From positions 188,171-252,170 of the forward strand of contig CAZHOI010000001.1 in NCBI GenBank assembly GCA_964534365.1: a stretch of DNA of 64,000 nt, written 5' to 3'. The notes under the pieces were generated by a model. That model searched no databases. It was not told the origin of the DNA and saw nothing but the letters and a program-made list of their open reading frames with translations. Positions 1-64,000 of the stretch are shown here, in pieces. Positions within the stretch are counted from its first letter, which is position 1; every line of letters begins with the position of its first letter. The position numbers and the translations under genes are program-made. Source of the stretch: an uncultured Candidatus Saccharibacteria bacterium. Lineage in GTDB: Bacteria; Patescibacteriota; Minisyncoccia; Phycocordibacterales; SW-6-46-9.

Positions 1-763
1 CTTTTAAGATATGTTGTAATTCTGAACCCATCCAATCAATTCCGGGTACTCCTAAATTCTCTCCCCCATGAACAATGGTCACCTGGGAATGTTTGGTAAC
101 ATTAGGATAGCGACTAGATAGCGGACCGTTAATCATATCTGCTAATTCGGCAGCAACCTCAACCCCCGTTGCACCGCCGCCCACGATAATGAAATGTAGT
201 AGTTTTTTCAGTTCATCAAATTCAGTGGCAAGCTCGGCGTCTTCAAACGATTGAAGGATCCGATTTTTAATTTGTTTGACATCATCCAGGGTTTTAACCG
301 GCAGCGCGAATTCTGCTGCTCCATTCACGCCAAAATAAAATGTTTTGGATCCCAGCGAAGATACAATGTAATCATATTGTCGCACTACATCTTCCTCAAC
401 CGCGTTTGAACTGACGACATCCAGCAATTTCATTTTCACCTCGCCAGCGGTGGCATCAATTGATTGAACGGTGGCCTGAATGTAGTTATCGTAAACTGTA
501 GTGGGCAGCGATCGAACCGGCTGCACCACGTCATCAGGTAATAAATTACCAGTTGCAATTTCATGCGCCATCGTCACTAACCAAAAATAATCAGTTTTGG
601 AGATCATTTCGACATGAAATTTGATATCTTTAGGTAGCTTGCGACGCAGTTTACGCAATTCTAGCGCCGCGTGCATTGCCCCAAATCCAGAACCTAAAAT
701 AGCAATTTTGACCACCTTTTCTTCAGATCTATTATTAAAAGTTAGAGTTTTTATTTCTGACAT
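1..763 (-). CDS. ndh: Type II NADH dehydrogenase (NDH-2) / FAD-dependent pyridine nucleotide-disulfide oxidoreductase; C-terminus cut by window edge
   Basis: Minus-strand translation from ATG at 763 gives MSEIKTLTF...IAILGSGFGAM (GxGxxG FAD fold) and later IIVGGGATGVEVAAELAD (second Rossmann motif); ORF runs off the window start. Confidence 0.8.
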   Translation of the reverse strand, partial: MSEIKTLTFNNRSEEKVVKIAILGSGFGAMHAALELRKLRRKLPKDIKFHVEMISKTDYFWLVTMAHEIATGNLLPDDVVQPVRSLPTTVYDNYIQATVQSIDATAGEVKMKLLDVVSSNAVEEDVVRQYDYIVSSLGSKTFYFGVNGAAEFALPVKTLDDVKQIKNRILQSFEDAELATEFDELKKLLHFIIVGGGATGVEVAAELADMINGPLSSRYPNVTKHSQVTIVHGGENLGVPGIDWMGSELQHILK

Positions 764-853
764 TATTAATTCCAAGTCTAGCAGACAATCATCACGGTGA
801 ATACGTTTTGCCAACTTGAATATATTTTGTTGGCAAGTATGATGATGTAGTTC

Positions 854-891
854 GCTGCCTTAGCTCAGTTGGTAGAGCGCATCCATGGTAA
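854..891 (+). pseudogene. 5' half of a disrupted host tRNA-Thr(GGT) gene (acceptor 5' strand, D-arm, anticodon 5' stem, anticodon loop ATGGTAA)
   Basis: GCTGCCTTAGCTCAGTTGGTAGAGCGCATCCATGGTAA has a canonical tRNA 5' half; it pairs perfectly with the 3' half at 7178-7222. Confidence 0.7.
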
Positions 892-1003
892 TAAGTAGAT
901 AGTACTTAAAAACTAAGGATACGGCTTAAACCAAAGCTATTAGTAAGGTTGCAAGAGAGACATCGGCCTACTCTTGTGTAAAACAGGTCGGCGGATATCA
1001 TTC

Positions 1004-1076
1004 GCTGCTTTAGCTCAGTTGGTAGAGCGCGTCCATGGTAAGGACGAGGTCAACAGTTCAATTCTGTTAAGCAGCT
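1004..1076 (+). tRNA. tRNA-Thr (anticodon GGT), intact element-borne copy
   Basis: Cloverleaf: acceptor GCTGCTT/AAGCAGC, D-arm GCTC-AGTTGGTA-GAGC, anticodon stem CGTCC/GGACG, loop ATGGTAA, T-arm AACAG-TTCAATT-CTGTT; no CCA encoded. Confidence 0.85.
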
Positions 1077-1114
1077 CAACTAAAAATCACAGGCTTGTAG
1101 GTAAACAACAAGCA

Positions 1115-2005
1115 ATGACAAACATACAAACACTGGCACGCCAGTTCTACGATTACTCTACGTTTATACGTGGGTACTCACCAATAACAATAAAGCGTTA
1201 TCGGCAAGTGATTAACTTTTATTGCAAGCACTTTGACATTATAAATATCGAAGACGTAACAGAGAAAAACGTTAAGCAACTATTCGTGTTCGGTAGGTCT
1301 GAACGTAGTTGGTCAGCTAATAGCTACATTATCTATCAAAAGTCACTACTAGTGTTTTTTAGATGGTGTGTAACTAATGGTTACATGGCAACTAACTTTG
1401 CTGAACAAATCGAACTACCAAAATTAAGTAAACGGTTACCACCCAAGCTCACAAAACAGTCTGCTCAACAATTGCTACTTGTTATACAAAATTATCCTTA
1501 TGACTATCCATATCTGCGATATCGTAATCATGCAATCTTCGCTACCTTTCTATTTGCTGGGCTACGTAAGAGCGAGTTATTAAATCTTAAACTTAGTGAC
1601 GTAGACTTAGAAAATATGACGATTATGGTACGCCAAGGCAAGGGCTCTAAAGACCGTATCATTCCAATAAATTACACATTAATGCAGATACTTGAAGAAT
1701 ACTTGGTACATCGTAAGAGATTACGCAAAACATGTCCTGAATTCTTCACTTCGCTTAATAGAAATTTAGGTTTAACTGCTAGTGGACTTAAGTGGGTTGT
1801 TAAAACAGTTAGAAAGGCTACTAAAATACAGTTTACAATCCATAAGTTGCGACATACGTTTGCAACATTAATGTTAGAGGGCGGTTGCGACATCTACTCC
1901 TTGTCCAAAATGATGGGTCATAGCGACATAAAAACAACAACTATATATCTAGCGGCAAGTGCTGAGCACTTGAGGTCGCAGGTTACAAAGCACCCACTAT
2001 CATAA
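1115..2005 (+). CDS. Tyrosine recombinase/integrase (phage integrase family)
   Basis: C-terminal catalytic motifs GLRKSEL (Arg), HKLRHTFAT (H-x-x-R) and GHSDIKTTTIYL (His/Tyr); the ATG at 1115 is downstream of the tRNA, and the ORF-track start at 974 overlaps the tRNA. Confidence 0.85.
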   Translation: MTNIQTLARQFYDYSTFIRGYSPITIKRYRQVINFYCKHFDIINIEDVTEKNVKQLFVFGRSERSWSANSYIIYQKSLLVFFRWCVTNGYMATNFAEQIELPKLSKRLPPKLTKQSAQQLLLVIQNYPYDYPYLRYRNHAIFATFLFAGLRKSELLNLKLSDVDLENMTIMVRQGKGSKDRIIPINYTLMQILEEYLVHRKRLRKTCPEFFTSLNRNLGLTASGLKWVVKTVRKATKIQFTIHKLRHTFATLMLEGGCDIYSLSKMMGHSDIKTTTIYLAASAEHLRSQVTKHPLS

Positions 2006-2049
2006 AAAAGTCACTTATAATAAGATATAATTTCTTAAAGATACTTATT

Positions 2050-3153
2050 ATGAGTAAGATAACTCAGATAAATAAAGAAAACTTCAAGATAGCACGTAAA
2101 AATGCTGGTTTTTCTACTGTCGAAGCATCAAAAAAAGTTACGACATCAAAAAAAAATCTGGTTGAAGAATGGGAAAAAGGTGGCTCTACCCCAACTTGGA
2201 AGCAAGCCGAGACATTGTCGCGTATTTATAACGTTCCATTAGTATTAATGATGTCTAATAAAAGTTTATCTGTACAAAGAGAAATTCCAGACTTCAGAAG
2301 TAATATTAAAGAAATGAGTCTGCCTTTAAAGAGATATATCAACGATTTACTAAAGACTCAAAAGTGGTTAGAGAATAAAATCCAACAAGCAGACGGTTTA
2401 CAAAATTCAATTCAAGGTATTGCTTCAGCAACAGACTCTGTAGATGAATTAAGTAAAATTATTGCTGATAAACTGCAACTAGAGCTCGAATATTTTTACA
2501 GTATTGGCAGTGCGAAGAATAAATTACTTTATTTGATTGAGCGACTCGAAGATAAAGATGTATTTGTCGGCAAAACTTTTGCTCATTATGATATTCCTGT
2601 TAAAGAAATGAGAGGTATGTTTATTTCCAATAAGTATGCACCTATGATTATATTGAATAGAAAAGATGCATACACTGCGCAGTTGTTTACACTCGTCCAT
2701 GAAATCACGCATCTTTTCCGAAATACAGAAGGTGTTTCAAATATAGAACTTGCTAGGAAAGAAACTTTAAAAGAAGAGCGCTTATGTAACGAAGTTGCCG
2801 CCAAGATACTAATGCCAGAAAGTTTTTTGCCGAAAAGTAAGGTTGACTTAAATCAGTTAAAACAGTTAGCAAATAAATTGACCGTCAGTCCAATAGCAAT
2901 GTTTTATAGACTAAAAAACTCAAATAGAATTGCAGGTGAAGTAGATAAGGTGTTGGAAAAAGTAAAGCTTGAGACAAAGCAAAACCTAGAAGCAAAAGAA
3001 GCCAAGGGTTCTACAGGCGGTAACTACTATAACAATACTAAAGACTCTAATGGCACATTGCTAAACAGGTTCGTATCCTCGCTTTACTTTAATCAAGAGA
3101 TTAATTTCGTCGAAGCCTCGAATATTTTAAGACTAGCTGTAAATAAAGTATGA
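2050..3153 (+). CDS. Fusion protein: N-terminal XRE-type HTH DNA-binding domain plus C-terminal ImmA/IrrE (M78, COG2856) zinc metallopeptidase domain
   Basis: N-terminus KENFKIARKNAGFSTVEASKKV is HTH_XRE-like; HEXXH motif in FTLVHEITHLF; sits next to the integrase as ImmR/ImmA do in ICEBs1. Confidence 0.8.
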   Translation: MSKITQINKENFKIARKNAGFSTVEASKKVTTSKKNLVEEWEKGGSTPTWKQAETLSRIYNVPLVLMMSNKSLSVQREIPDFRSNIKEMSLPLKRYINDLLKTQKWLENKIQQADGLQNSIQGIASATDSVDELSKIIADKLQLELEYFYSIGSAKNKLLYLIERLEDKDVFVGKTFAHYDIPVKEMRGMFISNKYAPMIILNRKDAYTAQLFTLVHEITHLFRNTEGVSNIELARKETLKEERLCNEVAAKILMPESFLPKSKVDLNQLKQLANKLTVSPIAMFYRLKNSNRIAGEVDKVLEKVKLETKQNLEAKEAKGSTGGNYYNNTKDSNGTLLNRFVSSLYFNQEINFVEASNILRLAVNKV

Positions 3154-3647
3154 ATACCGAACAAAAAGGTTTTAAGTACGTCATAGACACTAATTACTTA
3201 ATAGGTTTTTCAATATGGCTACCAGTGACTTATAATGAAAATTTTTGGAATAATCTTGAAATTTTGGTAGAGAGTGGAAAAGTACTAATTTTAGACGTAG
3301 TAGCTAATGAGGTTACACGTAAAGGTGACCTAAAAACATGGTGCAAGAAGTTAAAACAAAAAAATCTTTTAACTTCAATTGAAAACACCGACAGAAATAG
3401 AGCTATTGAAATAAACAATCTTTACCCAATGATTGATGAAACCTCAGGAAATTCAGAGGTTGATACATACATAGTTGCTTTTTCTGAAAGGACTTCTCAC
3501 ACATTACTGAGTAGAGAGGCTCCAAGGAAATCAAGTAACGTTCCGTTCAAAATTCCAGATGTATGTAATAAATTAAATATCAACACAATACGGTGGCCTG
3601 AAGATTTTTATAGTATCTTCCCCGAGTTATTTAGTACGTGCAATTAG
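3150..3647 (+). CDS. DUF4411-family PIN-like predicted nuclease
   Basis: YVIDTNYLIGF...NFWNNLE...VLILDVVANEV...DLKTWCKK matches the DUF4411 pattern (IDTN...FW...V.eE...W); ATGA start/stop overlap with the upstream ImmA-fusion gene. Confidence 0.7.
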   Translation: MNTEQKGFKYVIDTNYLIGFSIWLPVTYNENFWNNLEILVESGKVLILDVVANEVTRKGDLKTWCKKLKQKNLLTSIENTDRNRAIEINNLYPMIDETSGNSEVDTYIVAFSERTSHTLLSREAPRKSSNVPFKIPDVCNKLNINTIRWPEDFYSIFPELFSTCN

Positions 3648-4150
3648 ATGCAAGCTTTAGCAATTTCACCATTTTGATAAACAAACAAATTTACTCGATT
3701 CCCACTTGGAATAGCTGACCTGGCACTATCTTTTAAAACTTGGCAATAACTATCAATGGCAACTTGGTTAGCTTGAGACATGACATAAGCTTCCACAATT
3801 ACACCATCATCGCCTTTCTTTACAATCACATTAGACCAACGACCTTCTGCCCAGCCGTCTAAATCTGCTTGTAGCTCATCGATATCAGCTTGAGTTATAG
3901 CAATAGTAGCAGGTGCAGTATTACTTACATTAGGCGGCAAATTAGTAGCTGATTGTGTGAGACTATCATCGCGAGAGTCGTTATTTGAAGCTAAGGTTAT
4001 TGATATAACAATCACTACAAAAATGAACCAAAGAATTGTTTTGATTGGATGTCTAGCAATATACGAGCGCTGACTTGAACCACAATTGGGACACTTAGTC
4101 GCTTTCTTGTTAATCTGCTCCTTACATTCTCTACATTCCTTAGTATCCAT
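3644..4150 (-). CDS. Zinc-ribbon membrane protein (N-terminal CxxC...CxxC, one TM helix, extracytoplasmic domain)
   Basis: MDTKECRECKEQINKKATKCPNCG followed by hydrophobic ILWFIFVVIVISITLA; convergent with the DUF4411 gene and sharing overlapping stop codons; the longer alternative start is at 4207. Confidence 0.5.
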   Translation of the reverse strand: MDTKECRECKEQINKKATKCPNCGSSQRSYIARHPIKTILWFIFVVIVISITLASNNDSRDDSLTQSATNLPPNVSNTAPATIAITQADIDELQADLDGWAEGRWSNVIVKKGDDGVIVEAYVMSQANQVAIDSYCQVLKDSARSAIPSGNRVNLFVYQNGEIAKACI

Positions 4151-4574
4151 AATTAAATTGTTAGTTAGTAACTGGTGTAAGGATTGTAGAAAGCACAAAA
4201 CCCGCAACCAGGTGAGCCGAAGCTCATACGACAGTTTCCCATCGCAACATTAGACACGCCCTGATTACGGGGTTTCTGTGTCTAATGATTTGCAACCATG
4301 CCGACTCTATCGAGGAGGGTTAGGTTGGTAGGTCTATTTTACACCAAAATTTGTCCACTATCCTTGGAACACACAAAAACTAGTTAGCAGGACATTAGCA
4401 GGATAAAGTCAATCTAGAGGACTATTTAAAAACACAAAACAGTAGAAGTAACAGAGAAAGTTTTTAATTTTATGTACCTATTCTTATATGGCAAAAATAA
4501 TAAATAATAGTAAAAAAACGGTAGGAAAACCATAAATACAGTTTTTAACTAAACTAACATGGTACATTTTACAT

Positions 4575-5240
4575 ATGAGTAAGAAACAGCCTTTGAGTAT
4601 TTACTTTGAGAAGCTAGTAGTGAAAAACCAATTTTTAGATGATTTGAAAGAGCTGAACAAATTTCATCAATCAAAACTCAGCCAATTTCAGTCAAATGAG
4701 TTACGGTCAATGTTTGCAGATATTGGTCGAGGTAGAGAATATTGGAGTAAAGTATTTATGATATGTTCTAAGTACGGATTAAATGTTAATCAATTCAAAA
4801 TCATAATATCTAAACTAGCCACTGAAAGTAATTATGATTACAAAGACGATTTAGCGCACATAAGCAACATTAAACTATTAGACTTACAATCTATAAAGAA
4901 AATAATAAAGAAAAAGTTCAATTACAGTAATGAAGCGACATATATTGAAAACGACTATCGGGCGTTTATCGGCCTAAGTAATAATACCACTAAAGCAGAG
5001 CTAATAGATTACATTGAAAAGAATTATCATTCTAAGATTAAACCTTTAATCAGTAATAAAAAAGTAAGCTTTAAAAATCTACAATTAGAAAGAAACAGTG
5101 AGTTAAAGAATTTTGTTTGGAAAAACCAAGATATGCCTCATAAGGAATTGGCTAAAAAAGTCAGTAAAAAGTTCAATAAGATTTGTACTCCTGGATATAT
5201 TTCAAAAATGCTTTCAAGATTAAGAAAACAACGTGATTGA
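4575..5240 (+). CDS. Hypothetical Lys-rich protein with C-terminal HTH-like segment
   Basis: 221-aa ORF; C-terminus HKELAKKVSKKFNKICTPGYISKMLSRLRK resembles an HTH; its stop overlaps the ATG of the downstream recombinase (ATGA). Confidence 0.55.
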   Translation: MSKKQPLSIYFEKLVVKNQFLDDLKELNKFHQSKLSQFQSNELRSMFADIGRGREYWSKVFMICSKYGLNVNQFKIIISKLATESNYDYKDDLAHISNIKLLDLQSIKKIIKKKFNYSNEATYIENDYRAFIGLSNNTTKAELIDYIEKNYHSKIKPLISNKKVSFKNLQLERNSELKNFVWKNQDMPHKELAKKVSKKFNKICTPGYISKMLSRLRKQRD

Positions 5241-6247
5241 AATATGACAAAATAAACTCCAAAAATTGTCAGTATTTCACACAATTTATTTCATATAGTT
5301 GTAGCTACCAACTTATGAAAGACAAAGACCTATATAAATTATTCGATGAATATATAAAAGAATGTACCTATGTAGCTCGCATGCGACCAGCTACCTTAAC
5401 AGGATATAAACAGGTGTTTGATACATTTATGAAGATTATGCCTGAGGTAAAAAAGGTAGATGATTTAATACCTGAGCTAATTACAGAATTCTTTACGCGC
5501 ATGCAGACAAGGACTAGACATTTAAACAACGGTCAAACCCGTTCTGGAATGAAACAATCCTCTGTTGTTACTTATAGAAGCAAGCTACATTCGTTTTTCA
5601 AATGGTTAAACACTAAAAATATCTTAGAAACCAATCCTTTTGACATGTTACCTAAGCCTGAATGGCCAGTGCATGAAGACCAAAGAGCCTTAGATACAAA
5701 AGAAGTTAATCAAATATTGGGTGCGATTTTAAATAATGACAACGACTTTATAATTTGTAGAGATACAGCACTTTTCTATACTTTACTTTACACAGGTATT
5801 AGAAAAAACGAACTAATAAACTTGAGTCTCTCTGATATTGATTTATTAAACCTGAGTTTAAGGGTTAAAGCTGAAACTTCTAAATCCAAAAGAGAACGCA
5901 TAATACCGATTAATAAGGTTTTAGCTCATAAATTAACTACGTATCTAGCAATGCGCAACAAGTTTAGTATTAAATCTGAGAAACTCTGGGTCTCTCATCA
6001 ATCAAAACAAAAACTAACTTCACATGGTCTAAAACATATAGTGGCAAAGTATGTTCATCTATCAGGCGTTAAGTTTCACCTACATCGTTTTCGACATACG
6101 TTTGCGTGTCAGCTGCATTTGGCAGGTGCATCAATTACTGAGATACAGCGTTTATTGGGCCATAAGAAAGTAACAATGACTATGTTGTATCTAAGGTCGA
6201 TAGATACAAAAGATGCTACTTGTCATATTAACAAGCTAACTTATTAG
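5237..6247 (+). CDS. Tyrosine recombinase/integrase, second copy within the element
   Basis: GIRKNEL (Arg), HRFRHTFAC (H-x-x-R), GHKKVTMTMLYL (His/Tyr); alternative start ATG at 5315. Confidence 0.8.
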   Translation: MKYDKINSKNCQYFTQFISYSCSYQLMKDKDLYKLFDEYIKECTYVARMRPATLTGYKQVFDTFMKIMPEVKKVDDLIPELITEFFTRMQTRTRHLNNGQTRSGMKQSSVVTYRSKLHSFFKWLNTKNILETNPFDMLPKPEWPVHEDQRALDTKEVNQILGAILNNDNDFIICRDTALFYTLLYTGIRKNELINLSLSDIDLLNLSLRVKAETSKSKRERIIPINKVLAHKLTTYLAMRNKFSIKSEKLWVSHQSKQKLTSHGLKHIVAKYVHLSGVKFHLHRFRHTFACQLHLAGASITEIQRLLGHKKVTMTMLYLRSIDTKDATCHINKLTY

Positions 6248-6307
6248 CAGTAAAAAGCGTGCTCGCGTTCACTTTTCTACATAAGTCAATTAGTATATAG
6301 CCATAAT

Positions 6308-6988
6308 ATGGTTATGAGTGATATTAAAAAATTACTAATTGAAACAGTTAAAGAGAATGGAATTGATATAGCATCTGATACATTAAAAGTTGTTAGTACT
6401 GTTGCTAACATTTATGGCAAAGTAAAGCGAACTCGAATTAAGATGTTCCTTAATTGCATTATAAGCTTTGTGAATGAGTTAACAGCCGAAGATAAAGAGC
6501 TTTTCATAGAATATGTAAACAGTGATGAAGGTCGGCAATTACTAACTGACTTTATAGATAGCGCATTACGCGTCTCAAATACAATACCGATGAGCGCTTT
6601 AGCATTACTTTTTGCTGACTATAACAGTATGGAATATGGCTTAAATGCCAAATACCATGGAATACGTGTACTTCCGAAGATGAATAATAAGGACGCTATT
6701 TTGTACTCTAAACTTATATCCGGAAGTTCAATATATGAAAATGCTCTAACAGAAATTGATAGTGATGAAACAGTCCCTTATGACACATATATCACATCTC
6801 TTCCCGTAAACGTACAAACTAAGAAATTGTTTATAGATATCAAAAAATTACAAAGCGAAGGCATTATATTAGATGACCCATTCAACGCTAGGATGGCAGG
6901 TGAAGAACTAACAATTGTTTACGGTCTTTCCGATAAAATGTATAGATTAGGGCGGGTGATAAGTATAGCAATTGAGATTAGTAATTAA
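6308..6988 (+). CDS. Hypothetical protein, element cargo
   Basis: 226-aa ORF with coding-like composition and no recognisable motifs. Confidence 0.5.
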   Translation: MVMSDIKKLLIETVKENGIDIASDTLKVVSTVANIYGKVKRTRIKMFLNCIISFVNELTAEDKELFIEYVNSDEGRQLLTDFIDSALRVSNTIPMSALALLFADYNSMEYGLNAKYHGIRVLPKMNNKDAILYSKLISGSSIYENALTEIDSDETVPYDTYITSLPVNVQTKKLFIDIKKLQSEGIILDDPFNARMAGEELTIVYGLSDKMYRLGRVISIAIEISN

Positions 6989-7177
6989 TTATTGATGGCA
7001 ACTTCTGTTATAATGATAGTACTGGGTTACAGCATTAATCAGTAAAAAACTAATAGCCTGTGATTGAGGACATTGGTTGTTAAATAGGTAGTTACATCTG
7101 CTTAGTTAAAACAGCTGATTTGCTCACAAAACCCTTATTTATAGCTCCCTTTTGTCGGAAAGGCCTATGTCCACTTA

Positions 7178-7222
7178 ATGGTAAGGATGAGGTCGACAGT
7201 TCAATTCTGTCAGGCAGCTCCA
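7178..7222 (+). pseudogene. 3' half of the disrupted host tRNA-Thr(GGT), from the anticodon loop through CCA
   Basis: ATGGTAA-GGATG-AGGTC-GACAG-TTCAATT-CTGTC-AGGCAGC-T-CCA; GGATG pairs CATCC and AGGCAGC pairs GCTGCCT of the 854-891 half; the ORF 7120-7317 over this region is spurious. Confidence 0.7.
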
Positions 7223-7276
7223 CTAAATTACACCACAAATATTTAAACCCGTTGGGTGACTGTCACCCTTGTCTCA

Positions 7277-9514
7277 TTAATCGAAAAAATCGTCGTCGGA
7301 AATATCAGATTCGCTAGCTTCAGTTGATAGATCACTGCCGTCATCAGTGCGGATATAGACCACTGATGGTCCGCAGCTGGTTGCTTCAGTACCAACAGCA
7401 GTTTGAGTTACAACAGCACTGTAATTGGAATCAATACAACCAAAGAAATCTGGATTAGGTAGTGGTAATTGCACTAGGAATTCGCTGTTAGCTGCATTAC
7501 ATGTTGCCTGAACTCCTGTATTAGTACTGACAAAATCACGCAATTCTTGCACCGCATCACTGGCACAAAAATTGTTGAAACTACCCTCATTATCGCGATA
7601 AACCGATGCATCACTGCCTAACAAACGCAGACGATCCATAATTACCACCTCTTCACCAGGACCTAATTGTTGCAAAATGGAAATAATTTCATCTGATGGA
7701 ACCACGTTTGGTGGAGCAGTTATGGCTGATCCTGTGTAATCGTAATCAAACGAAATATTGATATTGCTGGCTCCAGATTGGTGAATTAATTGTGCGTCAA
7801 CCTCTTGAATCAGTCGTGTATTTCGGTCGATTTGCGCCTGTCCTTCAACTGATAACAAACCACTATAATCAAACATATCATTAAAGAAAGCGGTGTTTTG
7901 CGGGATGCGCGAGTTAAAACTATCAACATCAAAACTAAAATCAAACATATCCACTGCACCACTGGCACCATCTATGGTATTTTTATATTCAAATTGTAAA
8001 ACATCACTGTTATAAAGGTCGGTTAAAGAACTGGATACAGCGTTTACCACATCAGATAAATTAGTAGGGGGATTTCCTGACAATAGCGACAGCACTGACG
8101 ACACGTCACCGTCGCCCTTGATTTCGAACCATTCATTGGGGACCTGATCCAGTGGACTTACGTTTGGTAGTTCCCTGAATTTGGCAAATGACCGGCTGCC
8201 ATCATAGGCAAAGTCCAGCGTAATCTCGCCTAAACTAGCACTAAACCCATTTTTATTTGATTGAGTGTTTACCAAACCCCTTACATTGATTGGCAATGTA
8301 GTAGAATTGGCAACCGCTGCAACGGCCGGCGGGGTGTCGGCAGTAGGATTATTAATATTAAGCGGCAATTCACCTGAGGCAGCATATGAAACATATTGCA
8401 CCGTATCAAATGCACTTATGATTTGGTCCGGGGAATAATCAGGGGTAGTACCAATTAATCGCGGTAGAAAAGTTGCGGCGGCAGCGGCGAGGGCAACCAG
8501 AAGCAATATAGCAATCACCAGAATAGTTATTTTTTTATTTTTTGATTTATCGGTCGATTGTGATTGAAGTTTAGCTTTAGGATTGGCATTTAAAGACTGA
8601 CGGGGCAATCTAGCAGATTGTTTCATCGTATTACCTTTAACCGATGGTCGGTAAACTAAACCTGAGTTTTCGGTTTGAGTCGGTTTATTTTGCTCAGGTT
8701 GAATACGCATTTGGTCATTTGATTCACGACTATCAGACAAAGCTCGCTTCTTATCCGCAGAGGCCGCAGAGACCAATTTATTTGGTGATTGACCAGGCTC
8801 TTCCCCTTTGCCTAACGAACTATTGTCATCAGTCGATTTATTTAACTGCCAATCAGCTGCGCGGCGATATTTGATATTACTGGCTGATTTAGGTTCAGCA
8901 GTATTAGGTGATCCTAATACATCAATAGGAGTTGCGGCAGCAGAACGCTGGACAGGACTCGTATTAAATTGCTCTGGCTGTTTTCCCTGCTCTGTTGCGG
9001 GGGCTTGATTGGTTCGATTAGTTTGGGACTTATTATCTCTGTTTTGATTTAATCCTTCTACCCTAGTTACTGAATCAGTATTATTGCCAGTATCATTTAG
9101 AGTAATATTATCCCCTTGATTAATAGTAGATTGTTGTAGCTTTTGCCTGAGTTGTTGCAGATTTTCAGCTGCATTGGATCCAGTACTTGATTGGACCCCG
9201 GACTGTGTCGCATTACTTTTATCATTGCTATCGGGACCACTAGTGTCGGCGGTCGAGTCATCAGCAGATTTTTTATTCCCTGTAGCCGAATTATCTGAAT
9301 TATCACCAACTTCAGCTGAACCAGTTCTGGATTGATCAGAGGCCAGATTATCTGAGGTGTCATTTTCGCTAGCAACGGTATCAACCACTCCAAACGCTTC
9401 ATTAATATCATCACCGGTCCAACCGGCTTGCAGCAGGGTCATTTTTATCGAATTTTTATCCACTCCGCGGTTTTTTTGATATTCAACGTAGCGCAATAAT
9501 TCTTCGGTAACCAT
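7277..9514 (-). CDS. Membrane-anchored protein: small cytoplasmic N-domain, low-complexity S/T/N/Q linker, one TM helix, large extracytoplasmic domain
   Basis: 745-aa ORF; TM segment ITILVIAILLLVALAAAAATFLP; acidic C-terminus. Confidence 0.6.
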   Translation of the reverse strand: MVTEELLRYVEYQKNRGVDKNSIKMTLLQAGWTGDDINEAFGVVDTVASENDTSDNLASDQSRTGSAEVGDNSDNSATGNKKSADDSTADTSGPDSNDKSNATQSGVQSSTGSNAAENLQQLRQKLQQSTINQGDNITLNDTGNNTDSVTRVEGLNQNRDNKSQTNRTNQAPATEQGKQPEQFNTSPVQRSAAATPIDVLGSPNTAEPKSASNIKYRRAADWQLNKSTDDNSSLGKGEEPGQSPNKLVSAASADKKRALSDSRESNDQMRIQPEQNKPTQTENSGLVYRPSVKGNTMKQSARLPRQSLNANPKAKLQSQSTDKSKNKKITILVIAILLLVALAAAAATFLPRLIGTTPDYSPDQIISAFDTVQYVSYAASGELPLNINNPTADTPPAVAAVANSTTLPINVRGLVNTQSNKNGFSASLGEITLDFAYDGSRSFAKFRELPNVSPLDQVPNEWFEIKGDGDVSSVLSLLSGNPPTNLSDVVNAVSSSLTDLYNSDVLQFEYKNTIDGASGAVDMFDFSFDVDSFNSRIPQNTAFFNDMFDYSGLLSVEGQAQIDRNTRLIQEVDAQLIHQSGASNINISFDYDYTGSAITAPPNVVPSDEIISILQQLGPGEEVVIMDRLRLLGSDASVYRDNEGSFNNFCASDAVQELRDFVSTNTGVQATCNAANSEFLVQLPLPNPDFFGCIDSNYSAVVTQTAVGTEATSCGPSVVYIRTDDGSDLSTEASESDISDDDFFD

Positions 9515-9634
9515 AGACTTATTGTAACAGCTTTAAATTAACATCTATTAGAATGTCAACATTTTATTACCGTGTCCAAACTATGGATTTTAATTCAGAA
9601 CATTTTATAATCTGATTGGACCAACCACAGACTC

Positions 9635-9943
9635 ATGTACTACCAAGGATCAGTAGAAGCTGTAATTGCAGCGTATCAAAAAGCCTTTCCACATGTCGAG
9701 CCCAAATTTATTGATCTAGACGAAATTGACCTAACCAAACCAGTCGATCCATCATATGTGCTATGGATGTGTCAGAAAATTAAACATGAAAAGCCAAATT
9801 CTTATGAAAGTGCTGTCAAAATGGGACGTTGGATTGGTTGGATCTTTCGAGAAGTAGAACTTCGCGGCTTATGGCCAAACAGTTACAGCCGAGATCTCTC
9901 AAGAGCTGACAAACAAGCAGGTCGAGATCTACCTCATCAATAA
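9635..9943 (+). CDS. Hypothetical protein
   Basis: 102-aa ORF followed by a hairpin terminator. Confidence 0.45.
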   Translation: MYYQGSVEAVIAAYQKAFPHVEPKFIDLDEIDLTKPVDPSYVLWMCQKIKHEKPNSYESAVKMGRWIGWIFREVELRGLWPNSYSRDLSRADKQAGRDLPHQ

Positions 9944-9955
9944 CCGTACTCCCTA

Positions 9956-9989
9956 GGCACGCTTTAATCAGCGTGCCGATTTCTTTATA
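9956..9989 (+). terminator. Putative rho-independent terminator
   Basis: GGCACGC-TTTAATCA-GCGTGCC followed by a T-rich tract. Confidence 0.45.
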
Positions 9990-9999
9990 ATCCTATTAT

Positions 10000-10536
10000 A
10001 TGAAAGCACTATTTATAAGGCATGGCGAAAGTGAATTTAATAAAAAAGGTTTCATGACTGGAATTACTGATGTAGGTTTAACCAAAAAAGGTTTTCAACA
10101 AGCAAAGCAGGTAGCAGAAAAACTACACGATAGTAATTTTGATCAAATTATTTGCTCGCCGTTATTACGAGCTCGACAAACCGCCAAACCTCTGGCAGAG
10201 ATAAGCCGCCTTAAACCGATCTTGTGGGAAGAGCTTTATGAAGTTAATTACGGTCAATGCCAAGGCGCACCAAAAGAATATGATCTCAGCAGTTTAGAAA
10301 TGATCGCGCAGAAATTGTGCCCCGGATCAGAAACTTTAGCGGAATTAGAATCGAGGGCCGGTATTGTTGTTGCAAAATTAAAAAGCTTAAAGTCCGATAA
10401 AGTTGTAATAGTTGGTCACCGCACATTTACCTCGATTATATTTGCGGTGCATAAAGGATTAGATCGATCTGAATTTGCTGAATTCAGAAAAGGATGGGAG
10501 TTTAAGAATGGGGAAATTAAGGTTTTAATAGTATAA
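10000..10536 (+). CDS. Histidine phosphatase family protein (phosphoglycerate mutase-like)
   Basis: N-terminal RHGES motif; LLRARQT. Confidence 0.8.
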   Translation: MKALFIRHGESEFNKKGFMTGITDVGLTKKGFQQAKQVAEKLHDSNFDQIICSPLLRARQTAKPLAEISRLKPILWEELYEVNYGQCQGAPKEYDLSSLEMIAQKLCPGSETLAELESRAGIVVAKLKSLKSDKVVIVGHRTFTSIIFAVHKGLDRSEFAEFRKGWEFKNGEIKVLIV

Positions 10537-10540
10537 AAAA

Positions 10541-11086
10541 CTACCGCACATCGTCACGGATTTTTTCGAACTCTTCATCCGTAATCAGAGTTTTTATATC
10601 TGTCATTCGATCTACAAATAATATCCCATCTAAATGATCTAATTCGTGCTGAAATACCCGCGCCCCAACCCCTGATAAACTTGCCTCGACCTGTTGACCA
10701 GATTCATTTATATAACTGACCTCGATTGTATTGGGACGCCTAACTTGACCCCAAAATCCTGGGGCCGACAAGCACCCTTCCCAATCGACCGATGTGTCGT
10801 CCGAGCGCCATCTCATTAACGGATTTAGGCAAATGACTGGTCCTGTAATTGGTCCCAGGGTCTTTTCCTGCCAGTCATTGCGATAGATGTCTGCTAAAAA
10901 TATACGCCAGGCAAGATTAATTTGCGGCGCAGCCAAGCCAATACCATGTTCAGGGATCGAGGATTTGAGGCTGGCAATTAACTCTTGTATCTCTGGGCTG
11001 GATATGTACTCAAGCGGTACAGCAGCTGATTTTTGGCGCAAAGTCGGATGTCCAAATTGGATAATTTTTCGCTGATGATTGGTCAT
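10541..11086 (-). CDS. def: Peptide deformylase
   Basis: Three signature motifs: GIGLAAPQ, EGCLS, QHELDH; start chosen at MTNHQ to avoid overlapping the upstream gene. Confidence 0.85.
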   Translation of the reverse strand: MTNHQRKIIQFGHPTLRQKSAAVPLEYISSPEIQELIASLKSSIPEHGIGLAAPQINLAWRIFLADIYRNDWQEKTLGPITGPVICLNPLMRWRSDDTSVDWEGCLSAPGFWGQVRRPNTIEVSYINESGQQVEASLSGVGARVFQHELDHLDGILFVDRMTDIKTLITDEEFEKIRDDVR

Positions 11087-11087
11087 A

Positions 11088-11615
11088 TTAGCTAGACTTG
11101 GAGGTAGTGGTTGAGGCAATGGTCGAAATAACGATTATGGCCCCAAACATGGTTAGAGCCATAGTAGGAATAGTGACCAGCCCAAATACATTCACCCACA
11201 ATGTATCGCAGCTAGCCGATTGACCAACGCTGCTACAAGTTAATCCCGAGGTTGGCAATCGTTGTTCGATTACGTGATATAGGGAAATTGCAAAACCAAC
11301 AATTGCCAAGGTTTTTGCATAAATTAATGATTTAGGATCTTTGATTGCAATTCCTAAATAAGCAATTAATACAATCGGATACATAAATATTCGCTGATAC
11401 CAGCACAACTGACATGGTTCATATCCAATAATTTCGGAATACCATAGCGATCCAATAGTGGCCGCTAATGAAACTGCCAGAATTAAATAAACTGGAATTA
11501 AATTATTCTCAGAAACTTTATTTTTATACCATCGATTCAAATCAGGAATTAAAGTAAAACCAATAATTGCTAGCCATACCGCAATGGCACCAATACCAAA
11601 AAACAGATCTGTCAT
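11088..11615 (-). CDS. Disulfide bond formation protein B family (BdbC/DsbB-like) membrane thiol oxidoreductase
   Basis: PCQLCWYQRIFMYP closely resembles the Bacillus BdbC PCELCWYQRILMYP motif; four TM segments; second Cys pair CSSVGQSASC. Confidence 0.75.
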   Translation of the reverse strand: MTDLFFGIGAIAVWLAIIGFTLIPDLNRWYKNKVSENNLIPVYLILAVSLAATIGSLWYSEIIGYEPCQLCWYQRIFMYPIVLIAYLGIAIKDPKSLIYAKTLAIVGFAISLYHVIEQRLPTSGLTCSSVGQSASCDTLWVNVFGLVTIPTMALTMFGAIIVISTIASTTTSKSS

Positions 11616-11660
11616 ATTGTTACTATAACTAATTTCGAAGGTTATTTAAATGGCTAAAAC

Positions 11661-11993
11661 CTAATATTCGTCGACGTCTTCGGGTTCGTAATCAATTGCA
11701 TCATCCTCGTCATCATCATCAAATGCCCCTAGGTCCAGGTCGTCTTCATCATCAATATCATCCTCGTCAGCGACAAAATCATCGGATAATTCTTCGTCTA
11801 ATTCCACATCTGCGTCATCAACTTCATCATCAAATGCGTCCTCTAGGTTATTGCTATCACTTTCACTAGTTGCAAATAATTTAGCAGCAAATAACATTGA
11901 CAAATGAATTTGATTGAACAATCTTAAGGCAGTAAAAAAACGATCGTAATTAGTTGTGGTTGAAATGGTATTGACCATAATATTTGACATTAT
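11661..11993 (-). CDS. Hypothetical protein with extreme acidic (D/E) C-terminal tail
   Basis: ORF only; low-complexity composition, may not be expressed. Confidence 0.35.
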   Translation of the reverse strand: MMSNIMVNTISTTTNYDRFFTALRLFNQIHLSMLFAAKLFATSESDSNNLEDAFDDEVDDADVELDEELSDDFVADEDDIDDEDDLDLGAFDDDDEDDAIDYEPEDVDEY

Positions 11994-12043
11994 ATGTTGA
12001 TTACGATTTGTAATATACACTGTTTTGACAAAGGCACAAGCAC

Positions 12044-12829
12044 TTATAATTGTATTAGTCCGGCAACAACTGCCAGAACTCCAAACCCGAATACAAAAAC
12101 ACTAAAATTGGCATCTTTGGCAATTCGCAGTAGCCAACCAATAGTTAAATATCCGACTATGGCAGCAGTAGCTAGAGCCACCACCCCACCGGGCGAGGTG
12201 ATAATTTGTAATCCCTCACCTTGCCACAGTAATAAGGCCGAGCCGATAATCATGATTGGCAGTCCGATTATAAAACTATTCTCAAGGCTAGCAGTTGTTG
12301 AAAACCCACGCCACAATGAAACCGCCGTAGTCGATCCTGATCGTGAGATGCCGGGAATAACTGCTAATCCCTGAGTAATTCCCAGCCATAGACCATCCAT
12401 TTTGCTGACATCGAATCTAGTCCTTATGTCCTGACCAGACCGCTTTAGCAACCAGGCAGTAAACAGCAAAGCGACACCCATAATTATAGTCAGGATTGAA
12501 CCGGCTGAATCACCGGCGGTTATTTGTTTTAACCCTAAATAAATGGGTCCACCTACTACTAGCGACATTGCCGTAGTCACAATTATAAACTGTCGATAAT
12601 TAGTTTTAGATCTGCTAGATTTCATCAGATTCAGTAGCTCATCTTTGAAATACCCGGCAATTGCCAAAGCTGTTCCCAGATGTAACAACAGTGCGGTGTC
12701 AATAATAGTTTGAGGCGATAAGCCCAGTAGTTGCACCCCAATAATCGCCACCATCGCCTCTGAAGAAACCGGCAGCCATTCGGCAATTCCTTGAATTAAA
12801 CCTAATAAAAAACCCTGCCAAACATTCAT
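12044..12829 (-). CDS. uppP: Undecaprenyl-diphosphatase (BacA/UppP)
   Basis: GLIQGIAEWLPVSSEAM and PGISRSGSTT motifs; polytopic membrane protein. Confidence 0.85.
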   Translation of the reverse strand: MNVWQGFLLGLIQGIAEWLPVSSEAMVAIIGVQLLGLSPQTIIDTALLLHLGTALAIAGYFKDELLNLMKSSRSKTNYRQFIIVTTAMSLVVGGPIYLGLKQITAGDSAGSILTIIMGVALLFTAWLLKRSGQDIRTRFDVSKMDGLWLGITQGLAVIPGISRSGSTTAVSLWRGFSTTASLENSFIIGLPIMIIGSALLLWQGEGLQIITSPGGVVALATAAIVGYLTIGWLLRIAKDANFSVFVFGFGVLAVVAGLIQL

Positions 12830-12882
12830 TGCAGGGATAATTATAACAGTTAATGTAGTGTCAAAGGATTGATTATTACCAA

Positions 12883-13119
12883 TTAATCGCGACTAACAAA
12901 TTTATTGAATTTGCTGTCTTCCTCGATGATTAAAGCTAATTTATTTTCTTCAAATAATTCAAAGAAATGCTCCCAATTAATTTCATGGAGCTCGTCTTCG
13001 CTGTCGCCAACATCAAATCGAAGGATGCTGGTATCCTTTTGTCCGTCATTAACTACTGCCGGCGAAGTATCATGGTTTTGTGCCCATTCTTTTATTTTTT
13101 TGTGATCAGTTATTTTCAT
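12883..13119 (-). CDS. Small hypothetical acidic protein
   Basis: 78-aa ORF, 2 bp downstream of the DUF2945 gene. Confidence 0.45.
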   Translation of the reverse strand: MKITDHKKIKEWAQNHDTSPAVVNDGQKDTSILRFDVGDSEDELHEINWEHFFELFEENKLALIIEEDSKFNKFVSRD

Positions 13120-13120
13120 A

Positions 13121-13339
13121 TTATTTTTTATTAACTTCTGAGTGAGATTTTAGCACCCGGTCGCCATCGTCTTGCTTGATTAGATATGCAGGATTATCAC
13201 TGTCGGCTTGACGGGTAACTTCGGTGCCTTTGATGGTTTTAGTCACTTCATCGGTATAAGACTCCTCTATCTGGCCAGAGGCGCTAGCGTTACCCCACGA
13301 CCATTCTACAGTGGTGCCCTGGTTATAAGTTTTCGACAT
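13121..13339 (-). CDS. DUF2945 family small protein (hypervirulence-associated TUDOR-like domain)
   Basis: GTTVEWSWGNASASGQI...NPAYLIKQDDGDRVLK matches the DUF2945 pattern (G..V.W.wG.G...G.I ... P.Y ... G..v.K). Confidence 0.6.
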   Translation of the reverse strand: MSKTYNQGTTVEWSWGNASASGQIEESYTDEVTKTIKGTEVTRQADSDNPAYLIKQDDGDRVLKSHSEVNKK

Positions 13340-13478
13340 AGTTATTTAGATTAAGATAATACTTTCAATATAACTTAAAAACTTAATTTGTACAAATTGT
13401 TATAAATGTAATATAATAGACCATGTAGCTTAATGCAATTTGATACATATGCTATATTATCAACTGTAACAACTATTC

Positions 13479-13721
13479 ATGAAAAATAACGTGAAAAAAG
13501 ATTTAAAATCAACCACTGATGTTAGGGCTAACTTCCAAGATGTAATTGACAATGTGCATTACACCAAGACCCCGCTGATTATTACTAAGCGAAATAAACC
13601 TTGGGCAATCATTTATTCCCTACCAGAAGACGGATCCCTAGATACGATTGAAAAAGTAATGGCCAATAATAAAAAATTTGCTGACAATCAGTTTAATCGA
13701 TCTAGCAAAAATAAAAAGTAA
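13479..13721 (+). CDS. Phd/YefM-family antitoxin-like small protein, orphan (no adjacent toxin)
   Basis: VRANFQDVIDNVHYTKTPLIITKRNKPWAIIYSL matches the Phd/YefM N-terminal pattern; immediately upstream of dps. Confidence 0.6.
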   Translation: MKNNVKKDLKSTTDVRANFQDVIDNVHYTKTPLIITKRNKPWAIIYSLPEDGSLDTIEKVMANNKKFADNQFNRSSKNKK

Positions 13722-13735
13722 TGGAATAAAAAGTA

Positions 13736-14308
13736 ATGGCTCGCTTCCCTAATCATACCGGCATGAATGAAAATGCCGAGGTAGTAGAGCAAATTTTGCA
13801 AACTCAGCTGGCGACGTGTTTTGACCTGTATTCGCAAATTAAACAAGCTCATTGGAATCTGAAGGGTCCAGGATTTATTGGCATTCATCAAATGTTTGAT
13901 AATTTTGCTGAAGAAATTATTAATTTAGTTGACACGATTGCCGAACGAATTGCGGCACTGGGGGGTTATCCCTTGGGTTATTTATCCGCTGCCTCGGCAA
14001 ATTCAGAATTAGACAATCCGGTTGATGACCTGGTTCAAGACCTGGATTGGGTTGCTTTTATTCTGGACCAGCACCATCAGTATTCGACCAAATTATATAA
14101 TGATATTAAATCAGTTGGTCCTCTGGATCCTGCCAGCGAAGACCTATTAATTGAGATTGTGCGATCAATTGATAAAAATATTTACTTTTTATCAGGGCAT
14201 TTAGAAGATGACACCTCAGCCGAGGCATATGAAACTGGGTCTGATGTTGACCAGAACAAAGATGAAGAGACCGAAGTAGTTGATGATGGCGAGGACGCAA
14301 CTATCTAG
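13736..14308 (+). CDS. dps: DNA starvation/stationary-phase protection protein Dps (ferritin-like) with acidic C-terminal tail
   Basis: QIKQAHWNLKGPGFIGIHQMFDNFAEE is the ferroxidase-site region. Confidence 0.85.
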   Translation: MARFPNHTGMNENAEVVEQILQTQLATCFDLYSQIKQAHWNLKGPGFIGIHQMFDNFAEEIINLVDTIAERIAALGGYPLGYLSAASANSELDNPVDDLVQDLDWVAFILDQHHQYSTKLYNDIKSVGPLDPASEDLLIEIVRSIDKNIYFLSGHLEDDTSAEAYETGSDVDQNKDEETEVVDDGEDATI

Positions 14309-14312
14309 TAAC

Positions 14313-14798
14313 TTATAACTGATTATCGTTAGTGAACAAGTTAAGGTATTGTCCATAACCTCTTTCAGCCATTTTATTCGTGGGAATAAACTCGAGGGCG
14401 GCTGAATTTAAACAATAGCGCTGGCCAGTTGGGCTAGCAGTTGATGATTCAGATTCAGTAGTGGGACCATCAGGAAATACGTGACCCAAATGTGAATCGG
14501 CCTGCGACGAGCGCACCTCAATTCTCGCTTGCCACAGACTATTATCCTCTACTTCGATAATATTTACCCCGTCAATTGGTTTAGTAAACGATGGCCAACC
14601 GGTTCCTGATTCATATTTATCAATTGATGAAAATAGTACCTCGCCAGACACAATGTCCACATAAATTCCCTCTTGTTTATTATTCCAATACTGATTAACA
14701 TAGGGCGGCTCAGTTCCGTTTTTTTGAGTAACAAAATATTGCATTTTGGTTAGCTCTTTTTTTAATTGTTCTTTGTCGGGTTTAGAATATTTTTTCAT
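14313..14798 (-). CDS. msrB: Peptide-methionine (R)-S-oxide reductase MsrB
   Basis: [17 protein letters not shown] and RYCLNSAAL motifs. Confidence 0.9.
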
Positions 14799-14821
14799 AC
14801 TTTATAGATTGAGATCCCCAA

Positions 14822-16000
14822 TTAACCTTCCGCTCCTACTTCTGAACTTAGATCGCTAACTGCTGCGCCATTTAAAAACAATTGTACTCGATCAACCGCT
14901 TCAAACTGTAAAGCTGTTTCTTCGATCTGAATCTGCGCACGGGGCTCATCGCAAACTCCGGCAATCCCTGACAATTTACCCAGCAAATAAATTTGGGCTT
15001 CGCCATCAATTATAGTAGCTCGATCGAATGAAAGCGTGTCATTAGTATTGGGAATAAAGTGATTCAATTCACCAAGTTTATTATTATCAATTGCAAACAA
15101 CTGCCTTATCGATTCATTTAATGGCTGGGTGGTTGGTAAAATATTTCGCTCGATCAGCTCGACATTGTCACACCCTCGATCAGGTTCAGAATCAGCTGGT
15201 GATAGTAAGGCCAATTTAACCTGGGCCACGGGTTCAAGTTTAGTCACAGTTGGCAGTTCGCGATATGGCTCGATCGATTGGATCAAGTTGATGGCTCGTT
15301 CTTTGTCTGGGCTTGGCAACAAATTGTCATAGGTAATTTTCATGGCAGTACTGTCATCAAGGTTAATAACTGTTATTAACGTAGAATCAGTATTGGCTTT
15401 TAAATAGTTAAACCCATCTCTTCCCAATATGGAAATACTATCAACTTCGCCCTCTGCGTCAGGTGTCAGATTTTGGGCGGTTGCTGCCTCTTCCAATAAA
15501 TTGATTTCTATTCGTAATGATTTATTAGATGATTGATCAGTTATTGTAACTCCATTCTCTGATTGCGTTACGTTAGTTTTAGGAGGTTGAAGGAATGAAA
15601 AACCATATCCGACTAGAAAAACTTCAGAATAGAAACGTTCCCACGAGTCAATATTTAAATTATTTGAAAATTGATTTCTCTTAGCCAAACAGGATTTAGA
15701 AATAGTATCGCCGCCAGATTTAACCACCGCCTCGCCGTCAATTACCCAGAATAAATCTTGGCCGTTATCGGACTCAAATCGCAAGCTATTATTGGTTGAA
15801 ACTTGCTTGAGATCCATCACGACCCCTCCTGGTACAGTTACCGAGGCTTGATTACCTGTAACCACGACCTCCACCTCGACACCGTCACCGCAATCGTATT
15901 TAGCAACAACTGGATCAGGTTTTGGCAATAGCGCCAGAACCGCCATTATTACCACGACTAAAATGCCAATTCCAATTGCTAACAATTTGTAATTTTTCAT
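14822..16000 (-). CDS. Secreted/lipoprotein-like protein with MliC-like N-domain and GerMN-like C-domain (tentative)
   Basis: N-terminal TM/signal; YDCGDG...C pattern resembles MliC; the C-terminus resembles germination/sporulation GerMN domains. Confidence 0.5.
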   Translation of the reverse strand: MKNYKLLAIGIGILVVVIMAVLALLPKPDPVVAKYDCGDGVEVEVVVTGNQASVTVPGGVVMDLKQVSTNNSLRFESDNGQDLFWVIDGEAVVKSGGDTISKSCLAKRNQFSNNLNIDSWERFYSEVFLVGYGFSFLQPPKTNVTQSENGVTITDQSSNKSLRIEINLLEEAATAQNLTPDAEGEVDSISILGRDGFNYLKANTDSTLITVINLDDSTAMKITYDNLLPSPDKERAINLIQSIEPYRELPTVTKLEPVAQVKLALLSPADSEPDRGCDNVELIERNILPTTQPLNESIRQLFAIDNNKLGELNHFIPNTNDTLSFDRATIIDGEAQIYLLGKLSGIAGVCDEPRAQIQIEETALQFEAVDRVQLFLNGAAVSDLSSEVGAEG

Positions 16001-16040
16001 GAGGTAAATACTAACTCAACTTGGTGATAGGTACCAGATT

Positions 16041-16502
16041 TTAGTCGATTGATCTTTTAGGAAGATATGTTGAAGCCATAATCAGAAATATCAGTGTTGT
16101 CGTTAGCGCTGACAGTAAACAGAATTGGCACCAATACTCAATCACAATTGCCTGCAAATAAATCAGATAAATACTGACCACCATTCCTATCGTGACTACA
16201 AACATGATCAGGTGGCGCAAGAAATTTAGTTGTTTATAGGCAAACCAAACCAATAATCCCAGCATTAATAGATAATAAATCAGGCCGTATGCAGCTAGGG
16301 GGATATTAAATAAACTGGCATAAGAGCTGGATAATACATAATTACAACCCCCGGTTAAAGAGCAGCTTACCGCAGTTGTAGAAATCCAATATTTGTAGGT
16401 TAAATAACCAGAATCTATTATCCCTATAATTGACAAAACAATTAGTAATCCTGTTTTATCCCCCCGTAACCATGACATTATCTGCTGATTATAGCAGTTC
16501 AA
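16041..16502 (-). CDS. Vitamin K epoxide reductase (VKOR) family membrane thiol oxidoreductase
   Basis: Loop Cys pair CSLTGGC plus CxxC (CQFCLLSAL) inside a TM helix; 4-5 TM segments. Confidence 0.7.
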   Translation of the reverse strand: MNCYNQQIMSWLRGDKTGLLIVLSIIGIIDSGYLTYKYWISTTAVSCSLTGGCNYVLSSSYASLFNIPLAAYGLIYYLLMLGLLVWFAYKQLNFLRHLIMFVVTIGMVVSIYLIYLQAIVIEYWCQFCLLSALTTTLIFLIMASTYLPKRSID

Positions 16503-16528
16503 TTATTAAAACCAACTAGTCAAGACTA

Positions 16529-16864
16529 TTATTCTTTAGAATAATTATCATTATTTTTTAAAGTTTCTCGTTTCCTTCTAGACCAATCATAACCTGAATC
16601 ACCACCCCACAATAACCAAGACACATATCCATTTGACGGATTTTCATCATCGCCAAAATTATCAGCTTCTTTGTCAACTTCATGTCGCGAGAAATACGCA
16701 TACATGTCTTTTAATTCTTCCAGGGTAAGTTCAGTTTGATTAGCAATTTTTTCGGCCATAGCCATACCCTTGTCTGTTGCTGCATCAGAGTTTTTATTTT
16801 CACGTAAATCCAAACCCTTTTGGGCATTCTGTGCCATGTCTTTTGTTGGTGTTAAATCAGTCAT
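16529..16864 (-). CDS. Hypothetical protein
   Basis: 111-aa ORF; WLLWGGDSGYDW motif. Confidence 0.45.
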   Translation of the reverse strand: MTDLTPTKDMAQNAQKGLDLRENKNSDAATDKGMAMAEKIANQTELTLEELKDMYAYFSRHEVDKEADNFGDDENPSNGYVSWLLWGGDSGYDWSRRKRETLKNNDNYSKE

Positions 16865-16888
16865 AATTTAATTTTACAGATTAATAAG

Positions 16889-17677
16889 TTAACTTTCCAA
16901 TAAGCCTATCATGTTGGCTTCGTCTCCAATATTTGACTTGTAAATCTTTATTTGTTCTACAAACGAATAATTCATAATTGTCTGGTTTACAGAATTTTGA
17001 ATCTGATCAATTTTATATGCTGGGGTGCCTAAAACCATACTGCCGGCCAAGACTAAATTTGATGCCGACCAGCCAATCGCCAGTTGGGCCAGGTCCATAC
17101 CTAGATCCTGCGACCGACATCTCCAAAAATCGTCATCATTGATTTGGTAGGGCTCGATTCTGAACTCATCTCGTACTGCGTGTCCGCCATAGTAATCCTC
17201 TAAGGTCAATTCTGGTTGGACGGTTGATCTAAGGTGGCCGGGCTCGAACCCAAAATCATTAATAGCAATTGATCCGTTAGTAATTCTGGCACCACCAAAA
17301 CCAGTACCAATTGCCAAATAACCAAAATGATTGATTCCCTGCCGAGACATCATATTAATTTGAGCCAGCGATCCTGCTTCAACATCATTTAGCAACAATT
17401 CTAAATTTAGACCTGGCCTTTGTAATTCATCTTTTAGATCTATCCCCTGCCAACTAGCATCTAAATTGGGGACAAAAATAATTTGACCATTTCGTACCCC
17501 GCCGGCAATCGCGCCTCTAATCACATTTATTTTAGCTTTGTCTGCATATCTTTTTAATTTGGAAATAAAATCTTCTACTTTTGCAGTTGGGAATTTTTCA
17601 ATACCAACTAATTGATTATCATTTGATCTAGCGATTCGCGTATTAGTCCCCCCAATATCAAAAACAATTTTATTCAT
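16889..17677 (-). CDS. ROK/BadF-type sugar kinase family protein (glucokinase-like)
   Basis: N-terminal FDIGGTNTRIA phosphate-1 motif and LAIGTGFGGARI; start taken at MNKIVF. Confidence 0.7.
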   Translation of the reverse strand: MNKIVFDIGGTNTRIARSNDNQLVGIEKFPTAKVEDFISKLKRYADKAKINVIRGAIAGGVRNGQIIFVPNLDASWQGIDLKDELQRPGLNLELLLNDVEAGSLAQINMMSRQGINHFGYLAIGTGFGGARITNGSIAINDFGFEPGHLRSTVQPELTLEDYYGGHAVRDEFRIEPYQINDDDFWRCRSQDLGMDLAQLAIGWSASNLVLAGSMVLGTPAYKIDQIQNSVNQTIMNYSFVEQIKIYKSNIGDEANMIGLLES

Positions 17678-17701
17678 TAAATTCATTATCACATAAATCG
17701 C

Positions 17702-18573
17702 TTAAGTAGAAAGAAACTCTTCAACTATTTTTTTATCCTCTAGTATTTGTTCGAATTTTTTTTGATCTACAGTACTACCTTCAAACGCTAAACCTAAATT
17801 TTTGAAAGCCATTTTGAGGACGTGCCTTACCCCAGCTGGAGTAAGGTCAAATTCTTTAGCCAACATTGTAGTCGATTTTAATTTCTCAGGATCAAATGAT
17901 TGATACCTAGATCTTAATAAATTTGCAGTTCTCTCGGTTAAATCTCTATCCGACTTGTCGCTAAATTCAATTAGAAATTTATCTATAGACTCTAGCTTCA
18001 AAACTGCATCTACTTCGAGATAAATTTTTTGTTCGCTGGTAACACCATGGGTGTGTCTATAGAATTCATGAACGGTTCTGCCATTATTTTCATCTAATAT
18101 TTCATATAGACATTCAACCCACTACTAAAGTCTCGGGAAGGTATATTAACAGATTTATCATATTTTTGAATCGCTCGACTTATGGTTGCCTGAATCCACC
18201 CATACGCATAAGAATTGAGGGTATTGTCTCGTGATAGATCAAATTTTTCTATAGCTCGATTCAGTCCTATTATGCCAAAGGAGATTAAATCTGAAACAGT
18301 TAGGTTGGTAATGTCATTAATATAATTTAGAGCCACCTTATTTATAATTTTTAAATTATATTGAATTAATAAAGTCTTGGCTTCTTCATTTCCCCTTTTA
18401 TATTGGGTTATTAAAAATCCCTCTTCCTCTTTATCAAGGATTGGATGGTCTAAAGGATTATCTAAATTATCTACCGCCGCCTTTAATCGCCTGAACTTTT
18501 CATCGGATTTTTCCTGCTGATTACCGTTTTCTAGAACAGCCGCTTCGGGAGTAGTATCATCAAACGACCACAT
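17702..18573 (-). pseudogene. RNA polymerase sigma-70 family factor interrupted by a -1 frameshift near 18094-18124
   Basis: Upstream frame encodes regions 1.2-2.4 (DLISFGIIGLNRAIEKFD, YAYGWIQATISRAIQ) and stops at 18094; another frame continues GRTVHEFYRHTHGVTSEQKIYLEV (region 3) into region 4 (LTERTANLLRSRY...TMLAKEFDLTPAGVRHVLKMAFKNL); the two frames overlap over 18094-18124. Confidence 0.65.
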
Positions 18574-18602
18574 TGTATTTATTGTACCAAATAAAGTTTT
18601 AT

Positions 18603-18614
18603 TTTTTGCGCGGT
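18603..18614. repeat. 12-nt direct repeat of the tRNA-Asp 3' end (GCGCGGTCGACC); possible att scar
   Basis: Identical to 18816-18827 inside tRNA-Asp and 190 bp away. Confidence 0.4.
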
Positions 18615-18814
18615 CGACCCTTCTTCGCCAAGGCTACGAACGGGCACAGCCGGAATCTCATATAAACATATTTTTTATCCCCAAACCCCTACTTTGAAAA
18701 CCCGAGGGGCAACGCTTTGCTGCTTTCCTACTTGGGGATAAAAAGTTCGAATCCAGTCTCTAATACAAATCAAACAAAAATACCGAGCGTAAAGCTCAGT
18801 ATTTTTATTCGAAG

Positions 18815-18889
18815 CGCGGTCGACCGGATTCGAACCGGCGATCTTCTGCGTGACAGGCAGACGTGTTAACCTAGCTACACCACGACCGC
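18815..18889 (-). tRNA. tRNA-Asp (anticodon GTC)
   Basis: Minus strand GCGGTCG-TG-GTAG...TCTGC-CTGTCAC-GCAGA...CGCCG-GTTCGAATCC-GGTCGACCGC-G; anticodon loop CTGTCAC. Confidence 0.9.
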
Positions 18890-18942
18890 ATATTTACGTG
18901 GAACTAGATTGTATCTTAGCGAGAAACTAGTTTGCACGCAAC

Positions 18943-18977
18943 AAAAAAACTTCCTTATTTCACAGGAAGTTTTTTTT
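18943..18977. terminator. Bidirectional rho-independent terminator
   Basis: AAAAAAACTTCCT-TATTTCAC-AGGAAGTTTTTTTT, a hairpin flanked by an A-run and a T-run, between the minus gene 18985-19554 and tRNA-Asp. Confidence 0.6.
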
Positions 18978-18984
18978 GATTCGC

Positions 18985-19554
18985 CTAGGCTGGCAGTTCA
19001 ATATCAACCGATTCAACTAACAAATAAAACCTGGCAGTATTATCTAGTTCTAAATTATCACTTTCATAACTAGACAGGTCGCGCCTGGAATCATCCAAGG
19101 TTATTATTTCACCCGATAGCGACAGGGTTTGTCCAACGTTAATGTCAGTTTGTGATTCAGGTAGATCTAGTTCTTGTTCTAGTAAGGCCCGTAAATTAAT
19201 TGTCCCATCAGATACTACAAATCCGCGGTCACTATATAGGTCTACCACCTCGACATCTGATAAGTTGACACTAACCCCTTCGATATCTTCACTCGTTGCC
19301 AGACTAGTTAGCTGCGACAGACTGTAGACAGTATTGACCTCGTTGGCTCCGGTAGGATCCTCGCCATCGGCCAGCATAGAGGTTTCGGTTACAGTATCTA
19401 GATTAATATCCCGGCTAATATCTAAATCTTGATCAGCTAGGTCGTACCAACCTAGTAGTAGTCCGATTAGCAGTAATAACAGTAGCAATCCCAGTAACCA
19501 CCATGGCCAAGTTTTCTTTTGACCCACTAATCTTGTTTCGTTTTTATTTTCCAT
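18985..19554 (-). CDS. Hypothetical membrane-anchored acidic protein
   Basis: N-terminal TM WPWWLLGLLLLLLLIGLLLGW. Confidence 0.5.
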   Translation of the reverse strand: MENKNETRLVGQKKTWPWWLLGLLLLLLLIGLLLGWYDLADQDLDISRDINLDTVTETSMLADGEDPTGANEVNTVYSLSQLTSLATSEDIEGVSVNLSDVEVVDLYSDRGFVVSDGTINLRALLEQELDLPESQTDINVGQTLSLSGEIITLDDSRRDLSSYESDNLELDNTARFYLLVESVDIELPA

Positions 19555-19556
19555 AT

Positions 19557-20906
19557 TTATTTATCATTATCATTAGTTTCTAATTTTCGATCCTCATTAG
19601 ATAAATCTGGACCAGACGTATCAACAGAAGTAAGTAATAGTTCTAATACCCCCGCTGATCGAGCCTTGTCAATAGATTCTCGTGTGATGATCTGACCGGT
19701 ATCTAATAGCACATCGTCGTTTTTATCCAATACTACCCTATTTGTTGGACGTCCCAGCGCGCGTTGAATACGTTTTTCCTGAACTTTGTCTTCGGCTTGA
19801 TTAAACAATTGTGAAGCCTTGGACTTTAAAGTATTCCATGCTGATCCGGCTGCCTGTTTGGCATTGTCGCCAGATCGACTGATTTTTTGGTCCATAACTT
19901 TGCGAGAAGACAGATTTACGGCATTTAATAAATCGGCAGATTTATCGGCTTTCTTGGCCTTGGTTACAACGCTGTCGTCAACATATTGTCCTTGGGCAAC
20001 TACGATATAACCCTCATCACTGTAAACCGTATGATTAGCCCGACGCCCTTTAGCTTCGTCAACTGTTTTGGCTGCAGTTGCTTCAATTGCATCTTGGCGT
20101 TGCTGTTGATACTTTGCTTTGGCATCATCAGATAATTCAGCGTATTTTGTGCTGGCCTCGTCGTATTTAACTTTGGCTTCAGCTGATAATTCGCTGTATT
20201 TTTCTTTAGAAATTTCTCGATAATCTTCCAGCTTGTCTGAAGTCTCACTTTTTAATAATTCGGCTCGCACCTTGGCTTCATCATATTTTTTCTTGGCTTC
20301 GGTCGACATGGCATCATACTTTTCTTTGGAAACTTCTTTAAAATCTTCATATTTAGCATGAGCTTTTTCTAAATATGGGTCTACTGCGCCTTTAACACCG
20401 CCAGTTTGTTTGTGAATTACATCAGCAAATTCATTTGGCACAAAAGCAACATCTTCGCCTAGACGCAATGATTGGGGGGTTGGTAGATATGATTTGCCAG
20501 TATAAGCATCAGAGAATATACCGCCTGAAACCTCGTATCCTTCGATATGTCCATTCATCTCACTAAAATATACGTCACTGATCTTGCCCAGATCGCGTCC
20601 GTCTTCGGTTAGTAATTTGGTACCAACTACCACATTATCAGCTGCCAAACGATTATTGATAACCTCGACATCAGAGGCGGTTTTTACCAATTCTGGTGAT
20701 TCGATCACAATGGCATCGGGTCCAATTGTGCTAACCTCGGCAATGGCAACTACTTTCGAGCTAGCCAATAAACCACCCTCATCAAGTAACAATCCAAGCA
20801 CTCGCCCATCGACGCCCGAGAAAATAATGTCCTCGACTTTTCCTAGTTCTTTTCCTTCAGCAAAGTCTACTACTTTGCGTCCGACTAAATCTTTTCCTTT
20901 ATACAT
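19557..20906 (-). CDS. PRC-barrel domain protein with long K/E-rich coiled-coil region
   Basis: Two PRC-barrel-like segments (GRKVVDFAEGKELGKVEDIIF; GTKLLTEDGRDLGKISDVYF). Confidence 0.6.
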   Translation of the reverse strand: MYKGKDLVGRKVVDFAEGKELGKVEDIIFSGVDGRVLGLLLDEGGLLASSKVVAIAEVSTIGPDAIVIESPELVKTASDVEVINNRLAADNVVVGTKLLTEDGRDLGKISDVYFSEMNGHIEGYEVSGGIFSDAYTGKSYLPTPQSLRLGEDVAFVPNEFADVIHKQTGGVKGAVDPYLEKAHAKYEDFKEVSKEKYDAMSTEAKKKYDEAKVRAELLKSETSDKLEDYREISKEKYSELSAEAKVKYDEASTKYAELSDDAKAKYQQQRQDAIEATAAKTVDEAKGRRANHTVYSDEGYIVVAQGQYVDDSVVTKAKKADKSADLLNAVNLSSRKVMDQKISRSGDNAKQAAGSAWNTLKSKASQLFNQAEDKVQEKRIQRALGRPTNRVVLDKNDDVLLDTGQIITRESIDKARSAGVLELLLTSVDTSGPDLSNEDRKLETNDNDK

Positions 20907-21219
20907 CTTTAATTTTATTATGGTTAATAACTTTATTATAGCAAACTGTACTAAATGTACAACTACCTAATTACTTTTAGTTTTTAAGACAAAAGCTTGA
21001 CTGTATAGAACAATGCCAAATAAAACTAGAAATTAACAAAGGTGAAAACACATCAAACCCTGCTAACAAATTGTCATGAATTGATTAAGTATATAAAGTC
21101 TTCTAAATATGCCTGTCATGATATCGTTAATTTAACGTGGGCAACCTTACTAAAAGAATTTGCTTGGAAAATTGCTAAAAGTAGAAATTACTAACTTAAT
21201 TATATAGAATAATGATTAA

Positions 21220-21293
21220 CTCGAGGTAGCTCAGTTGGTTAGAGCGGGCGTCTCATACGCGCCAGGTCGTGAGTTCGAATCTCACCCTCGAGA
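21220..21293 (+). tRNA. tRNA-Met (anticodon CAT), elongator-type
   Basis: Acceptor CTCGAGG/CCTCGAG (1-72 paired), D-arm GCTC-AGTTGGTTA-GAGC, anticodon stem GGCGT/GCGCC, loop CTCATAC, T-arm GTGAG-TTCGAAT-CTCAC. Confidence 0.85.
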
Positions 21294-21330
21294 CTATTTA
21301 CGCTCAGAAATTTTTGAAAATTTATTCGCT

Positions 21331-21361
21331 ATGGCATAGATTTTTAACAAAATCTATTAGC
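21331..21361. repeat. Palindromic motif ATGGCATAGATTTTTAACAAAATCTATTAGC, copy 1 of 2
   Basis: Near-identical copy at 57194-57225; inverted repeat ATAGATTTT/AAAATCTAT. Confidence 0.5.
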
Positions 21362-21428
21362 CTGCTAGACTGTTTTAATACCAATAAGCGAAATGCGTAG
21401 ATTGGGTAAATCCTCCCCTCGAGCAGGC

Positions 21429-21989
21429 TTAATTCAGATTGAGGCTCGTAACGTAAATTACTTCTGTTACTCCAACCAATGTTGTCCGTTCTTCACTAGT
21501 GATTTGAATTGTGCTGATTGACGCTATGTAGCCATCAAAAATAATAGTGTCACCGGCATCAATTTCAATTATATCTTCAGCCACTCCCAAATCTAGCACA
21601 TCTCCCAAATAAGCTATTTGACCTTGACTAGAACCTTCTAGGAAAATTTGAAAAAACCGATCGCTATAGACCGCTCCTACATATGCTGATTGATTTTCAA
21701 TATCATTTCTTCGATCAAAGTTTGTAGATCTGGCATTAATACCATCTATCACACTATCAGTAGTGGCTACCGTAACCCCGTCATCAATTAACACCTCGGG
21801 CGAATCATCAATGATAACCACGTCAGTGTCATCATTGGCCAGGCTCCATACCAATGCAAATAATAAAACTATTGCTAGTATGGTTATAAAAATCCAGGCG
21901 TATTTAGGATTTTCATCATGTAGAGCCGCGCGATTAACATGATGGTCTGTAACATCAACATTGCTTTCTGGGTTATTAAGATTTTTCAT
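21429..21989 (-). CDS. Hypothetical single-pass membrane protein
   Basis: TM helix WIFITILAIVLLFALVWSLA. Confidence 0.5.
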   Translation of the reverse strand: MKNLNNPESNVDVTDHHVNRAALHDENPKYAWIFITILAIVLLFALVWSLANDDTDVVIIDDSPEVLIDDGVTVATTDSVIDGINARSTNFDRRNDIENQSAYVGAVYSDRFFQIFLEGSSQGQIAYLGDVLDLGVAEDIIEIDAGDTIIFDGYIASISTIQITSEERTTLVGVTEVIYVTSLNLN

Positions 21990-22032
21990 ACCTTAATTAT
22001 AGCACTGCTGATATATTCAAATATAACAATTA

Positions 22033-22716
22033 CTATAGCTTGACCACCTCACCCTCGCCGATTACCCAAACTGAATCTGGCTGAAATTTATTAAATCGCA
22101 ATGAACCGTTAAAAGAACCAAAGGCCGGTAAAATTAAGCCCTTGCCCATTTGCACAAAGGCCGGTAATTTGCCCTCGCCCGGTAGCTTGTACCCTGGGTG
22201 TTCATGTCCCGAAATAAAACAATCAGTTTTGGCATCATTGCGATCGTGCACAAATTCGGCCCCCAATATTTCTAAACATGGCATAATTTCCAAATTCATT
22301 TTGTTTAATTCCGTTCGGGCCCAGCGGTCATGATTACCTTCTACCAAAATAAAGTTTTGTGAATTATTTTCAAAAAAATCTGCCAGAAGTTCAAAATCTG
22401 AGGTCGCACGCGAGTGGATTAAGTCACCCACTATTACCACTGTTTTAACATCATGCTGATCCAATAACATCTGTAGTCGCGCGAGATCTTGCTGGCCAAT
22501 TTCTGGTGCATATTGTCCCAAACGGCGCCAATGACTGTCTTTACCAAAATGAACATCAGCAAGAATAAGTGTCTTTTCACCAGGATTATAGACGACACGA
22601 TCAGGCAGCAATACCAATTCCAAATTACCAATTTCGAGGTGAGGGTTCAGATGATGAGGTGACATATACTGAATTAGATTATAAGATTTTAAAAGCCAAA
22701 CCGCAGTTTTTACCAC
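22033..22716 (-). CDS. pdeM: Ligase-associated DNA damage response endonuclease PdeM (metallophosphoesterase)
   Basis: Calcineurin-like motifs LADVHFG, GDLIH, GNHD; last gene of the exonuclease-ligase-helicase operon. Confidence 0.75.
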   Translation of the reverse strand: MVKTAVWLLKSYNLIQYMSPHHLNPHLEIGNLELVLLPDRVVYNPGEKTLILADVHFGKDSHWRRLGQYAPEIGQQDLARLQMLLDQHDVKTVVIVGDLIHSRATSDFELLADFFENNSQNFILVEGNHDRWARTELNKMNLEIMPCLEILGAEFVHDRNDAKTDCFISGHEHPGYKLPGEGKLPAFVQMGKGLILPAFGSFNGSLRFNKFQPDSVWVIGEGEVVKL

Positions 22717-22720
22717 TGAC

Positions 22721-25129
22721 CTAATCAGTTTTTGTTTCTAGTTGTAGTTGGTATTTTTTAATTCGCTCTTTAAAAGACTCGCTGGTTAATCGAGCCTTTA
22801 ATCGCTCGGCGACAACTGGAAAAGCAAATGGTGTTAGGCGATTGGGATTAGTAATGATAGGATCCAGTCTACCTAACCGATCAAGTTCATTTTTTACTTG
22901 ATCAATTTGTAAATCGTATGTTAGCACTTCAATCCTCGCTTGCTGGATTAGAGGATGGTTTGGTTCGAACTGCACCAGTGCTTCATAAAGGGTGTCGCTG
23001 GAGCCCGCTAAATGCGAATATCGTTTGGCTTGCCAAGGAAAACCGGGAAATAATAGCCCCCCAATCCTGGCAATGGTAGCAAAACGACGCTTGGCCAGTT
23101 CCGAGAAATTTTGTGAATCTACCAAATCGGTCATCACATTCTGAATTGTTAATAATTCATTCAGTTCAGCGGGTAAGTTGACGAGTTCAGCTGACTTGGA
23201 TAGTAATTCGAAACCATAATCATTTGCAGTAAAAGAAATTGTATCAGTGCGATTTTTTAACCAACGATGGGCAATCAAAGTCGCAATTTGTTCGTTGATT
23301 ACCTGTCCGGCAAACGGATAGATAACTATATGATGACCTTCGCGAGTTTTAAAATGCTCGATTAAAAGCTGGTTTTGGTTTGGCACCCTAGATCGCTGAT
23401 TTTGAATATTTATTAAATAACCGGCCTTATCATTCTGATTAGATACCACCCTACGTAATTCATCTGCAAGATGATCAGCAATTGGTAGCCGCGAGCCAGT
23501 CCAACGGGGTATAAACCCATCACCGCTACGCGTGCGCTTAACCGTAATATCAGTATTATGCATTCTCTGCACTTGGTAGAATTTACCTCCTAATTGAAAT
23601 TTATCCCCCGGTTTTAATTTGGCCGCAAAAGCATCATCAATTGTTCCAATTCGTCGCCGGCGGTTAATAATTTGGTAAGGTTGACCACCCTCGATAGTGC
23701 CGATGTTGAATCGATGACGCATAGCATGTCGTTTCGAAGCAATCTCAAGTTTTGTACCTGATTGAACCACATGCTGAAACTGCTCGTAACGACCCAGGGT
23801 TTTACCACCTTGGGTTACAATTGCTAAAACTTGCTGCCAAAAACTTTTGTCTAGATCATGGTAATAATAGCAGTTCTGCAACTCTTTCTTTAGAACTGAT
23901 TTATCCACTGCACTGCCGCAGACTCGGGTCGAAACATATTGCGCGGCGACGTCTAGCGCATTCTCTGGCAGCTGTGCTACTGGATCCAGCCTACCTTTCT
24001 GCAGTAAATTTTTTATTGCCTGAATCTCGAGTATTTCAAGGGTAAAGGTTGGCACCACAAACACTTCTGGGGCAACACCAGGTCGATGGTTCGAACGTCC
24101 AGCCCGCTGACGAAGTCGAGTAATTGATTTAGGCGACGACACTTGAACCACTAACTCTACTGACTGAAAATCCAATCCCAAATCCAAACTAGCGGTTGCT
24201 ATTACCACTCGAGCCGTACCGTTTTTAAGCTTTTCTTCGACTGATCGGCGATGATCGATTTCTAGTGAGCCATGATGTATTAAAACATCTGCTGGAGTTA
24301 ATATTTGCTTCTTATCTAATTTAACTTTTTCTTGGAGCGCTTCAAACCAGAATTCTGCCCCCGCTCGGGTATTAACAAAAATTATACTGGATGTAGCCTG
24401 GCTGACTAATTTATAAACCCGAGGCACCATTTTTAACCCAATGTGCCCCCGCCACGAATACGCCGCAGGGGTGTCTGGTTGCAATAGCGTAATTTTTTCC
24501 TTGATCCGGGATTTTTTTGGTGGCTGAATTAATTTGTAATGAGTATCGGTGTTAAATAAAGCTTTTGCTGCTAGATCTGGGTCTGAAATTGTAGCTGATA
24601 TGCCACAAATATCTTTTAAATTAAAACTTGTTGTCAAGGCACTGATACCTAGCGAGGTCTGTACCCCACGTTTGTTAGCTAACAGACTATGCCATTCATC
24701 AACCACTACTGATTCAATCTGATTCAATAGTTTATAGGCGGTTTTCTGTGATAGTAATAAATGTAGCGATTCCGGTGTCGTTACTAATACCCGCGGCGGT
24801 TTTTGGAACATCAATTTTTTGTCCGAGGCACTGGTATCGCCGGTCCGATACATTACCTTGTCAGCTAGGTCGAGTGTTCCAATGATATTTTCCAACGATT
24901 TAGCAGTGTCAAATGCCAGCGCCTTGAGTGGTGTAATCCACAATAAAGTCGTATTGGTTTTGATTGCCTGTTCTAATAATGGCAAAAACGCCGCCAAAGT
25001 CTTGCCCTCGCCGGTAGGGGCAGCAATCAAATTATAGCGATTTTTTCCTAAAGCCTGGTAAGACCGACGCTGCAAAGCAGTTGGTTCCCAGCGTTTTCTA
25101 TCGAAAAAATTTTTAAAAAAATCCGGCAT
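22721..25129 (-). CDS. Ligase-associated DNA damage response DEXH-box helicase (Lhr-core-like)
   Basis: Walker A APTGEGKT, DEWH box, helicase C motifs (QRAGRS); ~800 aa with a large C-terminal extension. Confidence 0.85.
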   Translation of the reverse strand: MPDFFKNFFDRKRWEPTALQRRSYQALGKNRYNLIAAPTGEGKTLAAFLPLLEQAIKTNTTLLWITPLKALAFDTAKSLENIIGTLDLADKVMYRTGDTSASDKKLMFQKPPRVLVTTPESLHLLLSQKTAYKLLNQIESVVVDEWHSLLANKRGVQTSLGISALTTSFNLKDICGISATISDPDLAAKALFNTDTHYKLIQPPKKSRIKEKITLLQPDTPAAYSWRGHIGLKMVPRVYKLVSQATSSIIFVNTRAGAEFWFEALQEKVKLDKKQILTPADVLIHHGSLEIDHRRSVEEKLKNGTARVVIATASLDLGLDFQSVELVVQVSSPKSITRLRQRAGRSNHRPGVAPEVFVVPTFTLEILEIQAIKNLLQKGRLDPVAQLPENALDVAAQYVSTRVCGSAVDKSVLKKELQNCYYYHDLDKSFWQQVLAIVTQGGKTLGRYEQFQHVVQSGTKLEIASKRHAMRHRFNIGTIEGGQPYQIINRRRRIGTIDDAFAAKLKPGDKFQLGGKFYQVQRMHNTDITVKRTRSGDGFIPRWTGSRLPIADHLADELRRVVSNQNDKAGYLINIQNQRSRVPNQNQLLIEHFKTREGHHIVIYPFAGQVINEQIATLIAHRWLKNRTDTISFTANDYGFELLSKSAELVNLPAELNELLTIQNVMTDLVDSQNFSELAKRRFATIARIGGLLFPGFPWQAKRYSHLAGSSDTLYEALVQFEPNHPLIQQARIEVLTYDLQIDQVKNELDRLGRLDPIITNPNRLTPFAFPVVAERLKARLTSESFKERIKKYQLQLETKTD

Positions 25130-25131
25130 AA

Positions 25132-26775
25132 TTATTTTGATCGCAAAAGGCTATTTGCTGCTTCTAGCGTATCTGCCTCGGACACTGGTTTGTCCTGTCG
25201 CCAGCGCAAAATTCGCGGAAACCGAACCGCCAACCCAGATTTGTGCCTGGCTGAGGGGGCAATACCCTCGAAGGCAATTTCAAAAACTTGACCAACTTTT
25301 ACCGTTCGCACTGGACCGAAACGCTCGAAAGTATTTTTCTTGATCCAGTTATCGACTTTGGCAATTTCTTTATCAGTCAAGCCAGAATACGCCTTTGCCA
25401 GCGGTACTAATTGGGCTTGACCTGGTTGAGGAAAGCCATCAATCGTATCCGGAATCGGTCCCGTCGACGTGTCCCATACCCCTAAAGTGTAGTCAGTATA
25501 GAGGGTGGCACGACGACCACTGCCACGCTGGGCATACATCAACACCATATCAAGTGTATAAGGGTCGACTTTCCACTTCCACCACTTGCCTTTTTTGCGT
25601 CCCACAAAATATTCTGACCCGCGATGTTTAATCATAACTCCTTCAGCATCCATGTCGCGGGCGGTATCTTTGATCTTCGATAATTGATCCCAAGAATTAA
25701 AAGATATTTCCTGGGAAAGGATGAGATTATTATGATTGACAATAGAGACAGCTTCTTCCAATAATTTTCTGCGCTTAGTCAGACTTTGATTGCGAACGTC
25801 ATTGCTATCATATTCAAAAATATCATAGGCAATAATGCCCACTGGATTCTTCTTCATCATTGCGCCTGAAACATTTTTGCGGCCCAATCGATTTTGCAAT
25901 GAGTTAAACGGCTGGATTTTACCGTTCTCGATGACGATTAATTCACCATCAATGGCGGTTCCGTCAGGAAGACCCGTGGCAATTTCGGCAAGATCAGGAA
26001 ATTGATCGGTAATCAAATCCTCACCCCGGGACCAAATATGAACCTCGCCAGATCGTTTAATAATCTGAGATCTAATACCATCCCATTTCCACTCGGCTTG
26101 CCATTCATCCGGATGACCCAATTCAGCAAAATCACGATCCAGTTGATATGCCAATGCAAACGGATAAGGTCTGGCGGTATTAGCCTGATCGCTGAATAAA
26201 ATTTCTTCCAGTGATTCAAATTCAGCAGGCGTCCATTTACCACCTAATCTAAACTGGACCTCATCTTCGGGTAATTCGTACGTTTGAGCAATTGACCGAT
26301 ACACTAATTTTTTTGACGCCCCCACTCGAAAAGCTCCGGTTATTAGTTTGTTAAATACAAAACGCTCCAGCCTAGGTAGTGATGCCCATACTTTTAATAC
26401 ATAGGCCTTCTTTTCTACAACTGATTTGTTTTTTAGATCAATTAATTCAACCGCCCATTTGCCAAGTCGTCTGTTGCGGTATTTTTTATTGGGCTCCGGT
26501 AGTATCAGCGTAATCGTTTCGGCCAGATCTGCAATCTGATTATAGCTCTCGGCAAATAACCAGTCAGGCACCGCAGCTAACTCGGCCGACCATTCTTTTA
26601 ACAGAGTACGATTTACTGGTTGCGGTAGGCGCTCGCCTGATAAAAACCAAGCCGCCCATAATTTATCATGATCCGAGACCTTTTTATTTTGGAAATAATT
26701 GTTTAAAGCCACTACTTTTTTAAGCGTTTTTGTAGTTCGATCCAGATTCTCGAATAATTTTGCCAAGTCTCTCAT
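25132..26775 (-). CDS. ATP-dependent DNA ligase (ligase-associated DNA-damage-response type)
   Basis: Adenylation motif I KWDGIR; OB-fold C-terminus; 3 bp from the helicase gene. Confidence 0.85.
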   Translation of the reverse strand: MRDLAKLFENLDRTTKTLKKVVALNNYFQNKKVSDHDKLWAAWFLSGERLPQPVNRTLLKEWSAELAAVPDWLFAESYNQIADLAETITLILPEPNKKYRNRRLGKWAVELIDLKNKSVVEKKAYVLKVWASLPRLERFVFNKLITGAFRVGASKKLVYRSIAQTYELPEDEVQFRLGGKWTPAEFESLEEILFSDQANTARPYPFALAYQLDRDFAELGHPDEWQAEWKWDGIRSQIIKRSGEVHIWSRGEDLITDQFPDLAEIATGLPDGTAIDGELIVIENGKIQPFNSLQNRLGRKNVSGAMMKKNPVGIIAYDIFEYDSNDVRNQSLTKRRKLLEEAVSIVNHNNLILSQEISFNSWDQLSKIKDTARDMDAEGVMIKHRGSEYFVGRKKGKWWKWKVDPYTLDMVLMYAQRGSGRRATLYTDYTLGVWDTSTGPIPDTIDGFPQPGQAQLVPLAKAYSGLTDKEIAKVDNWIKKNTFERFGPVRTVKVGQVFEIAFEGIAPSARHKSGLAVRFPRILRWRQDKPVSEADTLEAANSLLRSK

Positions 26776-26790
26776 AAACTATAATTCAAG

Positions 26791-27810
26791 TTAATCTTCG
26801 TCATCGCTACGGTGAAAATGCCCCCTAAATTCAGATGTTTCTAATCCCCACTCCTCGGTTAGAAATTTCGCCATCTGAGATGTATATCCATGATTGGTAA
26901 TAACCCGCTTGGCGCCAGTCTCTTTAACTGCTCGCAGAATTCCATCCCAATCAGCATGGTCAGACATCACAAACCCCCGATCAGCTCCTTTGCGGCGGCG
27001 GGTGCCCCTGGCCTGCATCCAACCTGACGCAAATCCCACTGAATAAGGGGCAAATTTTTTTACCCAAGAAGCACCAAAAGATGACGGCACGGCAATGATC
27101 ATCGCGTCTCGATATTCTGATTTGTCCACCTCACGAGAGGCTTTAGGAACATCTGGTAAATCAAATCCGGCAGCGCGTATTCTTTTATTAGACTCATAAA
27201 CAGCACCGTGACAAAACATCTTAACCCCGCGCTGGGCCAAACCGTAAATTAATCGCTGTGCCTTGCCTAACGCATAAGCACCCAATAGCGAACAAATGCC
27301 TTCTTTGACATTTTGTTGATACCAGTTGGCAATTTGATCCATCACATCGTCATTGGGTTGCCAACGATAGACCGGCAGTCCAAAAGTGGTTTCGGTAACA
27401 AATACATCGCAATCAACCGGTTCGAACGGATGGGACAAGCCGTCATCCTGGTATTTCCAGTCACCAGTATCAACCCACACCTGACCTTGATATTCAATTC
27501 TAATTTGCGCCGAACCAGGAACATGACCGGCCGGATGAAATGAAAATGAAACGCCATTAAAACCAAACTCTTGATAATATGGGACTTCGTGAAATTTTTG
27601 AGAGCTATCCTTTCTGGCAACCCGATACTCCAGGATGGGACGCGATTCTGGCGTCATCCAATATTGCTTCATCCCCCACCTGGCGTGATCGGCATGAGCG
27701 TGCGTAATTACCGCGCGATCAACCGGAGATTTAGGATCCAACCATACATCTGCTGGTGGGCAATATAATCCTTGCTTGGTTTGAATGATTAAGTCTGATT
27801 TGATAGCCAT
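26791..27810 (-). CDS. Ligase-associated DNA damage response exonuclease (metallo-beta-lactamase/beta-CASP fold)
   Basis: HxHxDH motif ITHAHADHA; first gene of the four-gene operon. Confidence 0.8.
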   Translation of the reverse strand: MAIKSDLIIQTKQGLYCPPADVWLDPKSPVDRAVITHAHADHARWGMKQYWMTPESRPILEYRVARKDSSQKFHEVPYYQEFGFNGVSFSFHPAGHVPGSAQIRIEYQGQVWVDTGDWKYQDDGLSHPFEPVDCDVFVTETTFGLPVYRWQPNDDVMDQIANWYQQNVKEGICSLLGAYALGKAQRLIYGLAQRGVKMFCHGAVYESNKRIRAAGFDLPDVPKASREVDKSEYRDAMIIAVPSSFGASWVKKFAPYSVGFASGWMQARGTRRRKGADRGFVMSDHADWDGILRAVKETGAKRVITNHGYTSQMAKFLTEEWGLETSEFRGHFHRSDDED

Positions 27811-28733
27811 TCCCTTAACTGATTAATTGATAAAGATTCTACTAGTGTTTGATTACAAACTCTTTCTAACTCCACCAGATCAGAAGCGGTGACATCAACT
27901 CTGCTTGCTTGATCATCGTGTTGCAAATAATACATTATCGCTCCTTCGTCGGACACATGCCCCATTCCTAGCGCGTGACCAAATTCATGAACCAGCAAGG
28001 CCAATAAATCAGATTCTGTTTCGTATTGATAAATTTCAATCCCGTATTGATTGTAAATCCCCTGTTTGAAAGTATCTCCTCGCCTGGCAAATTGCTGGTT
28101 AAAAATGGCGACCTCGTCATTAAATTCCTCGACCTGATTGTTAGTTTCTGACGCTAATCGATTTAACCTCTTGGCCAAAGAATTCAAGTTTTTACGATCT
28201 GATTCTAATTGCGCGAAATCATTGGCTAATTTATCTGATCTGGCCTCTAGATCACTGACCGATCCGCCTTCTCCGGCATTATAATTTTCTACCGCTTGAT
28301 TATAGTTAGATTGGTTCTGTTGGTAGCGATCACGCTTGGCAACATAAGATTTCTGCGCTTGGCGGTAATTTTGCTCTAGCTCTTCAACTGAATCAAACTT
28401 GTTTTCTAGAGTTTCGCGACTAGTATCTAGGTTTGATTCTGACGAAAGGCGCTGGATTGTTTGCTGCTGTCGATCATCAAAAATAAATTCAATCATGAAC
28501 GGTGATTCTGGATCATAATCGATTATGGTTTTACCAATTTCTTTATTCCAGACCTCGGCCGCCTGTTGCGCTACTGATATTGCAGTTTCACGATTTAAGT
28601 TAAATTCATCCGGAATTGATCCAAGGCTATATTCTATTCCAGTTTGGCACCCCGGCACCACGGTTTGATAGATAAAAAAACCACTGAATGCAATTATCAA
28701 CAATAAAACTATATTACTAATAAACTTGAACAC
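27789..28733 (-). CDS. Matrixin-like zinc metalloprotease (metzincin) with N-terminal membrane anchor and coiled-coil segment
   Basis: HEFGHALGMGH fits the HExxHxxGxxH motif; N-terminal TM. Confidence 0.7.
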   Translation of the reverse strand: MFKFISNIVLLLIIAFSGFFIYQTVVPGCQTGIEYSLGSIPDEFNLNRETAISVAQQAAEVWNKEIGKTIIDYDPESPFMIEFIFDDRQQQTIQRLSSESNLDTSRETLENKFDSVEELEQNYRQAQKSYVAKRDRYQQNQSNYNQAVENYNAGEGGSVSDLEARSDKLANDFAQLESDRKNLNSLAKRLNRLASETNNQVEEFNDEVAIFNQQFARRGDTFKQGIYNQYGIEIYQYETESDLLALLVHEFGHALGMGHVSDEGAIMYYLQHDDQASRVDVTASDLVELERVCNQTLVESLSINQLREWLSNQT

Positions 28734-28859
28734 TATCCTTTAGTATAGCCCCTAACCCCAACAACATAAACTACGATTTGTGGTTTATTGTATCTACTAG
28801 CCTTTTTTGTTACATTAATCCTACACTGCGGGCCGCTATAGCGAGCCTCGCGAAAATAT

Positions 28860-28930
28860 CGCGGGATGGAGAAGAGGTATCTCGGGAGGCTCATAACCTC
28901 CAGACGTAGGTTCGATTCCTGCTCCCGCAA
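28860..28930 (+). tRNA. Initiator tRNA-fMet (anticodon CAT)
   Basis: C1xA72 mismatch (CGCGGGA vs TCCCGCA), T8 G9, D-arm GAGA-AGAGGTA-TCTC, anticodon stem GGAGG/CCTCC, loop CTCATAA, T-arm GTAGG-TTCGATT-CCTGC; the overlapping ORF 28733-28930 is spurious. Confidence 0.8.
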
Positions 28931-28943
28931 TGCCGTAAAACAA

Positions 28944-28967
28944 AAGACTGCCTTGGCAGTTTTTTTG
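28944..28967 (+). terminator. Rho-independent terminator after tRNA-fMet
   Basis: AAGACTGC-CTTG-GCAGT followed by seven T. Confidence 0.5.
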
Positions 28968-29024
28968 CCACGGCATCACGTGGCGAATACAATGAGCTTT
29001 ACGTGAACGCGTTATAATTAAGTC

Positions 29025-29282
29025 ATGTTTTATGTATATTTGTTAGAAAATATTGAGGATAAAACTTGGTACACCGGTTTTAGTTCTAATTTAAAACAAA
29101 GAATTAAGGATCATTATAGTGGTAAGGGTGGACGGCATACTAGACTAAAACCAAATTGGAAGTTGATTTATTATGAAGCTTATCTAGATAGAACAGACGC
29201 GTTAGGCAGGGAAAAATTTCTAAAAAGTGGGTCGGGTAAAAGTTTCTTGAAAAAGCAATTGAGAAATTATTTAAATTCTTAA
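29025..29282 (+). CDS. Stand-alone GIY-YIG nuclease domain protein
   Basis: MFYVYLLEN...WYTGFSSNLKQRIKDH is a GIY-YIG core. Confidence 0.7.
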   Translation: MFYVYLLENIEDKTWYTGFSSNLKQRIKDHYSGKGGRHTRLKPNWKLIYYEAYLDRTDALGREKFLKSGSGKSFLKKQLRNYLNS

Positions 29283-29398
29283 ATACAAAGCAACTAATAA
29301 AGTGAGTAATCGGCGGCAAATTTTGCCCTAATTGCAACTTAGTAGACTTTAATCAATTGTAGTTACACATTTTGTACAACATGTCTTATGATTAAGAC

Positions 29399-30064
29399 AT
29401 GAAAGCACTAATTTTTAACGCAACTTTAAAAAATTCAACTAGCGACCAACCATCTAACACCGGCGCCTTAATTGATAAGGTAGTAGCTGAATATAAGGAT
29501 CTCCATGTGACCACCGAAGTAATTCGTCTGGCCGACTATCACCTAGCACTAGGTACCAGCACCGAAACCGGTGACCCAAATGATCAGTGGCCCGAGCTAA
29601 TCCAAAAAATAAAACAGGCTGACATTTTCTTGATAGCCACCCCCGTTTGGATGGGGCATGTGTCTTCGCTTGTACAGCAAACAATCGAGCGCCTTGACGC
29701 AATCTTTCACGAGGATGAACATACCGATCCAAAAACCGGTCAATACTGGACTTATAATAAAATCGGGGGTGCGGTCGCTACCGGCAACGAAGATGGTGCC
29801 AAGCAGAGCTGTTTCTTTATAATTTCAAGATTGATTAATTTAGGCTTTACCGTGCCACCAAATGGGTACACGTATTGGGTGGGACCAGCTGGACCAGGCC
29901 CTAGCTATATCAAAGCCGGCGGACAAAATCATTTATACACCAATAAAACCTATCGCCAAATGGTACACAATTCGCATAAACTTGCTACGGCACTAAAACA
30001 AAATCCAATTGACACTAACCTGAATGAAATTTATAAACAAGCTAAATCTGATAGCGATCAATAA
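29399..30064 (+). CDS. Flavodoxin-like NAD(P)H-dependent oxidoreductase (FMN reductase-like)
   Basis: Flavodoxin-fold N-terminus MKALIFNATLKNS and overall composition; tentative. Confidence 0.6.
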   Translation: MKALIFNATLKNSTSDQPSNTGALIDKVVAEYKDLHVTTEVIRLADYHLALGTSTETGDPNDQWPELIQKIKQADIFLIATPVWMGHVSSLVQQTIERLDAIFHEDEHTDPKTGQYWTYNKIGGAVATGNEDGAKQSCFFIISRLINLGFTVPPNGYTYWVGPAGPGPSYIKAGGQNHLYTNKTYRQMVHNSHKLATALKQNPIDTNLNEIYKQAKSDSDQ

Positions 30065-30147
30065 TTATCAGGTATAGGATTTATGCAACCCTACCTGCAT
30101 CGCCTACTATTCATTATATTTTTTTGTAAATCCAGTTGCTAGCCAAT

Positions 30148-30627
30148 TTAATAATGGACACAATAAATATTTGGAATAGAAGAGTTAAATAATGGCAAAT
30201 GATTAAATTCTTTAAGCTCACTCTTGAAGGTTATTACGAACTCGCCATTTTGGCATTCTGTATTTGACGGTAGCGACCCTCCGGCGATTGATGGGTTAGG
30301 AGAATACGAATAGCAATAATCATCTGTTCCCAGCGGATCATCGGGCAAGCGTGAAATATACGAATCCAGGGTGTTTTGAAGAGTTATCCAATTTGAATCA
30401 TTATTACATGATGTGGCGTAGGCATTATCTAATTCGTCCTCCAGCGGGAGTGATCCATTGTCTAAACGATACTTGTAAACTGCCTTGACCAATTCATCAG
30501 CTTCGAGATGGCGCACGGTGTCACGGGCCTCGCTTTTTGATCGCGCCATGTTTCCAATTACAATAGATAAAATGATCCCAATTACGGCTACTACAATCAA
30601 AATTTCGATTAAACTAAAACCTTTCAT
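30148..30627 (-). CDS. Type IV pilin/pseudopilin (prepilin-type N-terminal cleavage/methylation domain)
   Basis: MKGFSLIEILIVVAVIGIILSIV class III signal. Confidence 0.75.
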   Translation of the reverse strand: MKGFSLIEILIVVAVIGIILSIVIGNMARSKSEARDTVRHLEADELVKAVYKYRLDNGSLPLEDELDNAYATSCNNDSNWITLQNTLDSYISRLPDDPLGTDDYCYSYSPNPSIAGGSLPSNTECQNGEFVITFKSELKEFNHLPLFNSSIPNIYCVHY

Positions 30628-30680
30628 CTAACTAAAATTGTATCATTAACCGACCTCCCCGCTCTGCCAGATTACTCATA

Positions 30681-31349
30681 TTAATTCATCATTCTTTCCA
30701 GGTGACTTTCATAGAAATATTCGAAGCCTAGGACCATTAATCCCAATACAAGGGCGAATCCAAACAATAAGCCGAAAACTATGCCAAATAATCGTTTAGG
30801 AGTAGTTTTGAATTGATCACCATCTTTTACGGTGCCATAGTTTGAAGTGGTGGCATTACTATAATTAACAAATTCTGTTCGTATTACATTATCATTCTTG
30901 ATATCTAAAATTATCTGTAACAAATCCTCGGCTACTGACCTCTTGAACGGACCCACATTAATTAATTTTTGTTTTGCATCTTTTAAGACAATAACGTTGA
31001 CGCTCGCCCGATTAAAAATAGATTGATTAAAGTCTTCGTCTAATTCCACTGAAACAATATTGTGCTGATCTAATACCAAACCGCGATCATCAAATACATG
31101 CAACTTTCCTAACGGCAGCACCACTCTACCTGCTTTGATTTTAAATGACTCTACTCGAACACCTTCTCCAGTTATAGCTTTAATAATTACTACAGCGGCA
31201 AATAATCCGAATATTATGAATGATAGTCCGATATTTGAGTCTAAAGCTAGATTATTGGTTAGTTCATACCATAAGAAAGCAGAGCTAATTACCAGCGATA
31301 TTAAAAACCATATTTTAGAAGATCTCTTGGTCTTTTTAATCTCACTCAT
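30681..31349 (-). CDS. Hypothetical membrane protein
   Basis: Two TM segments; start set at MSEIKK, just downstream of the rmuC stop. Confidence 0.5.
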   Translation of the reverse strand: MSEIKKTKRSSKIWFLISLVISSAFLWYELTNNLALDSNIGLSFIIFGLFAAVVIIKAITGEGVRVESFKIKAGRVVLPLGKLHVFDDRGLVLDQHNIVSVELDEDFNQSIFNRASVNVIVLKDAKQKLINVGPFKRSVAEDLLQIILDIKNDNVIRTEFVNYSNATTSNYGTVKDGDQFKTTPKRLFGIVFGLLFGFALVLGLMVLGFEYFYESHLERMMN

Positions 31350-31353
31350 ATAA

Positions 31354-32448
31354 TTAATCTTTGATTGGTTTTTCAACCTCCATACTATCAATATCAGCCG
31401 ATTCGCCGGTGATTTTAAGCACGTTGCGGTCAATGTGAACTAATTTTTTGCGTGAGGCATTATAATGATTTACCGCTGTACCCAAAGTATTGCCTAATTT
31501 TAGGTGATATTCATCATAGCGAGACAAATTTTCCTTGAGCTTCATGACGTTTTTTTGGATTTTTTCGGTTTGACGTTCAATCTTGAACGCATTAAAACCA
31601 TGCAAAACAGTTTGCAAATAGGCATACAGCGTCATTGGCGATACAATAATCACCTTTTTTTGATTTGCATATTCGATCAAAGACTTGGAATTAACCCCAG
31701 TTCCGGTTTCGTTAATCAGCAAATCATAATATATTCCCTCGGCTGGAATATACATTAGCGCAAAACCAAGGGTCCCTTCCCCGGTGCGAATATATTTGGC
31801 AGTTTCATCAATTCGTTTTTTTAAATCATTTTTAAAATCACGCTCAAGCACGGTAACATCTTCGTTATTTTTCTGAGCGGTGAGTAAGCGGCGATAATTG
31901 TCCAGCGAGAATTTAGCATCAATACAAATAATCCCGTCCTTGGCTTTAATGACAGCGTCCACCGCTTCACCACTATCAAAGCCATATTGAAGTTCATATA
32001 ACTCTCCAGGAACCCCTAACATATTTTCCAAAATCAATGCCAGCCCAGCCTCCCCCAGTGATCCGCGTTGTTTTTGGTTGGTCAGAGTGCGTTCTAATGA
32101 TTGCAAGGTTTCAGTAAATTTTATCACTTGATCAGTCGAGGCTTTGTTTTCAGCCTGCCCTCGCGACACCTGTTGTAAATCCTTGGAAATTCGATCCAAT
32201 AATTCCTGAGAGTTCTGCAGCTGTCCCGCCACTGAACGCTGCATTGCTTTGGAATTATCTTGTACCAAATTTGTATTCTCTTCCATTCGTTTGGATAACG
32301 TTTGGTTTAGGTCTTGCAGCTGATTTTGCATCAACAGCAACTCAGCTGATCGGTTTTTATCATCAGGATTTCGTAATTTAACCAGCAAATAAACTACATA
32401 ACCCAATACCGCAAATAACAATAGTAATAACCCATATAATACCTCCAT
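31354..32448 (-). CDS. rmuC: DNA recombination protein RmuC
   Basis: N-terminal TM, long coiled coil, C-terminal FALMYIPAEGIYYDLL...VIIVSPMTLYAYLQTV RmuC-like region. Confidence 0.75.
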   Translation of the reverse strand: MEVLYGLLLLLFAVLGYVVYLLVKLRNPDDKNRSAELLLMQNQLQDLNQTLSKRMEENTNLVQDNSKAMQRSVAGQLQNSQELLDRISKDLQQVSRGQAENKASTDQVIKFTETLQSLERTLTNQKQRGSLGEAGLALILENMLGVPGELYELQYGFDSGEAVDAVIKAKDGIICIDAKFSLDNYRRLLTAQKNNEDVTVLERDFKNDLKKRIDETAKYIRTGEGTLGFALMYIPAEGIYYDLLINETGTGVNSKSLIEYANQKKVIIVSPMTLYAYLQTVLHGFNAFKIERQTEKIQKNVMKLKENLSRYDEYHLKLGNTLGTAVNHYNASRKKLVHIDRNVLKITGESADIDSMEVEKPIKD

Positions 32449-32450
32449 AG

Positions 32451-35198
32451 CTAGATTGTATCAGTTTTGATTAGGGTAAGAGATTTAGCGGGTGCTACCG
32501 CAGGTGAGCGCCGACGAGCGATCAGTTTGGCCAGCTCGACCAGACCCAAATCAATGCAGGCAATGGCAGCAATCGCCAACCACAAACTAATTGGTAGTGC
32601 AGAAAGTGATAGAAAATCTCTAAGTCCAGGAATTAACATCGAGGCAAGAAATGCTCCAAAGCTTAGCATCACTGCGATGTTTAGTACTTTGTTAGACAGA
32701 ATATTGATTTTCCAGATCGGTCGGTTAAAATCTTTCAGCGCAAATGAAAACACCATTACGTCAATTGTTAATACGGCAAATATCAAGGTTCGCAACTGCT
32801 CGAACGGAATGTTTAATATTCCGAATTGACCCAGCAAGTAAACGCACAGACTAACGGTCCCAAACGCAAAGCTGGATAAAAATAACAATGTTTTAGTTTG
32901 TTGATTCAGAATCCCACGCGAGCCAATTTGATTTGGTGATCGCTTCATAACCCCTTGATCAGCTGGTTCAAATGCATAGGCAAAAGTTAGCAAGCCACCT
33001 TGAATAATATTTATCCACAGAATCTGTTTGGGCAGAATTGGCACTTCAACTGCCAACGCCAATGCAGACATAACAATTAAAATTTCGCCAAATCCAGCTG
33101 AAATACGATGCACCGCCACTCGTCGAATATTATCTAATAATCGTCTACCTTCTTTGATAGCCGCCACGATGGTGGCAAAACTATTTTTTAACAAAATGAG
33201 ATCCGCTGCTGATTTGGCGACATCGGTACCTGAATGAACCGCAATTCCCACGTCAGCCGAAGCCAATGCCGGTGCATCATTAATTCCGTCCCCGGTCATT
33301 GCTACCACATGACCATTCGATTGCAGTACCCCGGCCAGACGTTGTTTTTGAGTCGGGCGCATTCGGGCATAAACTGATACTTGCTGAAAGGTTTTGTAAA
33401 TTTCTTCATCTGATAAGTCCGCCAAATCTTTGCCTTCTACCACTTGATCATCCGTTAATACTTTGGCTTGTTTGGCAATTGCCAGTGCCGTGTTGGCATT
33501 GTCTCCCGTTGCCACCACTACTCTTGCCCCAGCCTCTTGAGCTTGTCTAATTGCCTGCGGCACATCCCCCCTAACCGGATCGGTGTAACCAATTAACCCA
33601 ACAAATTCCAGCTCACTGCCCAGTTCTTGCAAAATATTTATATCGCTTAGTTTTTTGAAATTATCAGCGTGAATTGGAATTCGGGCAACACCGGTCAAGC
33701 GATGACCTCTGCTTGAGAGTTCCTTTTGAATCGAATATAGACGAGCGCGATCAGCCTGGGACATTTTTGTTGGCGTCGCATCCCCGTCATAATAAAAATG
33801 CGCTGATGACACCATGTATTCCGGAGCGCCCGACAAAATCGCATAATGCCCATGATCCCCTTGTACCAATACGGCCGCATAACGGCGCTCGGAAGCAAAC
33901 GGTAAAAAATCTTCTTCGACATCATCATTATTAAGCGCCGAGCGGTCTAGTCCTAGACGCAACCCGGCCTTGACCAAAGCTTTTTCGACAGGTCTACCAT
34001 TAGGTATAGGCTCTCCATCATCTGCAGTAGTAACGTAGCCATCTGAACATAATAGTGCCGAACGCAGCAGTACTTCTTGATGATGATCTAAATTATTTAC
34101 TTCGTCAGTCTGGGGTGCCTTATCAGCAAACGCAGGGATCAGCGACACTAGTGTCATCTCGCCTTGGGTCAAGGTACCTGTTTTATCCGTAATAATAACG
34201 TCAGTTGCGCCCAGCGTTTCGGCTGCAAGCAAGCTTTTAACCAGACCGTCTTGGTTTAATACATGACGCATCCCCACTGCTAAAATAGCGGTAATAGCGC
34301 TTGGCAATCCCTCAGGCACTGCCGACACCGCAATAGCGATCGAGATTAATAATACCTCTGATAAAGGTAAATCTCGCAGTAGTCCAATCACTAAAATCAG
34401 TGCCGATAGCACGATCACAATACCCGACACAATATAAGCCAGGCGTTGCAATTGCTTTTGCAATGGAGTTAATTCAGGCTCGACGTTGCTGGCTTCAGCC
34501 AATTGCCCGAATTCGGTGCTTGATCCGGTGGCTGAAACGATGCCAACCACTGACCCTGATGCCAATAATGTCCCGGCATAAAGCATCGAGGTGCGTTCAG
34601 CCAGGGCAGCGCCGTATTTGACAGGTTGATTGTTTTTTATAATCGGTTCCCATTCCCCAGTTAATACTGCCTCATCAGCCTCGGCATCATCACTTTTAAT
34701 GATTCTGATATCAGCTGGAATGGCTTCACCACTCGAGATATAAACTAGATCACCTGGCACCAAATCTGTGGCAGCAATTAACTGATCGACCCCAGCACGC
34801 TTGACCCGCGAATGTTTAGCCTGTTTTTTTTGGAGGCTGACGAAAATATCTTTTGCTTTGCCTTCTTGATAAAGGGCGATGCCAATATTAATCACAATAG
34901 CCAATGCAACCACAGTTGCGTCCACATATTCACCCAGATAAATTGTTAAAAAGAAAGCAAATACTAAAATTAATACCAATGGGTTAACTAGCTGCTGCCA
35001 AATCCTTTGCAACAGATTTTTGCCTTTTCTGGCTGCTAGGGCATTAGGTCCAAATTGCTGCTGACGGCTTGCGACCTCGGCCGTATCAAGACCGTGTTTA
35101 ACATCAGTGCTCAGCGCTGGGGCCAGCGCAGATAATGGCAAAGAGTGAATTTTACCTCGGTTGTTGTTTATTCTTTCTGGCAGATTACCAGCCATCAA
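32451..35198 (-). CDS. Cation-transporting P-type ATPase (P2-type, Ca2+/Mg2+-ATPase-like)
   Basis: Motifs TGE, DKTGTLTQ and TGDGINDAPAL; ~10 TM segments; 915 aa. Confidence 0.9.
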   Translation of the reverse strand: MMAGNLPERINNNRGKIHSLPLSALAPALSTDVKHGLDTAEVASRQQQFGPNALAARKGKNLLQRIWQQLVNPLVLILVFAFFLTIYLGEYVDATVVALAIVINIGIALYQEGKAKDIFVSLQKKQAKHSRVKRAGVDQLIAATDLVPGDLVYISSGEAIPADIRIIKSDDAEADEAVLTGEWEPIIKNNQPVKYGAALAERTSMLYAGTLLASGSVVGIVSATGSSTEFGQLAEASNVEPELTPLQKQLQRLAYIVSGIVIVLSALILVIGLLRDLPLSEVLLISIAIAVSAVPEGLPSAITAILAVGMRHVLNQDGLVKSLLAAETLGATDVIITDKTGTLTQGEMTLVSLIPAFADKAPQTDEVNNLDHHQEVLLRSALLCSDGYVTTADDGEPIPNGRPVEKALVKAGLRLGLDRSALNNDDVEEDFLPFASERRYAAVLVQGDHGHYAILSGAPEYMVSSAHFYYDGDATPTKMSQADRARLYSIQKELSSRGHRLTGVARIPIHADNFKKLSDINILQELGSELEFVGLIGYTDPVRGDVPQAIRQAQEAGARVVVATGDNANTALAIAKQAKVLTDDQVVEGKDLADLSDEEIYKTFQQVSVYARMRPTQKQRLAGVLQSNGHVVAMTGDGINDAPALASADVGIAVHSGTDVAKSAADLILLKNSFATIVAAIKEGRRLLDNIRRVAVHRISAGFGEILIVMSALALAVEVPILPKQILWINIIQGGLLTFAYAFEPADQGVMKRSPNQIGSRGILNQQTKTLLFLSSFAFGTVSLCVYLLGQFGILNIPFEQLRTLIFAVLTIDVMVFSFALKDFNRPIWKINILSNKVLNIAVMLSFGAFLASMLIPGLRDFLSLSALPISLWLAIAAIACIDLGLVELAKLIARRRSPAVAPAKSLTLIKTDTI

Positions 35199-36106
35199 GT
35201 CGTCGGTTTAAAATTATTATTTTCACTAGATTGCGTATCTGTTTTGCCAGGGGTGTCTTCGCCAATAACAGGGCTGTCATCGCCATTAATTTGAGCAATA
35301 GTATTTTCCAATTTTTGCTTGTTTTTCTCTAGTTCACGGTTTTCTTGACGTAATCGCAAACTTTGCCAGTTACGCATCTGTGAAAAACCAAATACCGAAA
35401 ATACTAATGCTGATACCAAGGTAATGGTGATCAAATTGACAATAAATGAAATCAGAGAGCCGGTAAAAACATCAGCCGATAGCAAAACCGCCCCCACCCC
35501 AATATTTGCCAATGGTGGCACCAACGATACGGCGATTGCCACCCCAGGCAGCAAAGCCGACTGTGATTGCTTTACCCAGGCATAGGATGCGATTAACGCT
35601 GATAACCCAGCTACAAAAAACGACGTAATATTTGGTGATGACACTAAAACTACCGTCTGATTTATTGATTCTCCGTTTAATAGATATTGAAACATGAAAA
35701 CCACTACTGTACTGGTCAGAACTACCGCCGCGAATGAAACCCCAATAGCTTTGATTGCCCTCAGGGTTGCTTGTTTCGAGGCGGTTACCACAGCCAGTCC
35801 CAATGACAAAATGGGAAATAATGCTGGAGCAACTAACATGGCAGCGATAACAATAGCCAAATTATCATTAATCAGTCCCAGTGCCGCAATTAATCCAGAA
35901 ATAATTAGATAAAAATAATAATCACCATCGGTACGACTTTCTTTAACCAGCGTGTCTACCGCTTGACGTTGTTCGACTAAATTGGCAAAGAATAATATAT
36001 CGTCATCTTTAACCGAAGGATTACTAACCCGCGGATCATTTAATCCTGAGTCAGCAATCGAGCCTGTTTGGACACTAGTTTTGTTCATATTGTTAAAGTA
36101 TACCAA
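35195..36106 (-). CDS. Polytopic membrane protein (DUF389-like, tentative)
   Basis: 303 aa with multiple TM helices; 4-bp overlap with the ATPase gene. Confidence 0.55.
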   Translation of the reverse strand: MVYFNNMNKTSVQTGSIADSGLNDPRVSNPSVKDDDILFFANLVEQRQAVDTLVKESRTDGDYYFYLIISGLIAALGLINDNLAIVIAAMLVAPALFPILSLGLAVVTASKQATLRAIKAIGVSFAAVVLTSTVVVFMFQYLLNGESINQTVVLVSSPNITSFFVAGLSALIASYAWVKQSQSALLPGVAIAVSLVPPLANIGVGAVLLSADVFTGSLISFIVNLITITLVSALVFSVFGFSQMRNWQSLRLRQENRELEKNKQKLENTIAQINGDDSPVIGEDTPGKTDTQSSENNNFKPTT

Positions 36107-36152
36107 GCTATTGGCGGTCTACATTAGGCTATAAACAGCTGTATACGCTATA

Positions 36153-36629
36153 ATGACTTTACTATTTATGAACAACCTACAAGATCGCATTACCAGTGAC
36201 CTTAAAATCGCTATGAAAAATCGTGACGCCCTGCGACTAGAGACATTGCGTTCGATTAAAACTGCCTTTACCAATGAATTAGTTCAAAAAGCCCGCACCC
36301 CCCAAGATAATTTGTCAGATGAGGAGGCTACTGCCGTAATCAAAAGATTGCATAAACAACGCCAGGATGCCGGCCAGCAATTCAGTCAAGCGGGTAGAGA
36401 TGATTTGGCGACCAAAGAAAAACAAGAAGCTGAAATACTGGCCGAGTATCTGCCAAAACAATTAGACGATCAGGCACTGACAGACTTGGTTGATCAGGTA
36501 ATTACCGATTTAGGTGATGATTTTGATCAATCCAAAATTGGCATAGTTATTGGACAAGTTATGAAGCGATCTAGTGGTCGCGCTGATGGCAAGCGGGTAC
36601 AAAAAATGGTCGCTAGCAAATTACGCTAA
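36153..36629 (+). CDS. GatB/YqeY domain protein
   Basis: ITSDLKIAMKNRDALRLETLRSIKTAF is a YqeY signature. Confidence 0.8.
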   Translation: MTLLFMNNLQDRITSDLKIAMKNRDALRLETLRSIKTAFTNELVQKARTPQDNLSDEEATAVIKRLHKQRQDAGQQFSQAGRDDLATKEKQEAEILAEYLPKQLDDQALTDLVDQVITDLGDDFDQSKIGIVIGQVMKRSSGRADGKRVQKMVASKLR

Positions 36630-36639
36630 ATTTAATTAT

Positions 36640-36813
36640 TTAGCAGTCTTCTGATCTAGAATCACAAAATAATATCTCGCCGTCAGAACTGGACTGACTA
36701 TCTATTGGCTCTTGATTTTGCTGCAGGGTTAACATCAGCAATACTAATGATCCGCCCAATATCATTATTGTGGCTCCCAAAAATTTGATAGCGGTTGAAT
36801 TTAGTAATTTCAT
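36640..36813 (-). CDS. Possible 57-aa small membrane protein, not in the ORF track
   Basis: MKLLNSTAIKFLGATIMILGGSLVLLMLTL... is hydrophobic; short, uncertain. Confidence 0.25.
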   Translation of the reverse strand: MKLLNSTAIKFLGATIMILGGSLVLLMLTLQQNQEPIDSQSSSDGEILFCDSRSEDC

Positions 36814-36820
36814 TTATTAA

Positions 36821-37102
36821 TTATTCTAGCAGACGAGCTAATCGCAATAAAAATTCTCGCTTGTCTGCAGTAGTCAAAAATACTGCTGCCAGATTTGCGT
36901 TTGAGGTCAACATTTCATTATTGTTTTCTAGATGGCTATTCAATTGTATGGGCTCTTCACCTCCAACCACTCCTTGTGGTTCGGTAAACACACAGGTTTG
37001 ATAAGGGTTATTAAATTGATAGTTTGCCTGACACTGCCAGGCAGCTAGAGCATTGGAACCCAGCAATCCAAATAGAATACTAGCAATTAACAAATACTTC
37101 AT
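36821..37102 (-). CDS. Small secreted Cys-containing hypothetical protein
   Basis: Signal peptide MKYLLIASILFGLLGSNALA. Confidence 0.45.
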   Translation of the reverse strand: MKYLLIASILFGLLGSNALAAWQCQANYQFNNPYQTCVFTEPQGVVGGEEPIQLNSHLENNNEMLTSNANLAAVFLTTADKREFLLRLARLLE

Positions 37103-37189
37103 ATTACTAATTATGAACTTAATTATTGTGGAGTCAAATTACACATCATATCGTGCATTAACTGTTCATCATTATATTTGTGCAAATCG

Positions 37190-38833
37190 CTATTCTTTGA
37201 TCAAAATTAGGGATTGATAAGGCTGCAAACAATCTAGATCATCCGGGATCAATTTAGTAGTAAAATCAGGATTTATAATCTGATATTTACTTAAATTGAT
37301 TCCCAAATTTTCTAATGATCGCTCGCTATTGGAGATGTTGCCCAATAGTAATACCTCATTGTGATTATCAGAATCAGTAAATCTCGAACCCAAGACTGCT
37401 ACTTCGCCTGTATCGATAAACTGATGCTCGCCGCCGAATATAGATTGATAAGTGCTGCGCATCCGACCCAAAAATTTTAACCAATTATAGGCCGAATCTC
37501 GATCAGCTTCGATCAGGTCTACTGTTCTTATCGGTTCGGATGGTTTGGGCAAATTGATTTTTTCAGGTAGTTTTTCAGCCCCGTATTCGCTAAATCCGTA
37601 AAATGGCTGCTGCTTGACCCAACCCATTGTTGTTCTGACTGACGCCCTTTCATCCAGATCAATATTATCAGCCAGACCAATTTCATCGCCATAAAATATC
37701 ACCGGTGAGCCGGGCAAGAAAAACAACACACTATAAATTGACTTCATTTTTGCCTCGTCATAGTCAAACAATGGCCCTAGACGTCGACTAATTCCCCGTC
37801 CGTAACTACGGGCTTTTTCTTCGGGATCAAAATGATCTAGCACTTCATCTTGTTCGTCATCAGATAATTTGCTGGTATTAAATTCGTCGTGATTACGGAT
37901 AAAATTAAACCAAACATTTTTGTCAGTAAATGGCATGTCTTGTAATGCATTAATAAACTGCTGCGTATTTTCGCGAACATATGCCAGTAGTAAATGTTGG
38001 TTGACGTAAAAGTTTAAATTACCGAAAATGCCGTATCCGTCGTGTTTTTCCAAATCCTTAAAATATTTTTTGAAAGCATCCAAATCTAGATCAGTCTCGC
38101 CGAAAAATAAAAATTGGCGATCATAGGTAGATTCCAGATCACGGTGAAGATCGGCAAAAAACTGGTGCCCGTCTTCGAAATTATCTTGCGCTGCCCCAAC
38201 CCGGTCGTAAAACATGTAATTAACCGCATCAATTCTAAATCCATCAGTTCCAAGCGAAGCCCAAAAATCAAAAATGTTTTTTATTTCATTATGAACGTCT
38301 GGATTACGCAAATTCAAATCTGGTTGGAAAGAATAGAAACTATGGTGATAATATCGGCCGGATCGCTCGTCAAATTGCCACGGACCGTGCTCGTCACCGG
38401 GAAAAGCCGCTCGCGAATCAGACTGGTAATCTGGCTGGTCACGCCAAATATAGTAATTGGAAAACTTGGATTTATCATTCATGCGCCCAGCCTGGAACCA
38501 ATGGTGGATATTAGAAGTATGATGAATCACCATATCGATGAACACTTTTATATCACGACTGTGTGCTTGCTCGATTAATTCAATATAGTCACTAAGGTCT
38601 CCTAGACGTGAGTCAACCGAAAAATAGTCAACAATATCATAACCATTATCGCGCCACTGCGACGGATAAAAGGGTAGCAACCAAATTGCCTTGACCCCCA
38701 TTGATTTCAAATAGTCTAGTTCCGAAATCACTCCCCCTATATCACCATACCCGTCAGCGTTCGAGTCCTTGAAATATTTGACATCAATTTGATAAACAAA
38801 TTCATTTTGCCACCTGTCGCGATTATTTGGCAT
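37190..38833 (-). CDS. GH13 alpha-amylase family glycoside hydrolase
   Basis: GH13 regions: GVKAIWLLPFYPS...DNGYDIVDY, GFRIDAVNY (catalytic Asp), GETD (Glu), FIRNHDE. Confidence 0.8.
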   Translation of the reverse strand: MPNNRDRWQNEFVYQIDVKYFKDSNADGYGDIGGVISELDYLKSMGVKAIWLLPFYPSQWRDNGYDIVDYFSVDSRLGDLSDYIELIEQAHSRDIKVFIDMVIHHTSNIHHWFQAGRMNDKSKFSNYYIWRDQPDYQSDSRAAFPGDEHGPWQFDERSGRYYHHSFYSFQPDLNLRNPDVHNEIKNIFDFWASLGTDGFRIDAVNYMFYDRVGAAQDNFEDGHQFFADLHRDLESTYDRQFLFFGETDLDLDAFKKYFKDLEKHDGYGIFGNLNFYVNQHLLLAYVRENTQQFINALQDMPFTDKNVWFNFIRNHDEFNTSKLSDDEQDEVLDHFDPEEKARSYGRGISRRLGPLFDYDEAKMKSIYSVLFFLPGSPVIFYGDEIGLADNIDLDERASVRTTMGWVKQQPFYGFSEYGAEKLPEKINLPKPSEPIRTVDLIEADRDSAYNWLKFLGRMRSTYQSIFGGEHQFIDTGEVAVLGSRFTDSDNHNEVLLLGNISNSERSLENLGINLSKYQIINPDFTTKLIPDDLDCLQPYQSLILIKE

Positions 38834-38835
38834 AA

Positions 38836-39042
38836 TTAACTTTTAGGATGCCATTGATCATTGTCCCCTTTTTCATATTTATTTTTTACCGCTGACCAGG
38901 CAGTCGCGTGCGCCCTGGATTCATCATCATATTGTTGTGCGGCGGAATTAAAGGCTTCTTTATAAATATCCTGCGCATGCGGAACATTTGACAGTGCATT
39001 TTGCACGTCATCGGGTAAGTCGTTTGTTGAGTTATAAGGCAT
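38836..39042 (-). CDS. ChaB-family small protein
   Basis: LPDDVQNALSNVPHAQDIYKEAFNSA...AWSAVKNKYEK matches ChaB. Confidence 0.6.
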   Translation of the reverse strand: MPYNSTNDLPDDVQNALSNVPHAQDIYKEAFNSAAQQYDDESRAHATAWSAVKNKYEKGDNDQWHPKS

Positions 39043-39909
39043 TAATCAAATTGTACAGAAATTTCAAACTGTATGCTAGCTAAATCTCTGATTTATGTTG
39101 TAATTATAAATTAATTACTTAAAATAGTACTAGCCTCGAGAAGTCCTCGAGCACGTACCTCACCCTCTCTCGCTCTGTCACCCATGAATACTAGCCTGAT
39201 CGCAGATTTGATCTGTAGACGCTCTAGACGTCAAACCCTACCCAGTAGGTTTGATCCAGATAAAATTCATGTCTTTGAAATTCTACCGATTGAACACAGT
39301 ATTCGGAGTTCTAGCTCTGGCACCAGATTTATCAGGTTCCGACTATGGATTCCCCATAGCAAATCTGTAGACAAAAGAGTCAAAATTCAACATTGCGACA
39401 ACGGCATTACCCCCGTCAACTTCTTTTTCACTCTAAATGGTACTGTTAGAGGAATGAACAGAATACAATTAATCGTTCCGTCTTTTGGCAGGACTTTCGT
39501 TGTGGCCATAAATAATGAGGTTATAGCCGAGCTACTTCACAATGGCTGAGGGCAGAGGGTGCAGCGCACATCAGCGTTGTACCCTCTTTTTATTAAAAAA
39601 ATTGGCCCGACGCTCCTACTACATGACGCAGTAAGATTGCCGGGCCCAGACAGTCTGTTTAGATCAGTGGTGGTAACCTTCCCCTAGATATAAAAAGAGT
39701 GACCTGAACAGACTGCCCCGTGGTGGTACCTGTTCGACCGTTGAGGGTCGAGGATTAGTATATATTAAAATGCTTAACTTCATTTGTCAAGTAACCATTG
39801 ATCTTTAATTCAATCCTTCACTAAGTGGATAAACTTGAAAAAATTCCATTATTTGTCCTATATTATATACAGACTCATTCGCTGGCCTTCCACCTAAACC
39901 CCTCCTGCC

Positions 39910-40377
39910 ATGTGCACGCTCACCGGAAAAGTTGGTTCATTCGGCCAAATACCTGTGGCCTCTCGTGACCAAGGATTGATTCTTGATTCACTTTCTTTTA
40001 AATCGTTTGGTTTTATCGCCCGATTATTAAAACAATTGGGTTATCATCTTTTGGACGATCGTGAAAACCCACTATACGCCGACCGCAAGCACGGCTGGCT
40101 ATATATTTATGGAGACAAAGAACCCTTGATTGGCATTACTTGTGACACCTTAAAGCTTAGTAATACAAGTAGCGTTGACGTGGTTGTTCTACAGTATCCA
40201 TCAATGGCACGTAAGCCTCATTTAGTTTACGTCAAAAGCCAGTCCGTTGTATTGCAACCTTTCTCGATACCTGGACACGAAATTAGCCTGGTTGAAAAAG
40301 GTCGTAAAGTAGCATCCTATCCTCACCGAACACTATACTTGCCCAGTGATTTGCAGAGGGTGGAGTATCATGACTAA
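39910..40377 (+). CDS. Hypothetical protein
   Basis: 155-aa ORF followed by a strong terminator. Confidence 0.45.
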   Translation: MCTLTGKVGSFGQIPVASRDQGLILDSLSFKSFGFIARLLKQLGYHLLDDRENPLYADRKHGWLYIYGDKEPLIGITCDTLKLSNTSSVDVVVLQYPSMARKPHLVYVKSQSVVLQPFSIPGHEISLVEKGRKVASYPHRTLYLPSDLQRVEYHD

Positions 40378-40393
40378 ATAGGTAACCCACCAC

Positions 40394-40437
40394 ACTCCGC
40401 CTTGACAATTAATATTCAAGGCGGAGTTCTTTTTTTC
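40394..40437 (+). terminator. Rho-independent terminator
   Basis: ACTCCGCCTTG-loop-CAAGGCGGAGT followed by TCTTTTTTT. Confidence 0.7.
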
Positions 40438-40493
40438 ATAAAAATAACCCCTGGCAGCAATCAAACTGCAACAGGGGTCTTAATTTGAGACCA

Positions 40494-40889
40494 TTACGCC
40501 TCTTCCATATATACCACAAATTTTTTTCCAATTGTTTGTGGTCCGATCAAAGGCAGCTCTTTTGGATTCACAAACCAGAGTCTTGATTTTTTGAACCAAG
40601 AAATCCAAAGACGTTGCCACCAACTCATGTTTCTAGTGAGTTGATGATAATACTTTTTACGGTACCAAAAATAGATACCCTGTGCTGCCTTGAAATAATC
40701 ACCTAGATTATTTGGCCTAGGTCTGACTCTTCCAAGCATTACTTCTGTGTTATCAAGTTCAGCTACAATTACATGCCCAGTTAAGTTAGATGATTTCGTA
40801 TGTAGTAAACTGATATATTTTGAAGCAGTATCAATTTTAACAGTTATTGTATGTTTTACTTTTTGTGAAGCCTTAGAGGAGATTAGCAT
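40494..40889 (-). CDS. Hypothetical basic protein
   Basis: 131-aa ORF; hairpin CCCCTGGCAG...CTGCAACAGGGG lies downstream on the minus strand. Confidence 0.4.
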   Translation of the reverse strand: MLISSKASQKVKHTITVKIDTASKYISLLHTKSSNLTGHVIVAELDNTEVMLGRVRPRPNNLGDYFKAAQGIYFWYRKKYYHQLTRNMSWWQRLWISWFKKSRLWFVNPKELPLIGPQTIGKKFVVYMEEA

Positions 40890-40999
40890 GCCTTTATTGG
40901 CTAGTGAGAAGGAACGACTAGATGCAAGCTTAACTAAAAATACACCCCTTTTGCAAGTGATTGTTATCAGCCGTGGTTTTAAAAACTAGATTCTATTGA

Positions 41000-41713
41000 T
41001 TAAACAATTGGGCGTATCTTGATATAGCGATTTTTCCACGATCGCAGGAATTGATCGGTGTCCAGGGTTCGATTACCAGACAGCTCGGCCGGGTCACTAT
41101 AGGTAATGGTATTATCATCATTAACCGCCGAAATCACCACCAAATGTGGAATCGGATTAGCGGGGTCAAACGTATAATGGACCGATGCCATAACTGGTCC
41201 GTTTTCCAGCTCGACCGCTAGATCATTCAGAGCTTGTTGTTTGTCAGCTGACAACCAAACTGTTTCGCCATCTAGACCATGTTCATTAGCCAGCGCTATT
41301 AATCCTGCATGCGACCATCCAACCGCGTCATTAAATGCCCCGGCTGCTAGACCACGCTGCAGCAAATCATCTGGTGTAACGGGATCAGTAAAGTAATCAA
41401 TCAACATTGCCAAACTAGCCACCCCACAGCTAACCCCGCGCCACTCTGCTGCGGTGATATCACTAAATTGCGAATAAAATGGTACGGAAGAAATTTCAAT
41501 ACCCTTATCTATGGCGGCGTTTAAAGTTTGATCAAATGACAATTCGTCAACAAAAGGTTGCGCCTCGGCATTCGGTTGCAATAATGCAGCAGCTTGATAA
41601 TTAGTAGCCAAATATAAACCAGCCACATTTGTCAGGGCAATTGAACCTAGCAAAAATCCGGATACCGCACCTCGTTTTTTTAATTTTCGAACCCCCAAAT
41701 TGGTGTTTCGCAT
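41000..41713 (-). CDS. Secreted papain-like (C39-like) cysteine peptidase domain protein
   Basis: N-terminal signal/TM; GVSCGVASLAMLIDYF contains the catalytic-Cys context of the Peptidase_C39-like family. Confidence 0.6.
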   Translation of the reverse strand: MRNTNLGVRKLKKRGAVSGFLLGSIALTNVAGLYLATNYQAAALLQPNAEAQPFVDELSFDQTLNAAIDKGIEISSVPFYSQFSDITAAEWRGVSCGVASLAMLIDYFTDPVTPDDLLQRGLAAGAFNDAVGWSHAGLIALANEHGLDGETVWLSADKQQALNDLAVELENGPVMASVHYTFDPANPIPHLVVISAVNDDNTITYSDPAELSGNRTLDTDQFLRSWKNRYIKIRPIV

Positions 41714-41773
41714 TTAGTTTACACTACCACAAATTGGGGTATTGACGTCTAGTATATATTATTATTTAATATA

Positions 41774-42712
41774 TTAATCTTGTACTACTACTTTGGTTCC
41801 CAACACTGCCCAATCGTATAGTTTCTTGGCATCTTCGGGTCGTAAATTTACACAGCCATGTGATTCACGTGATCCAAATTCATTATGCCAATAGGCCCCG
41901 TGTATTACTGCTCCATCATAGGTAAAATACAAATCCCATGGCACCCCTGGTAAGTCATATTCATCGGTTAATCCTGAACCTGGAATTGGACCCTGCATGT
42001 AGCGTGTAGGCATTTTTTTAAACACTTCAAATTCACCAACCCTGGTTGGCGATAGTTCTTCACCAGTCGATACTACTACTTTCATAAACTCGGCATCGCC
42101 TTGATAAGCGGTCAGGGTCTGATCTGATCGATCAATCACAATCTTTTTATCGGTTTGTTTGGCTCCATCTTCCCATTCAGTTACCGGCTTTTCTTCTATA
42201 AATTGTCGTACATACGGGGCTGCCACCCATTGCTCGGACTCGACTCTTTCTGGGTAATATAGTTTTTGATTGTCAAAGGATACCCGATACCAATCCATAC
42301 CATCCTCTGATTTAGCTGTTTCTACCACCCTTAATACCATGCCGGTTCGATACCGATCAACAATAGCAAAATCCGATCCGGGTCCAGAACGAACATTCAA
42401 ACAATCGTTCTGGAAGTTATAATCACAACCATCAATCACCTCGATATAAACTCCTTCATCTTCAGGGGTTTCTGGTATCGAGGCGGTAGTGTCAAACCTA
42501 TCATCACGAGAATTGATTGTATTAAACCGCGCATTATTTTCTGTTTCATTAGATAAAGCTTGGTTAACCTGGACTTCACTGCTATTAGCTAGTTGAGAAG
42601 TTGCAGACGTATTAGCAACCGTGTTTGTTTCATTACTAAATACACCAAATCCAACAACTGCTATAGCTGCCACTACTAATAATCCGGGTCCAAAAAATTT
42701 ATTCATGTTCAT
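41774..42712 (-). CDS. L,D-transpeptidase (YkuD) with SH3b-like domain
   Basis: Catalytic motif SHGCVNLR; signal peptide. Confidence 0.8.
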   Translation of the reverse strand: MNMNKFFGPGLLVVAAIAVVGFGVFSNETNTVANTSATSQLANSSEVQVNQALSNETENNARFNTINSRDDRFDTTASIPETPEDEGVYIEVIDGCDYNFQNDCLNVRSGPGSDFAIVDRYRTGMVLRVVETAKSEDGMDWYRVSFDNQKLYYPERVESEQWVAAPYVRQFIEEKPVTEWEDGAKQTDKKIVIDRSDQTLTAYQGDAEFMKVVVSTGEELSPTRVGEFEVFKKMPTRYMQGPIPGSGLTDEYDLPGVPWDLYFTYDGAVIHGAYWHNEFGSRESHGCVNLRPEDAKKLYDWAVLGTKVVVQD

Positions 42713-42759
42713 TACCTTAATATAACAAAAATGTACCTATTGTACAAACTGGCAAAATG

Positions 42760-43110
42760 CTATCGATTTTGGTGCCATTTGGTCAACAATAACTTGGCAG
42801 CTAGCTGCGCCCGAACTGCCATAATCTGATTTTCACTATTTTGCAGCTGCAGCAGTTTTTGCAACAAATCTTGACCGGCCTGGCCTCCTTGAATAGGAAT
42901 CATCCGTGGATCATTGTCTTCAATTCGAATAACCTCCTTTTCACCATCATCCTGCAATCCCTCGGCCCCATCACCAATACCACAATCAGTATCAGCACAA
43001 TAAACTGGTTGCCCGTTAACATATCCATCTGGTTGAGGGGTTTGCGCACTAGCAGTAAATCCAAACGATAGGATAGTAAAAGCTAGTAACAATGTAGTAA
43101 TCATTTTCAT
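42760..43110 (-). CDS. Small secreted hypothetical protein
   Basis: Signal peptide MKMITTLLLAFTILSFGFTASA. Confidence 0.45.
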   Translation of the reverse strand: MKMITTLLLAFTILSFGFTASAQTPQPDGYVNGQPVYCADTDCGIGDGAEGLQDDGEKEVIRIEDNDPRMIPIQGGQAGQDLLQKLLQLQNSENQIMAVRAQLAAKLLLTKWHQNR

Positions 43111-43235
43111 AATCTATATTGTAGCTGACAAATTGTCATTTGACTATTGCTTGATTGAGAGGAATCTATCATTATAATTGCAATCTGACCCCTCAATAAC
43201 GAGGGCGCTCGCTCGTTCTACCACCCCCCAACTCC

Positions 43236-43742
43236 ATGCGTTTGCGCATCCCCGATCCTCAAGTAGCCCTAGATTCAATTCCAACCAAATCAATTCTCCC
43301 TCACTTTCCCGGCTGTAGCAGAATTGAAAGTCGCGGCGGTTTACGATTTAGCTTAGATCAACATGCCGTAGCTGCTTTGCAAGGACTAGACCAGCGACCC
43401 GTGACCAAGCCTATTGTTTGGCTGACGTTTTTTCAAATCAACCTTCAGGGTGAACAAGCTCTGATGGTTATTGGGAAAGTCAGCTACCTTCAAAATGGCC
43501 AGCAAAAAGAACAAGTTGCCCTGCCAACCAAACCCACTCGGTTGACCATGGGTGACTTGCGTCAAAAGCTGGGACCAAAGCATACTGCGGCGATTAGTGG
43601 GTTGCTGTCACGAGACACTAGCTACCAAATATCGCTAGGAGGAAACGGTCAGCTAAACCAGAGGCGAATCAGTGTGATCATAGATCCGCCTAGCTACGAG
43701 CAGAAGCAAATAGAGCTTGACTACAAGCTCGGCTCTAGCTAA
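43236..43742 (+). CDS. Hypothetical protein in a GC-enriched atypical segment
   Basis: 168-aa ORF with GC-rich codon usage unlike its neighbours; a terminator follows. Confidence 0.4.
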   Translation: MRLRIPDPQVALDSIPTKSILPHFPGCSRIESRGGLRFSLDQHAVAALQGLDQRPVTKPIVWLTFFQINLQGEQALMVIGKVSYLQNGQQKEQVALPTKPTRLTMGDLRQKLGPKHTAAISGLLSRDTSYQISLGGNGQLNQRRISVIIDPPSYEQKQIELDYKLGSS

Positions 43743-43766
43743 CTCATATGGCCAGTTTGATGATTG

Positions 43767-43810
43767 GGCCCGCCTGGTTTCCTAACCCGGAACTAGGCGG
43801 CTTTTATTTT
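43767..43810 (+). terminator. Rho-independent terminator
   Basis: GCCCGCCTGG...CTAGGCGGGC followed by TTTTATTTT. Confidence 0.6.
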
Positions 43811-43859
43811 ACAAGCTTATTTTATATAGTATTAATTAGATCACCAGCCAATCTGCAAG

Positions 43860-44081
43860 ATGCAGTCTCTCAGACTTGATCCGGGACAAGAACTTCCATT
43901 CGACAGAGGAATTTTGATGGGACAACCTGACGGTCGGATTTCGTTAACAACTGTGTACGGCGCCACCGTTGCCAACCGCCCGGCTGATAGCCTGGTTCTG
44001 GACCTGACTGAAACCGGTTCTTTTACCCTTGTTGGCTTGCCAGGTTATGAGCAGCCATACAACCTGGGCAATTTGTCCTAA
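43860..44081 (+). CDS. Hypothetical small protein, GC-enriched
   Basis: 73-aa ORF between two terminators. Confidence 0.35.
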   Translation: MQSLRLDPGQELPFDRGILMGQPDGRISLTTVYGATVANRPADSLVLDLTETGSFTLVGLPGYEQPYNLGNLS

Positions 44082-44082
44082 A

Positions 44083-44112
44083 AAAACCCCTCATCAAGTG
44101 AGGGGTTAATCT
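44083..44112. terminator. Bidirectional terminator
   Basis: AAAAAAACCCCTCA-TCAAG-TGAGGGGTT followed by a T-rich tract; sits between convergent genes. Confidence 0.55.
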
Positions 44113-44134
44113 TTATTATTAGACTGACTAACGA

Positions 44135-45037
44135 CTATTCACCGTCTTCGATTTCTAGATCAATAACTTCAAAACCTTCATTTAATTCAGCTTCGCCCGC
44201 GCGCCCATCAGATAATAGGAACTCTACTTCGTAGCCATCACCTTCACGCTCGACCTCAATGACTTCGGCGTCATCTTCATTTTCTTCATCCTCTAAATAA
44301 TCTAGTACTGCGTCCTTGGCGGCTTCATATTCTTCATCAGTTACTTCGGCATCATCTTCGACTTCATCTTCTTCGTCATCTGATTCCTCGACCTCAACAA
44401 TTTCAAAATCATTGTTTAACTCAACCTCGACTTCATCGCCATTTTCGCGACGAACTTCTGCTTCGTACCCGTTATCGTCACGCTCGACACCTAATACTTC
44501 TACATCTTCATCGCGGTAATATTCTACTACCGCTGATTCGACCATTTCAATCTCTTCGTCAGTCAATTTATCACTATCATCCTGATCATCGTAATCGTCG
44601 TTCTCTTCATCGTCCTCTTCATCGTCATTTTGCAATTCATCGCGCTGATCACGTAGATCATCGCGCATCGTATCTGGTGAAGTCAGCATCATTAACAATA
44701 ATTCCAAGAAAGTTTGTTTCTGTTCAACGGATAGCTGTGAGTTCTGAATAATTCGGAATAGCGACACAAATTGTCCCGGCGCAATTTTATTCATTCCCCG
44801 CCTTTTATCTTTCACTTTTTTACCAGTCCATTTCTTATTTTTTAAATTTTCATCATCGTTACCTTCTTCTATCATTTCATCATGGTCCTGAGAAACATCA
44901 GTTTGGACATCAGCACTACGATTGGGTCCGCGGTTATAGCCCTCACGATGCGTGGCTTGAACCGGCAGTGAACCCGTTAACAAAAAGACTGCTAATACCA
45001 GTAATGATAATAATTTATTTATTTTAATTTTTTTCAT
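44135..45037 (-). CDS. Secreted acidic protein with PepSY-like repeats
   Basis: Signal peptide; repeated ...DDNGYEAEVRRENGDEVEVEL... and ...EGDGYEVEFLLSDGRAGEAEL... PepSY-like units. Confidence 0.65.
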   Translation of the reverse strand: MKKIKINKLLSLLVLAVFLLTGSLPVQATHREGYNRGPNRSADVQTDVSQDHDEMIEEGNDDENLKNKKWTGKKVKDKRRGMNKIAPGQFVSLFRIIQNSQLSVEQKQTFLELLLMMLTSPDTMRDDLRDQRDELQNDDEEDDEENDDYDDQDDSDKLTDEEIEMVESAVVEYYRDEDVEVLGVERDDNGYEAEVRRENGDEVEVELNNDFEIVEVEESDDEEDEVEDDAEVTDEEYEAAKDAVLDYLEDEENEDDAEVIEVEREGDGYEVEFLLSDGRAGEAELNEGFEVIDLEIEDGE

Positions 45038-45393
45038 TATATAAATATTATACACGTATAAATACAAAAACCCCTGGGTTTCCTAGCAAAGTCAGCAGGC
45101 AGCACAATCGGCTTGCGACTAACTTGGCTAGAATACCAAAGGAGTTTGTGGAAGTGCATTGCTGCACCGTGCTTTAACCGGGTCCTCTCCCTGGTCTTTC
45201 AACCATAACCCAATCAAACTTAGCAACCGTCCCACGGGTTGAACACGGTCAAGGTTTCCGGGGGGTTAAACCTTGACTCCAGCTATAATTTATAGTTATT
45301 TAACTGGTTTTGCAACCATATTAGTAACTTTAAAAACCATTTGAAAGTGGTTTTTAAAGGCTTATTTTGCTTTTATAACTCTAGTAAGAGCTA

Positions 45394-45852
45394 TTATTCA
45401 GCCGGAATTACCAATTTCTGACCCGGATAAATCTCATCAGGATCTTTCAGCATTGGCCGATTAGCCTCGAATATTTGTGGGTATTTGCTGGCATCACCAT
45501 ATACTTCGGCAGCAATACCGGACAAGGTATCGCCTGATTGAACCTCGTAATAGCGAACTCGATCATCTGCAACTTCATTATCATTATCATCAACTACTTG
45601 GATCAGATCGTTTACTCGCTCGACGCCTTCAATATTTCCGATTGTTGCCACAATTCGCTTGCGCTCCAGCATACTGTCAACTTGGCCCTGGACCGTTACC
45701 GTATCATCGCCATCGAATACTGCTTTTATGTCATTGGTTCGCAAATTAAAGTTCTGCAAATGCTGGTAAACTGCATTGGCCTTTTCCTCGGCCGAGGCCT
45801 CGCGTCCGAATAATTTCTTGCCCGCGCCCTTTATGAAATCTAGTAGTGCCAT
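45394..45852 (-). CDS. BON + LysM domain protein (Kbp/YgaU-like)
   Basis: C-terminal LysM (YYEVQSGDTLSGIAAEVYGDASKYPQIFEANRPML) and central BON-like segment. Confidence 0.75.
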   Translation of the reverse strand: MALLDFIKGAGKKLFGREASAEEKANAVYQHLQNFNLRTNDIKAVFDGDDTVTVQGQVDSMLERKRIVATIGNIEGVERVNDLIQVVDDNDNEVADDRVRYYEVQSGDTLSGIAAEVYGDASKYPQIFEANRPMLKDPDEIYPGQKLVIPAE

Positions 45853-45923
45853 AGTTTATATTATTACTTAGTATCACTATATTATATCAAATTGTACGTT
45901 TTGAACAATAGCTTAACCCCAAT

Positions 45924-45948
45924 GGTGCCAGGGACAGTTGCGTTTATC
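45924..45948 (+). repeat. Solo REP-like element GGTGCCAGGGACAGTTGCGTTTATC
   Basis: Same family as the repeats flanking the RAYT gene at 47.0-47.8 kb. Confidence 0.55.
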
Positions 45949-46012
45949 GGTACCGCCGTTTGGATCAGTAAAAAACCTGCTAGATAAGAATATTTTACTT
46001 AATTTTAAGATT

Positions 46013-46996
46013 CTACAGTTGCAGTAGCAGTACCCGCAGTAGGGTCACCTTGGTCGAAACTTCCAGATTACTTTGCAGCACCACTCGGATCAAACTGACT
46101 ACTGACGAATTTGTATCGACGTCATTTTCCGAGGTGACTTCTGCTTCATCGCTAAACTCTTCGTCTGACCTTTGATCAGAATCCTCGGTATCATCATCTT
46201 CCATATTATCCCCTTGATCTTGATTGTTGGCGTTAAAAGCACTTAACGAGGCCCCGCCACCTGAATTAGTCAAAGCTGCAGTAGCCGACACTTCGGCCGA
46301 CAGACCGCTTTCGTTATCGGCGTCGTCTTCAGTTACCAAAACATAGTAATAAATAGTGCCATCAGTTATTGCGGTGTCTTCGAAACTAGTGCCAGTAACA
46401 TTGGTGGCAATTTCGACGTATCCCGACCCACTTGTATTCGAGCGCAACACATCATAGTCTTCGGCGTCACTGGATGAACTAGCGGCCCAAGATAAATCAA
46501 TACTGTTTGAGTCAGCACTAGCTGATAAATTGGTTACGGCATCTGGTGCAATTGAATCTACTACTACGTCAGTCGTCAAAGTTGGACCCAAGGCTACGTT
46601 GGCTTCATCACTATCGCTGTATGACAAATCAATCACCGAAGCAAAATCATTAGCCGCTACGTCAATCCCACTTGAATCAGCGTCAACCACAGTCATGACT
46701 AGTTGAAACTCATCCCCCACTCCAGCATTATCATTGATTAAAACGAATGATTCCGAAGCCGAGCCGCCGTAAGCCGTTGTGTCACCTGATACTGCGGTTG
46801 TTGACGAATCATTATTAACCACTACGTCTACGGTAATATTGTCCCCAACATTTATAATTCCATTCGAATCCGCGTCATTAGTTAGCGTAATTGAGCTACT
46901 GACAATAGTTGCGCTGTCGAGAGCCGCATATGTAAAGCCGGGCAATGACATTATTCCAAATGCTATTAATGTTGATATGGTGGTAATTTTTTTCAT
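46013..46996 (-). CDS. Secreted acidic repeat protein (Ig-like/FN3-like folds, tentative)
   Basis: Signal peptide MKKITTISTLIAFGIMSLPGFTYA; S/T/D-rich. Confidence 0.5.
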   Translation of the reverse strand: MKKITTISTLIAFGIMSLPGFTYAALDSATIVSSSITLTNDADSNGIINVGDNITVDVVVNNDSSTTAVSGDTTAYGGSASESFVLINDNAGVGDEFQLVMTVVDADSSGIDVAANDFASVIDLSYSDSDEANVALGPTLTTDVVVDSIAPDAVTNLSASADSNSIDLSWAASSSSDAEDYDVLRSNTSGSGYVEIATNVTGTSFEDTAITDGTIYYYVLVTEDDADNESGLSAEVSATAALTNSGGGASLSAFNANNQDQGDNMEDDDTEDSDQRSDEEFSDEAEVTSENDVDTNSSVVSLIRVVLQSNLEVSTKVTLLRVLLLQL

Positions 46997-47048
46997 TTGT
47001 TTATTAGTTATACAAAACCATTATACCGCACTTCTAAATCCTTTATGA

Positions 47049-47113
47049 AAGGGTGCCAAAAAGGGTGCCATGCCAAAAAGGGTGCCAAAAGGGTGCCAGG
47101 GACATTTGCGTTA
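47049..47113 (+). repeat. REP-like repeat cluster, left flank of RAYT (tandem AGGGTGCCAAAA units, then GGTGCCAGGGACATTTGCGTT)
   Basis: Inverted relative to the copies at 47784-47840. Confidence 0.6.
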
Positions 47114-47749
47114 ATCTTGTTTTGTTGTCTTGTTAAATTCTTCGTGCCAATTCAACTCAGCAAATGGCTTTGATTTATTTACGCTGTGGCAAACAGCGTC
47201 GCGCTCGGATTCAGTTAAAGGTTTGTTAAGATCATTTAAATATGTGTCTGGTATGTCGATTGGTGGATTTGTTAAATATTTGTTTTTAATTCTGCTTTTC
47301 CCATTACTGCGCAGCCAGGCACTGCCCCAGCGCCAGTCTTCAGCCTTTTCACAGAGACCAGCTCGCAGAGCATTACGCTCGACATACCGCAGTGTTGTAT
47401 AGAAATAATTATCATCGCCAATTAAAAATGATTTGTACCTGCCTTGATATAAATGCCCGTAACCGACTTGATCATGCATAGATTTATACTGTTTTACATG
47501 AGTATTAGTCAGTCGGTTCATAAATTTAGATAAATCACCATTTATTCGAGGTGACAATATCAAATGCCAATGATTGGGCATAATGCAATACCCCAGTAAC
47601 CTCATATCTATCAATTCAACTGTTTCAAATAGTAAATCGTTAAAACATTTATAATCATCATAACTATTGAATATTTGTCTTCTCCCATTACTACGATTAA
47701 GTACGTGATAATAATAGTTTGCTAAATCTATTCGAGGCTGGCGTGGCAT
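47111..47749 (-). CDS. REP-associated tyrosine transposase (RAYT; IS200/IS605-like Y1 HUH transposase, COG1943)
   Basis: MPRQPRIDL...YHV.NR.N....IF...DDY..F..LL...NHWHLIL (HuH)...GHLYQGRYKS (catalytic Tyr region). Confidence 0.8.
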   Translation of the reverse strand: MPRQPRIDLANYYYHVLNRSNGRRQIFNSYDDYKCFNDLLFETVELIDMRLLGYCIMPNHWHLILSPRINGDLSKFMNRLTNTHVKQYKSMHDQVGYGHLYQGRYKSFLIGDDNYFYTTLRYVERNALRAGLCEKAEDWRWGSAWLRSNGKSRIKNKYLTNPPIDIPDTYLNDLNKPLTESERDAVCHSVNKSKPFAELNWHEEFNKTTKQD

Positions 47750-47783
47750 ATCATAATTATACCACCATATTAAACAACTAAGT

Positions 47784-47840
47784 CAAACGTCCCTGGCACC
47801 TATTATGGCACCTATTACAAACGTCCCTGGCACCTATTAC
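47784..47840 (-). repeat. REP-like repeats, right flank of RAYT (two copies of AAACGTCCCTGGCACCTATTA)
   Basis: Reverse complement GGTGCCAGGGACGTTTG matches the left-flank repeat. Confidence 0.6.
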
Positions 47841-47908
47841 GGTAGCTTTTGCAAACAAAAAACTCCCCATAAGGAGAGTTGATTGTTTAGATTAGAAGTT
47901 AAGACAAC

Positions 47909-50002
47909 TTATTCTGCGTCGTCTGCGTCGTAATCTACGTCTTCATCTAGAACAATGTAGTCAAAGACTCCATCGTCAGAATCAGTACCTCGACTTGAGT
48001 TTGGAGTACCGTCGCCAGTTTCGCCTTCATTTTCAGAAGTGTACTGAATTGCTTCAATTCGCACGTCAGCATCGCCTTCATCATCGGCACCAGAGAATCG
48101 GAACTCTAGTTCGAACTCTTCGCTGTTACCAGCGTCAACTACGTAGAACTCTTCACCATCAATAGTAACGGTGTCAAGATCTGAGTCGTTTTCTACTTCA
48201 GCTGAAGTAAGAGTGGCTCCAGTAGCAAGAGTAATTTCGTACAAGAACCCGTCATCTGAGGTTTGAGGGCCACCATCAACGTAAGTTCCTGTTTGACTTA
48301 CAGTTAGGCTGGTTGGGATTAGAACATCCTCACCGTCTTCTGAAGCCATAACTTCAATAGTGAATTCTTCACGTGCGTCACCTTCGTTTGAGTCTTCTAG
48401 AGAAGCGTCAATTGCAAAGATAGATAGGGTGTGTTCTTCACCGTTTACAGTACCGGTATCAATATCGGCACCGTCAGGACCATCAGCGTCTAGATTAGTT
48501 AGATCGAATGAAACCATTTGACCATTTTCATAGTCTTCAGCAGCTTCGAATTCTACCCGTACTGACATTTGTACTTCTTCGTCTTCTAGATCGTATTCGT
48601 CATCGAATTCAAATCGTGCAGTGTACTCACGATCATCACCAGAAACAGTTGGGGTTGCTGAGACTAATTCATAGTCGTCATAAGTTTCCCCATCGATGTC
48701 AATTTCTAGATCAGAAACAACTTCGTCAAAAGTTACGTCAGCAGCATCTGCATCAAATAGAGTCACTACTACATCAATACCTTCTAGTTCGAACATGCCA
48801 TCTTCAGCTTCAACATCAGCAACAGTAACCATGTACCATTCTGATTCGTCGTCAGCATCAACAGCAATGGTTGATTCGTCTGGATTTTCTGAAGCTTCAG
48901 ACAAGTCAAGTTCAGCATCATCGCCTTCTTCAACTACTTCAAAGTCAGCAGTGTCAGAACCTGATGAGTATTGTTGAATTCCTTCTGAGTCTTCGCCGCG
49001 GACAGCACGATCTTCAACAGATAGTCTCCATTGTGCATCACCGTCTTCGGCACCATCAACATTGTTGTTGGCGGTAATCCAAATTTCGATTTCTACGTCT
49101 TCATCTTCACGAACCACGTAGTCTAGACCTGATACACGGAATTCACCGTCATCTTCATCTAGGTATTCGTCTTCGTCAGATAGATCAAAATCTTCTAATT
49201 CGTCACCGTCAACTGCTAAAGTCAAAGTGTCGAATACTTCCCATGGCTCATCTTCGGCGTCAGTGCTTGAAGTTGGGCCAACGTATTCTAGTGTGAAGTC
49301 GATTCGGTTAACTTCTACGTCACCGTCTTCGACATCGAATTCAAGAGTGGCAACATGTACCATCTCGCCTTCTTCTGCATCGTCTTCTTCATCTAGTTCA
49401 ACGTCGCCGATTTCAGCTTCGCCGCCTGATAGACGATCATCGTCATCATCCATGTCATCGTCATCATCCATGTCGTCATCGTCGTCTCCGCCGTTGTCAA
49501 CAGGAGGTTGAGGAGCAGGCATAGTCATGTCAGCACACATTTCGCGTACCGCATCACGTGAACCAGCGCCAAAATATCCAGTTCCAGATACAAGACCTAG
49601 AGGGGTAAGGATAGTAGCTGCATTAGCTTCTTGGAAGCGAGTTACTGCATTAGCAGTCAATGAACCATAGTACATTGTTTCCATGCCAGGTGATCCAGCG
49701 CCAGTTGCGGCAACTTGGAATCCAGCATCGTTTAGGAACTCTTGTAAATTCATTACATCAGCTCCTTGTGAACCTCGTGAAAGGTCACGTAGGTAGTCAA
49801 CGTCACAACCGCGATTCGATGAAGAAACAGTAGTTGTGGTAGTTGTTCCACCTAGTAGAGACATGAACAAGGCAACTTCTGTGTCTGATAGACCAGCAGC
49901 GCGTAGTTCAGCCTCTGAAATACTTTGAGCGTCAACCAAGCCAGGACTAAAGAATAGAACCATAGCTAGGGTTAACAACCCAGTAAATACTTTATTAAGC
50001 AT
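47909..50002 (-). CDS. Secreted protein with N-terminal peptidoglycan-binding-like domain and a very long D/E-rich acidic region
   Basis: Signal peptide; GADVMNLQEFLNDAGF...YYGSLTANAVTRFQEANA resembles PG_binding_1; ~500 aa of acidic low complexity. Confidence 0.65.
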   Translation of the reverse strand: MLNKVFTGLLTLAMVLFFSPGLVDAQSISEAELRAAGLSDTEVALFMSLLGGTTTTTTVSSSNRGCDVDYLRDLSRGSQGADVMNLQEFLNDAGFQVAATGAGSPGMETMYYGSLTANAVTRFQEANAATILTPLGLVSGTGYFGAGSRDAVREMCADMTMPAPQPPVDNGGDDDDDMDDDDDMDDDDDRLSGGEAEIGDVELDEEDDAEEGEMVHVATLEFDVEDGDVEVNRIDFTLEYVGPTSSTDAEDEPWEVFDTLTLAVDGDELEDFDLSDEDEYLDEDDGEFRVSGLDYVVREDEDVEIEIWITANNNVDGAEDGDAQWRLSVEDRAVRGEDSEGIQQYSSGSDTADFEVVEEGDDAELDLSEASENPDESTIAVDADDESEWYMVTVADVEAEDGMFELEGIDVVVTLFDADAADVTFDEVVSDLEIDIDGETYDDYELVSATPTVSGDDREYTARFEFDDEYDLEDEEVQMSVRVEFEAAEDYENGQMVSFDLTNLDADGPDGADIDTGTVNGEEHTLSIFAIDASLEDSNEGDAREEFTIEVMASEDGEDVLIPTSLTVSQTGTYVDGGPQTSDDGFLYEITLATGATLTSAEVENDSDLDTVTIDGEEFYVVDAGNSEEFELEFRFSGADDEGDADVRIEAIQYTSENEGETGDGTPNSSRGTDSDDGVFDYIVLDEDVDYDADDAE

Positions 50003-50180
50003 TATTAATTGTTTTGTGTCTGACTATTAGCCAGAGCACATATTTATTGGTAATAGTAATTAGTTAACAGCATTAAAGGCACAAGCCCTTCTGAAACTAA
50101 TTACTGTTTAATCTTTTAATAAGATTTGGTAATTTGTCAGCACTTTCAGCCAACCTGTTTTTTTTGAAGTCAAGCTTCAA

Positions 50181-50489
50181 ACGCAGTGGCTGGCACCTTT
50201 GGTGCCTGTCACTTTAGTGAAGAAGCCTGTCTTTTTCCAGCCGCGCGAGGCTAGAAAGATACGGGTCGTTAAGGTAACACCGACCATAGGTCAATGTCAC
50301 CGCACTCCCCCAATCTTAATAGGTTGGCGATTCGTCGGCCAAAATCTAGTTAAAGATTAAAGCCATGGAATGACAAACCGCCAAACCAAATAGTTTTTGA
50401 CGTTTTTTCGGTATTTTGTTAACTAGCCCTGCTCGCTAAAGTGGCAGGCACCCTAGGATTTATGAATAAATCCAGATGAGCCAGCCACT
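50181..50489. repeat. Long-range imperfect inverted repeat (~37-nt arms) enclosing ~215 bp; MITE-like element or structured ncRNA
   Basis: 50181-50217 GCAGTGGCTGGCACCTTTGGTGCCTGTCACTTTAGTG is complementary to 50432-50450 plus 50478-50489; a minus-strand terminator-like hairpin and T-run lie at 50152-50178. Confidence 0.5.
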
Positions 50490-51031
50490 GCGCTCGCTAT
50501 ATAGCCAATTAAACCTTTGTCAAAGAGCTAACTGGTTTGGCGGCAGATTAATATCTGTAGCACCAACCAATTAAGGATTGGATCAATCTGATCCGGTTAG
50601 GGAGACCAATAGTTGATATTAGTCCCCCTATGCGATTCAGTTGTTTTCTTTAGTTATTTATCTTTAGTTATTTATTGGGCCTATTTTGCTGGGCCGATAC
50701 TAGTGGTGACGAGAATAGATAGATTTGATTACGTTGACAAAATTAATAATTCGTTATTTTAACTATATGATATTTTGTACAATTTGGCAAAGTTCAGGAC
50801 TTGATTAGATTAAATGCTTGATCCAATAATAGTCAGCCGAACTACCAATACCTATAGATTACCTTATCAACAGCCAAACATTAGTTAGCTGGTCTAACCC
50901 TGGGGATAATTGAGTTATTAATTCAAGGCTGATATCAAATAATAACTCAGTAATTAGGAAAAACTAGGAAATCAGGGCATTTTAGCAATATCAATAATCA
51001 AATATAGAGTTTTCTTAAAGGGATATTATTA

Positions 51032-51979
51032 TTATTGATTAAGCTCTTGATTAAGGGTTATTCCCTCCCCCAAAGTATAGCTGCTCCAGCGCCTTTTGCC
51101 ATGTTTTTCCAGTAGTCCGTCCTCGACCATACTTTTTAATTCTCGCTGCATGGTTTTCTGTGAACAGCCCTCGATTACTTCCTGGACATCATTTATAGTG
51201 ATTTCTTCATTATCACTAAACAAACCCAAGATTCCACGGCGTCTTTTGGAATGATTACTGCCGTGTCGTCGACGGGAACGTCCACTATTAGATTTAGGTC
51301 GATTCATATGATTGTCAGCACCGGCAACAGCTTTAGGGTCATTTATTTGACTCCCTACACTAGAAAATTTATGAATTTGATCGGTATTATTGCTAGTCGT
51401 TTGATCAGAATCAGGGATATTGCTTTCAAACCCTAGTTGCTTGGCAATTTGATCGGGGTGCTGGCGATTAGTGTCTTTAAAGAAATTAGATTCGAAAGTA
51501 TGGCCAGGCTTATCAGACATACTAGCTAATGTCTTTTTGAGTGTGGTCATTTCTGATTCGATGACCCCATAATTCATTTCCGACATTAACCCGGCTCTTA
51601 CCCCGATTTGCAAAATCGCTATTAATTCAGGAAATTGTCGGACAATAATCTGATTAAGGATATTCAATTTAGCTTGATCTTGAATCTGAACCCGATATAG
51701 CTCGTCAATTAAGTTGAGTGATTTTTCCCTGACTTTTTGACGAAACGGCTCGTTAATATCCAGGTAATTTGTTAATACGTACAATGCTTGGGCAATTTTT
51801 TTAATTTTACTGACTACAAAGGCTTGTTTTTGAGTATCATCTTTATCAGACATTATTAATCCTGCATCACTAGGATTACTATCATTTTTATTACTATTAG
51901 CCGAATTGCTATGTCCCATGGCTGTACTATACGTTACTATCTGTAATTTATAAAAGACATAATAATTCCTCAAAGACAT
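51032..51979 (-). CDS. Hypothetical protein with C-terminal winged-helix-like DNA-binding segment
   Basis: C-terminal ...TMQRELKSMVEDGLLEKHGKRRWSSYTL; alternative start at 51919. Confidence 0.5.
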   Translation of the reverse strand: MSLRNYYVFYKLQIVTYSTAMGHSNSANSNKNDSNPSDAGLIMSDKDDTQKQAFVVSKIKKIAQALYVLTNYLDINEPFRQKVREKSLNLIDELYRVQIQDQAKLNILNQIIVRQFPELIAILQIGVRAGLMSEMNYGVIESEMTTLKKTLASMSDKPGHTFESNFFKDTNRQHPDQIAKQLGFESNIPDSDQTTSNNTDQIHKFSSVGSQINDPKAVAGADNHMNRPKSNSGRSRRRHGSNHSKRRRGILGLFSDNEEITINDVQEVIEGCSQKTMQRELKSMVEDGLLEKHGKRRWSSYTLGEGITLNQELNQ

Positions 51980-52073
51980 TTATAAGACAAGCTTGGTCTT
52001 TAGCCATATAAAATGAAGTTTTTAATTATTCCAACCCACTGCAATACTGATGGTATCATTGGAGTTAATTAAT

Positions 52074-54299
52074 ATGGCAAAATCAAAGCGTAAAAAGAAA
52101 AAAACCAAGAAAAAATCTGGATCTAGTTCTGCTACCAGACGATGGTTGTGGGTTATCGCGTTAATAGTCTTATTTGTATATTCTTTATTGATTTGGTCTG
52201 GGGGCGGTGGTTTAATCGGTGAGCCAATTTATCGGCTGCTTTATTATTTATTCGGCCAAGCATATTTTCTAGTACCACTATCACTGGCAGCTGGATCAGC
52301 ATCAATCATATATTCGCTCTCACACCAATTGGAGACTAGACGAATCATTGCCGGTTTATTATTTATAATTGCTTTATTGGTAGGAATTCAACTACTATTA
52401 GGGGCAGGATCAGGTGGTATTATCGGGGGGTATTTAGCAAACATTGGTATCACGTTGTTAGGTCCAATTGGAATAGCAATTATAACTATTGCTACTGCTG
52501 TCGGTAGTTTGATCGTGGTTTTATCACCTGATTATGACCCGCAAGATTTGGGCGAGCGCCTGCGCAAGGGTGTAAATATTGGATCGCTGTTTTCAAAAAC
52601 CCATTCTGCGGATGATGAATATCAGATTACCGGCGGCGAGCCAGATGATGACGGTGAAAATGTAATAATGGATTCTAGCACTGCCCAAACCCATTCCGTG
52701 GCCGAGGCAAAGCAGCCCACCGATCCAGCTCCAGCCAAGTTATCCATCAACAAAAACTCTAAATCAGATGATAATAATTCAGCTGAATTCGTCCTGCCTG
52801 GTAATGATCTGCTGCGTCGCCCATATACCCCGCCCCCGTTAAATTTATTGTCAGGTGATAAGGGCAAGGCCGGGGTTGGTGATATTAAAGCTAATGCCAA
52901 TGTTATTAAACGAACGTTTCAAAATTTTGGTATCAGAGTCGAGATGGACGAGGTTTCCATTGGACCAACTGTGACGCGATATGCTTTCAAGCCAGCCGAA
53001 GGAGTTCGATTGTCTAAAATATTATCATTACAGTCAAATCTAGAACTAGCCTTGGCGGCCCATCCGGTTCGAATCGAAGCCCCAATCCCTGGCAAAGCCT
53101 TGGTCGGTATCGAAGTTCCTAATTCAGCCAAAACCACCGTCGGCCTAGCTAGTTTGTTGCAATCCGGAGAATATCGCGAATCAGACAAACCGCTGGTTAT
53201 TGCCCTGGGTAAAGGTATTTCTGGATCAGCCTTCTTTACCGATATTGCCAAAGCCCCCCACATGTTAATTGCCGGCGCTACCGGGTCAGGTAAATCCGTT
53301 ACCCTTCACGTTTTAATCAACTCTTTATTGTTTAGAAATTCCCCCGAGGACTTGCGATTAATTATGGTTGATCCAAAAAGGGTCGAGTTGACCCTATACA
53401 ACGGTATCCCCCATCTGCTGAACCCGGTTATCACTAAACCGAAAAAAGCCGTCCAGGCGCTGAAATGGGCGGTTAAAGAGATGGAGAGGCGCTACGAAGT
53501 ATTACAAGAAGTTCGGGTGCAAAACATCGTTTCCTATCACCAGAATATTGTGGCTAAAGCTTATAAAAAGGCAGATGCTGACACTGATTCTGATGCCTTG
53601 CCAGAAAAAATGCCTTATATAGTGGTTATTTTGGACGAGGTTGGTGATTTAATGCAAGTTTACCCCAAAGAATTAGAGGCTGAAATCATTCGACTGGCGC
53701 AAATGTCCCGGGCTGTAGGTATTCATTTAGTACTGACAACACAACGACCCGATAAAAAGGTGATCACCGGTTTGATCAAAGCCAACGTCCCTACCAGGGT
53801 CGCATTGCAAGTCGCCTCCAATGTCGAATCGCGCATCATTTTAGATAGCAGCGGGGCCGAGGATTTATTAGGGGCGGGTGATATGTTGTTCCAGTCGGCC
53901 AAAATGTCCAAACCAGTGCGGGTGCAATCACCTTTTATTACCGAAGGCGAGATAAAATCAGTTATCAAATTTATTACTAAGCAATATGATGGCGAAGCGC
54001 CTGATGAAGTTGATATGTCCGAGGATAGTCAAACGACCGACTTGTTCTCGATCGATTTGGAATCAGCCGAATCAGAAGAAGAGGACGAGCTATATAGCGA
54101 AGCAGCCCTAACCGTTATCAAGGCCGGCAAAGCCTCGACTTCATATCTGCAGCGTCGACTACGCATTGGCTATTCGCGTGCTGCCCGGATTATGGATATG
54201 CTAGAAGAAAATGGTGTCATTAGTGCCCAAGATGGTTCCAAACCACGTGATGTATTAGTTGATGAAGACAGCTTTAACAATTCTGATAGTGATAACTAA
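52074..54299 (+). CDS. ftsK: DNA translocase FtsK/SpoIIIE
   Basis: N-terminal TM domain, Walker A GATGSGKSV, C-terminal gamma domain YLQRRLRIGYSRAARIMDMLEENGVIS; GGAG Shine-Dalgarno 9 nt upstream of the ATG at 52074. Confidence 0.9.
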   Translation: MAKSKRKKKKTKKKSGSSSATRRWLWVIALIVLFVYSLLIWSGGGGLIGEPIYRLLYYLFGQAYFLVPLSLAAGSASIIYSLSHQLETRRIIAGLLFIIALLVGIQLLLGAGSGGIIGGYLANIGITLLGPIGIAIITIATAVGSLIVVLSPDYDPQDLGERLRKGVNIGSLFSKTHSADDEYQITGGEPDDDGENVIMDSSTAQTHSVAEAKQPTDPAPAKLSINKNSKSDDNNSAEFVLPGNDLLRRPYTPPPLNLLSGDKGKAGVGDIKANANVIKRTFQNFGIRVEMDEVSIGPTVTRYAFKPAEGVRLSKILSLQSNLELALAAHPVRIEAPIPGKALVGIEVPNSAKTTVGLASLLQSGEYRESDKPLVIALGKGISGSAFFTDIAKAPHMLIAGATGSGKSVTLHVLINSLLFRNSPEDLRLIMVDPKRVELTLYNGIPHLLNPVITKPKKAVQALKWAVKEMERRYEVLQEVRVQNIVSYHQNIVAKAYKKADADTDSDALPEKMPYIVVILDEVGDLMQVYPKELEAEIIRLAQMSRAVGIHLVLTTQRPDKKVITGLIKANVPTRVALQVASNVESRIILDSSGAEDLLGAGDMLFQSAKMSKPVRVQSPFITEGEIKSVIKFITKQYDGEAPDEVDMSEDSQTTDLFSIDLESAESEEEDELYSEAALTVIKAGKASTSYLQRRLRIGYSRAARIMDMLEENGVISAQDGSKPRDVLVDEDSFNNSDSDN

Positions 54300-54307
54300 A
54301 ATCCTGC

Positions 54308-54808
54308 ATGACCCCGGCAATTAATCGATCCTTATCGCGATCACTTGACCGCCAGCGATTAGATCAATTTAGGCCTGGCCTCGCCAGGGTCATATTTGTA
54401 ATTTTAGCGCTAATAATTATTACTTTTGCTGGTTGGCAAATTTATAACGTATCAGTTGGACCAGAAATTGAATTGGGCAATCACCTTGAACTTTCGGGTT
54501 TTAACCAAACTGAAAATAATATCATTACCGTTTCTGGCGAAACTAAACGGGTAGCATTTTTCTATCTAGATGACATTGAACAGGCCATAAACGCTGATGG
54601 TAGCTTTGCGTATGATTTGTACATGCCTTATGGGACTAGTACAATAGAGGTCAGGATACAAGACCGCTACGGTCGAGAAAAAGCGCTTGATATACAAATT
54701 TATAATCCCAACCGAAACACTGACCTGAACAAGCGCGAATCAATTTCGGAAGATCTGCTGCAGCGGTCATCTACCCCAAACCCTGCCAGTCAAATTAATA
54801 ATGAATAA
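54308..54808 (+). CDS. Hypothetical membrane-anchored protein
   Basis: TM helix [16 protein letters not shown]. Confidence 0.5.
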
Positions 54809-54816
54809 ACTTACTT

Positions 54817-55878
54817 ATGCCCAAAAAAAGCAACAAAAAATCTAGTAATAAAAAAACTGACAGTAAAGACCTAGACAAAACCTTGGCCGATATTCGCAAA
54901 AAATTTGGCGAGGAGTCTATTATGAAACTGGGCGAAGCTCCCAAGGTTGACGTCGAGGCAGTTTCGACTGGGTCACTGGGATTGGACGCGGCCCTGGGTA
55001 TAGGCGGACTACCAAAAGGTCGCATTGTCGAAATTTATGGCCCTGAATCATCGGGAAAAACCACTTTAACCCTGCATGTAATTGCCGAAGCACAGAAAGC
55101 CGGTGGTTTATGTGCTTTTGTGGATGCTGAACACGCTATGGATCCTGATTATGCGGCTAAACTGGGAGTGCAAACTGATCAGCTGTTGTTATCACAGCCA
55201 GATTCCGGCGAGCAAGCGCTAGAAATGGTAGAGGCGCTAGTTCGTACTGGCGATTTTTCGGTCATTGTAATTGACTCGGTAGCGGCCTTAACTCCCCGGG
55301 ATGAAATTGAGGGTGAGATGGGGGCTCATCAGGTTGGTAAACAAGCCAGATTAATGTCACAAGCCTTGCGTAAATTGACCGGGGTCGTAAGTAAATCGAA
55401 TACAATGGTGATATTTATTAATCAGATCAGAATGAAAATTGGGGTAATGTTTGGCTCGCCAGAAACTACGACCGGCGGTAGGGCCTTGAAATTTTATTCA
55501 TCAGTTAGGCTGGATATCCGTCGTATTGCCCAAATCAAAAAGGGTGACGAAGTTGTTGGGTCACGCACCAGGGTCAAGGTAGTTAAAAACAAGGTCGCTC
55601 CTCCATTTAGGCAAACTGAATTTGATATTATCTATAATGAAGGCATATCGCGCGAGGGCGAGATTATTGCTCTGGCTGAAAAATATGATTTGATTCAAAA
55701 AGCCGGCGCCTACTACAAGGATTTGGAAGGCAATACCTTGGCCCAGGGTTATGACAACACCCGTCGTTATTTGAAGGATAATCCAAAATTTACCAATAAC
55801 TTAATGAAGGAAATAAAAAAATCAATCAAAGATTCGGAAACCACCGAAGCCAATAAAGAGGCAGATAAAGACAAATAA
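54817..55878 (+). CDS. recA: Recombinase RecA
   Basis: GPESSGKTT Walker A, full-length RecA similarity ([29 protein letters not shown]...). Confidence 0.95.
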
Positions 55879-55889
55879 GTATTAGCAGT

Positions 55890-56471
55890 ATGCTGGCCTA
55901 TAACGAAATCAAACCAAAAAACATAATTGTTTATAACGGTGAACCCCACCAAGTCCTGGAATCAGACATTGCCAAACGAACCAAACAAAAACCCGTTAAC
56001 CAAACAAAGCTAAAAAATTTAGCTACTGGATCAATCGTTCAAGTAGCTTTTCGACAATCGGATAAAGTCGAAGAAGCTGATATCACTAAACAAGAAATCG
56101 AATTTGCCTATCACAAACCGGGCAAGGACATTGACGAGTATTGGTTTATAGAGCCCGGCAATCCTAAAAATCGTTTTCAACTAGAGCCAAGACTGTTGGA
56201 TAATATTATGGATTTTATTGCCGAAGGCGAAGTCGTTGAGGCGCTATTATATGAAGCGCAAATAATTCAAATCGAGGCACCAATCAAAGTTTTTCGCACG
56301 GTCAAGTCTGCCCCACCTAATATTAAAGGCAATACCTCGGCGGGAGGAAACAAAGTGGTTGTATTGGATACTGGTTATCAATTAACCACTCCGTTATTTA
56401 TAGAAACTGGTGATACAATTGAAGTCAATACTCAAACTGGTGAATATGTAACGCGAATTAAAAAGGCGTAG
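55890..56471 (+). CDS. efp: Elongation factor P
   Basis: Length and KPKNIIVYNGEPHQVLES...KLKNLATGS pattern fit EF-P. Confidence 0.8.
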   Translation: MLAYNEIKPKNIIVYNGEPHQVLESDIAKRTKQKPVNQTKLKNLATGSIVQVAFRQSDKVEEADITKQEIEFAYHKPGKDIDEYWFIEPGNPKNRFQLEPRLLDNIMDFIAEGEVVEALLYEAQIIQIEAPIKVFRTVKSAPPNIKGNTSAGGNKVVVLDTGYQLTTPLFIETGDTIEVNTQTGEYVTRIKKA

Positions 56472-56473
56472 CT

Positions 56474-56902
56474 TTATCGCAATAGTGATTCGTCAACCTC
56501 GGTTATTTTTACACTGTCAACCACCGCCAGGTCGAGCAATTCAGCAACTGCGCCTACCATTGAAGCTATAAACGCTGCCACTGCAGCATATAATGCAATC
56601 TGAGACATCCGCAAGCTTTGTTCGGTACGTTGGTGGCTAAAATAAACCCCACGACCATAAAGTGATAGCATTCTGGTAGCTTCGATTGTAGTTTTGTTAT
56701 CATTATTTTTGACCCGGGGGAAATAATTTTTCAAAATATGTTCACGTAATAGCATTTCTGCCTCGTCATTATCTAAATCAAGGTCCAATCTCATCTGATC
56801 GATGCTAAATTTATTTTTTTCTTTGGCATATTTTAAACAGCGATAAAACATATCAGCTTCGAGGCTGACTAGTTTGATCGTTGGAAACAACCTAGTTAAC
56901 AC
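56474..56902 (-). CDS. Hypothetical protein with C-terminal hydrophobic segment
   Basis: 142-aa ORF. Confidence 0.45.
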   Translation of the reverse strand: MLTRLFPTIKLVSLEADMFYRCLKYAKEKNKFSIDQMRLDLDLDNDEAEMLLREHILKNYFPRVKNNDNKTTIEATRMLSLYGRGVYFSHQRTEQSLRMSQIALYAAVAAFIASMVGAVAELLDLAVVDSVKITEVDESLLR

Positions 56903-56947
56903 AATTTGATTATATCAAAAACCACCTGTGATTTTAGTGGCTGGTGA

Positions 56948-57154
56948 TTATTTGATCACGTATGGCATTAATGCCATGAATCGAGCGTGCTTTATTGCTT
57001 TGGTGAGCGAGCGTTGGTTATTTGCGTGTGTTCCGGTCACCTTGGCCGGCATTATTCGACCGGTCGCATTTACAAATTTTTTCAGTGTTGCGATATCTTT
57101 GTAATCAATGTGATTGATATTGTGTTTTTGGAAGTAGTCTTGTCCTTTTGCCAT
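56948..57154 (-). CDS. rpsR: 30S ribosomal protein S18
   Basis: [50 protein letters not shown]. Confidence 0.85.
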
Positions 57155-57193
57155 ATCTTTTTTCGTTAGATAATTTTAGAAAATTATCTGCCT

Positions 57194-57225
57194 CATGGCA
57201 TAGATTTTTTTACAAAATCTATTAG
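57194..57225. repeat. Palindromic motif ATGGCATAGATTTTTTTACAAAATCTATTAGC, copy 2 of 2
   Basis: Near-identical to 21331-21361; lies 40 bp upstream of the rpsR start. Confidence 0.5.
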
Positions 57226-57508
57226 CAGTCATAATCTAAAATTTTTACTTTAATTAATATTATTTTGATTTTTATTTAGATGAAGTACGCGGCTCAAAAA
57301 AAATTAATTTGGAAGCGTATGCGCAATACGATTAAAAATTAATTATTATGCAGCAACAAAGTAATTCGCTAAATAAATTTTTAATAATTATTTTAGTAAA
57401 TTTAGACAATGAAATTCGAGGAAGTAGAGAATATTTTGGAGACATATATATAATACGTTGAGGAAATTATTAAACGCTACTGACCAAGAATTTCGAAGTA
57501 TCAATTTT

Positions 57509-57955
57509 CTAAAATGGGATGTCGTCGGGATTGATAGTAGACTCTGGATAATCAATCTCTTTAGATTTAGAATTTGATTTATTATCCGATCCCCCATCAT
57601 TTGATTTGCTGGAACTAGATGATCCACCCGAGCCCTTTGGTCCAAACTGAACCCGATCTGCTACCACTTCGGTTCGATAACGTTTTTGACCGTCTTGCTC
57701 CCATGACCTAGTTTGAATACGTCCTTCGATCAGGGCCATGGATCCTTTCTTCAAGTACTGCGCAGTAGTTTCAGCCTGTCGCCCAAATACCACAATGTTA
57801 TGGTAATCGGTTTGTTCTTGACGTTGTCCTTGACCATCAGTATAGGTTCGATTGGTAGCAATGGAAAACGAAGCCACTTTTACTCCTGAGGGTAATGATT
57901 TTAATTCGGGGTCTCGTGTTAGATTGCCGATTAATAATGCTTTGTTTAGATACAT
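57509..57955 (-). CDS. ssb: Single-stranded DNA-binding protein
   Basis: OB-fold N-terminus, Gly/Ser-rich linker, C-terminal DDIPF tail. Confidence 0.9.
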   Translation of the reverse strand: MYLNKALLIGNLTRDPELKSLPSGVKVASFSIATNRTYTDGQGQRQEQTDYHNIVVFGRQAETTAQYLKKGSMALIEGRIQTRSWEQDGQKRYRTEVVADRVQFGPKGSGGSSSSSKSNDGGSDNKSNSKSKEIDYPESTINPDDIPF

Positions 57956-57972
57956 ATAATTATTGTATCAAA

Positions 57973-58455
57973 CTATTCTTCATTTTCTTCTGTTTTTTGC
58001 TCCGTTTTTGGTTCCGTATTATCCTCGCCTTCTGATTCTTCATCGTCTGATTCGTCTTCAAACTCTTCTTCATCAGGGTTATATTCGTCAGTCAAGGTTG
58101 TAACAAAATCCTCGCGAGTGGTTTTAATAATTAAAAACCTGATAATTGATTTGTTAGCCTTGATAGTTGATTCTAAGTCGCTAATTAATTCTGGATCTTG
58201 TTTGAATTTAATCCAATTGAAATAAGCATCTTTATAATCCCGGCGTTTACCTTCAGTTTTAACGGTGATCTCATAAGCCAGATTACGCAATCTGGGTTCA
58301 CCACTAGAAAGCACCGCGCCGGATCCCTGAGCGACCGTGTCGCCCAATGAAGTGAATAGTTTGTCCACTTTGTCTTCGGAAAGCTTGGGGTCGACCAGAG
58401 TTGCTAGTTCATAGACCACCAGCTTGGAATCCTGGTTTTGGTTATTTTCTGTCAT
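57973..58455 (-). CDS. rpsF: 30S ribosomal protein S6 with acidic C-terminal tail
   Basis: S6-like core (VVYELATLVDP...RLRNLAYEI...); conserved rpsF-ssb-rpsR order; start taken at MTENN (58455) because the ORF-track start lies inside the repeat. Confidence 0.8.
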   Translation of the reverse strand: MTENNQNQDSKLVVYELATLVDPKLSEDKVDKLFTSLGDTVAQGSGAVLSSGEPRLRNLAYEITVKTEGKRRDYKDAYFNWIKFKQDPELISDLESTIKANKSIIRFLIIKTTREDFVTTLTDEYNPDEEEFEDESDDEESEGEDNTEPKTEQKTEENEE

Positions 58456-58474
58456 AACTCGCCGATTGTAACAT

Positions 58475-58551
58475 GTCATCCGTCATCCGTCATCCGTCAT
58501 CCGTCATCCGTCATCTGTCATCCGTCATCTGTCATCTGTCATCTGTCATCT
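58475..58551. repeat. Heptanucleotide tandem repeat (GTCATCC/GTCATCT) x 11
   Basis: Eleven perfect 7-mer units read directly from the sequence, between the tatD stop and the rpsF start. Confidence 0.9.
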
Positions 58552-58553
58552 GT

Positions 58554-59369
58554 TTAAAGATTGAACACTCGTCTGGCGTTGGCCACCAACTGCATTTGAA
58601 AGCTTTGCAGTGATTTTTCACCTCTAATCATGAATAAAGCTTTGATGACTTCATCAACATATAGGGGCGAGTTTTGTTTACCTCTATGAGGTACAGGCGC
58701 AGCATAAGGGGCGTCAGTTTCTGCATGAATCATATCTGATGGAATATATTTAATAACTTGATCATAATCACGAGCAAACGTAATTGGACCATCAAATGAC
58801 AAGGTAAAATTAAGATCCAAAAAACGCTTGGCTATTTCCCGATTACCGACAAAAAAATGCACGTTACCTGGCCATTCCGGTAGCTCGTCCCTCCGTTGGG
58901 ATAAAATTTCAATCATATCCAGATACGCATTCATGGTACCTTTGGAAGGGCGACCATGTAGCATTAGTGGTAACTGAAACTCTGCGGCTAATTCAATTTG
59001 TTTCCTTAAGTTATTTACTTGGACATCGTAAACTCTATCACGTGGCGTTCGATAGTAATCCAGTCCACACTCCCCAATTGCTATAATCTTTTTTTTAGCC
59101 AAATGGTGCCTGAGGCCTCCTGAGTTAACACCGAGTATACTTCGATATATCGCAGTATCAAAGTCATTTAATTCAGTCGGGTGCTGACCGATAGTGGCCC
59201 ATATATTTTCATGCTTATTAGCCAACTCCACCGCAGCTCGCGAAGTTTCAATATTAGTCCCGACAACAATTGTTCCCCAATTTCGATTTTCTAATTCCTG
59301 AATCACCTCTACTCGAGAATTATCAAAGTCTGCAAACTGCAAATGACAATGGATGTCAATTACCTTCAT
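58554..59369 (-). CDS. tatD: TatD-family metal-dependent hydrolase/DNase
   Basis: MKVIDIHCHL N-terminal motif, GECGLDY, His/Asp metal ligands. Confidence 0.85.
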   Translation of the reverse strand: MKVIDIHCHLQFADFDNSRVEVIQELENRNWGTIVVGTNIETSRAAVELANKHENIWATIGQHPTELNDFDTAIYRSILGVNSGGLRHHLAKKKIIAIGECGLDYYRTPRDRVYDVQVNNLRKQIELAAEFQLPLMLHGRPSKGTMNAYLDMIEILSQRRDELPEWPGNVHFFVGNREIAKRFLDLNFTLSFDGPITFARDYDQVIKYIPSDMIHAETDAPYAAPVPHRGKQNSPLYVDEVIKALFMIRGEKSLQSFQMQLVANARRVFNL

Positions 59370-60886
59370 TTTCGGGGGAACAAATTATCAGGCTTTGCCC
59401 TTTCATCAATAGCGTGCATAATTTTTTGTGCTGTGTCGGGCAAAGCTGGTTGCAATAAAACCGCCAATTCGTGCAACCGTATCGCGCAATAGGCAACATC
59501 GGCCTTGGCCTTAACTTCATTAGTTTTAATTGTTTTAAAAGGTTCTTCGGTTGCAATATATTCGTCCAAGGCCCCTAGTTCTGACCACAACCAATCCATA
59601 GCTTCATTAAATTTAAAATTGTTGATTAAACCAAAATATTTAATAGCTTCATCACTAGCAATAATTTCAGCTTGATCTTGTACCCCATAATCGACTTCAT
59701 ACTGTTCTGCCATAGTAAGTACCCGAGAAACTAAATTACCTAAACCATTTACTAGTCCGGATTGATAAGCGGCAGCAAAACGATTAGCGGTTACGTCAGA
59801 ATCATCTATTGGGTGGACGTGCCGTAATAGATAATATCGCAAGGCATCAGTGCTATAATCAGAAATTAAATTAAATGGATCAATGACATTTCCAATTGAT
59901 TTAGACATTTTCTGACCCTCTGAATTAATAAAACCATGATAAAACACCCGATCGGTTGGCTGTAATTCAGCTGACATCAGCATCGCCTGCCACATTAGCG
60001 ATTGCATGCGCACCTGGTCCTTGCCAGCAAATTGCACGGTCTCTGCTTCATTCCAAAACTCTTCAAATAAATTGGTTGCCCCATCTTCTGTCTCGACGGG
60101 TTTATCCAGCATTTTTTCTCCCCGAGAATTATTCTGAGCCGCGCCCTCTGGGGCCTTGGCGTAGGTGGGCCACCCTAAAGTAGAAATATAATTTGTTAGA
60201 GCATCGAACCAAACATACATTACATGATCATCGTCACCTGGCACAGCAACCCCCCAATCCAGTTGGTCGCGATGTCGTGAAATTGAGAAATCTTCCAATC
60301 CACCGGACACAAAAGACCTGGCCCAGTCGCGTTGATGGTTAGGTATCACCGTTTTTTCATCACTTAAATAATCCAGCAAAGGCTGTTCGTAGCGCGAGAA
60401 TTTAAAGAAATAATTTTCGGTGGTTACTTCTTCAGGTTTCTTATTGTGATCAGGACATTGACCATCAACTAAATCACGATCAGTAAGAAAAAGTTCGCAA
60501 CCGACACAATACATACCCGTAAATTGTTTTTTATAAATATCCCCTGCCGCCTCGCAGCGACGCCACATTTCTGTTGCTGCTAATTCGTGTTCGGGATCGG
60601 TAGTGCGTATAAAAGTATCGTTCGAGATATCAAATTGCTGCAGTAGATTTTGAAATTCATTTGCGTATTGATCAACGTATTGTTTGGGATCTTGACCTTT
60701 CTCCCCCGCCGCTTGTTTAATTTTCTGACCATGCTCATCAGTGCCGGTATTAAAAAAAACATTATGGCCCTGTAATCGCAAAACCCTGGCGTAATAATCC
60801 GCCTGGACAAATTCAAGGGCATGCCCAATATGAGGACGTGCATTCACATATGGCAAAGTAGTGGTTAAATAATACGATTTTGTCAT
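59366..60886 (-). CDS. metG: Methionine--tRNA ligase
   Basis: HIGH-type motif PHIGHA, KMSKS motif, zinc-knuckle Cys cluster. Confidence 0.9.
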   Translation of the reverse strand: MTKSYYLTTTLPYVNARPHIGHALEFVQADYYARVLRLQGHNVFFNTGTDEHGQKIKQAAGEKGQDPKQYVDQYANEFQNLLQQFDISNDTFIRTTDPEHELAATEMWRRCEAAGDIYKKQFTGMYCVGCELFLTDRDLVDGQCPDHNKKPEEVTTENYFFKFSRYEQPLLDYLSDEKTVIPNHQRDWARSFVSGGLEDFSISRHRDQLDWGVAVPGDDDHVMYVWFDALTNYISTLGWPTYAKAPEGAAQNNSRGEKMLDKPVETEDGATNLFEEFWNEAETVQFAGKDQVRMQSLMWQAMLMSAELQPTDRVFYHGFINSEGQKMSKSIGNVIDPFNLISDYSTDALRYYLLRHVHPIDDSDVTANRFAAAYQSGLVNGLGNLVSRVLTMAEQYEVDYGVQDQAEIIASDEAIKYFGLINNFKFNEAMDWLWSELGALDEYIATEEPFKTIKTNEVKAKADVAYCAIRLHELAVLLQPALPDTAQKIMHAIDERAKPDNLFPRK

Positions 60887-60925
60887 TATTATAGGATATC
60901 GGATTAATCATTTATTCTCTAGCGA

Positions 60926-61996
60926 CTATTTATCGTCTAGTGATTTCAGACTCACCAGCTCAAATATGGATTTATGATCAGAACTTTTAAACGATTCTAG
61001 ATCAGACACAAATTCCATTAACCCCGCAGCCATCGGGACCGCCAAAATTAAGCCCAAAAATCCCGCCAACTGGGCACCAATTAGCAAAGATATAATTACG
61101 ATGATAGCTGGCACCCCAACTACTTTTTTAACCACAATTGGGTGAAATACGTGATTTTCAAGCTGCTGAATTACGAAATATAATAGTGCTACCAATAGTC
61201 CCAACTCAACTCCTCCATCTACAAAACCAACTAATATCGCTGGAATCGAGGCTAAAATAGGTCCAAAAAGTGGAATCAGTTCAAACATACCTGCTAAAAC
61301 CGCTAGCAAAAAGGCACCTTCAACCCCCAATATCCACAAGCCGATGAAGGAAAACACCCCAACAATTAATGACAATAATAGCTGTCCCTGTAACCAAGCT
61401 CCGATTTTCTTTCTGGTACGCCGCCACAAGTCGATGACATAATATTCATATGATCGTGGCGAAATTATGCGCAAGAAATTGGCAACCCCGTCTTCCTGAA
61501 CTGCTAGGTAAAACGAGATGACTACAATTAGAGCAAATGAAACTAATCCGCCAAATACGACATTAAATACCCCGACCGGAGAAGCTACGATATCAGTCGT
61601 AGCCACTCGAACCGAATCAAAAATCCCCTCTAAAGGCACCGTATTTTTAATCGAACCTAGGATCGGTGAAGAAACATCACTACCAGTTCCCAAAGATTCT
61701 ACATAGGAAGGAAATTGATTAGCCAGGGCCTGAAATTGCGCCACCACTGATGGGATAAAGAAATACACCGCCCCAAATAGAATTATCGCCGAAAGTAAAT
61801 AAACAATTACCACCGCATACACCCGGTCAATTTGATGGCGTTTGAACCAAGCAGTAATTGGTTCAATTGCGGACGCAACCACTATGGCAGTCAAAACAAT
61901 TAAAAACACATCACGCAATAGAAACAGTAAATAAGCGGCAAAAAACACCGCCACAACCTTTACGATCTGACTAAAAGGTATTTCTAATTTCACCAC
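60926..61996 (-). CDS. AI-2E family transporter (PerM/UPF0118)
   Basis: 8 TM helices, 356 aa, typical composition. Confidence 0.8.
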   Translation of the reverse strand: MVKLEIPFSQIVKVVAVFFAAYLLFLLRDVFLIVLTAIVVASAIEPITAWFKRHQIDRVYAVVIVYLLSAIILFGAVYFFIPSVVAQFQALANQFPSYVESLGTGSDVSSPILGSIKNTVPLEGIFDSVRVATTDIVASPVGVFNVVFGGLVSFALIVVISFYLAVQEDGVANFLRIISPRSYEYYVIDLWRRTRKKIGAWLQGQLLLSLIVGVFSFIGLWILGVEGAFLLAVLAGMFELIPLFGPILASIPAILVGFVDGGVELGLLVALLYFVIQQLENHVFHPIVVKKVVGVPAIIVIISLLIGAQLAGFLGLILAVPMAAGLMEFVSDLESFKSSDHKSIFELVSLKSLDDK

Positions 61997-62022
61997 TCTA
62001 TAATAGCACTTACTAGTGGTAC

Positions 62023-63909
62023 TTACTCGACCACTATTGCTTCGGATCGATTAAAATTGCTGTCGTTTCTTAATTCAGTTGTAATTGGACCAATCGCTTG
62101 GGTTTTGTCAGTTTGATTTTGTGAGTAGTAAAACATAATATCACCCAGCAGTACGGCGGCTAAACCTAATTGGCTACGCTCGGGCCTAAGCGCTACTTGA
62201 AACTGCGTCGCTTGTGCACCAGTTGATAAATTCCAAATTAGTTGATTACCTCGTACCTGAATGTTTTGTGGAGGGTTTAGGATAACTACGTTATTTGGGA
62301 TTCGGGCCACCATCTGATCCGCCACCGCCCCAGAAGCAGTCAGCGAGACATCTAAATTGATCGTATAAGTTGTTTCCTGATTTATTTTAGGTGGCAAGGG
62401 GCCGCGATTACTGAAATTAGACTGTCGATACGTGGCAAAAGCATCTAGTCCTGCTGATGGTTTAACCACATATTCATACGTACCACCAGCCAGTGAACGC
62501 CTAGTAGTTGCTTGTTCGGCAATGACTCCAGCCACGGCGTAATTAATATTTAGTATTTGACCAGCACCTGGCACGACCGAAAATTGTAATTCGACTGACT
62601 CGCCAGGACGTAATGATGCCAAAGCGCTATTGGTGCTTGAATTGAAAGTTACTTGATTAGAAACTTGATTGAAATTACCTCGATTAGGTTTGACAGAATT
62701 TACTTGCCCGATTAAATCAAATACAACCTCTAGACCGGTAATACTTGAATCAGTAGTGTTAGTAACCTCGAACTCTAATTCGGCTTCGTTATCAATTACC
62801 AACTCGGTCACGGTATTTCTTTCGATCAAAATTGGTGGTAACACAACACTGATATCACGTTTTAAATTAACAAGTGCCAAACCCTGGCTGTCTTTCACCG
62901 TAGTGGTAACCGTTATTAATCCCGAGGTAGTCCGATCCGCCTGGATGCTGCCACTGACTTGGACCGGCTGTTGTGGGGTAGGAGCTGGTATCGTTATAAT
63001 TTTGCTTTCATCATCTGTGGTTTGATTTTCCAGGTTAATCCCAAGCCCAGCCGCGCGATCAAATTCAATGATTAACTCATCTTCATCAAATTCGGCGGTT
63101 GTACTGATTACTAATGAAAACGGCAGCTCTTCTCCCACTGTTAGTTCTGACGGAAAATCATCTTGTAATGATATTTTAGTGCGTTCGATAGTGAATTCGC
63201 TATTAAACTCGAGAGCAAATAAATTAGCTGAATCTAAACCAGTATATTCAAGCTCGAAATCCAACTCGACTGGATCGCTTAGTTTACCCAATACTATCAA
63301 TGGTACCTCGAGACGTTTTATCTGCCCTGCTCCGATTAATCCAACTTCGGTCCTGGTTAAACGTTGGTTTTCAGGACTGGTGGCACCAGTTTGATATTTT
63401 GTCACTAACACTGCATTAGCCATCGGATTAGGATTCTGATTTTCAATGATAACCGTGCTTTGTAAGACTTCTCCAGTAACAACTTCAGCTGGGGGCGCTA
63501 CTCTAATCTGAACCAATTCTAGATCTATACCCCCGCGGTCATACCACCATACAAATCCAGCAACAGTTGAAGCTACTATCAACAGCCCAATAGTGATTAG
63601 CAAGGTTCTGCGATACCAATTAGTTCTTTGACCAGATTCTAGCGTCGCATCCAAGGGCTTACGGGCAGACTTGACCTTTACATCATCATCAATCCAATCT
63701 GACGGAGCATTTGATTGCCGGTTTTCGATTGATGCGTCTTCTAGGTTTTGATATTGATTAGTATTGGTGTTTGTTTCGTTTAGTTTCTGTGACAAATTTT
63801 CAAGCGGCTGCTTGTGTAGTGTGTCATTGATAATTTTATCTTTTTGTAACTGATGAGACTGCGAAGGTATATGCGAGCTAGACTTCTTAAATTTAGAGAA
63901 CAAATTCAT
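62023..63909 (-). CDS. Hypothetical membrane-anchored protein with large extracytoplasmic beta-rich domain
   Basis: TM LLITIGLLIVASTVAGFVWWY; 628 aa. Confidence 0.55.
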   Translation of the reverse strand: MNLFSKFKKSSSHIPSQSHQLQKDKIINDTLHKQPLENLSQKLNETNTNTNQYQNLEDASIENRQSNAPSDWIDDDVKVKSARKPLDATLESGQRTNWYRRTLLITIGLLIVASTVAGFVWWYDRGGIDLELVQIRVAPPAEVVTGEVLQSTVIIENQNPNPMANAVLVTKYQTGATSPENQRLTRTEVGLIGAGQIKRLEVPLIVLGKLSDPVELDFELEYTGLDSANLFALEFNSEFTIERTKISLQDDFPSELTVGEELPFSLVISTTAEFDEDELIIEFDRAAGLGINLENQTTDDESKIITIPAPTPQQPVQVSGSIQADRTTSGLITVTTTVKDSQGLALVNLKRDISVVLPPILIERNTVTELVIDNEAELEFEVTNTTDSSITGLEVVFDLIGQVNSVKPNRGNFNQVSNQVTFNSSTNSALASLRPGESVELQFSVVPGAGQILNINYAVAGVIAEQATTRRSLAGGTYEYVVKPSAGLDAFATYRQSNFSNRGPLPPKINQETTYTINLDVSLTASGAVADQMVARIPNNVVILNPPQNIQVRGNQLIWNLSTGAQATQFQVALRPERSQLGLAAVLLGDIMFYYSQNQTDKTQAIGPITTELRNDSNFNRSEAIVVE

Positions 63910-64000
63910 GTCTGCATTATAACACCAAGCTTATAGCTGAGAATTCTCTAGCGCTTGCCAGATGGATTTCTTTAACGTCGCCAAATCATAATTCGACTGT

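Follow-up and report, generated by a model that had tools for sequence, protein, structure and literature searches.

The closest described counterpart of the locus reported here is a four-gene cluster of P. putida, in which the genes follow the order Exo-Lig-Lhr-Core-MPE (Ghosh et al. 2020, PMC7826289; also Ejaz & Shuman 2018). Biochemical activities have been reported for Lhr-Core, for MPE and for the ligase LigB (PMC7826289, PMC7470946, PMC8301817, PMC10140301). An SNM1B/Apollo-like role has been predicted for the Exo of the cluster, and no member of its family, TIGR04122, has been biochemically characterised in any organism (PMC7470946). The Lhr helicases linked to MPE form the bLhr group, not bLhr-HTH (PMC8301817). 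Among about 160 loci that we fetched, Exo-Lig-Lhr-Core-MPE was the commonest arrangement and the order of most of the complete ones; the two-gene modules Exo-Lig and Lhr-MPE also occur independently, both in the fetched loci and in the literature (PMC7826289).

Can the same operon be recognized in a CPR genome? We analysed a window of 64,000 nucleotides (40.4% GC), by which we mean the whole stretch of DNA under consideration. Our preferred reading, to which we assign a probability of roughly 85%, is that the region is an intact chromosomal Exo-LigB-Lhr-Core-MPE repair operon of an uncultured, small-celled Patescibacteria (CPR) bacterium and that it was vertically inherited within its sampled CPR clade. 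The ORF listing of the window contains four co-directional minus-strand ORFs spanning positions 22033-27810, with spacers of 15 nt (Exo/Lig), 2 nt (Lig/helicase) and 4 nt (helicase/MPE), which is the tight spacing that the original prediction had claimed. The block consists of the following features.

28860-28930, plus strand: initiator-type tRNA(CAT), found with ARAGORN and Rfam; divergent from the operon and the upstream boundary of the block.
27789-28733, minus strand: matrixin-like protein (Peptidase_M10; PF00413, E 5e-9) with a lipoprotein-like N-terminus.
26791-27810, minus strand: Exo, a ligase-associated exonuclease of the MBL/beta-CASP nuclease type, 339 aa, assigned by TIGR04122 and motifs.
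25132-26775, minus strand: ATP-dependent DNA ligase of the LigB type, 547 aa, assigned by NF006701, TIGR04120, Pfam and motifs.
22721-25129, minus strand: Lhr-Core (bLhr) DExH-box superfamily-2 helicase, 802 aa, assigned by TIGR04121, Pfam and motifs.
22033-22716, minus strand: MPE/PdeM, a binuclear metallophosphoesterase nuclease, 227 aa from a GTG start, assigned by TIGR04123 and the structures 6NVO/6NVP.
21429-21989, minus strand: membrane-anchored protein without a family match, 186 aa, the downstream neighbour.
21220-21294, plus strand: second tRNA(CAT), elongator Met or Ile2, whose acceptor stem is paired throughout; it closes the block on the downstream side.

The four cassette ORFs matched four dedicated NCBIfam models with HMM E-values of 3e-47 to 1e-235, so that the identity of the cassette lies far beyond chance. 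Exo scored 412.6 bits against TIGR04122 (NCBIfam cutoff 325), in agreement with the predicted MBL-fold exonuclease, whose HAHADH motif lies at residues 37-42. Further motifs are AGH (94), DTGD (114), VTETT (138), SDHAD (283) and NHG (304), and H96, E140, H285 and H307 were all found. The PDB relatives of Exo are the beta-CASP nucleases CPSF73/Ysh1/TTHA0252.

The ligase exceeded the cutoffs of both NF006701 (658.8 bits, cutoff 543, residues 1-546 aligned) and TIGR04120 (592.5 bits, cutoff 400, residues 3-543 aligned). Its DNA-binding, nucleotidyltransferase and OB domains matched Pfam DNA_ligase_A_N, _M and _C, and motifs I, III, IIIa, IV, V and VI are all preserved. The KWDGIR motif on which the prediction of an ATP-dependent ligase was based occupies residues 230-235, with K230 as the adenylated lysine; IDGEL, EGVMIK, WWKWK and RFPRILRWRQDK are also present. 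The PDB relatives are archaeal/Lig1-type ligases, and the protein is 45 to 53% identical to its LigB counterparts in Bacteroidota, Planctomycetota and Chloroflexota. We rejected a LigD/NHEJ identity: LigD models reached 75 to 116 bits against cutoffs of 228 to 989, and an NCBIfam/Pfam search found no Ku, PrimPol or phosphoesterase domain in the ligase or in the neighbouring genes.

The 802-aa DEXH helicase of the original prediction holds, with DEWH at residues 144-147 and a full-length match to TIGR04121 (residues 5-798 of 802 onto model positions 3-803 of 804; E 1e-235). Its score of 783.9 bits, double what the next family reaches, lies below the curated cutoff of 850, a shortfall that would fit the fast evolution of this protein described below. 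Pfam DEAD, Helicase_C, WH_Lhr and DEAD_assoc domains were matched, and motifs I, Ia, Ib, II, III, IV, V and VI are intact (APTGEGKT, DEWH, SAT, TASLDLGLD and QRAGRSNH among their sequences). Among solved structures, M. smegmatis Lhr (5V9X; E 2e-49) is the nearest. A search of 1.84 billion representatives gave 39% identity for the best relative beyond the helicase's own 50% cluster, and no non-CPR sequence exceeded 39%. An ordinary long Lhr of ~1500 aa was rejected, since the protein has 802 aa, is limited to the RecA1-RecA2-winged helix-domain 4 layout and carries no C-terminal extension. Only 2 nt separate the gene from the ligase stop before it, and 4 nt from the MPE start after it. The original prediction had named, as examples, two identities that would refute it, a LigD-type ligase and an Lhr without ligase association, and neither gene fits them.

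The metallophosphoesterase named PdeM in the original prediction scored 160.7 bits against TIGR04123 (cutoff 150) and matched the structures of the P. putida nuclease MPE (6NVO/6NVP) with an E-value of 5e-23. Its true start is probably the ATG at 22665, giving 210 aa, compared with 209 aa in the relative. Membership was judged on the model score, on the binuclear metal ligands and on the equivalents of H113 and H81, two residues essential for nuclease activity. P. putida residues D33, H35, K38, D78, H81, R83, N112 and H113 are all conserved in the window MPE, in which D54/H56/D98/H101/N128/H129 align to D33/H35/D78/H81/N112/H113. In addition, the motif IV and V histidines of the P. putida protein have H157, H171 and H173 as their counterparts. 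Counted along the PDB chain, the conserved histidines are H142, H156 and H158; the paper prints His124 and His146 for two ligands, so the two numberings disagree.

Both predicted neighbours, a matrixin protease and an initiator tRNA, were recovered. The matrixin ORF has HEFGHALGMGH and a Met-turn, its hydrophobic N-terminus ends in G-C, and 22 nt of it overlap the start of Exo. It is a conserved upstream neighbour outside the canonical cassette and is possibly co-transcribed. Homologs occupy the same position in CPR loci L083, L086 and L169. The upstream tRNA(CAT) shows a C1xA72 acceptor mismatch and G30-C40/G31-C39 pairs; such a mismatch is typical of initiator tRNA in bacteria. In L083 and L086, too, this tRNA adjoins the gene for the matrixin. 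None of the non-CPR loci that we fetched (P. putida not among them) had either the matrixin or the initiator tRNA next to the cassette. Downstream, the 186-aa protein had no match in Pfam, NCBIfam or PADLOC and has a homolog (45% identity) immediately after MPE in L083 and L085. An ortholog of the second tRNA(CAT) lies at the equivalent place in L083. No promoter or terminator of the operon was assignable above chance level.

We then asked whether the cassette belongs to the genome in which it is found. MetRS matches named to taxon were all Patescibacteria, Paceibacterota, Parcubacteria or Kaiserbacteria, with one labelled "bacterium," and from these relatives we judge the host to be a Patescibacteria (CPR) bacterium. 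The small genome assumed in the original prediction thereby gains indirect support, from these relatives and from the 808-kb contig of one relative. The window also encodes RecA, FtsK, SSB, S6, S18 and EF-P. The original prediction had proposed comparing GC and codon usage with flanking genes; this comparison placed the cassette inside the native range of the window's other genes (GC z = 0.4 to 1.7, GC3 z = 0.3 to 1.3, RSCU distances likewise). Neither an integrase nor flanking direct repeats above chance were detected within 20.9-29.4 kb. The locus and its neighbours are common to three or four related CPR contigs, and in a relative with housekeeping genes only 67 to 80% identical, the block lies between these same tRNAs and neighbours. 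In this relative, Exo (83%) and Lig (78%) can be compared with the syntenic RmuC (80%), P-ATPase (67%) and DUF389 (68%) genes; judged by these identities, Exo/Lig divergence brackets that of syntenic housekeeping genes. In its composition, its lack of integrase and repeats, and its shared locus and neighbours, the cassette is native-looking. The arrangement varies within CPR: inserted genes separate Exo-Lig from Lhr-MPE in L083 and L169, and L086 has LigA after the ligase instead. With the gene set broken up or continuing differently in three of four CPR relatives, an intact operon is not a universal feature.

The original prediction had suggested that horizontal acquisition is possible, and this was not demonstrated: we found no compositional signal and no mobility signature, and the locus is conserved in CPR relatives. 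One form of this idea, suggested by the lists of best matches, is a transfer from Bacteroidota. Past three CPR relatives, ligase identity falls to about 50% and the named matches are nearly all Bacteroidota; named helicase matches are likewise mostly Bacteroidota, and the distribution is patchy, the cassette being apparently confined to a narrow CPR clade (5.8 to 15 billion proteins searched). However, mean ligase identity is 50% between CPR and Bacteroidota and also 50% between CPR and Planctomycetota/Chloroflexota, and the surplus of Bacteroidota matches may mirror database abundance only. In neighbor-joining trees, which with their long branches are weak evidence for or against any origin, the CPR sequences form one long isolated branch (100% support), roughly equidistant from Bacteroidota and other phyla and not nested in Bacteroidota. 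In the helicase and concatenated trees, a split with 100% support divides all sampled Bacteroidota from CPR, Planctomycetota, Chloroflexota and a Firmicutes-labelled MAG. Together with the absence of a compositional anomaly, these data make a Bacteroidota donor unlikely.

Are both halves of the cassette equally maintained? Between two CPR genomes, Lhr is 55% and MPE 44% identical, versus 78% for Lig and 83% for Exo. The Lhr/Lig identity ratio of this pair is 0.71, compared with 0.92 to 1.12 in 217 non-CPR pairs that are phylogenetically non-independent, and its MPE/Lig ratio lies at the bottom of the non-CPR range. By this measure, Lhr-Core appears to evolve about 1.4-fold faster relative to ligase than elsewhere sampled, and the low Lhr and MPE identities could reflect relaxed constraint on that half. 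Could the Lhr-MPE half then be decaying or repurposed in CPR, with only the Exo-Lig pair functionally maintained? The outlying ratios, the insertions between the halves in L083 and L169, the LigA gene after the ligase in L086, and the existence of stand-alone modules elsewhere point in this direction. Yet the helicases and MPEs of both CPR genomes are not truncated and have lost no catalytic motif. Helicase divergence is even across all four domains and both CPR lineages are equidistant from outgroups, which fits sustained fast evolution under selection and not pseudogenisation; the non-independence of the comparison pairs also tempers the outlying ratio. We therefore regard decay as decidedly unlikely.

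Another reading, which we consider quite improbable, is that within the narrow CPR clade the cassette is a lineage-specific unit whose helicase, and perhaps MPE, is adapted to a CPR-specific task and not to classic damage repair, for example to the processing of DNA taken up from a host cell or the environment. If so, the tRNA-fMet/metzincin/Exo/Lig block would have been co-inherited despite differing surroundings, and the two halves would be separable. In the same vein, the ATP-dependent ligase might have assumed more of the ligase work in a minimal genome.

The two tRNA(CAT) genes that bracket the block, and mobile elements elsewhere in the window (integrases around 1-7 kb and a transposase of the IS200 type at 47.1-47.7 kb), raise the question of a genomic island or mobile element recently integrated at a tRNA gene. 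This is very improbable: the two tRNAs are different molecules and no duplication of one, so they are not a duplicated attachment site, and the clean 20.9-29.4 kb interval, the native GC and codon usage, and the shared flanks in the relative described above all argue against it. It is more improbable still that the locus is an anti-phage defence system built on an Lhr-like helicase (Shango, BREX-BrxHI or Dpd type). The helicase does match PADLOC SngC (227 bits), BrxHI (206) and DpdJ (195), and MPE weakly matches an anti-phage phosphoesterase model; however, these helicase scores are 3 to 4 times lower than the 784 bits of TIGR04121, in PADLOC the match of MPE is negligible (E 5e-4) and Exo and ligase have none, and the adjacent genes include no SngA/B, BREX or Dpd partner. 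Finally, although an accessory repair cassette is unexpected in a lineage noted for its minimal genomes, a chimera or contaminant joining a larger-genome fragment to a CPR contig is virtually negligible, as the identical locus recurs in independent JGI, Logan and NCBI assemblies (identical ligase on 6 contigs, up to 305 kb), its flanks are common to related CPR contigs of other projects, identity to any non-CPR sequence is not above about 50%, and composition is native.

Under the preferred reading of a vertically inherited repair operon, the cassette would have been passed on since at least the common ancestor of the four sampled CPR relatives, within a conserved block ordered tRNA-fMet, matrixin-like lipoprotein, Exo, Lig, (Lhr, MPE), 186-aa protein, tRNA(CAT). 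Strong constraint would act on Exo and Lig, and Lhr-Core, probably with MPE, would evolve unusually fast with its catalytic residues kept. By analogy with activities seen in vitro elsewhere, Lhr-Core would load on a 3' single-strand tail and unwind DNA:DNA or RNA:DNA 3'-to-5' with ATP, and MPE, a Mn2+-dependent endonuclease, would cut the single strand thus exposed, a flap, a bulge or, at a nick, the opposite strand. The SNM1/Apollo-like beta-CASP Exo may resect from the incision beyond the lesion, and the gap may be filled by a polymerase encoded elsewhere. LigB-type ligases close nicks with ATP and without accessory factors in vitro, and the window ligase would seal the last one.

How does the locus compare with known systems? 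With SNM1/Apollo and CPSF73 beta-CASP nucleases, Exo shares MBL motifs 1 to 4 and beta-CASP motifs A to C, but it is far shorter (339 aa) and aligns with solved beta-CASP structures in the central region only (E about 1e-10). LigD/Ku NHEJ is likewise a bacterial system with an accessory ATP-dependent ligase; however, LigD and LigC have no N-terminal DNA-binding domain, which the window ligase possesses (PMC7470946). The LigB class agrees with it in the DB-NT-OB layout, in the six nucleotidyltransferase motifs and in genomic linkage to an Lhr helicase, MPE and a putative exonuclease (PMC7470946), while the CPR ligase stands apart from other LigB proteins on an isolated long branch with locus L171 as sister. 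M. smegmatis and E. coli Lhr (bLhr-HTH, about 1500 aa) have the Lhr-Core fold and DExH motifs in common with the window helicase, which lacks their C-terminal half containing HTH_42; a bLhr-type helicase beside MPE agrees with the published grouping (PMC8301817). The P. putida cluster is identical in its four families, order, orientation and tight spacing (the original prediction had matched the gene order to the known Lhr-ligase cassette of Proteobacteria and Actinobacteria), and its helicase has the same Lhr-Core architecture (RecA1-RecA2-WH-domain 4 only). The window differs in its low sequence identity, in its CPR and not proteobacterial host, in the matrixin gene overlapping the Exo start and the initiator tRNA upstream, and in a helicase that is unusually fast-evolving within its clade. 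The cluster type is thus one already described, unusual here only in its CPR host and its fast-evolving helicase.

The original prediction read this locus as a complete ligase-associated DNA-damage-response operon adjoining a matrixin protease gene and the initiator tRNA. The ORF listing revealed the four co-directional genes at the coordinates it had named, and both neighbors proved to be real:

26791-27810, minus strand: Exo, an MBL/beta-CASP exonuclease, 339 aa
25132-26775, minus strand: Lig, an ATP-dependent ligase of the LigB type, 547 aa
22721-25129, minus strand: Lhr, an Lhr-Core helicase, 802 aa
22033-22716, minus strand: PdeM/MPE, 227 aa from a GTG start
27789-28733: matrixin (Peptidase_M10) ORF, overlapping the start of Exo by 22 nt
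28860-28930: tRNA(CAT) with a C1xA72 mismatch

The spacers within the cassette are 15, 2, and 4 nt long. For PdeM, an ATG at 22665 (210 aa) is a likelier start than the GTG, because the family model and the homolog from a relative in the CPR (Patescibacteria), itself 209 aa long, both begin to align at about residues 23 to 28. The C1xA72 mismatch is a mark of bacterial initiator tRNAs, and two of the three canonical anticodon-stem G-C pairs are present as well. A permissive Rfam search of 20.9-29.4 kb returned no RNAs besides two tRNAs, and promoter-like sites (28 versus 21 ± 4 expected) and terminator-like sites (9 versus 7 ± 3 expected) were at chance level. The initiator tRNA and the matrixin gene diverge from a shared intergenic region of 126 nt. 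In it, 16 nt upstream of the tRNA, is a perfect 10-nt palindrome, CGCTATAGCG (28834-28843); it showed no obvious conservation in L083 or L086, two contigs from CPR relatives. Directly after MPE is the gene for a 186-aa protein (21429-21989, minus strand), which occupies the same position in L083 with 45% identity. This protein and a 189-aa protein (18985-19554, minus strand) are both family-less and are built alike, with a transmembrane helix at the N terminus and an acidic domain after it.

Each of the four proteins matched its own dedicated NCBIfam "ligase-associated DNA damage response" model. The main interpretation of the original prediction is correct.

Family matches of the cassette proteins and nearest solved structures.
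Exo: TIGR04122, 412.6 bits (cutoff 325); beta-CASP nucleases (Ysh1/CPSF73), E ~1e-10
Ligase: NF006701, 658.8 bits (cutoff 543), and TIGR04120, 592.5 bits (cutoff 400); archaeal and Lig1-type three-domain ligases (3GDE), E 3e-40
Helicase: TIGR04121, 783.9 bits (cutoff 850); M. smegmatis Lhr 5V9X, E 2e-49
PdeM/MPE: TIGR04123, 160.7 bits (cutoff 150); P. putida nuclease MPE 6NVO/6NVP, E 5e-23

The helicase aligned with TIGR04121 end to end (E 1e-235) yet scored slightly below the curated cutoff. The Pfam architecture of the ligase is DNA_ligase_A_N/M/C, and that of the helicase (DEAD, Helicase_C, WH_Lhr, DEAD_assoc) is the Lhr-Core layout, lacking a C-terminal extension. All catalytic motifs that could be checked were intact, and the motifs HAHADH, KWDGIR, and DEWH quoted earlier were all found in the proteins. 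In MPE, the equivalents of D33, H35, D78, N112, the general acid H113, and H81 are conserved; H113 and H81 are essential for nuclease activity (PMC7826289). The metal ligands as printed in that paper include His124 and His146, whereas counting on the PDB chain places the motif IV/V histidines at H142, H156, and H158, and the equivalents of all three are conserved in the window. Judged by its sequence, the cassette is a complete copy of a known, widespread repair cluster, and it is apparently functional.

The window lies within a JGI metagenome contig of 187.6 kb, and NCBI and Logan contigs, the longest 305 kb, carry the same proteins. The closest relatives of its MetRS are 65 to 73% identical; at 53 to 55%, the taxon-named matches all belong to the Patescibacteria group, Paceibacterota, Parcubacteria, Pacebacteria, or Kaiserbacteria, and one further match is labeled "bacterium" only. 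Ordinary chromosomal genes (RecA, FtsK, SSB, S6, S18, EF-P, MetRS, TatD, RmuC, and a P-type ATPase) occur together with many family-less ORFs and pilin-like genes, and the ligase of a close relative sits on an 808-kb contig. On these grounds the host is a CPR bacterium, plausibly with a small genome.

Elsewhere in the window, a low-GC stretch (0.31 to 0.36) at ~970-7000 adjoins a tRNA-Thr (1004-1077), holds two phage-integrase-family genes and a Peptidase_M78/DUF4411 pair, and is probably an integrated mobile element. A full-length match to LOOT RNA (Rfam RF03000; 64.6 bits versus a gathering score of 46.4) lies at 4213-4326 on the minus strand, with a 187-aa ORF on one side and a low-GC segment on the other; a literature search on this motif brought up nothing but an author's surname. 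An IS200/IS605-type Y1 transposase gene (PF01797) is located at 47111-47749 on the minus strand.

Is the cassette a long-term resident of this lineage or an acquisition? The original prediction had raised horizontal acquisition and proposed a comparison of GC content and codon usage, which revealed no foreign signal. The GC content of the cassette genes is 0.417 to 0.469 versus 0.401 ± 0.039 in the other 53 ORFs of the window (z = 0.4 to 1.7), their GC3 gives z values of 0.3 to 1.3, and in RSCU they differ from the remainder of the window by distances of 0.30 to 0.39, low and native-like values among genes of comparable length. Within 20.9-29.4 kb, we found no integrase genes and no direct repeats above chance, and the flanking tRNA(CAT) genes are two different tRNAs rather than duplicates. 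Acquisition as a recent island is made very unlikely by this native composition and by the lack of repeats, integrase, or duplicated tRNAs, and an assembly chimera by the presence of the locus in independent assemblies and on related contigs.

The arrangement around the cassette was compared in the CPR relatives:

L083/L085 (ligase 78% identical): DUF389, P-ATPase, RmuC, further genes, tRNA-fMet, M10, Exo, a 172-aa opposite-strand gene, Lig, pilin-like, CNNM, pilin-like, Lhr, MPE, a 187-aa protein, tRNA(CAT)
L169/L170 (79%; L170 is GCA_964343405.1): M10, Exo, a 71-aa gene, Lig, an opposite-strand gene
L086 (61%): tRNA-fMet, M10, Exo, Lig, and directly thereafter NAD-dependent LigA; upstream context otherwise different

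In L083, two prepilin-type (N_methyl) genes and a CNNM/CBS transporter gene lie between Lig and Lhr, and the insertions, including the 172-aa gene between Exo and Lig (L083 9431-13923; contig L172, 106-1741), separate an Exo-Lig half of the cassette from an Lhr-MPE half. In L086, the most distant CPR relative, LigA overlaps the ATP-dependent ligase gene and takes the place of Lhr (5334-7728), and the contig ends within LigA. Among the copies seen, the window's is the only uninterrupted one in the clade. Between the window and L083, syntenic housekeeping genes are 67 to 80% identical, and Exo (83%) and Lig (78%) are near these values, so that the cassette has diverged in step with the chromosome. 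Taken together, composition, mobility, synteny, and divergence argue that the cassette is a long-term resident, present since at least the ancestor of the four sampled lineages.

The narrow distribution of the cassette makes it plausible that an ancestor acquired it horizontally, as the original prediction had suggested, but the bootstrapped trees point to no donor. Ligases from outside the CPR relatives are only ~50% identical, and the named matches are overwhelmingly Bacteroidota; helicase matches are likewise mostly Bacteroidota, at identities of ≤38%. A scan of GTDB genomes with the ligase and one of metagenomes with a CPR ligase alignment gave, among the matches listed, only relatives at 45 to 50% and no new CPR relatives. 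In neighbor-joining (NJ) trees with 200 bootstrap replicates, the CPR clade was monophyletic in 100% of replicates, and nesting of its sequences inside Bacteroidota was not seen. The CPR ligase is equidistant from Bacteroidota (50%) and Planctomycetota/Chloroflexota (50%), and the helicase and concatenated trees place Bacteroidota beyond a 100%-supported split from CPR. In an exhaustive HMMER search of 1.84 billion cluster representatives, full-length helicases outside the 50% cluster to which the window's helicase belongs reached at most 39% identity. The best match outside that cluster is on L171 (GCA_964446595.1), a 41%-GC MAG contig carrying the whole cassette (5393-12554) as Exo-Lig-Lhr-(two opposite-strand genes)-MPE beside genes for ribosomal proteins S20, L21, and L27, Pth, a ROK kinase, and two DsbB genes. 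L171 grouped with the CPR clade with NJ support of 0.94 (ligase), 0.71 (Exo), 0.97 (helicase), and 1.0 (concatenated), a sister grouping that may reflect long-branch attraction in NJ.

The second half of the cassette has diverged further than the first. Between the window and L083, identity is 78% for Lig and 83% for Exo, and 55% for Lhr (22721-25129 versus 13971-16361) and 44% for MPE. The Lhr/Lig identity ratio of this CPR pair is 0.71 versus 0.92 to 1.12 in 217 phylogenetically non-independent non-CPR locus pairs with ligase identities of 0.68 to 0.88; the MPE/Lig ratio of 0.57 is at the bottom of the 0.57 to 0.93 range. Neither CPR helicase is closer than the other to the outgroups (0.34 and 0.35, versus 0.53 among outgroups), their divergence is spread evenly over RecA1, RecA2, WH, and domain 4, and the motifs are intact in both. 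This pattern suggests rapid evolution kept up over time and not decay, and such divergence explains the sub-threshold TIGR04121 score.

In all CPR relatives the matrixin gene directly precedes Exo, and no M10 homolog was found beside the cassette in ~160 non-CPR loci. The block of initiator tRNA, M10, Exo, and Lig is kept in all CPR relatives, even in L086 with its different context further upstream (observed at window 27789-28930, L083 7343-9434, L086 3232-5324, L169 1-1619). M10 overlaps the start of Exo by 22 to 28 nt in three of these loci, those of the window, L083, and L169. The matrixin-like protein combines HEFGHALGxxH and a Met-turn with a coiled-coil insert, and its hydrophobic N terminus ends in a conserved G-C. 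As a probable extracytoplasmic lipoprotein, it is regarded here as a conserved neighbor, possibly cotranscribed with the cassette; we do not count it among the repair components. A role as a SprT/Wss1-like protease for DNA-protein crosslinks was rejected, given only Peptidase_M10 matches and the conserved lipoprotein-like signal.

Two other systems are dismissed: LigD/NHEJ, as Ku, PrimPol, and a phosphoesterase module are absent and LigD models score far below cutoff, and anti-phage defense, as PADLOC matches the helicase only (≤227 bits) and partner genes are missing. A cisplatin phenotype is implied for the cassette families by their NCBIfam names only; cisplatin phenotypes are a subject of the RB-TnSeq preprint (10.1101/072470), and since its main text does not mention the ligase or helicase, we do not claim one. 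Literature searches that combined CPR with Lhr or with ATP-dependent ligase yielded no relevant papers.

The gene order is that of the known Lhr-ligase cassette, as originally predicted: it is identical to that of the Pseudomonas putida cluster, since reviewed as the LigB operon (PMC7470946; PMC10140301). Exo-Lig-Lhr-MPE was also the commonest complete arrangement in our survey of ~160 fetched loci, and MPE adjoins bLhr in 276 of 319 genomes (PMC8301817). In the known system, LigB seals nicks autonomously, MPE is a Mn-dependent single-stranded DNA endonuclease that also cuts tails, bulges, and sites opposite nicks, and Exo is predicted to be SNM1B/Apollo-like (PMC7826289, PMC7470946, PMC10140301). 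The cluster is textbook-level in the DNA repair field, and our analysis opens no new question and leaves the understanding of the system unchanged. It indicates that some ultra-small, repair-poor bacteria retain a self-contained helicase, nuclease, and ligase module, and so divergent a natural Lhr-Core/MPE variant (≤39% identical to anything outside the lineage) could help define the truly essential residues. Its CPR host, sequence isolation, and fast-evolving helicase make this cassette a somewhat unusual member of the known system, not a new kind of system.

Follow-up and report, generated by a model that had tools for sequence, protein, structure and literature searches.

The question raised by this locus is what occupies the 867-bp gap (39043–39909) between chaB on the left and a 155-codon ORF (o155) on the right, within a stretch of DNA of 64,000 nt referred to here as the window. 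A sequence-only reading had taken some 700 bp of this gap (39100–39800) for a GC-enriched, non-coding segment with several perfect hairpins and a terminator, and had proposed a non-coding RNA or decayed foreign DNA. We find that the segment is better read as two small putative transcription units than as one GC-rich structured RNA, the gap resolving into two convergent units whose terminators lie back to back. Unit 1, on the plus strand (approximately 39132–39595), would give rise to an mRNA-like transcript, and unit 2, on the minus strand (approximately 39755–39595), to a non-coding RNA of about 160 nt; the two would be transcribed independently, with their intrinsic terminators meeting at 39588–39603. 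This model, in which an orphan mRNA-like unit faces an opposite-strand structured sRNA candidate within a variable island, is the best supported, and we assign it a probability of about one half. The features concerned are, from left to right:

38836–39042, minus strand: chaB (Pfam ChaB, E 4e-22).
39098–39125, plus strand: promoter-like site TTGTAA-16-TAAAAT, 9/12 match; predicted start near 39132.
39132–39183, plus strand: putative leader of 52 nt, with a CUCGAG/CUCGAG hairpin followed by a C-rich, G-poor tract (CACGUACCUCACCCUCUCUCGCUCUGUCACCC).
39184–39549, plus strand: orphan ORF o121, 121 aa, ATG to TGA.
39554–39595, plus strand: intrinsic terminator of the plus unit, 14-bp stem and 6-nt loop, then UUUUUAUU.
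39595–39646, minus strand: intrinsic terminator of the minus unit, hairpin 39646 to 39604, then AAUUUUUUU (39603 to 39595).
39649–39717, minus strand: predicted long hairpin, 12-bp basal stem (CAGUCUGUUCAG.../...CUAAACAGACUG) and internal loops, z −3.9.
39667–39730, minus strand: two (G)GU(U)ACCACCAC copies, 53 nt apart, located from sequence and fold.
39734–39751, minus strand: predicted 5' hairpin UCGACC-CUCAAC-GGUCGA, 6 bp.
39762–39790, minus strand: promoter-like site TTGACA-17-TAATAT, 10/12 match with a perfect −35 box; predicted start near 39755.
39910–40377, plus strand: o155, the 155-codon orphan ORF to the right of the gap.

The helices, repeats and terminator listed from the letters alone were all recovered, by reading and with tools, within about 2 nt of where they had been placed. 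They include the helices CTATGG-ATTCC-CCATAG (39344–39360) and GGCCCG...CGGGCC (39604–39646), the pairing of CAGTCTGTT (39651–39659) with AACAGACTG (39707–39715), and the terminator hairpin at 39554–39587 followed by TTTTTATT. Two direct repeats were also confirmed: ATCTGTAGAC (39211 and 39363; 0.11 copies expected) and GTGGTGGTA (39667 and 39720; 0.35 expected), each with its only two copies in the 64-kb window. Not every hairpin is perfect, since TCAAACCCTAC/GTAGGTTTGA (39231–39254) carries a 1-nt bulge. The GC enrichment is slight: 0.434 for 39100–39800 against a window mean of 0.404, which is only the 80th percentile of 700-nt windows. This value lies at the upper end for intergenic DNA here (other gaps, 0.24–0.43), but adjacent genes reach 0.49.

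Fold z-scores were calculated against dinucleotide shuffles on both strands in sliding 160-nt windows. While flanking coding DNA gives values near 0, positions 39440–39599 score −5.6 on the plus strand and −0.9 on the minus strand, and positions 39600–39759 score −6.4 on the minus strand and −1.8 on the plus strand. The body of the ORF, in which strong helices had been claimed, folds at chance level: z is −1.7 for 39132–39424 (11 of 200 shuffles fold as well) and −1.4 for 39425–39552 (18 of 200). Outside the two terminators, only 39647–39757 is significantly structured, and there on the minus strand. The picture of one GC-rich structured element is thus unsupported; the structure is localized and divided between the strands.

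The hairpin at 39554–39587 has a folding energy of −26.1 kcal/mol on the plus strand (z −7.6) and of −18.2 kcal/mol on the minus strand, where it is 8 kcal/mol weaker, and only on the plus strand does a U-run follow it. For the hairpin at 39604–39646 the opposite holds (minus strand, −30.0 kcal/mol and z −6.4; plus strand, −16.9 kcal/mol and z −2.6), with a U7 tract following it on the minus strand only. Stems of 8 and 9 bp flank a 2x2 internal loop in this hairpin; since several of its pairs are G-U, it loses 13 kcal/mol on the plus strand. Since each hairpin has its U-run and its greater stability on its own strand, the two are back-to-back convergent intrinsic terminators; both show the marks of a Rho-independent terminator, a stable G+C-rich hairpin with a U-run directly behind it on the strand that is transcribed. 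As in other convergent pairs, two strand-specific G+C-rich hairpins with U-runs of their own share a common A/T spacer (39588–39603), and nothing in this ordinary bacterial architecture is unusual. By number alone such sites are not raised in the region, which has 2 terminator-like sites against 1.6 in shuffles and 4 promoter-like sites against 5.6. A second pair of the same kind, serving o155(+) and o131(−), lies at 40390–40480 with z of about −5 on both strands.

No family, with RNase P, tmRNA, SRP, 6S, T-box, riboswitches and ROOL/GOLLD/OLE among those covered, was matched in a scan of 39000–40000 with Rfam 15 at gathering thresholds; signatures of the first four had not been seen by eye either. 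Within the gap there was likewise no family match at E≤10, isrK, s2m and the other best sub-threshold candidates reaching 16–18 bits where 50–56 are required, and ARAGORN found neither a tRNA nor a tmRNA there. Comparison of the gap and of o121 with phages and plasmids (blastn, tblastn) gave no match, so that no parent of a diverged pseudogene was found; viral contigs contained no relative of either unit, and when the gap was compared by tblastx with 2.7 Mb of fetched loci and with the remaining window sequence, nothing came up. Among 5.8 billion proteins o121 has no homolog but itself, and a scan of JGI metagenomes with it returned nothing. An exhaustive HMMER search gave the protein itself and tandem-repeat artefacts only. 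The latter (P0133–P0137), rejected as homologs, appear to be translated tandem-repeat DNA in which one chance 14-aa match is multiplied by up to 37 repeats, inflating the score to a spurious E of 7e-74. The search with o155 gave self-matches only. There were no Pfam, PHROG or PADLOC matches for o121, o155 or o131, and a search of PDB gave nothing for the orphan ORFs.

The four retrievable copies of the segment are 100% identical and hold no variation informative for covariation or dN/dS. Closer relatives were sought through the neighboring genes. A scan of genomes with the GH13 gene gave nothing, its cluster mate being the same strain; ChaB aligned with genome representatives of many phyla at no more than 71% identity; the Kbp-like protein matched metagenomes at no more than 47% over its full length, with two partial matches at 56% and one of 27 residues at 63%; and relatives of the C39 peptidase (at most 66% identical) have contexts without the orphan part. 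Homologs of this peptidase carry the names Kaiserbacteria or Parcubacteria at NCBI, and several ChaB matches are Saccharimonadia MAGs, so that the host is probably a member of the Patescibacteria/CPR.

The closest syntenic relative retrieved (loci L005/L006) has a ChaB which is 85% identical, and retains homologs of YqeY, DUF389, the Kbp-like protein and o116 in order. In L005, chaB lies 7 nt from the homolog of window ORF 42760–43110, and positions 39043–42759 of the window therefore constitute a 3.7-kb lineage-specific island. It carries the two units, o155, o131, a C39-like peptidase and a YkuD L,D-transpeptidase, and was presumably inserted between chaB and its ancestral upstream neighbor. 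The island, which corresponds to L005 5993–6001, splits an o116–chaB operon that is contiguous in the relative, and the GH13 gene (37190–38833) is likewise missing from L005. Elsewhere the YkuD–C39 pair is conserved while the orphan part is missing; in a distant relative (L089 5739–8118) this module is found a few kb from an RVT_1 reverse transcriptase and a bAvd-like gene, a region resembling a diversity-generating retroelement. Neither terminal repeats nor an integrase or transposase gene were found at the island flanks. A mobile element, MITE or integron cassette was rejected, there being no flanking repeats, no mobility domains in the neighbors and no tandem array; a TIGR array was also rejected.

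Nearly all genes of the window are without a Shine-Dalgarno site, and many have a TGnTAnAAT/TATAAT −10 box ending 5–8 nt before the ATG, which indicates leaderless-type starts. Against this background the orphan units stand out in the genome by their long C-rich leaders. An alternative code with TGA as a sense codon was rejected, since it would lengthen ORFs by a few codons only and TGA serves as the stop of 4 of 52 genes; the standard code applies.

These observations bear upon the second half of the original proposal, that the segment is inert debris: foreign DNA, recently acquired or decaying, with leftover terminators, a relic ORF and no function in the host. The island is indeed missing from the closest relative, its orphan ORFs match no known family (nor, for o121 and o155, any homolog), the codons of o121 are atypical or non-coding-like and its TGA stop is rare, and the leaders do not resemble the leaderless-type starts that host genes have. 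On the other hand, no donor or parent sequence was recognized at the DNA or translated level, and the flanks bear no mark of a mobile element. Moreover, the promoters, terminators and ORF are intact and neatly tiled, with convergent terminators and divergent promoters, which would be unexpected under decay. We consider debris somewhat unlikely, and retain the two-unit model.

The plus-strand unit presents the greater difficulty. Its promoter-like site alone is not above the shuffle count and is weaker than that of the minus unit, and the leader of o121 lacks a Shine-Dalgarno site. Nevertheless, in a segment described as non-coding, the frame is open from 39115 to 39549, that is, over the whole predicted unit from the putative start to the terminator, which begins 5 nt past the o121 stop codon. 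An ORF of at least 121 codons arises in only 0.4–1.1% of dinucleotide shuffles (p = 0.004–0.011). The impression that the ORF looks non-coding is borne out by its composition, if not by this improbable length and its exact fit to the unit. The codon log-odds score of −0.11 to −0.12 falls below those of all 33 large genes in two models (at least 0.03 in the first, at least −0.04 in the second) and inside the range of shadow ORFs read out of frame (mean −0.19, sd 0.12). GC content is even over the three codon positions (GC1/2/3 of.43/.40/.40 vs.51/.36/.35), and the stop codon is TGA, as in the few genes mentioned above. Single-sequence AF2 models have a pLDDT of 52 for o121 and 40 for o155, too low for a fold search, and JGI gene calling passed over o121 in two identical copies. 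In short, length and match to the unit speak for a coding sequence; host-like codons, GC periodicity and a homolog or fold are lacking.

One might prefer, as the sequence-only reading did, to regard 39132–39595 as a non-coding RNA of about 460 nt with a fortuitous 121-codon ORF. The shadow-like codon score, flat GC1/2/3, lack of a Shine-Dalgarno site, lack of a protein homolog even by exhaustive HMMER and the omission by gene calling all suit this explanation, as does a fold z of −4.6 for the whole unit. That value, however, comes nearly entirely from the terminator, the two parts of the ORF body contributing only the chance-level folds given above. The absence of an Rfam match and the open frame spanning the whole unit also count against it, as do two sister units. 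These, 39910–40377 (o155) and 43236–43742 (o168), are laid out in the same way (promoter, hairpin, C-rich leader, ORF, terminator), and their ORFs show GC1>GC2 and borderline-coding codon scores. We judge a plus-strand non-coding RNA to be unlikely. Within the two-unit model the odds that o121 is translated are about even; if it is, the product would be a small, basic, beta-rich protein, with initiation perhaps occurring from the unstructured pyrimidine leader by a Shine-Dalgarno-independent route of the ribosomal protein S1 type.

The ORFs at 39910–40377(+), 43236–43742(+) and 43860–44082(+), of 155, 168 and 73 aa, have no family matches; each is followed by a strong terminator, and their codon scores are borderline (0.01–0.08). 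The first two have C-rich leaders of 40–60 nt without a Shine-Dalgarno site. At the position equivalent to o168, L005 (5030–5603, on the minus strand of that locus) contains an uncalled ORF of 123 codons; a hairpin and a C-rich leader (...CCACCACCCCCUCUCUCCC-GTG) come before it and a terminator after it. The two ORFs are without significant similarity (z 1.9) and alike in the style of their leaders. Pairwise tests among the orphan ORFs revealed no similarity.

Phage "moron"-like and other accessory cassettes are autonomous units of promoter, ORF and terminator having an atypical composition. Similarly, o121, o155 and o168 are self-contained from promoter-like site to strong terminator, are atypical in codon use and leaders, and lie in a strain- or lineage-variable island. 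Unlike such cassettes, they have no prophage context, PHROG match or related viral contig, and their GC deviates only slightly from that of the host.

The minus-strand unit is a well-formed candidate small RNA gene. The suggestion of a non-coding RNA holds for the right-hand quarter of the segment only (approximately 39595–39757), and on the strand opposite to the one described. Its candidacy there is based upon a promoter-like site, the lack of an ORF, strand-specific stability and an intrinsic terminator. Set beside the promoters of the window's own genes, the site TTGACA-17-TAATAT (39790 to 39762) is one of the best sigma-70-like matches. A transcript running from its predicted start near 39755 to the U-run near 39595 would measure about 160 nt, and this stretch contains no ATG-, GTG- or TTG-initiated ORF beyond 1 codon. 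The 171-nt minus-strand region folds with −67.1 kcal/mol (z −6.1), a value reached by none of 200 shuffles, against z −2.0 on the plus strand; without the terminator the body (39647–39757) retains z −3.5. A promoter-like site of its own, no ORF, stable structure and a terminator, the hallmarks of an sRNA gene, are thus all present.

Along the predicted transcript the 5' hairpin is followed by a linker with UACCACCAC, the long hairpin with a second UACCACCAC, and the terminator. The plus-strand forms of this twin motif are GTGGTGGTAACC (39667–39678) and GTGGTGGTACC (39720–39730). In the predicted fold the 5' copy (GGUACCACCAC) sits in the single-stranded linker between the hairpins, and the other in the apical part of the long hairpin (39717 to 39649), as GGUUACCACCAC near its tip. 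The 5' copy of UACCACCAC is a putative seed or protein-binding motif. We would envisage a trans-acting regulatory sRNA using the repeated C-rich motif, which might pair with GUGGUGG-containing targets or bind a protein; a screen for sRNA-target duplexes gave nothing specific. A covariance model built for the minus-strand RNA retrieved no further copy from the window, from 46 bacterial loci or from 100 viral loci (about 1.5 Mb fetched), and the two-motif DNA pattern had only unrelated matches in viral contigs.

The RsaE/RoxS-type sRNAs of Firmicutes are trans-acting small RNAs with C-rich seed motifs. The candidate shares with them a stand-alone intergenic gene with a sigma-70-like promoter, a length of about 100–200 nt without an ORF, hairpins and a Rho-independent terminator, as well as a repeated C-rich motif exposed in a linker or loop. 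It differs in its motif, UACCACCAC instead of CCCC, and in having no sequence or structure match in Rfam; furthermore, RsaE/RoxS-type seeds usually target Shine-Dalgarno sites, which the genes of this host lack.

Could the same stretch (39600–39760) instead be a plus-strand element, a 5' leader or riboswitch that controls ORF 39910? Its position upstream of o155 and the presence of GTGGTGGTACC might suggest something T-box-like, as GGTGGTACC seems close to the T-box core motif. The plus-strand fold is weak (z −2.0), however, and the 39604–39646 hairpin, 13 kcal/mol weaker on that strand, has no U-run downstream of it there. In addition, the stretch comes directly after the plus-strand terminator with no promoter found between, the promoter-like site of o155 (39835–39864) lies downstream of it, and neither the T-box (RF00230) nor any other riboswitch was matched at E≤10. 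A plus-strand leader is most improbable, and a T-box as such was rejected on the absence of an RF00230 match at E≤10, the weak plus-strand fold and the lack of any terminator following the motif on that strand. A type I toxin-antitoxin pair, in which the plus strand would yield a toxin mRNA and the minus strand an antisense sRNA converging on it, is barely credible: the neighboring 3' ends of a small ORF and of an sRNA facing it do recall par/Fst- or TxpA/RatA-type loci, but the predicted 3' ends merely abut (overlap of about 5 nt at most), no direct repeat would provide sRNA-mRNA complementarity, o121 at 121 aa is basic and not a short hydrophobic peptide, and there is no PADLOC or Pfam match.

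The two-unit model leaves a plausible new sRNA candidate next to a doubtful orphan gene. The features are tidy but of known kinds, namely an sRNA gene, an orphan cassette and convergent terminators; both units are known from a single lineage, and the locus is a flagged candidate, not a discovery. There is an outside chance that more is involved: a new class of sRNA with twin UACCACCAC in a Patescibacteria/CPR-like bacterium, together with a distinct class of genes having C-rich leaders and no Shine-Dalgarno site (o121, o155, o168 and the L005 ORF), which would be fast-evolving accessory genes with a route of initiation unlike that of the leaderless bulk. To our knowledge hardly any work has been done on regulatory RNAs or accessory genes in ultra-small, uncultivated bacteria of the CPR-like kind. 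If verified, an sRNA whose seed is defined would offer rare access to post-transcriptional control in an organism with mostly leaderless mRNAs, and an orphan gene set with a distinct leader type would do the same.

Elsewhere in the window several other sites are structured or odd. A 1029-nt gap (50003–51031) upstream of a 697-aa ORF (47909–50002, minus strand) has minus-strand folds with z of −3.4 to −6.3, and strong minus-strand folding in 160-nt windows is almost continuous from about 49950 to 50700. No credible Rfam match was found in this gap, the sole one being a sub-threshold mir-929-like hairpin (50576–50650). It may be a long structured leader or a non-coding RNA, perhaps of more interest than the main segment. 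Strong minus-strand structure (z −5.3 to −5.5) also occurs at 45240–45479, spanning the 3' end of the Kbp-like BON-LysM gene (45394–45852, minus strand) and the region just downstream. A tandem GGATGACG repeat at about 58480–58510 immediately precedes the start codon of ORF 57973–58479 (minus strand). Finally, a LOOT RNA (RF03000) is found at 4213–4326 on the minus strand, scoring 64.6 bits against a gathering threshold of 46.4. It lies within a 367-nt gap (4208–4574) between ORFs 3644–4150(−) and 4575–5240(+), and the match gives this little-characterised Rfam motif a defined genomic context.

Follow-up and report, generated by a model that had tools for sequence, protein, structure and literature searches.

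The locus described here is probably a TIRtron, that is, a chromosomally fixed gene, present as one copy in 64 kb, for a RAYT-like Y1 nuclease/ligase of the subclass 2.1 type together with its cognate TIRs. It lies in a 64,000-nt stretch of DNA which was analyzed as a whole and is referred to below as the window. The gene is vertically inherited and its ends are short non-palindromic inverted repeats. The putative subclass assignment of the protein rests on motifs and on a profile match to the Rhodospirillum rubrum member, with variant residues in the motifs.

Proteins of this kind, the TIRYTs, are the largest group of RAYTs, and we know of no member for which an activity or function has been demonstrated. 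The names TIRtron and TIRYT were introduced by Di Nocera, De Gregorio and Rocco (2013, BMC Genomics 14:522; PMC3733652), and the group corresponds to subclass 2.1 of TnpA-Y1 (Quentin et al., 2018; PMC6006769) and to Group 1 of the RAYTs (Bertels et al., 2017). TIRtrons are thus an element of a known kind, and the window locus adds a member in a Parcubacteria-like genome of the Patescibacteria, a host group outside those surveyed for the published TIRtrons. An earlier note on this DNA had read the locus as a REPtron. The RAYT-like gene, the inverted flanking repeats and an extra copy were all recovered, but the repeats are not REPs, since they have no hairpin and no GT[AG]G tag and their copies in the window are confined to 4.6 kb.

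The Y1/HUH protein

The 212-aa minus-strand ORF, which the earlier note had assigned to the Y1/HUH transposases, was matched by the Pfam Y1_Tnp profile at 65 bits (cut-off 23). Both motifs that had been pointed out in it are present, namely NHWH at residues 59–62, which holds the HUH histidines H60 and H62, and GHLYQGRYKS at residues 98–107. The latter was found to represent the W-motif region of the family (LYQGRYKS, 100–107), with the catalytic tyrosine being Y122 in RYVERNA, which aligns with that of ISDra2 TnpA through the family profile. Further downstream lie W139-x-W141-x-S143 and a helical C-terminal extension of 70 aa, and no HTH domain is present. An AF2 model of the protein had a pLDDT of 87, and the top Foldseek match was E. 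coli TnpA-REP (4ER8, E = 7e-8). Among solved structures, nothing relevant was found with the single sequence, and the family profile was needed to reach ISDra2 TnpA (E = 3e-5). In an alignment of 46 diverse family sequences, H60, H62, Y122, E124 and N126 were invariant. The window protein has the Y1 fold, and its catalytic residues are all invariant across the family; the invariance of the HUH histidines and the catalytic tyrosine in 46 diverse members argues for retained nuclease chemistry.

The earlier designation of the protein as a RAYT was borne out in part. Each of the 46 family members examined has RAYT as its best NCBIfam match and 4ER8 is the top fold, but the window protein scores 64.3 bits with the RAYT equivalog NF047646, under its cut-off of 80 bits. 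The Patescibacteria family to which it belongs comprises about 6,800 clusters at E ≤ 1e-5. When the family profile was compared by hhalign with the TIR-flanked protein of a Rhodospirillum plasmid, a probability of 99.7% (E = 3e-25) was obtained over 217 aligned columns, which run end to end and include the C-terminal extension. A basic GRPK tail is found in 95 of the 120 top homologs and has been lost in the clade of the window. It should also be noted that this tail, as present in most relatives, is AT-hook-like, and that its loss in the window's clade is concurrent with a change of the repeat core from GGGG(T/A)CAG to GGTG(C/T)CAG.

Flanking repeats

Inverted copies of a repeat with the consensus GGTGCCAGGGAC(A/G)(T/G)TTG are located on either side of the gene (Table 1). 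With up to three mismatches allowed, GGTGCCAGGGACRTTTG occurs four times in the 64 kb (45924+, 47092+, 47784− and 47818−); 0.13 copies were expected from shuffled sequences, and four were reached in 0 of 100 shuffles. The inverted-repeat score of the window also exceeded that of all shuffles, with the arms 47092–47113 and 47779–47800 (22 nt) being 86% complementary. Both ends are inverted copies of one 17–22 nt sequence.

Table 1. Features predicted or identified at the TIRtron-like locus, in window coordinates.
Feature	Position	Strand	Basis or remark
TIRYT gene, 212-aa RAYT-like HUH/Y1 nuclease (predicted)	47111..47749	−	Sequence, profiles, alignment, model
Proximal left-end TIR GGTGCCAGGGACGTTTGACTTA, 5' of gene	47779..47800	−	Motif scan, inverted-repeat search
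Isolated GGTGCCA half-unit between both left-end copies	47806..47812	−	
Distal second left-end TIR copy	47818..47834	−	Motif scan, repeat search
Right-end TIR GGTGCCAGGGACATTTGCGTTA, inverted partner	47092..47113	+	Overlaps stop codon (47111–47113)
Array of four GGTGCCA half-units (47052, 47064, 47081, 47092) outside right-end TIR	47048..47098	+	
Solo right-end-type TIR copy GGTGCCAGGGACAGTTGCGTTTATC	45921..45948	+	Oriented like right end
Extended −10-like element TGGTATAAT	47756..47764	−	Read from sequence
Intrinsic terminator of upstream 697-aa gene; outer limit of left-end region	47861..47880	−	
Highly structured non-coding element, 336 nt	50170..50505	−	Folding, repeat comparison

The repeat copies listed in the earlier note were all located. 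The tandem units of the left flank in window coordinates are the four GGTGCCA half-units of the array, spaced by 12, 17 and 11 nt, the last of which continues into GGTGCCAGGGACATTTGCGTTA. The two full inverted copies of the right flank are held by a 34-nt direct repeat (47775–47808 and 47809–47842). The solo copy at 45924 is real, with 89% identity between 45921–45948 and 47089–47116, and lies 1.17 kb outward of the right end, past an unrelated 327-aa gene. In total, four canonical and four divergent repeats, tandem copies and inverted dimers among them, were counted within 4.6 kb, and no copy was found in the 64 kb window outside this neighborhood (45.9–50.5 kb), which extends about 3 kb from the gene. 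Two other PWM matches, at 59101 and 61099, were dismissed as chance because both are within long ORFs. A motif scan of the contigs of species-representative genomes gave 65 single matches in unrelated taxa, with about 140 estimated by chance; in a similar scan of metagenomes, only chance matches were present among the matches listed, and the loci that were fetched did not come from relatives.

The description of the repeats as REP-like did not hold, as no copy folded better than shuffled single-stranded DNA on either strand (z = +0.9 to +1.8). Refolding of the left- and right-end copies of the window gave z values of about 0, and hairpin potential across the family was weak and inconsistent. 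The GT[AG]G tag (GTAG or GTGG) is absent from every window copy, and no target-site duplication was visible at the ends.

Relatives of the locus and genomic context

The same two-ended layout was found in 10 of 12 relatives, including three proteobacterial plasmid genes, and in 11 of 13 loci, the window among them, the inverted repeat upstream and downstream of the gene scored above every shuffle. The distance from the start of the left copy (the nearest one where it is duplicated) to the ATG is 37–118 nt. At the other end, the right copy has its inner edge between −17 and +58 nt relative to the stop codon. The layout, with matching distances to start and stop, recurs in relatives down to 25–36% identity. 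It is not universal, since the close relatives L072 and L073 possess upstream copies for which a right-end partner was not detected.

The repeat cores across the loci were GGTGCCAG, GGTGTCAG, GGGGTCAG, GGGGACAG and GGGTCAG. A GGGG(T/A)CAG core is common to most relatives, with GGTGCCAG being a clade variant. The published consensus of TIRYT repeats is GGGGWSAS (PMC3733652; PMC6006769), which the TIRtron authors described as common but not obligatory (PMC3733652). It is fitted exactly by positionally equivalent repeats in seven loci (L074, L205, L206, L207, L209, L211 and L212), whereas the core of the window differs from it in matching 6 of 8 positions. The ends within each element carry matching lineage-specific sequence and show concerted change, as seen in L070, where GGA is replaced by CCA at both ends, and in L207, where the ends are identical (29/29). 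In four loci of relatives, each spanning 20 kb, all repeat copies were within about 3 kb of the gene.

The 697-aa neighbor of the gene is orthologous in L070, L071 and L072 at 35–42% identity, and the Y1 protein is more conserved than this neighbor, with 55–69% identity. A single shared context was observed in 7 of 7 contigs with an identical protein and in 24 of 24 contigs read for protein P0064. The gene occupies a conserved syntenic position, which points to a fixed, domesticated gene. Among 72,556 plasmid records the family was present in 14, always at ≤36% identity, and phages are also almost without it; close family members were not found on plasmids or phages. No second or decayed Y1 gene was detected in the 64 kb window or in the 1 kb gap, and there was no gene of the TnpB/OrfB type among the neighbors. 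We also considered whether a passenger gene is conserved in the interval from the right end to the additional copy downstream and rejected this, the downstream genes being unrelated among the relatives.

Predicted promoter region and the structured element at 50 kb

The inner end of the proximal left-end TIR contains a −35-like hexamer, TTGACT (47781–47786). The −10-like element TGGTATAAT was found 19 nt 3' of this hexamer; 6 nt separate it from the ATG, and no Shine-Dalgarno sequence is present. Together these elements probably form the promoter of a leaderless mRNA. This putative promoter was missed by a consensus scan because of its 19-nt spacer, the limit of the scan being 18 nt.

The element at 50170–50505 contains four divergent TIR-like copies arranged as two nested inverted pairs, at about 50480–50492/50181–50197 and 50436–50452/50201–50215. 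Its fold is strong (z = −9.8), and it forms part of the 697-aa gene's long leader region. It is probably a TIR dimer or cluster, and we infer that it is tied to the TIRtron. A conserved non-coding RNA upstream of the 697-aa gene was rejected as an explanation: the gap was matched by no Rfam family, with only sub-threshold matches to a miRNA-precursor model, and the corresponding gaps in L072 and L211, which are syntenic, have no sequence similarity to that of the window. The repeat copies bracket the genes of two surface proteins, the 697-aa (PG-binding) and the 327-aa (secreted acidic) protein.

Comparison with known systems and alternative explanations

The locus resembles TIRtrons in having a Y1 gene between non-REP TIRs at stereotyped distance, a right repeat over the 3' end of the gene (as is sometimes so in TIRtrons), a core that agrees with GGGGWSAS at 6 of 8 positions, small local families of dimer or cluster repeats and a low gene copy number. 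The protein has in common with TIRYTs the motifs N-H-x-H (HUH), [WFY]Q-GR-[YF]-K and Y-[IV]-x-x-N (tyrosine), along with the tail W-x-W-[SG]-S, and its homology to a canonical member encoded on a plasmid runs from end to end. The published signature of subclass 2.1 consists of NH[VYF]H, [WF][EQ], Y[IV]xLNP, an SS tail and a C-terminal extension in a protein of about 238 aa; REPs were not found in this subclass, and HTH domains are present in members of subclass 2.1.2 (PMC6006769). The window protein departs from these signatures with NHWH, YQ, YVERNA, WGS and a length of 212 aa, and its clade differs from TIRYT relatives in having neither the GRPK tail nor an HTH domain.

It is quite unlikely that the locus is a REPtron, in which a canonical RAYT would mobilize a genome-wide family of hairpin REPs or REPINs that includes the flanking repeats. 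Such a reading draws on the RAYT-like protein (NCBIfam, 4ER8), on the inverted flanking repeats with one solo copy, and on the inverted dimers of divergent copies at 50 kb, whose strong hairpin structure is somewhat REPIN-like; the Y1 fold, the single-copy and vertically inherited gene, the cognate repeats inverted around it and the further copies elsewhere are all shared with REPtrons (YafM, PDB 4ER8; Pseudomonas RAYTs). However, the single repeats are non-palindromic and carry neither a hairpin nor the tag. Copies in the window, as in the four loci of relatives, are few and local, whereas REPs are dispersed and number tens to hundreds. The protein has about 14% identity to 4ER8 and falls below the RAYT equivalog cut-off, and its family motifs and end-to-end homology fit a subclass reported without REPs. 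An active autonomous IS of about 0.71–0.74 kb, in which TIRs and Y1 transposase move as a unit, is also unlikely. The compact layout, whose putative promoter falls in the left end and whose right end overlaps the stop codon, would suit it, as would the distant relatives on plasmids and the description of Group 1 RAYTs as the domesticated group that most resembles IS (Bertels et al., 2017), for which 6.3% duplicates and 1.2% location on plasmids were given in the same study. Against this stand one syntenic slot beside an orthologous neighbor in four lineages with a Y1 protein of 55–69% identity, the single context per protein, the one gene copy with no pseudocopy in 64 kb, the lack of a visible target-site duplication and a Y1 protein which is better conserved than its neighbor. 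The HUH/Y1 catalytic core, with the profile match to ISDra2, is held in common with the TnpA of IS200/IS605 elements (IS608, ISDra2). Unlike these elements, the locus lacks both subterminal hairpins and a tnpB partner, its tyrosine motif is Y---N (Y122-VER-N) instead of Y---Q, a C-terminal extension of 70–90 aa is present in the family, and the gene is syntenic and single-copy in 64 kb where the IS are multi-copy.

The half-units placed at about one helical turn (11–12 nt) in both flanks and the left repeat over the −35 region would also be expected if the repeats were dsDNA operators or iterons, through which the Y1 protein or another factor regulates itself and the adjacent surface-protein genes without cleavage. 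The AT-hook-like tail of most relatives, the HTH domains of subclass 2.1.2 and the bracketing of the genes for the 697-aa and 327-aa secreted proteins point in the same direction. Nevertheless, this is very unlikely, given the invariant HUH histidines and catalytic tyrosine in 46 diverse members, the loss of the GRPK tail in the clade of the window and the differing downstream genes of the relatives. It is improbable as well that the enzyme, instead of mobilizing repeats, is a fully domesticated host factor for local ssDNA processing or a regulatory switch for surface-protein expression, with hairpin-free recognition. Cited for such a role were the location of the copies within a few kb, where they bracket surface-protein genes, the 336-nt structure in the leader of the 697-aa gene, and the concurrent change of repeat core and loss of the GRPK tail in the clade of the window.

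Proposed mechanism

For the TIRtron as the favored reading, a mechanism may be outlined if E. coli TnpA-REP and the TnpA of IS608 and ISDra2 are taken as analogs. The repeat would be recognized by the enzyme, and one DNA strand would be cut and rejoined at or beside it, with Y122 forming a 5'-phosphotyrosine intermediate and H60/H62 presumably binding the metal. As the ends are inverted, the enzyme would either read the identical sequence on a different strand at each end, or act on ends that pair with each other when single-stranded, e.g., on the lagging-strand template. To our knowledge, a hairpin is needed for recognition by every characterized Y1 transposase; with a repeat that has none, recognition may differ, e.g., by binding of dsDNA via the C-terminal extension. 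Occasional processing could duplicate copies or move them to nearby positions. Such events might lie behind the tandem copies at the left end, the arrays of half-units, the solo copy of the right-end type and the inverted dimers at 50.2–50.5 kb. Binding to the left-end repeat, which runs over the predicted −35 region, would also autoregulate expression of the gene.

Significance

The gene is fixed, is more conserved than its neighbor, and keeps its catalytic residues and paired ends. With 212 aa, ends of 17–22 nt and no hairpin, the locus offers a compact test case, and it opens the question of how DNA is recognized by a Y1 HUH enzyme without a stem-loop. For annotation, the locus shows that inverted repeats around a Y1 gene do not by themselves justify the label REPtron. 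If the enzyme were indeed a host factor, its recognition of linear or paired inverted repeats would be new for any Y1 enzyme. The locus also opens the question of what role domesticated Y1 nucleases have in very small genomes.

A RAYT-like Y1 protein

The Y1 gene encodes a protein of 212 aa which scored 65 bits for Pfam Y1_Tnp (cut-off 23), in agreement with the Y1 HUH assignment made in the earlier note. The best NCBIfam model was the REP-associated tyrosine transposase (64.3 bits, below its 80-bit cut-off), which was also the best model for 46 of 46 aligned family members, the match to IS200 being much weaker. Within the family alignment of 46 members, conservation spans the full length of the protein, with H60 and H62 (NHWH), the GHLYQGRYKSF block, Y122, E124 and N126 (RYVERNA) and W139, W141 and S143 being invariant. 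Profile alignment placed Y122 opposite the catalytic tyrosine of ISDra2 TnpA, rather than the GHLYQGRYKS tyrosines which had been cited previously. An AlphaFold model (pLDDT 87) found its best match in E. coli TnpA-REP (4ER8, E = 7e-8), with IS200/IS605 transposases ranking lower, and the family profile aligned end to end with a TIR-flanked protein of Rhodospirillum (217 columns, 99.7% probability, E = 3e-25). At the sequence level, the Y1 catalytic core is intact and strongly conserved.

Repeats flanking the Y1 gene

When up to three mismatches were allowed, GGTGCCAGGGACRTTTG was found four times in the window, against a count of 0.13 expected from shuffles, with none of 100 shuffles reaching four (see table). 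The ORF, its inverted flanking repeats and the solo copy described in the earlier note are thus all present in the sequence.

Features of the Y1 locus, with copies of GGTGCCAGGGACRTTTG given by position and strand
Feature	Position	Number	Remarks
Y1 gene	47111–47749 (−)		
Upstream repeat copies	47784 (−), 47818 (−)	2	Within a 34-nt direct repeat
Inverted downstream copy	47092 (+)	1	Overlaps the Y1 stop codon
Fourth copy	45924 (+)	1	Downstream type and orientation; 1.17 kb further out, past an unrelated 327 aa gene
GGTGCCA half-units, stop-codon side		4	Spacings of 12, 17 and 11 nt; outside the right end
GGTGCCA half-unit, upstream side		1 extra	Between the two upstream repeat copies
336-nt element	50170–50505	1	In a ~1 kb non-coding gap (50003–51031) upstream of the 697 aa gene

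Folding of either strand as ssDNA showed no repeat copy or array to be more stable than shuffled controls, with all z-scores being positive, and the GT[AG]G tag is absent from the window repeats. A position-weight scan of the window with a matrix built from the family termini detected no copy beyond 45.9–50.5 kb, except for two moderate matches inside long ORFs. The window repeats are not REPs. The earlier reading of the locus as a REPtron (a RAYT with hairpin REPs) holds for the RAYT-like Y1 protein and its inverted repeats, but as an identity for the locus it was rejected because the repeats lack the hairpin, the tag and, within the window, any dispersal outside this interval. Identity as an active IS was also rejected.

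Paired ends and inheritance among relatives

The inverted repeat shared by the upstream and downstream ends scored above every shuffle in 11 of 13 independent loci. In these loci, the left copy (the nearest one where duplicated) begins 37–118 nt before the ATG, and the right copy has its inner edge at −17 to +58 nt relative to the stop codon. Repeat cores among the loci were GGTGCCAG, GGTGTCAG, GGGGTCAG and GGGGACAG, and both ends of each element share lineage-specific sequence: GGA is changed to CCA at both ends of locus L070, and the ends of L207 are identical at 29 of 29 positions. Additional copies in family loci lie no more than ~3 kb from the gene. The Legionella, Rhodospirillum and Iodobacter plasmid relatives carry perfect inverted repeats of 19–21 nt at the same positions, including GGGTCAG or GGGGTCAG, two of the three having further copies nearby.

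An identical protein was found in seven contigs from several samples, in one and the same context throughout. The related loci L071, L070 and L072 encode Y1 proteins with 69, 67 and 55% identity to that of the window, in each case following an orthologue of the 697 aa PG-binding surface protein which is just 35–42% identical to the window copy. The Y1 gene has thus stayed fixed at this position and is more conserved than the adjoining gene. The Kaiserbacteria protein P0064 likewise has one shared context in 24 contigs. The close family was not found in phages or plasmids, with distant relatives in only 14 of 72,556 plasmids. Host RecA falls in the Patescibacteria, its nearest named relatives being Parcubacteria, Paceibacterota and Minisyncoccota (72–75% identity). 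The paired ends change in concert, placement is stereotyped, extra copies are few and local, and inheritance is vertical.

Two further observations were made on the relatives. The upstream TIR of L071 lies in a tandemly duplicated unit of ~100 nt (2440–2645 of that locus), each unit also having a hairpin which resembles a terminator, together with a promoter-like TATACT. Of the 120 top homologues, 95 have an AT-hook-like C-terminal tail (GRPK), which is missing from the window clade (P0001–P0018, alignment A1), whose termini read GGTG[CT]CAG versus GGGG[TA]CAG elsewhere; as both changes in one clade amount to a single phylogenetic event, this is only a lead.

Classification as a probable TIRtron

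The terms TIRtron and TIRYT were introduced by Di Nocera et al. (2013, PMC3733652) for this very arrangement, namely RAYT-like genes bracketed by terminal inverted repeats which are not REPs. According to the same study, many of these repeats have GGGGWSAS in common and a similar spacing from the gene; overlap with the 3′ end of the gene occurs in some cases, as do small repeat families arranged as dimers or clusters. Most TIRYTs were assigned by Quentin et al. (2018, PMC6006769) to TnpA-Y1 subclass 2.1, in which REPs were not found. This subclass is marked by the motifs NHVH or NH[YF]H, W[EQ] or FQ, and YIELNP or Y[IV]HLNP, as well as by an SS tail and a C-terminal extension, the median length being 238 aa. 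The same kind corresponds to the RAYT Group 1 of Bertels et al. (2017, PMC5581495), in which flanking 16-mers number ~12 per replicon. The Legionella relative carries a Bac_DnaA_C-like HTH, as described for subgroup 2.1.2. The window protein differs from subclass 2.1 in its variant signature residues (NHWH, YQ and YVERNA), and the repeat core, GGTGCCAG, is a variant of GGGGWSAS. No paper linking these enzymes to Patescibacteria was found in a literature search. The locus is quite probably a TIRtron, a new member from Patescibacteria of this known, experimentally uncharacterised kind.

Structured element upstream of the 697 aa gene

The 336-nt element has a folding energy of −150 kcal/mol (z = −9.8 for the gene-sense strand and −7.3 for the opposite strand). 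Four divergent TIR-like copies make up its two nested closing helices, and AGGTGCCAGCCACTG, which is among these copies, has 15 nt identical to the right end of L070. It showed no match to an Rfam family and no Y1 remnant inside, and its sequence has no conserved counterpart in the syntenic gaps of L072 or L211. It probably represents a dimer or cluster of TIRs such as Di Nocera et al. described. In L211, the syntenic gap (1530–1960), which precedes the PG_binding_1 gene, has a run of near-perfect hairpins (z = −7.8) with no sequence similarity to the window gap. There seems to be a build-up of palindromic elements in the long leaders of genes for these surface proteins.

Other features of the window

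A probable integrated element of ~6 kb (974–7227) was located at a tRNA-Thr, the 3′ half of which (1035–1084) is repeated at 7178–7227 with 90% identity. GC in this putative element falls to 0.32–0.34, and it contains two Phage_integrase genes (974–2005 and 5237–6247), a pair encoding an IrrE-like Peptidase_M78 and DUF4411, and a LOOT RNA match (RF03000; 4213–4326, minus strand) of 64.6 bits against a gathering score of 46.4. A 48-nt direct repeat (844–891 and 994–1041, 90% identity) spans the tRNA-Thr 5′ half, at a distance of 150 nt on the upstream side of the called tRNA, and could reflect a second copy of the tRNA, a degenerate one or an att remnant. Some 13 units of a tandem 7-nt repeat (CGTCATC/TGTCATC) occupy 58460–58553, at the edge of ORF 58554–59369.

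Proposed mechanism and promoter

By analogy with TnpA-REP and IS608/ISDra2, the protein would cleave and rejoin strands at the repeats via Y122. The repeats may be recognised either as linear sequence on opposite strands or as both ends paired in ssDNA, with the ends possibly being duplicated locally now and then. These steps carry much lower confidence than the classification.

No Shine-Dalgarno sequence precedes the Y1 gene of the window (region 47747–47764) or those of L070, L071 and L072. The upstream repeat of the window terminates in TTGACT, followed 19 nt on by an extended −10, TGGTATAAT, which lies 6 nt before the ATG; a consensus promoter scan made no call on this pair due to the long spacer of 19 nt. 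Hexamers resembling a −10 are likewise located 6–7 nt before the ATG in L070, L071 and L072. Having a −35-like TTGACT within the repeat and a −10 close to the ATG suggests that Y1 genes of the window clade may be expressed from leaderless mRNAs and that the Y1 gene may be autoregulated.

Follow-up and report, generated by a model that had tools for sequence, protein, structure and literature searches.

The gene-free gap at positions 50003–51031 of the window, which is the whole 64,000-nt stretch of DNA that was analyzed, contains a previously undescribed folded RNA of ~750 nt. It extends on the minus strand from roughly 50755 to 50003 and is probably the 5′ leader of a surface-protein mRNA. 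The host belongs to a rare group of uncultivated, ultra-small, Patescibacteria-like bacteria. Its RecA had best identities of 61–69%, and the four top matches and several more were from Patescibacteria MAGs, with proteobacterial matches equal in identity, so that the placement depends in part on the names given to homologues of the surface protein.

Inspection of open reading frames (ORFs) in the window gave a gap length of 1029 nt, in agreement with the gene-free region of ~1 kb reported in a preliminary description of the same DNA. That description had placed the gap upstream of a winged-helix regulator gene, but the gap is located downstream of this gene and upstream of a gene encoding a 697-aa protein (Table 1). 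No ORF conserved among relatives was found within the gap. A small conserved ORF in the leader was ruled out, as ORF positions and lengths vary and the sense strand of one relative (L010) has none. The 697-aa protein has more than 360 homologues, and the few source names present indicate Patescibacteria. Its AlphaFold model (pLDDT 74.9) gave Foldseek matches to integrin legs, PrgB, AgI/II, and pilins. For the regulator, whose translation probably begins at M21 (51919), a search of 5.8 billion proteins gave only 8 clusters of homologues. Searches against PDB sequences with both neighbouring proteins gave nothing informative.

The whole gap is conserved in six other metagenomic lineages, both as sequence blocks and as helices with compensatory changes. 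The arrangement of divergent ftsK and regulator genes, a gap of 735–1029 nt, and a ~700-aa gene was common to L004, L007, and L010 and, over the stretch that they cover, to the short contigs L017 and L019; the regulators of these lineages are only 37–46% identical in full-length alignment. The RNA was located upstream of the ~700-aa gene in all lineages with recovered downstream sequence (the window, L004, L007, L010, L017, L019, and L106). It was also present in every regulator lineage recovered with sufficient downstream sequence, in diverged form in L021 and L022. A 20-mer taken from an invariant 26-mer of the RNA had no match in 185,579 reference genomes; the species representatives do not include this lineage. 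In metagenomes, the same 20-mer was found on six contigs and led to the same RNA family, except for the two GC-rich contigs L013 and L016, which had nothing else in common with it and were set aside as chance matches. None of the loci from a RecA-based scan contained the RNA.

Known RNA families did not account for the region. There was no gathering-level match in Rfam 15, only chance-level miRNA and snoRNA matches were obtained at E ≤ 10, and five homologous loci gave no matches at E ≤ 0.5. The preliminary description had seen no signature of RNase P, tmRNA, SRP, or 6S RNA, and the Rfam search likewise returned nothing relevant. Nothing relevant was found in the literature on structured RNAs of Patescibacteria and on the LOOT motif.

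Table 1. Features of the conserved RNA and its surroundings (positions in the window).
Feature	Position	Strand	Basis or remarks
Whole proposed RNA	50003–50755	−	Conserved blocks and helices in six other lineages; 5′ end predicted
Promoter-like site TTGCCA-17-TATAGT	50762–50790	−	Scan match 10/12; predicted function
Block A1, UGUCAAYGUAAU	50728–50739	−	Kept in all six leaders covering the region
Hairpin B, two-part	50588–50640	−	17 pairs; conserved shoulders UUCG..UAG / CUAACCCGGAUC
Helix P-C, 5′ strand (CCGCCAAACCAGUUAG)	50528–50543	−	Pairs with 50378–50393
Conserved loop motif CUUUGACAA	50514–50527	−	Directly after P-C 5′ strand
Helix P-C, 3′ strand (CUAUUUGGUUUGGCGG)	50378–50393	−	GGCGG in common with the next hairpin (50326–50382)
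Hairpin E, AAGAU - variable covarying stem - AUCUU	50256–50317	−	Expanded in this genome
Invariant 26-mer AUCUUUCUAGCCUCGCGCGGCUGGAA	50235–50260	−	Identical in all six lineages; holds hairpin F (CUAGCC-UCGCGC-GGCUGG)
6-bp hairpin, loop UGAAAGU	50136–50154	−	Conserved; compensatory variants by eye
3′ module	50015–50135	−	Starts AAAUUAC..AAAUCUUAU
3′ module, long helix, CCGAA / UAAYGCGG	50055–50107	−	
3′ module, conserved single strand AUUACCAAUAAAUA	50041–50054	−	
3′ module, helix 3, UGUG.CUGGCUAAUAGUCAG.CACA	50015–50040	−	12 nt before AUG
Arm X (earlier right arm)	50426–50493	−	Imperfect palindrome; tip hairpin of 18 nt at 50456–50473; local folding possible
Arm Y (earlier left arm)	50182–50227	−	Reverse complement of X minus the tip; local fold GGCACC-AAA-GGUGCC, −16.5 kcal/mol
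Hairpin UUUGAAG-CUUGA-CUUCAAA, then A8	50157–50181	−	Earlier "terminator"; not one on the minus strand
Downstream gene, 697-aa secreted protein	47909–50002	−	PG_binding_1 domain and tandem Ig-like beta-sandwich domains (Pfam)
Intrinsic terminator directly after the 697-aa gene	47880→47861	−	Terminator scan
Upstream gene, regulator	51032–51979	−	N-terminal helical domain, disordered linker, basic patch, C-terminal winged helix; weak wHTH matches
RAYT-type Y1 transposase	47111–47749		Pfam Y1_Tnp; NCBIfam REP_Tyr_transpos 64.3 bits, below the 80-bit cutoff

The conserved helices keep their pairing while the sequence changes. In the 3′ module, seven sequences were compared over 32 pairs, of which 16 had changed on both sides; 88% of the cells were paired, compared with 30–43% when slid, and none of 500 shuffles did as well. 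Hairpin B gave a similar picture, with both sides changed in 8 of its 17 pairs and 91% of the cells paired (0/500 shuffles). These values derive from only 6–7 distinct sequences, and the shuffle control ignores phylogeny. For hairpin E, 6 of 12 pairs were altered on both sides. One column of helix P-C appeared as GC, CG, UA, and AU among the six lineages, and the P-C architecture recurs in the more distant L021. The 6-bp hairpin, as read by eye, occurred as GUUGGC/GCUGAC, GCUCGA/UCGAGC, GUUCGC/GCGAAC, and GCCUGG/CCAGGC. A covariance model of the 3′ module (R1) scored the window at 134.6 bits; it recovered only its own seven training loci, and the diverged leaders of L103–L105 were not found with it.

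Folding energies and base-pair statistics both pointed to the minus strand. Positions 50150–50500 folded with −153.1 kcal/mol on this strand (z = −11.1, 0/100 shuffles), which is 19 kcal/mol better than on the plus strand (−134.4 kcal/mol, z = −7.3), and the longer stretch 50150–50770 (621 nt) on the minus strand gave z = −11.6. The homologous regions of L010 and L004 had z-scores of −9.5 and −9.2, and that of the distant L104 −7.6. Across the helices, G-U outnumbered A-C combinations by 60:15, which identifies the minus strand as the RNA strand. Such a strand-specific excess is meaningless for duplex DNA and thus argues against a region acting purely at the DNA level, whether as operator arrays for the winged-helix regulator or DnaA or as a replication origin, without functional RNA structure. 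A DnaA-box-like motif is indeed conserved after the regulator gene, palindromes are present, and GTAAT/ATTAC motifs recur. However, the helices keep pairing as their sequence varies, and neither a GC-skew turning point nor an enrichment of DnaA boxes was found, so that a replication origin was rejected. We regard the DNA-level explanation as very improbable.

The preliminary description had suggested a minus-strand RNA of ~310 nt with paired ends, terminated just outside the left arm of the inverted repeat. A structured RNA on this strand is well supported by the strand-asymmetric folding energy, the G-U bias, and the covariation in relatives, but the end-paired, terminated form is not. The conserved RNA spans from ~50755 to the start codon at 50002, and the hairpin taken for a terminator is trailed on the minus strand by A8, with no U run. 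An A-rich linker, AAAAAC, is kept in the relatives. The terminator scan gave no sites between 49900 and 51100 on either strand, and the identical scan detected clean terminators elsewhere in the genome. With no Rfam match and no terminator before the start codon, a structured 5′ leader of ~750 nt is most likely and a separate ncRNA less so. The covarying helices extend to 12 nt before the AUG. The missing terminator is also the sole, and indirect, indication of co-transcription with the gene. Location on the same strand as the ~700-aa gene, conserved linkage to it, and covarying secondary structure, the last judged with a shuffle control that is not phylogeny-aware, are all features of cis-acting leaders.

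Some observations count against the leader. The promoter-like site, ~7 nt downstream of which the transcript is predicted to start, is a consensus match recognizable in only four of six lineages; in four of six homologues, a TATAGT, TATACT, or TATCAT hexamer is located 27–33 nt before block A1. In addition, a perfect palindrome, CTGACTAATAGTCAG, overlaps a −10-like TAATAGT ~20 nt before the ATG. This palindrome may serve as an operator and also supply a second promoter, in which case the upstream RNA would be a separate transcript. The TTGACA within CUUUGACAA was also considered as a −35 box and was rejected by eye, since no conserved −10 element occurs at 16–18 nt.

A fuller version of this alternative is a stable, independent ncRNA of ~550–700 nt, trans-acting or serving as a protein scaffold, with the surface-gene promoter inside CTGACTAATAGTCAG as the operator of the regulator. 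The size, the many conserved helices, and the invariant blocks resemble those of large ornate bacterial ncRNAs, the regulator and the RNA strictly co-occur, and the symmetry of the palindrome overlapping the −10-like element is kept in L019 (CCAACTAATAGTTGG). Most genes in the genome appear to be leaderless, with very short or no leaders preferred, and a 750-nt leader would be unusual for this organism. Nevertheless, no terminator or other 3′-end signal precedes the palindrome, though the genome uses intrinsic terminators; a sigma-70 scan found no promoter at 50015–50060 on the minus strand; and covarying helices with G-U pairs run on through the palindrome. On balance, we find an independent ncRNA rather unlikely.

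In the leader reading, transcription would start at the TATAGT promoter that follows the gene for the winged-helix regulator. The transcript would then pass through at least eight conserved helices and a set of invariant single-stranded blocks (UGUCAAYGUAAU, CUUUGACAA, the 26-mer with CUAGCC-UCGCGC-GGCUGG, and UUAUUAC.A.UAAA) and, with no terminator in its path, would continue into the gene for the peptidoglycan-anchored, Ig-like-repeat surface protein. The leader would thereby set the amount or the translation of the surface-protein mRNA. The most likely switch elements would be conserved competing pairings, in which two CGCCAA copies face one UUGGCG and one 5′ GUAAU faces two 3′ AUUAC motifs. 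The hairpin at 50326–50382 closes on the second CGCCAA, and the two copies may compete for the single UUGGCG. The GUAAU of block A1 is complementary to two conserved AUUAC motifs close to the 3′ end, and such a pair is present in the minimum-energy folds of L004, L007, L017, L019, and the full-length window RNA; as its sequence is invariant, this pairing cannot show covariation.

The long interrupted inverted repeat of the preliminary description was recovered by a repeat search as 50196–50220 / 50433–50457 (25 nt, 84% complementary) and 50182–50202 / 50472–50492 (21 nt, 86%), together with the tip hairpin GGATTTA-TGAA-TAAATCC and the internal hairpins. Its two arms, X and Y, represent a single imperfect palindrome of ~50 nt in opposite orientations, and they occupy two variable-hairpin positions, one on either side of the invariant core. 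When X was aligned with the reverse complement of Y, a block of 13/13 was followed by 18/20. Pairing is imperfect within the arms and near-perfect between them, as expected of inverted copies. At the site of arm X, L010, L019, and L004 have the hairpin GGCAUAGAUUUC..GAAAUCUAUUAGC.

The inverted repeat is a lineage-specific add-on and not the defining closing stem for which it had been taken. Complementarity between X and Y was significant only in the window (arm-to-arm duplex z = −6.3, 0/200 shuffles), marginal in L010 (z = −2.5), and absent in four other lineages, so that X:Y pairing was rejected as a family-wide feature. A harsh local alignment of the arms at the DNA level was weaker, its score being reached by 6 of 200 dinucleotide shuffles. 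Two local hairpins formed by X and Y would be compatible with the family-conserved helix P-C, whereas the X:Y clamp is not nested with it. Forbidding X:Y pairing led to a loss of only 4 of 259 kcal/mol and restored P-C. The clamp is the predicted minimum-energy fold at equilibrium, and it may therefore matter functionally in this species.

The preliminary description had also offered a MITE or other non-autonomous transposon of ~310 bp, inserted between genes and bounded by terminal inverted repeats of ~37 bp. The arms do resemble such repeats (50182–50220 and 50433–50492, 84–86% complementary, around ~215 bp), and a transposase-family gene is close by. Yet the 64-kb window contains the arm only once, none of 103 other fetched loci has a copy, and BLAST of the unit against plasmid and phage collections gave no match. 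No direct repeat surrounds 50182–50493, the flanks ...CTTCAAA and CTCGCTATA having none in common, and the TAGCGAGC repeat around arm X falls inside the X/Y homology. The 215-nt interior (the P-C 3′ strand, hairpins D, E, and F, and the invariant 26-mer) is orthologous, and in the same position, in relatives without arms, which means that the unit is not present or absent as a whole. Moreover, one pairing partner of the interior, 50528–50543, is located outside the supposed element. The chance that the unit is a MITE is accordingly close to negligible.

The arms alone may have a mobile origin, as REP/REPIN-like palindromes moved by a RAYT-type Y1 transposase, or they may stem from a local inverted duplication by template switching, in either case inserted at two hairpins of the leader where such additions are tolerated. 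Under this view, which leaves room for the leader, DNA-level events would have produced the repeat as a side effect, and its role in the RNA would be minor or nil. This origin is possible but doubtful. It fits the inverted, imperfectly palindromic nature of the copies and their absence from all relatives, as well as the RAYT gene located 2.4 kb from the arms with GGTGCCAGGGAC repeats on its flanks; the arms hold GGTGCCAGCCAC and GGTGCCTGCCAC. It fits less well that the 64 kb contain only two copies, that the other fetched loci contain no copy, and that the RAYT-flanking repeats are not palindromic as the arms are. The arms and the RAYT-flanking REP motif had only CTGGCACC in common (p about 0.05), and the 8-mer in common was not significant, being equalled by 88 of 2000 shuffles and by 22 of 349 other windows. 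The similarity of the arms to this REP motif is at chance level.

Long structured 5′ UTRs are known from mRNAs of envelope and S-layer proteins, such as the ompA 5′ UTR stabilizer and Lactobacillus slpA. The RNA described here is likewise hairpin-rich and located directly upstream, on the same strand and with no intervening terminator, of a gene whose product, a wall-anchored surface protein, is probably abundant. The known UTRs are several-fold shorter, however, and the multi-helix core, invariant single-stranded blocks, and competing pairings seen here, which are conserved across lineages with proteins less than 50% identical, take it well past a simple stabilizing hairpin. With OLE, GOLLD, ROOL, HEARO, and raiA it has in common a length above 500 nt, many covarying helices, invariant blocks, and a narrow, uncultivated lineage; unlike these, it has no Rfam match, is fixed immediately upstream of one gene family, and has structure reaching the start codon. 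Riboswitch and attenuator leaders are much smaller. The RNA resembles them in being cis to a gene and in its alternative complementarities (UUUGGCG to two conserved CGCCAA copies, GUAAU to two AUUAC), but it has no terminator or Shine-Dalgarno-sequestering expression platform and no known aptamer match. The arms recall REP/REPIN elements in being two inverted imperfect palindromes near a RAYT gene that has flanking repeats of its own; they differ in their copy number of two, in a spacer that is 215 nt of conserved RNA core, and in a likeness to the RAYT flanks at chance level. With a MITE, the repeat has in common a unit of ~310 bp bounded by inverted repeats of ~37 nt, but not target-site duplication, multiple occurrence, or an interior missing from relatives without the repeats.

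We tentatively suggest, with considerable reservation, that the RNA represents a new Patescibacteria-specific class of large (0.5–0.75 kb) ornate RNAs, acting as a multi-helix switch before the main wall-anchored surface or adhesin gene beside ftsK. The competing pairings (CGCCAA / UUGGCG / CGCCAA and GUAAU / AUUAC twice) and the invariant loops CUUUGACAA and UCGCGC might respond to a signal from the cell or from a host, or might be bound by the winged-helix protein that is inherited along with the RNA. In other Patescibacteria lineages, the same gene may be preceded by highly diverged versions (L103, L104/L105, and L107).

The locus illustrates how an older, conserved RNA can be decorated, recently and in a single species, with a striking inverted repeat, and how reading the wrong strand can give the misleading impression of a "terminator". 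Most Patescibacteria have not been cultivated, and attachment to hosts is believed to be their way of life; to our knowledge, little has been established about gene regulation in these bacteria of the candidate phyla radiation. A large covarying RNA without Rfam match, located between ftsK, a lineage-specific regulator, and a wall-anchored Ig-repeat protein, provides a testable handle on the control of their cell surface.

The gene-free gap separates two minus-strand ORFs; it follows the 315-aa regulator gene and precedes the 697-aa gene, and is not upstream of the regulator as the preliminary description had it. It is the longest gap in its part of the window, yet another long one is present, with ~600 nt without an ORF of at least 100 aa. 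The inverted repeat reported there was recovered by repeat search in two segments, and a small hairpin breaks up its right arm. Folding of 50150-50500 gave -153.1 kcal/mol for minus-strand RNA (z = -11.1) and -134.4 kcal/mol for plus-strand RNA (z = -7.3), and the minus-strand fold extended to 50770 still had z = -11.6. The repeat alone gave a weaker result in a harsh DNA-level test, its score being reached by 6 of 200 shuffles.

Coordinates of features in the window
Feature	Position (strand)	Remark
697-aa surface protein ORF	50002->47909 (-)	
Gene-free gap	50003-51031	1029 nt
315-aa regulator ORF	51979->51032 (-)	true start probably M21, near 51919, behind TATAGT
Inverted repeat, segment 1	50196-50220 / 50433-50457	25 nt, 84%
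Inverted repeat, segment 2	50182-50202 / 50472-50492	21 nt, 86%
Small hairpin in right arm	50456-50473	
Arm X (right)	50426-50493	
Arm Y (left)	50182-50227	
Helix P-C	50528-50543 / 50378-50393	
Invariant 26-mer (contains hairpin F)	50235-50260	AUCUUUCUAGCCUCGCGCGGCUGGAA
Promoter-like TTGCCA-17-TATAGT	50790->50762 (-)	
14-nt tandem repeat, two copies	50649-50675	TTTAGTTATTTAT
DnaA-box-like motif	50901-50909 (-)	TTATCCCCA
Hairpin followed by eight A	50157-50181 (-)	
Second long gap	56903-57508	
7-nt-unit tandem repeat	~58480-58505 (-)	acggatgacggatgacggatgacgg; adjoins ATG of ORF 57973-58479
LOOT RNA (RF03000)	4213-4326 (-)	64.6 bits; gathering score 46.4
RAYT-type Y1 transposase gene	47111-47749 (-)	
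Repeats flanking the RAYT gene	45924-45935, 47050-47103, 47789-47834	GGTGCCAGGGAC; four AGGGTGCCA units

The earlier observation was partly confirmed and its interpretation partly supported: the object appears to be a structured RNA, larger than and different from the unit closed by the repeat. Six distinct gaps were compared (the window and metagenomic loci L004, L007, L010, L017 and L019), together with a partial seventh (L106); their regulators are 37-46% identical in full-length alignment. The gaps have in common, in this order, UGUCAAYGUAAU; the two-part hairpin B; CGCCAAA..CUUUGACAA; UUUGGCG and a second CGCCAA; an AAGAU-hairpin-AUCUU; the 26-mer; a linker rich in A, next to a 6-bp hairpin whose loop is UGAAAGU; AAAUUAC..AAAUCUUAU; a long helix bearing CCGAA / UAAYGCGG; UUAUUAC.A.UAAA; and a last hairpin ending 12-17 nt before AUG. 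A 14-nt tandem repeat sits in the leader's variable 5' portion. No conserved ORF was found in the gap across homologues, and folds of homologous gap regions gave z-scores of -9.5 and -9.2.

Covariation was found in several helices. The 3' module has 32 pairs, 16 of them changed on both sides, with 88% of cells paired (30-43% when slid), and hairpin B has 17 pairs (8 changed on both sides, 91% of cells paired); neither score was reached by any of 500 shuffles. Helix P-C has 11 pairs, two changed on both sides and one column with four pair types, and hairpins E and F have 19, six changed on both sides, all in E, F being invariant. G-U outnumbers A-C in these helices by 60 to 15, which identifies the window's minus strand as that of the RNA and counts against a purely DNA-level element. 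Rfam gave no match in the region at gathering thresholds, only chance miRNA-type hairpin matches at E <= 10, and none at E <= 0.5 for five homologous loci. The sole non-tRNA Rfam match in the window is a LOOT RNA. The comparisons indicate that a rare Patescibacteria-like lineage carries a structured RNA family that is new and has no Rfam entry; its function is putative.

The two arms of the repeat are not part of the common structure. X lies inside helix P-C and Y beyond the 26-mer, so X:Y pairing is not nested with P-C. Aligned with the reverse complement of Y, X has a 13/13 block (CGCAGTGGCTGGC), then a 21-nt tip of its own, then GGTGCCTG(C/T)CACTTTAG(C/T)GA; the arms are therefore inverted copies of one imperfect palindrome, which is why X:Y pairing is better than local pairing (-32.3 kcal/mol for X, -16.5 for Y). 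The minimum-energy fold of the 740-nt RNA includes X:Y (-259.5 kcal/mol); forbidding it gave -255.5 kcal/mol, in a fold where X and Y each form a local hairpin and P-C is restored. Complementarity of the two zones reaches significance in the window alone (z = -6.3); it is marginal in L010 (z = -2.5) and absent in L004, L007, L019 and L017. A different conserved hairpin occupies the X position in L010, L019 and L004, and the Y position has its own hairpin per lineage, or none. The repeat was therefore rejected as the RNA's defining closing stem; it is a feature of the window's lineage on two variable sites flanking a conserved core.

The proposed MITE-like element did not hold either: the arm has no further copy in the window or in any other fetched locus, the unit has no flanking direct repeat, and its interior is orthologous to relatives without arms. 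BLAST against plasmid and phage collections gave no match. At a distance of 2.4 kb from the arms is a RAYT-type Y1 transposase gene with GGTGCCAGGGAC repeats on its flanks; GGTGCCAGCCAC and GGTGCCTGCCAC occur within the arms. A REP origin of the arms is possible yet unsupported, since 4-6% of controls likewise share an 8-mer with the flanking motif; local template-switch inverted duplication would explain them equally well. A Y1 gene also follows the ~680-aa gene in L103, L106 and L107, and the 12-mer flanking the window's RAYT gene flanks that of L106 too, which suggests vertical inheritance of gene and repeats.

We consider the RNA somewhat more probably the leader of the 697-aa gene's mRNA than anything else. 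No terminator was found between the promoter-like sequence and the ATG, and the covarying helices come as close as 12 nt to the start codon, both of which favour a leader. The terminator proposed earlier is on the minus strand a hairpin followed by eight A, not U, and hence no terminator, and the scan found none in the region; it found clean terminators elsewhere, including directly 3' of the 697-aa gene. That the RNA is separate seems rather unlikely, although two points favour it: at most genes here a TATAAT-like box precedes the start codon by 6-8 nt, without a Shine-Dalgarno, and a conserved palindrome (CTGACTAATAGTCAG) overlapping a -10-like TAATAGT could be operator and promoter. Start regions of leaderless type occur at most ORFs in 40000-64000, and the sequence suggests that mRNAs of most genes here are leaderless. 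One ATG is adjoined by a short tandem repeat.

The window sequence occurs in identical copies in two metagenome sequencing runs. Only eight homologue clusters of the 315-aa protein exist among 5.8 billion proteins, and their contigs carry, in the same order, ftsK, a divergently oriented regulator gene, a gap of 735-891 nt and a ~700-aa gene. RecA is at best 61-69% identical to its matches; the four top-scoring are Patescibacteria MAGs, with proteobacterial matches equally identical. The 697-aa protein has >360 homologues, the few with a source name being Patescibacteria or Paceibacterota. An invariant 20-mer of the region had no match in 185,579 reference genomes and in metagenomes found only the RNA family plus one chance lineage. 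Together these point to a rare lineage, probably of Patescibacteria, without species representatives. The GC-rich metagenome contigs L013 and L016 have the exact 20-mer TTCTAGCCTCGCGCGGCTGG and nothing else of the family, and were set aside as a chance match.

In the more distant L021 (P0008 lineage), the P-C strands and CUUUGACAAU are retained, along with a 5' block that has diverged. The same gene order also occurs in three more Patescibacteria lineages (L103, L104/L105, L107), with gaps of 700-1400 nt, that of L104 folding with z = -7.6; a covariance model of the 3' module (R1, seven training loci) does not reach them. Only C(A/U)UUGACAA, present in L104 and L107 and absent from L103, and a related 3' module are common to both types. 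This second, diverged long structured gap type (L103:2599-4000, L104:3300-4000, L107:3207-4000) stands upstream of the same gene family, with a 3' module GTTAGTGATATTACGTAAGTG..GTGATAA..TTAC.AATATGAATTAATTCATATT. A DnaA-box-like motif of the gap recurs in every lineage, with equivalents in L004, L007, L010, L017, L019, L021, L104 and L107 (TTTTCCACA, TTGTCCACA, TTATCCACA or TATCCACA), soon after the regulator stop in window-type leaders and deeper in the gap, at ~300 nt, in L104 and L107; the gap showed no skew turning point and no DnaA-box enrichment that would mark a replication origin.

In the 697-aa protein a signal peptide is accompanied by a PG_binding_1 domain and by Ig-like beta-sandwiches in tandem; its predicted model (pLDDT 74.9) matched integrin legs, PrgB, antigen I/II and pilins in Foldseek, so that a surface protein or adhesin anchored to the wall is the most likely identity. 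The 315-aa protein, with a helical N-domain, disordered linker, basic patch and strongly conserved winged helix, is probably a DNA-binding regulator; its L104 equivalent has only the winged helix in common. The leader may regulate surface-protein production. Its most switch-like features would be the conserved duplicated strands, in which a single UUGGCG is complementary to two copies of CGCCAA and a single 5' GUAAU to two 3' AUUAC motifs, and a protein or ligand might make contact at the invariant loops (CUUUGACAA, UCGCGC). In the window's species, X and Y would either form two additional hairpins or pair to clamp the core.
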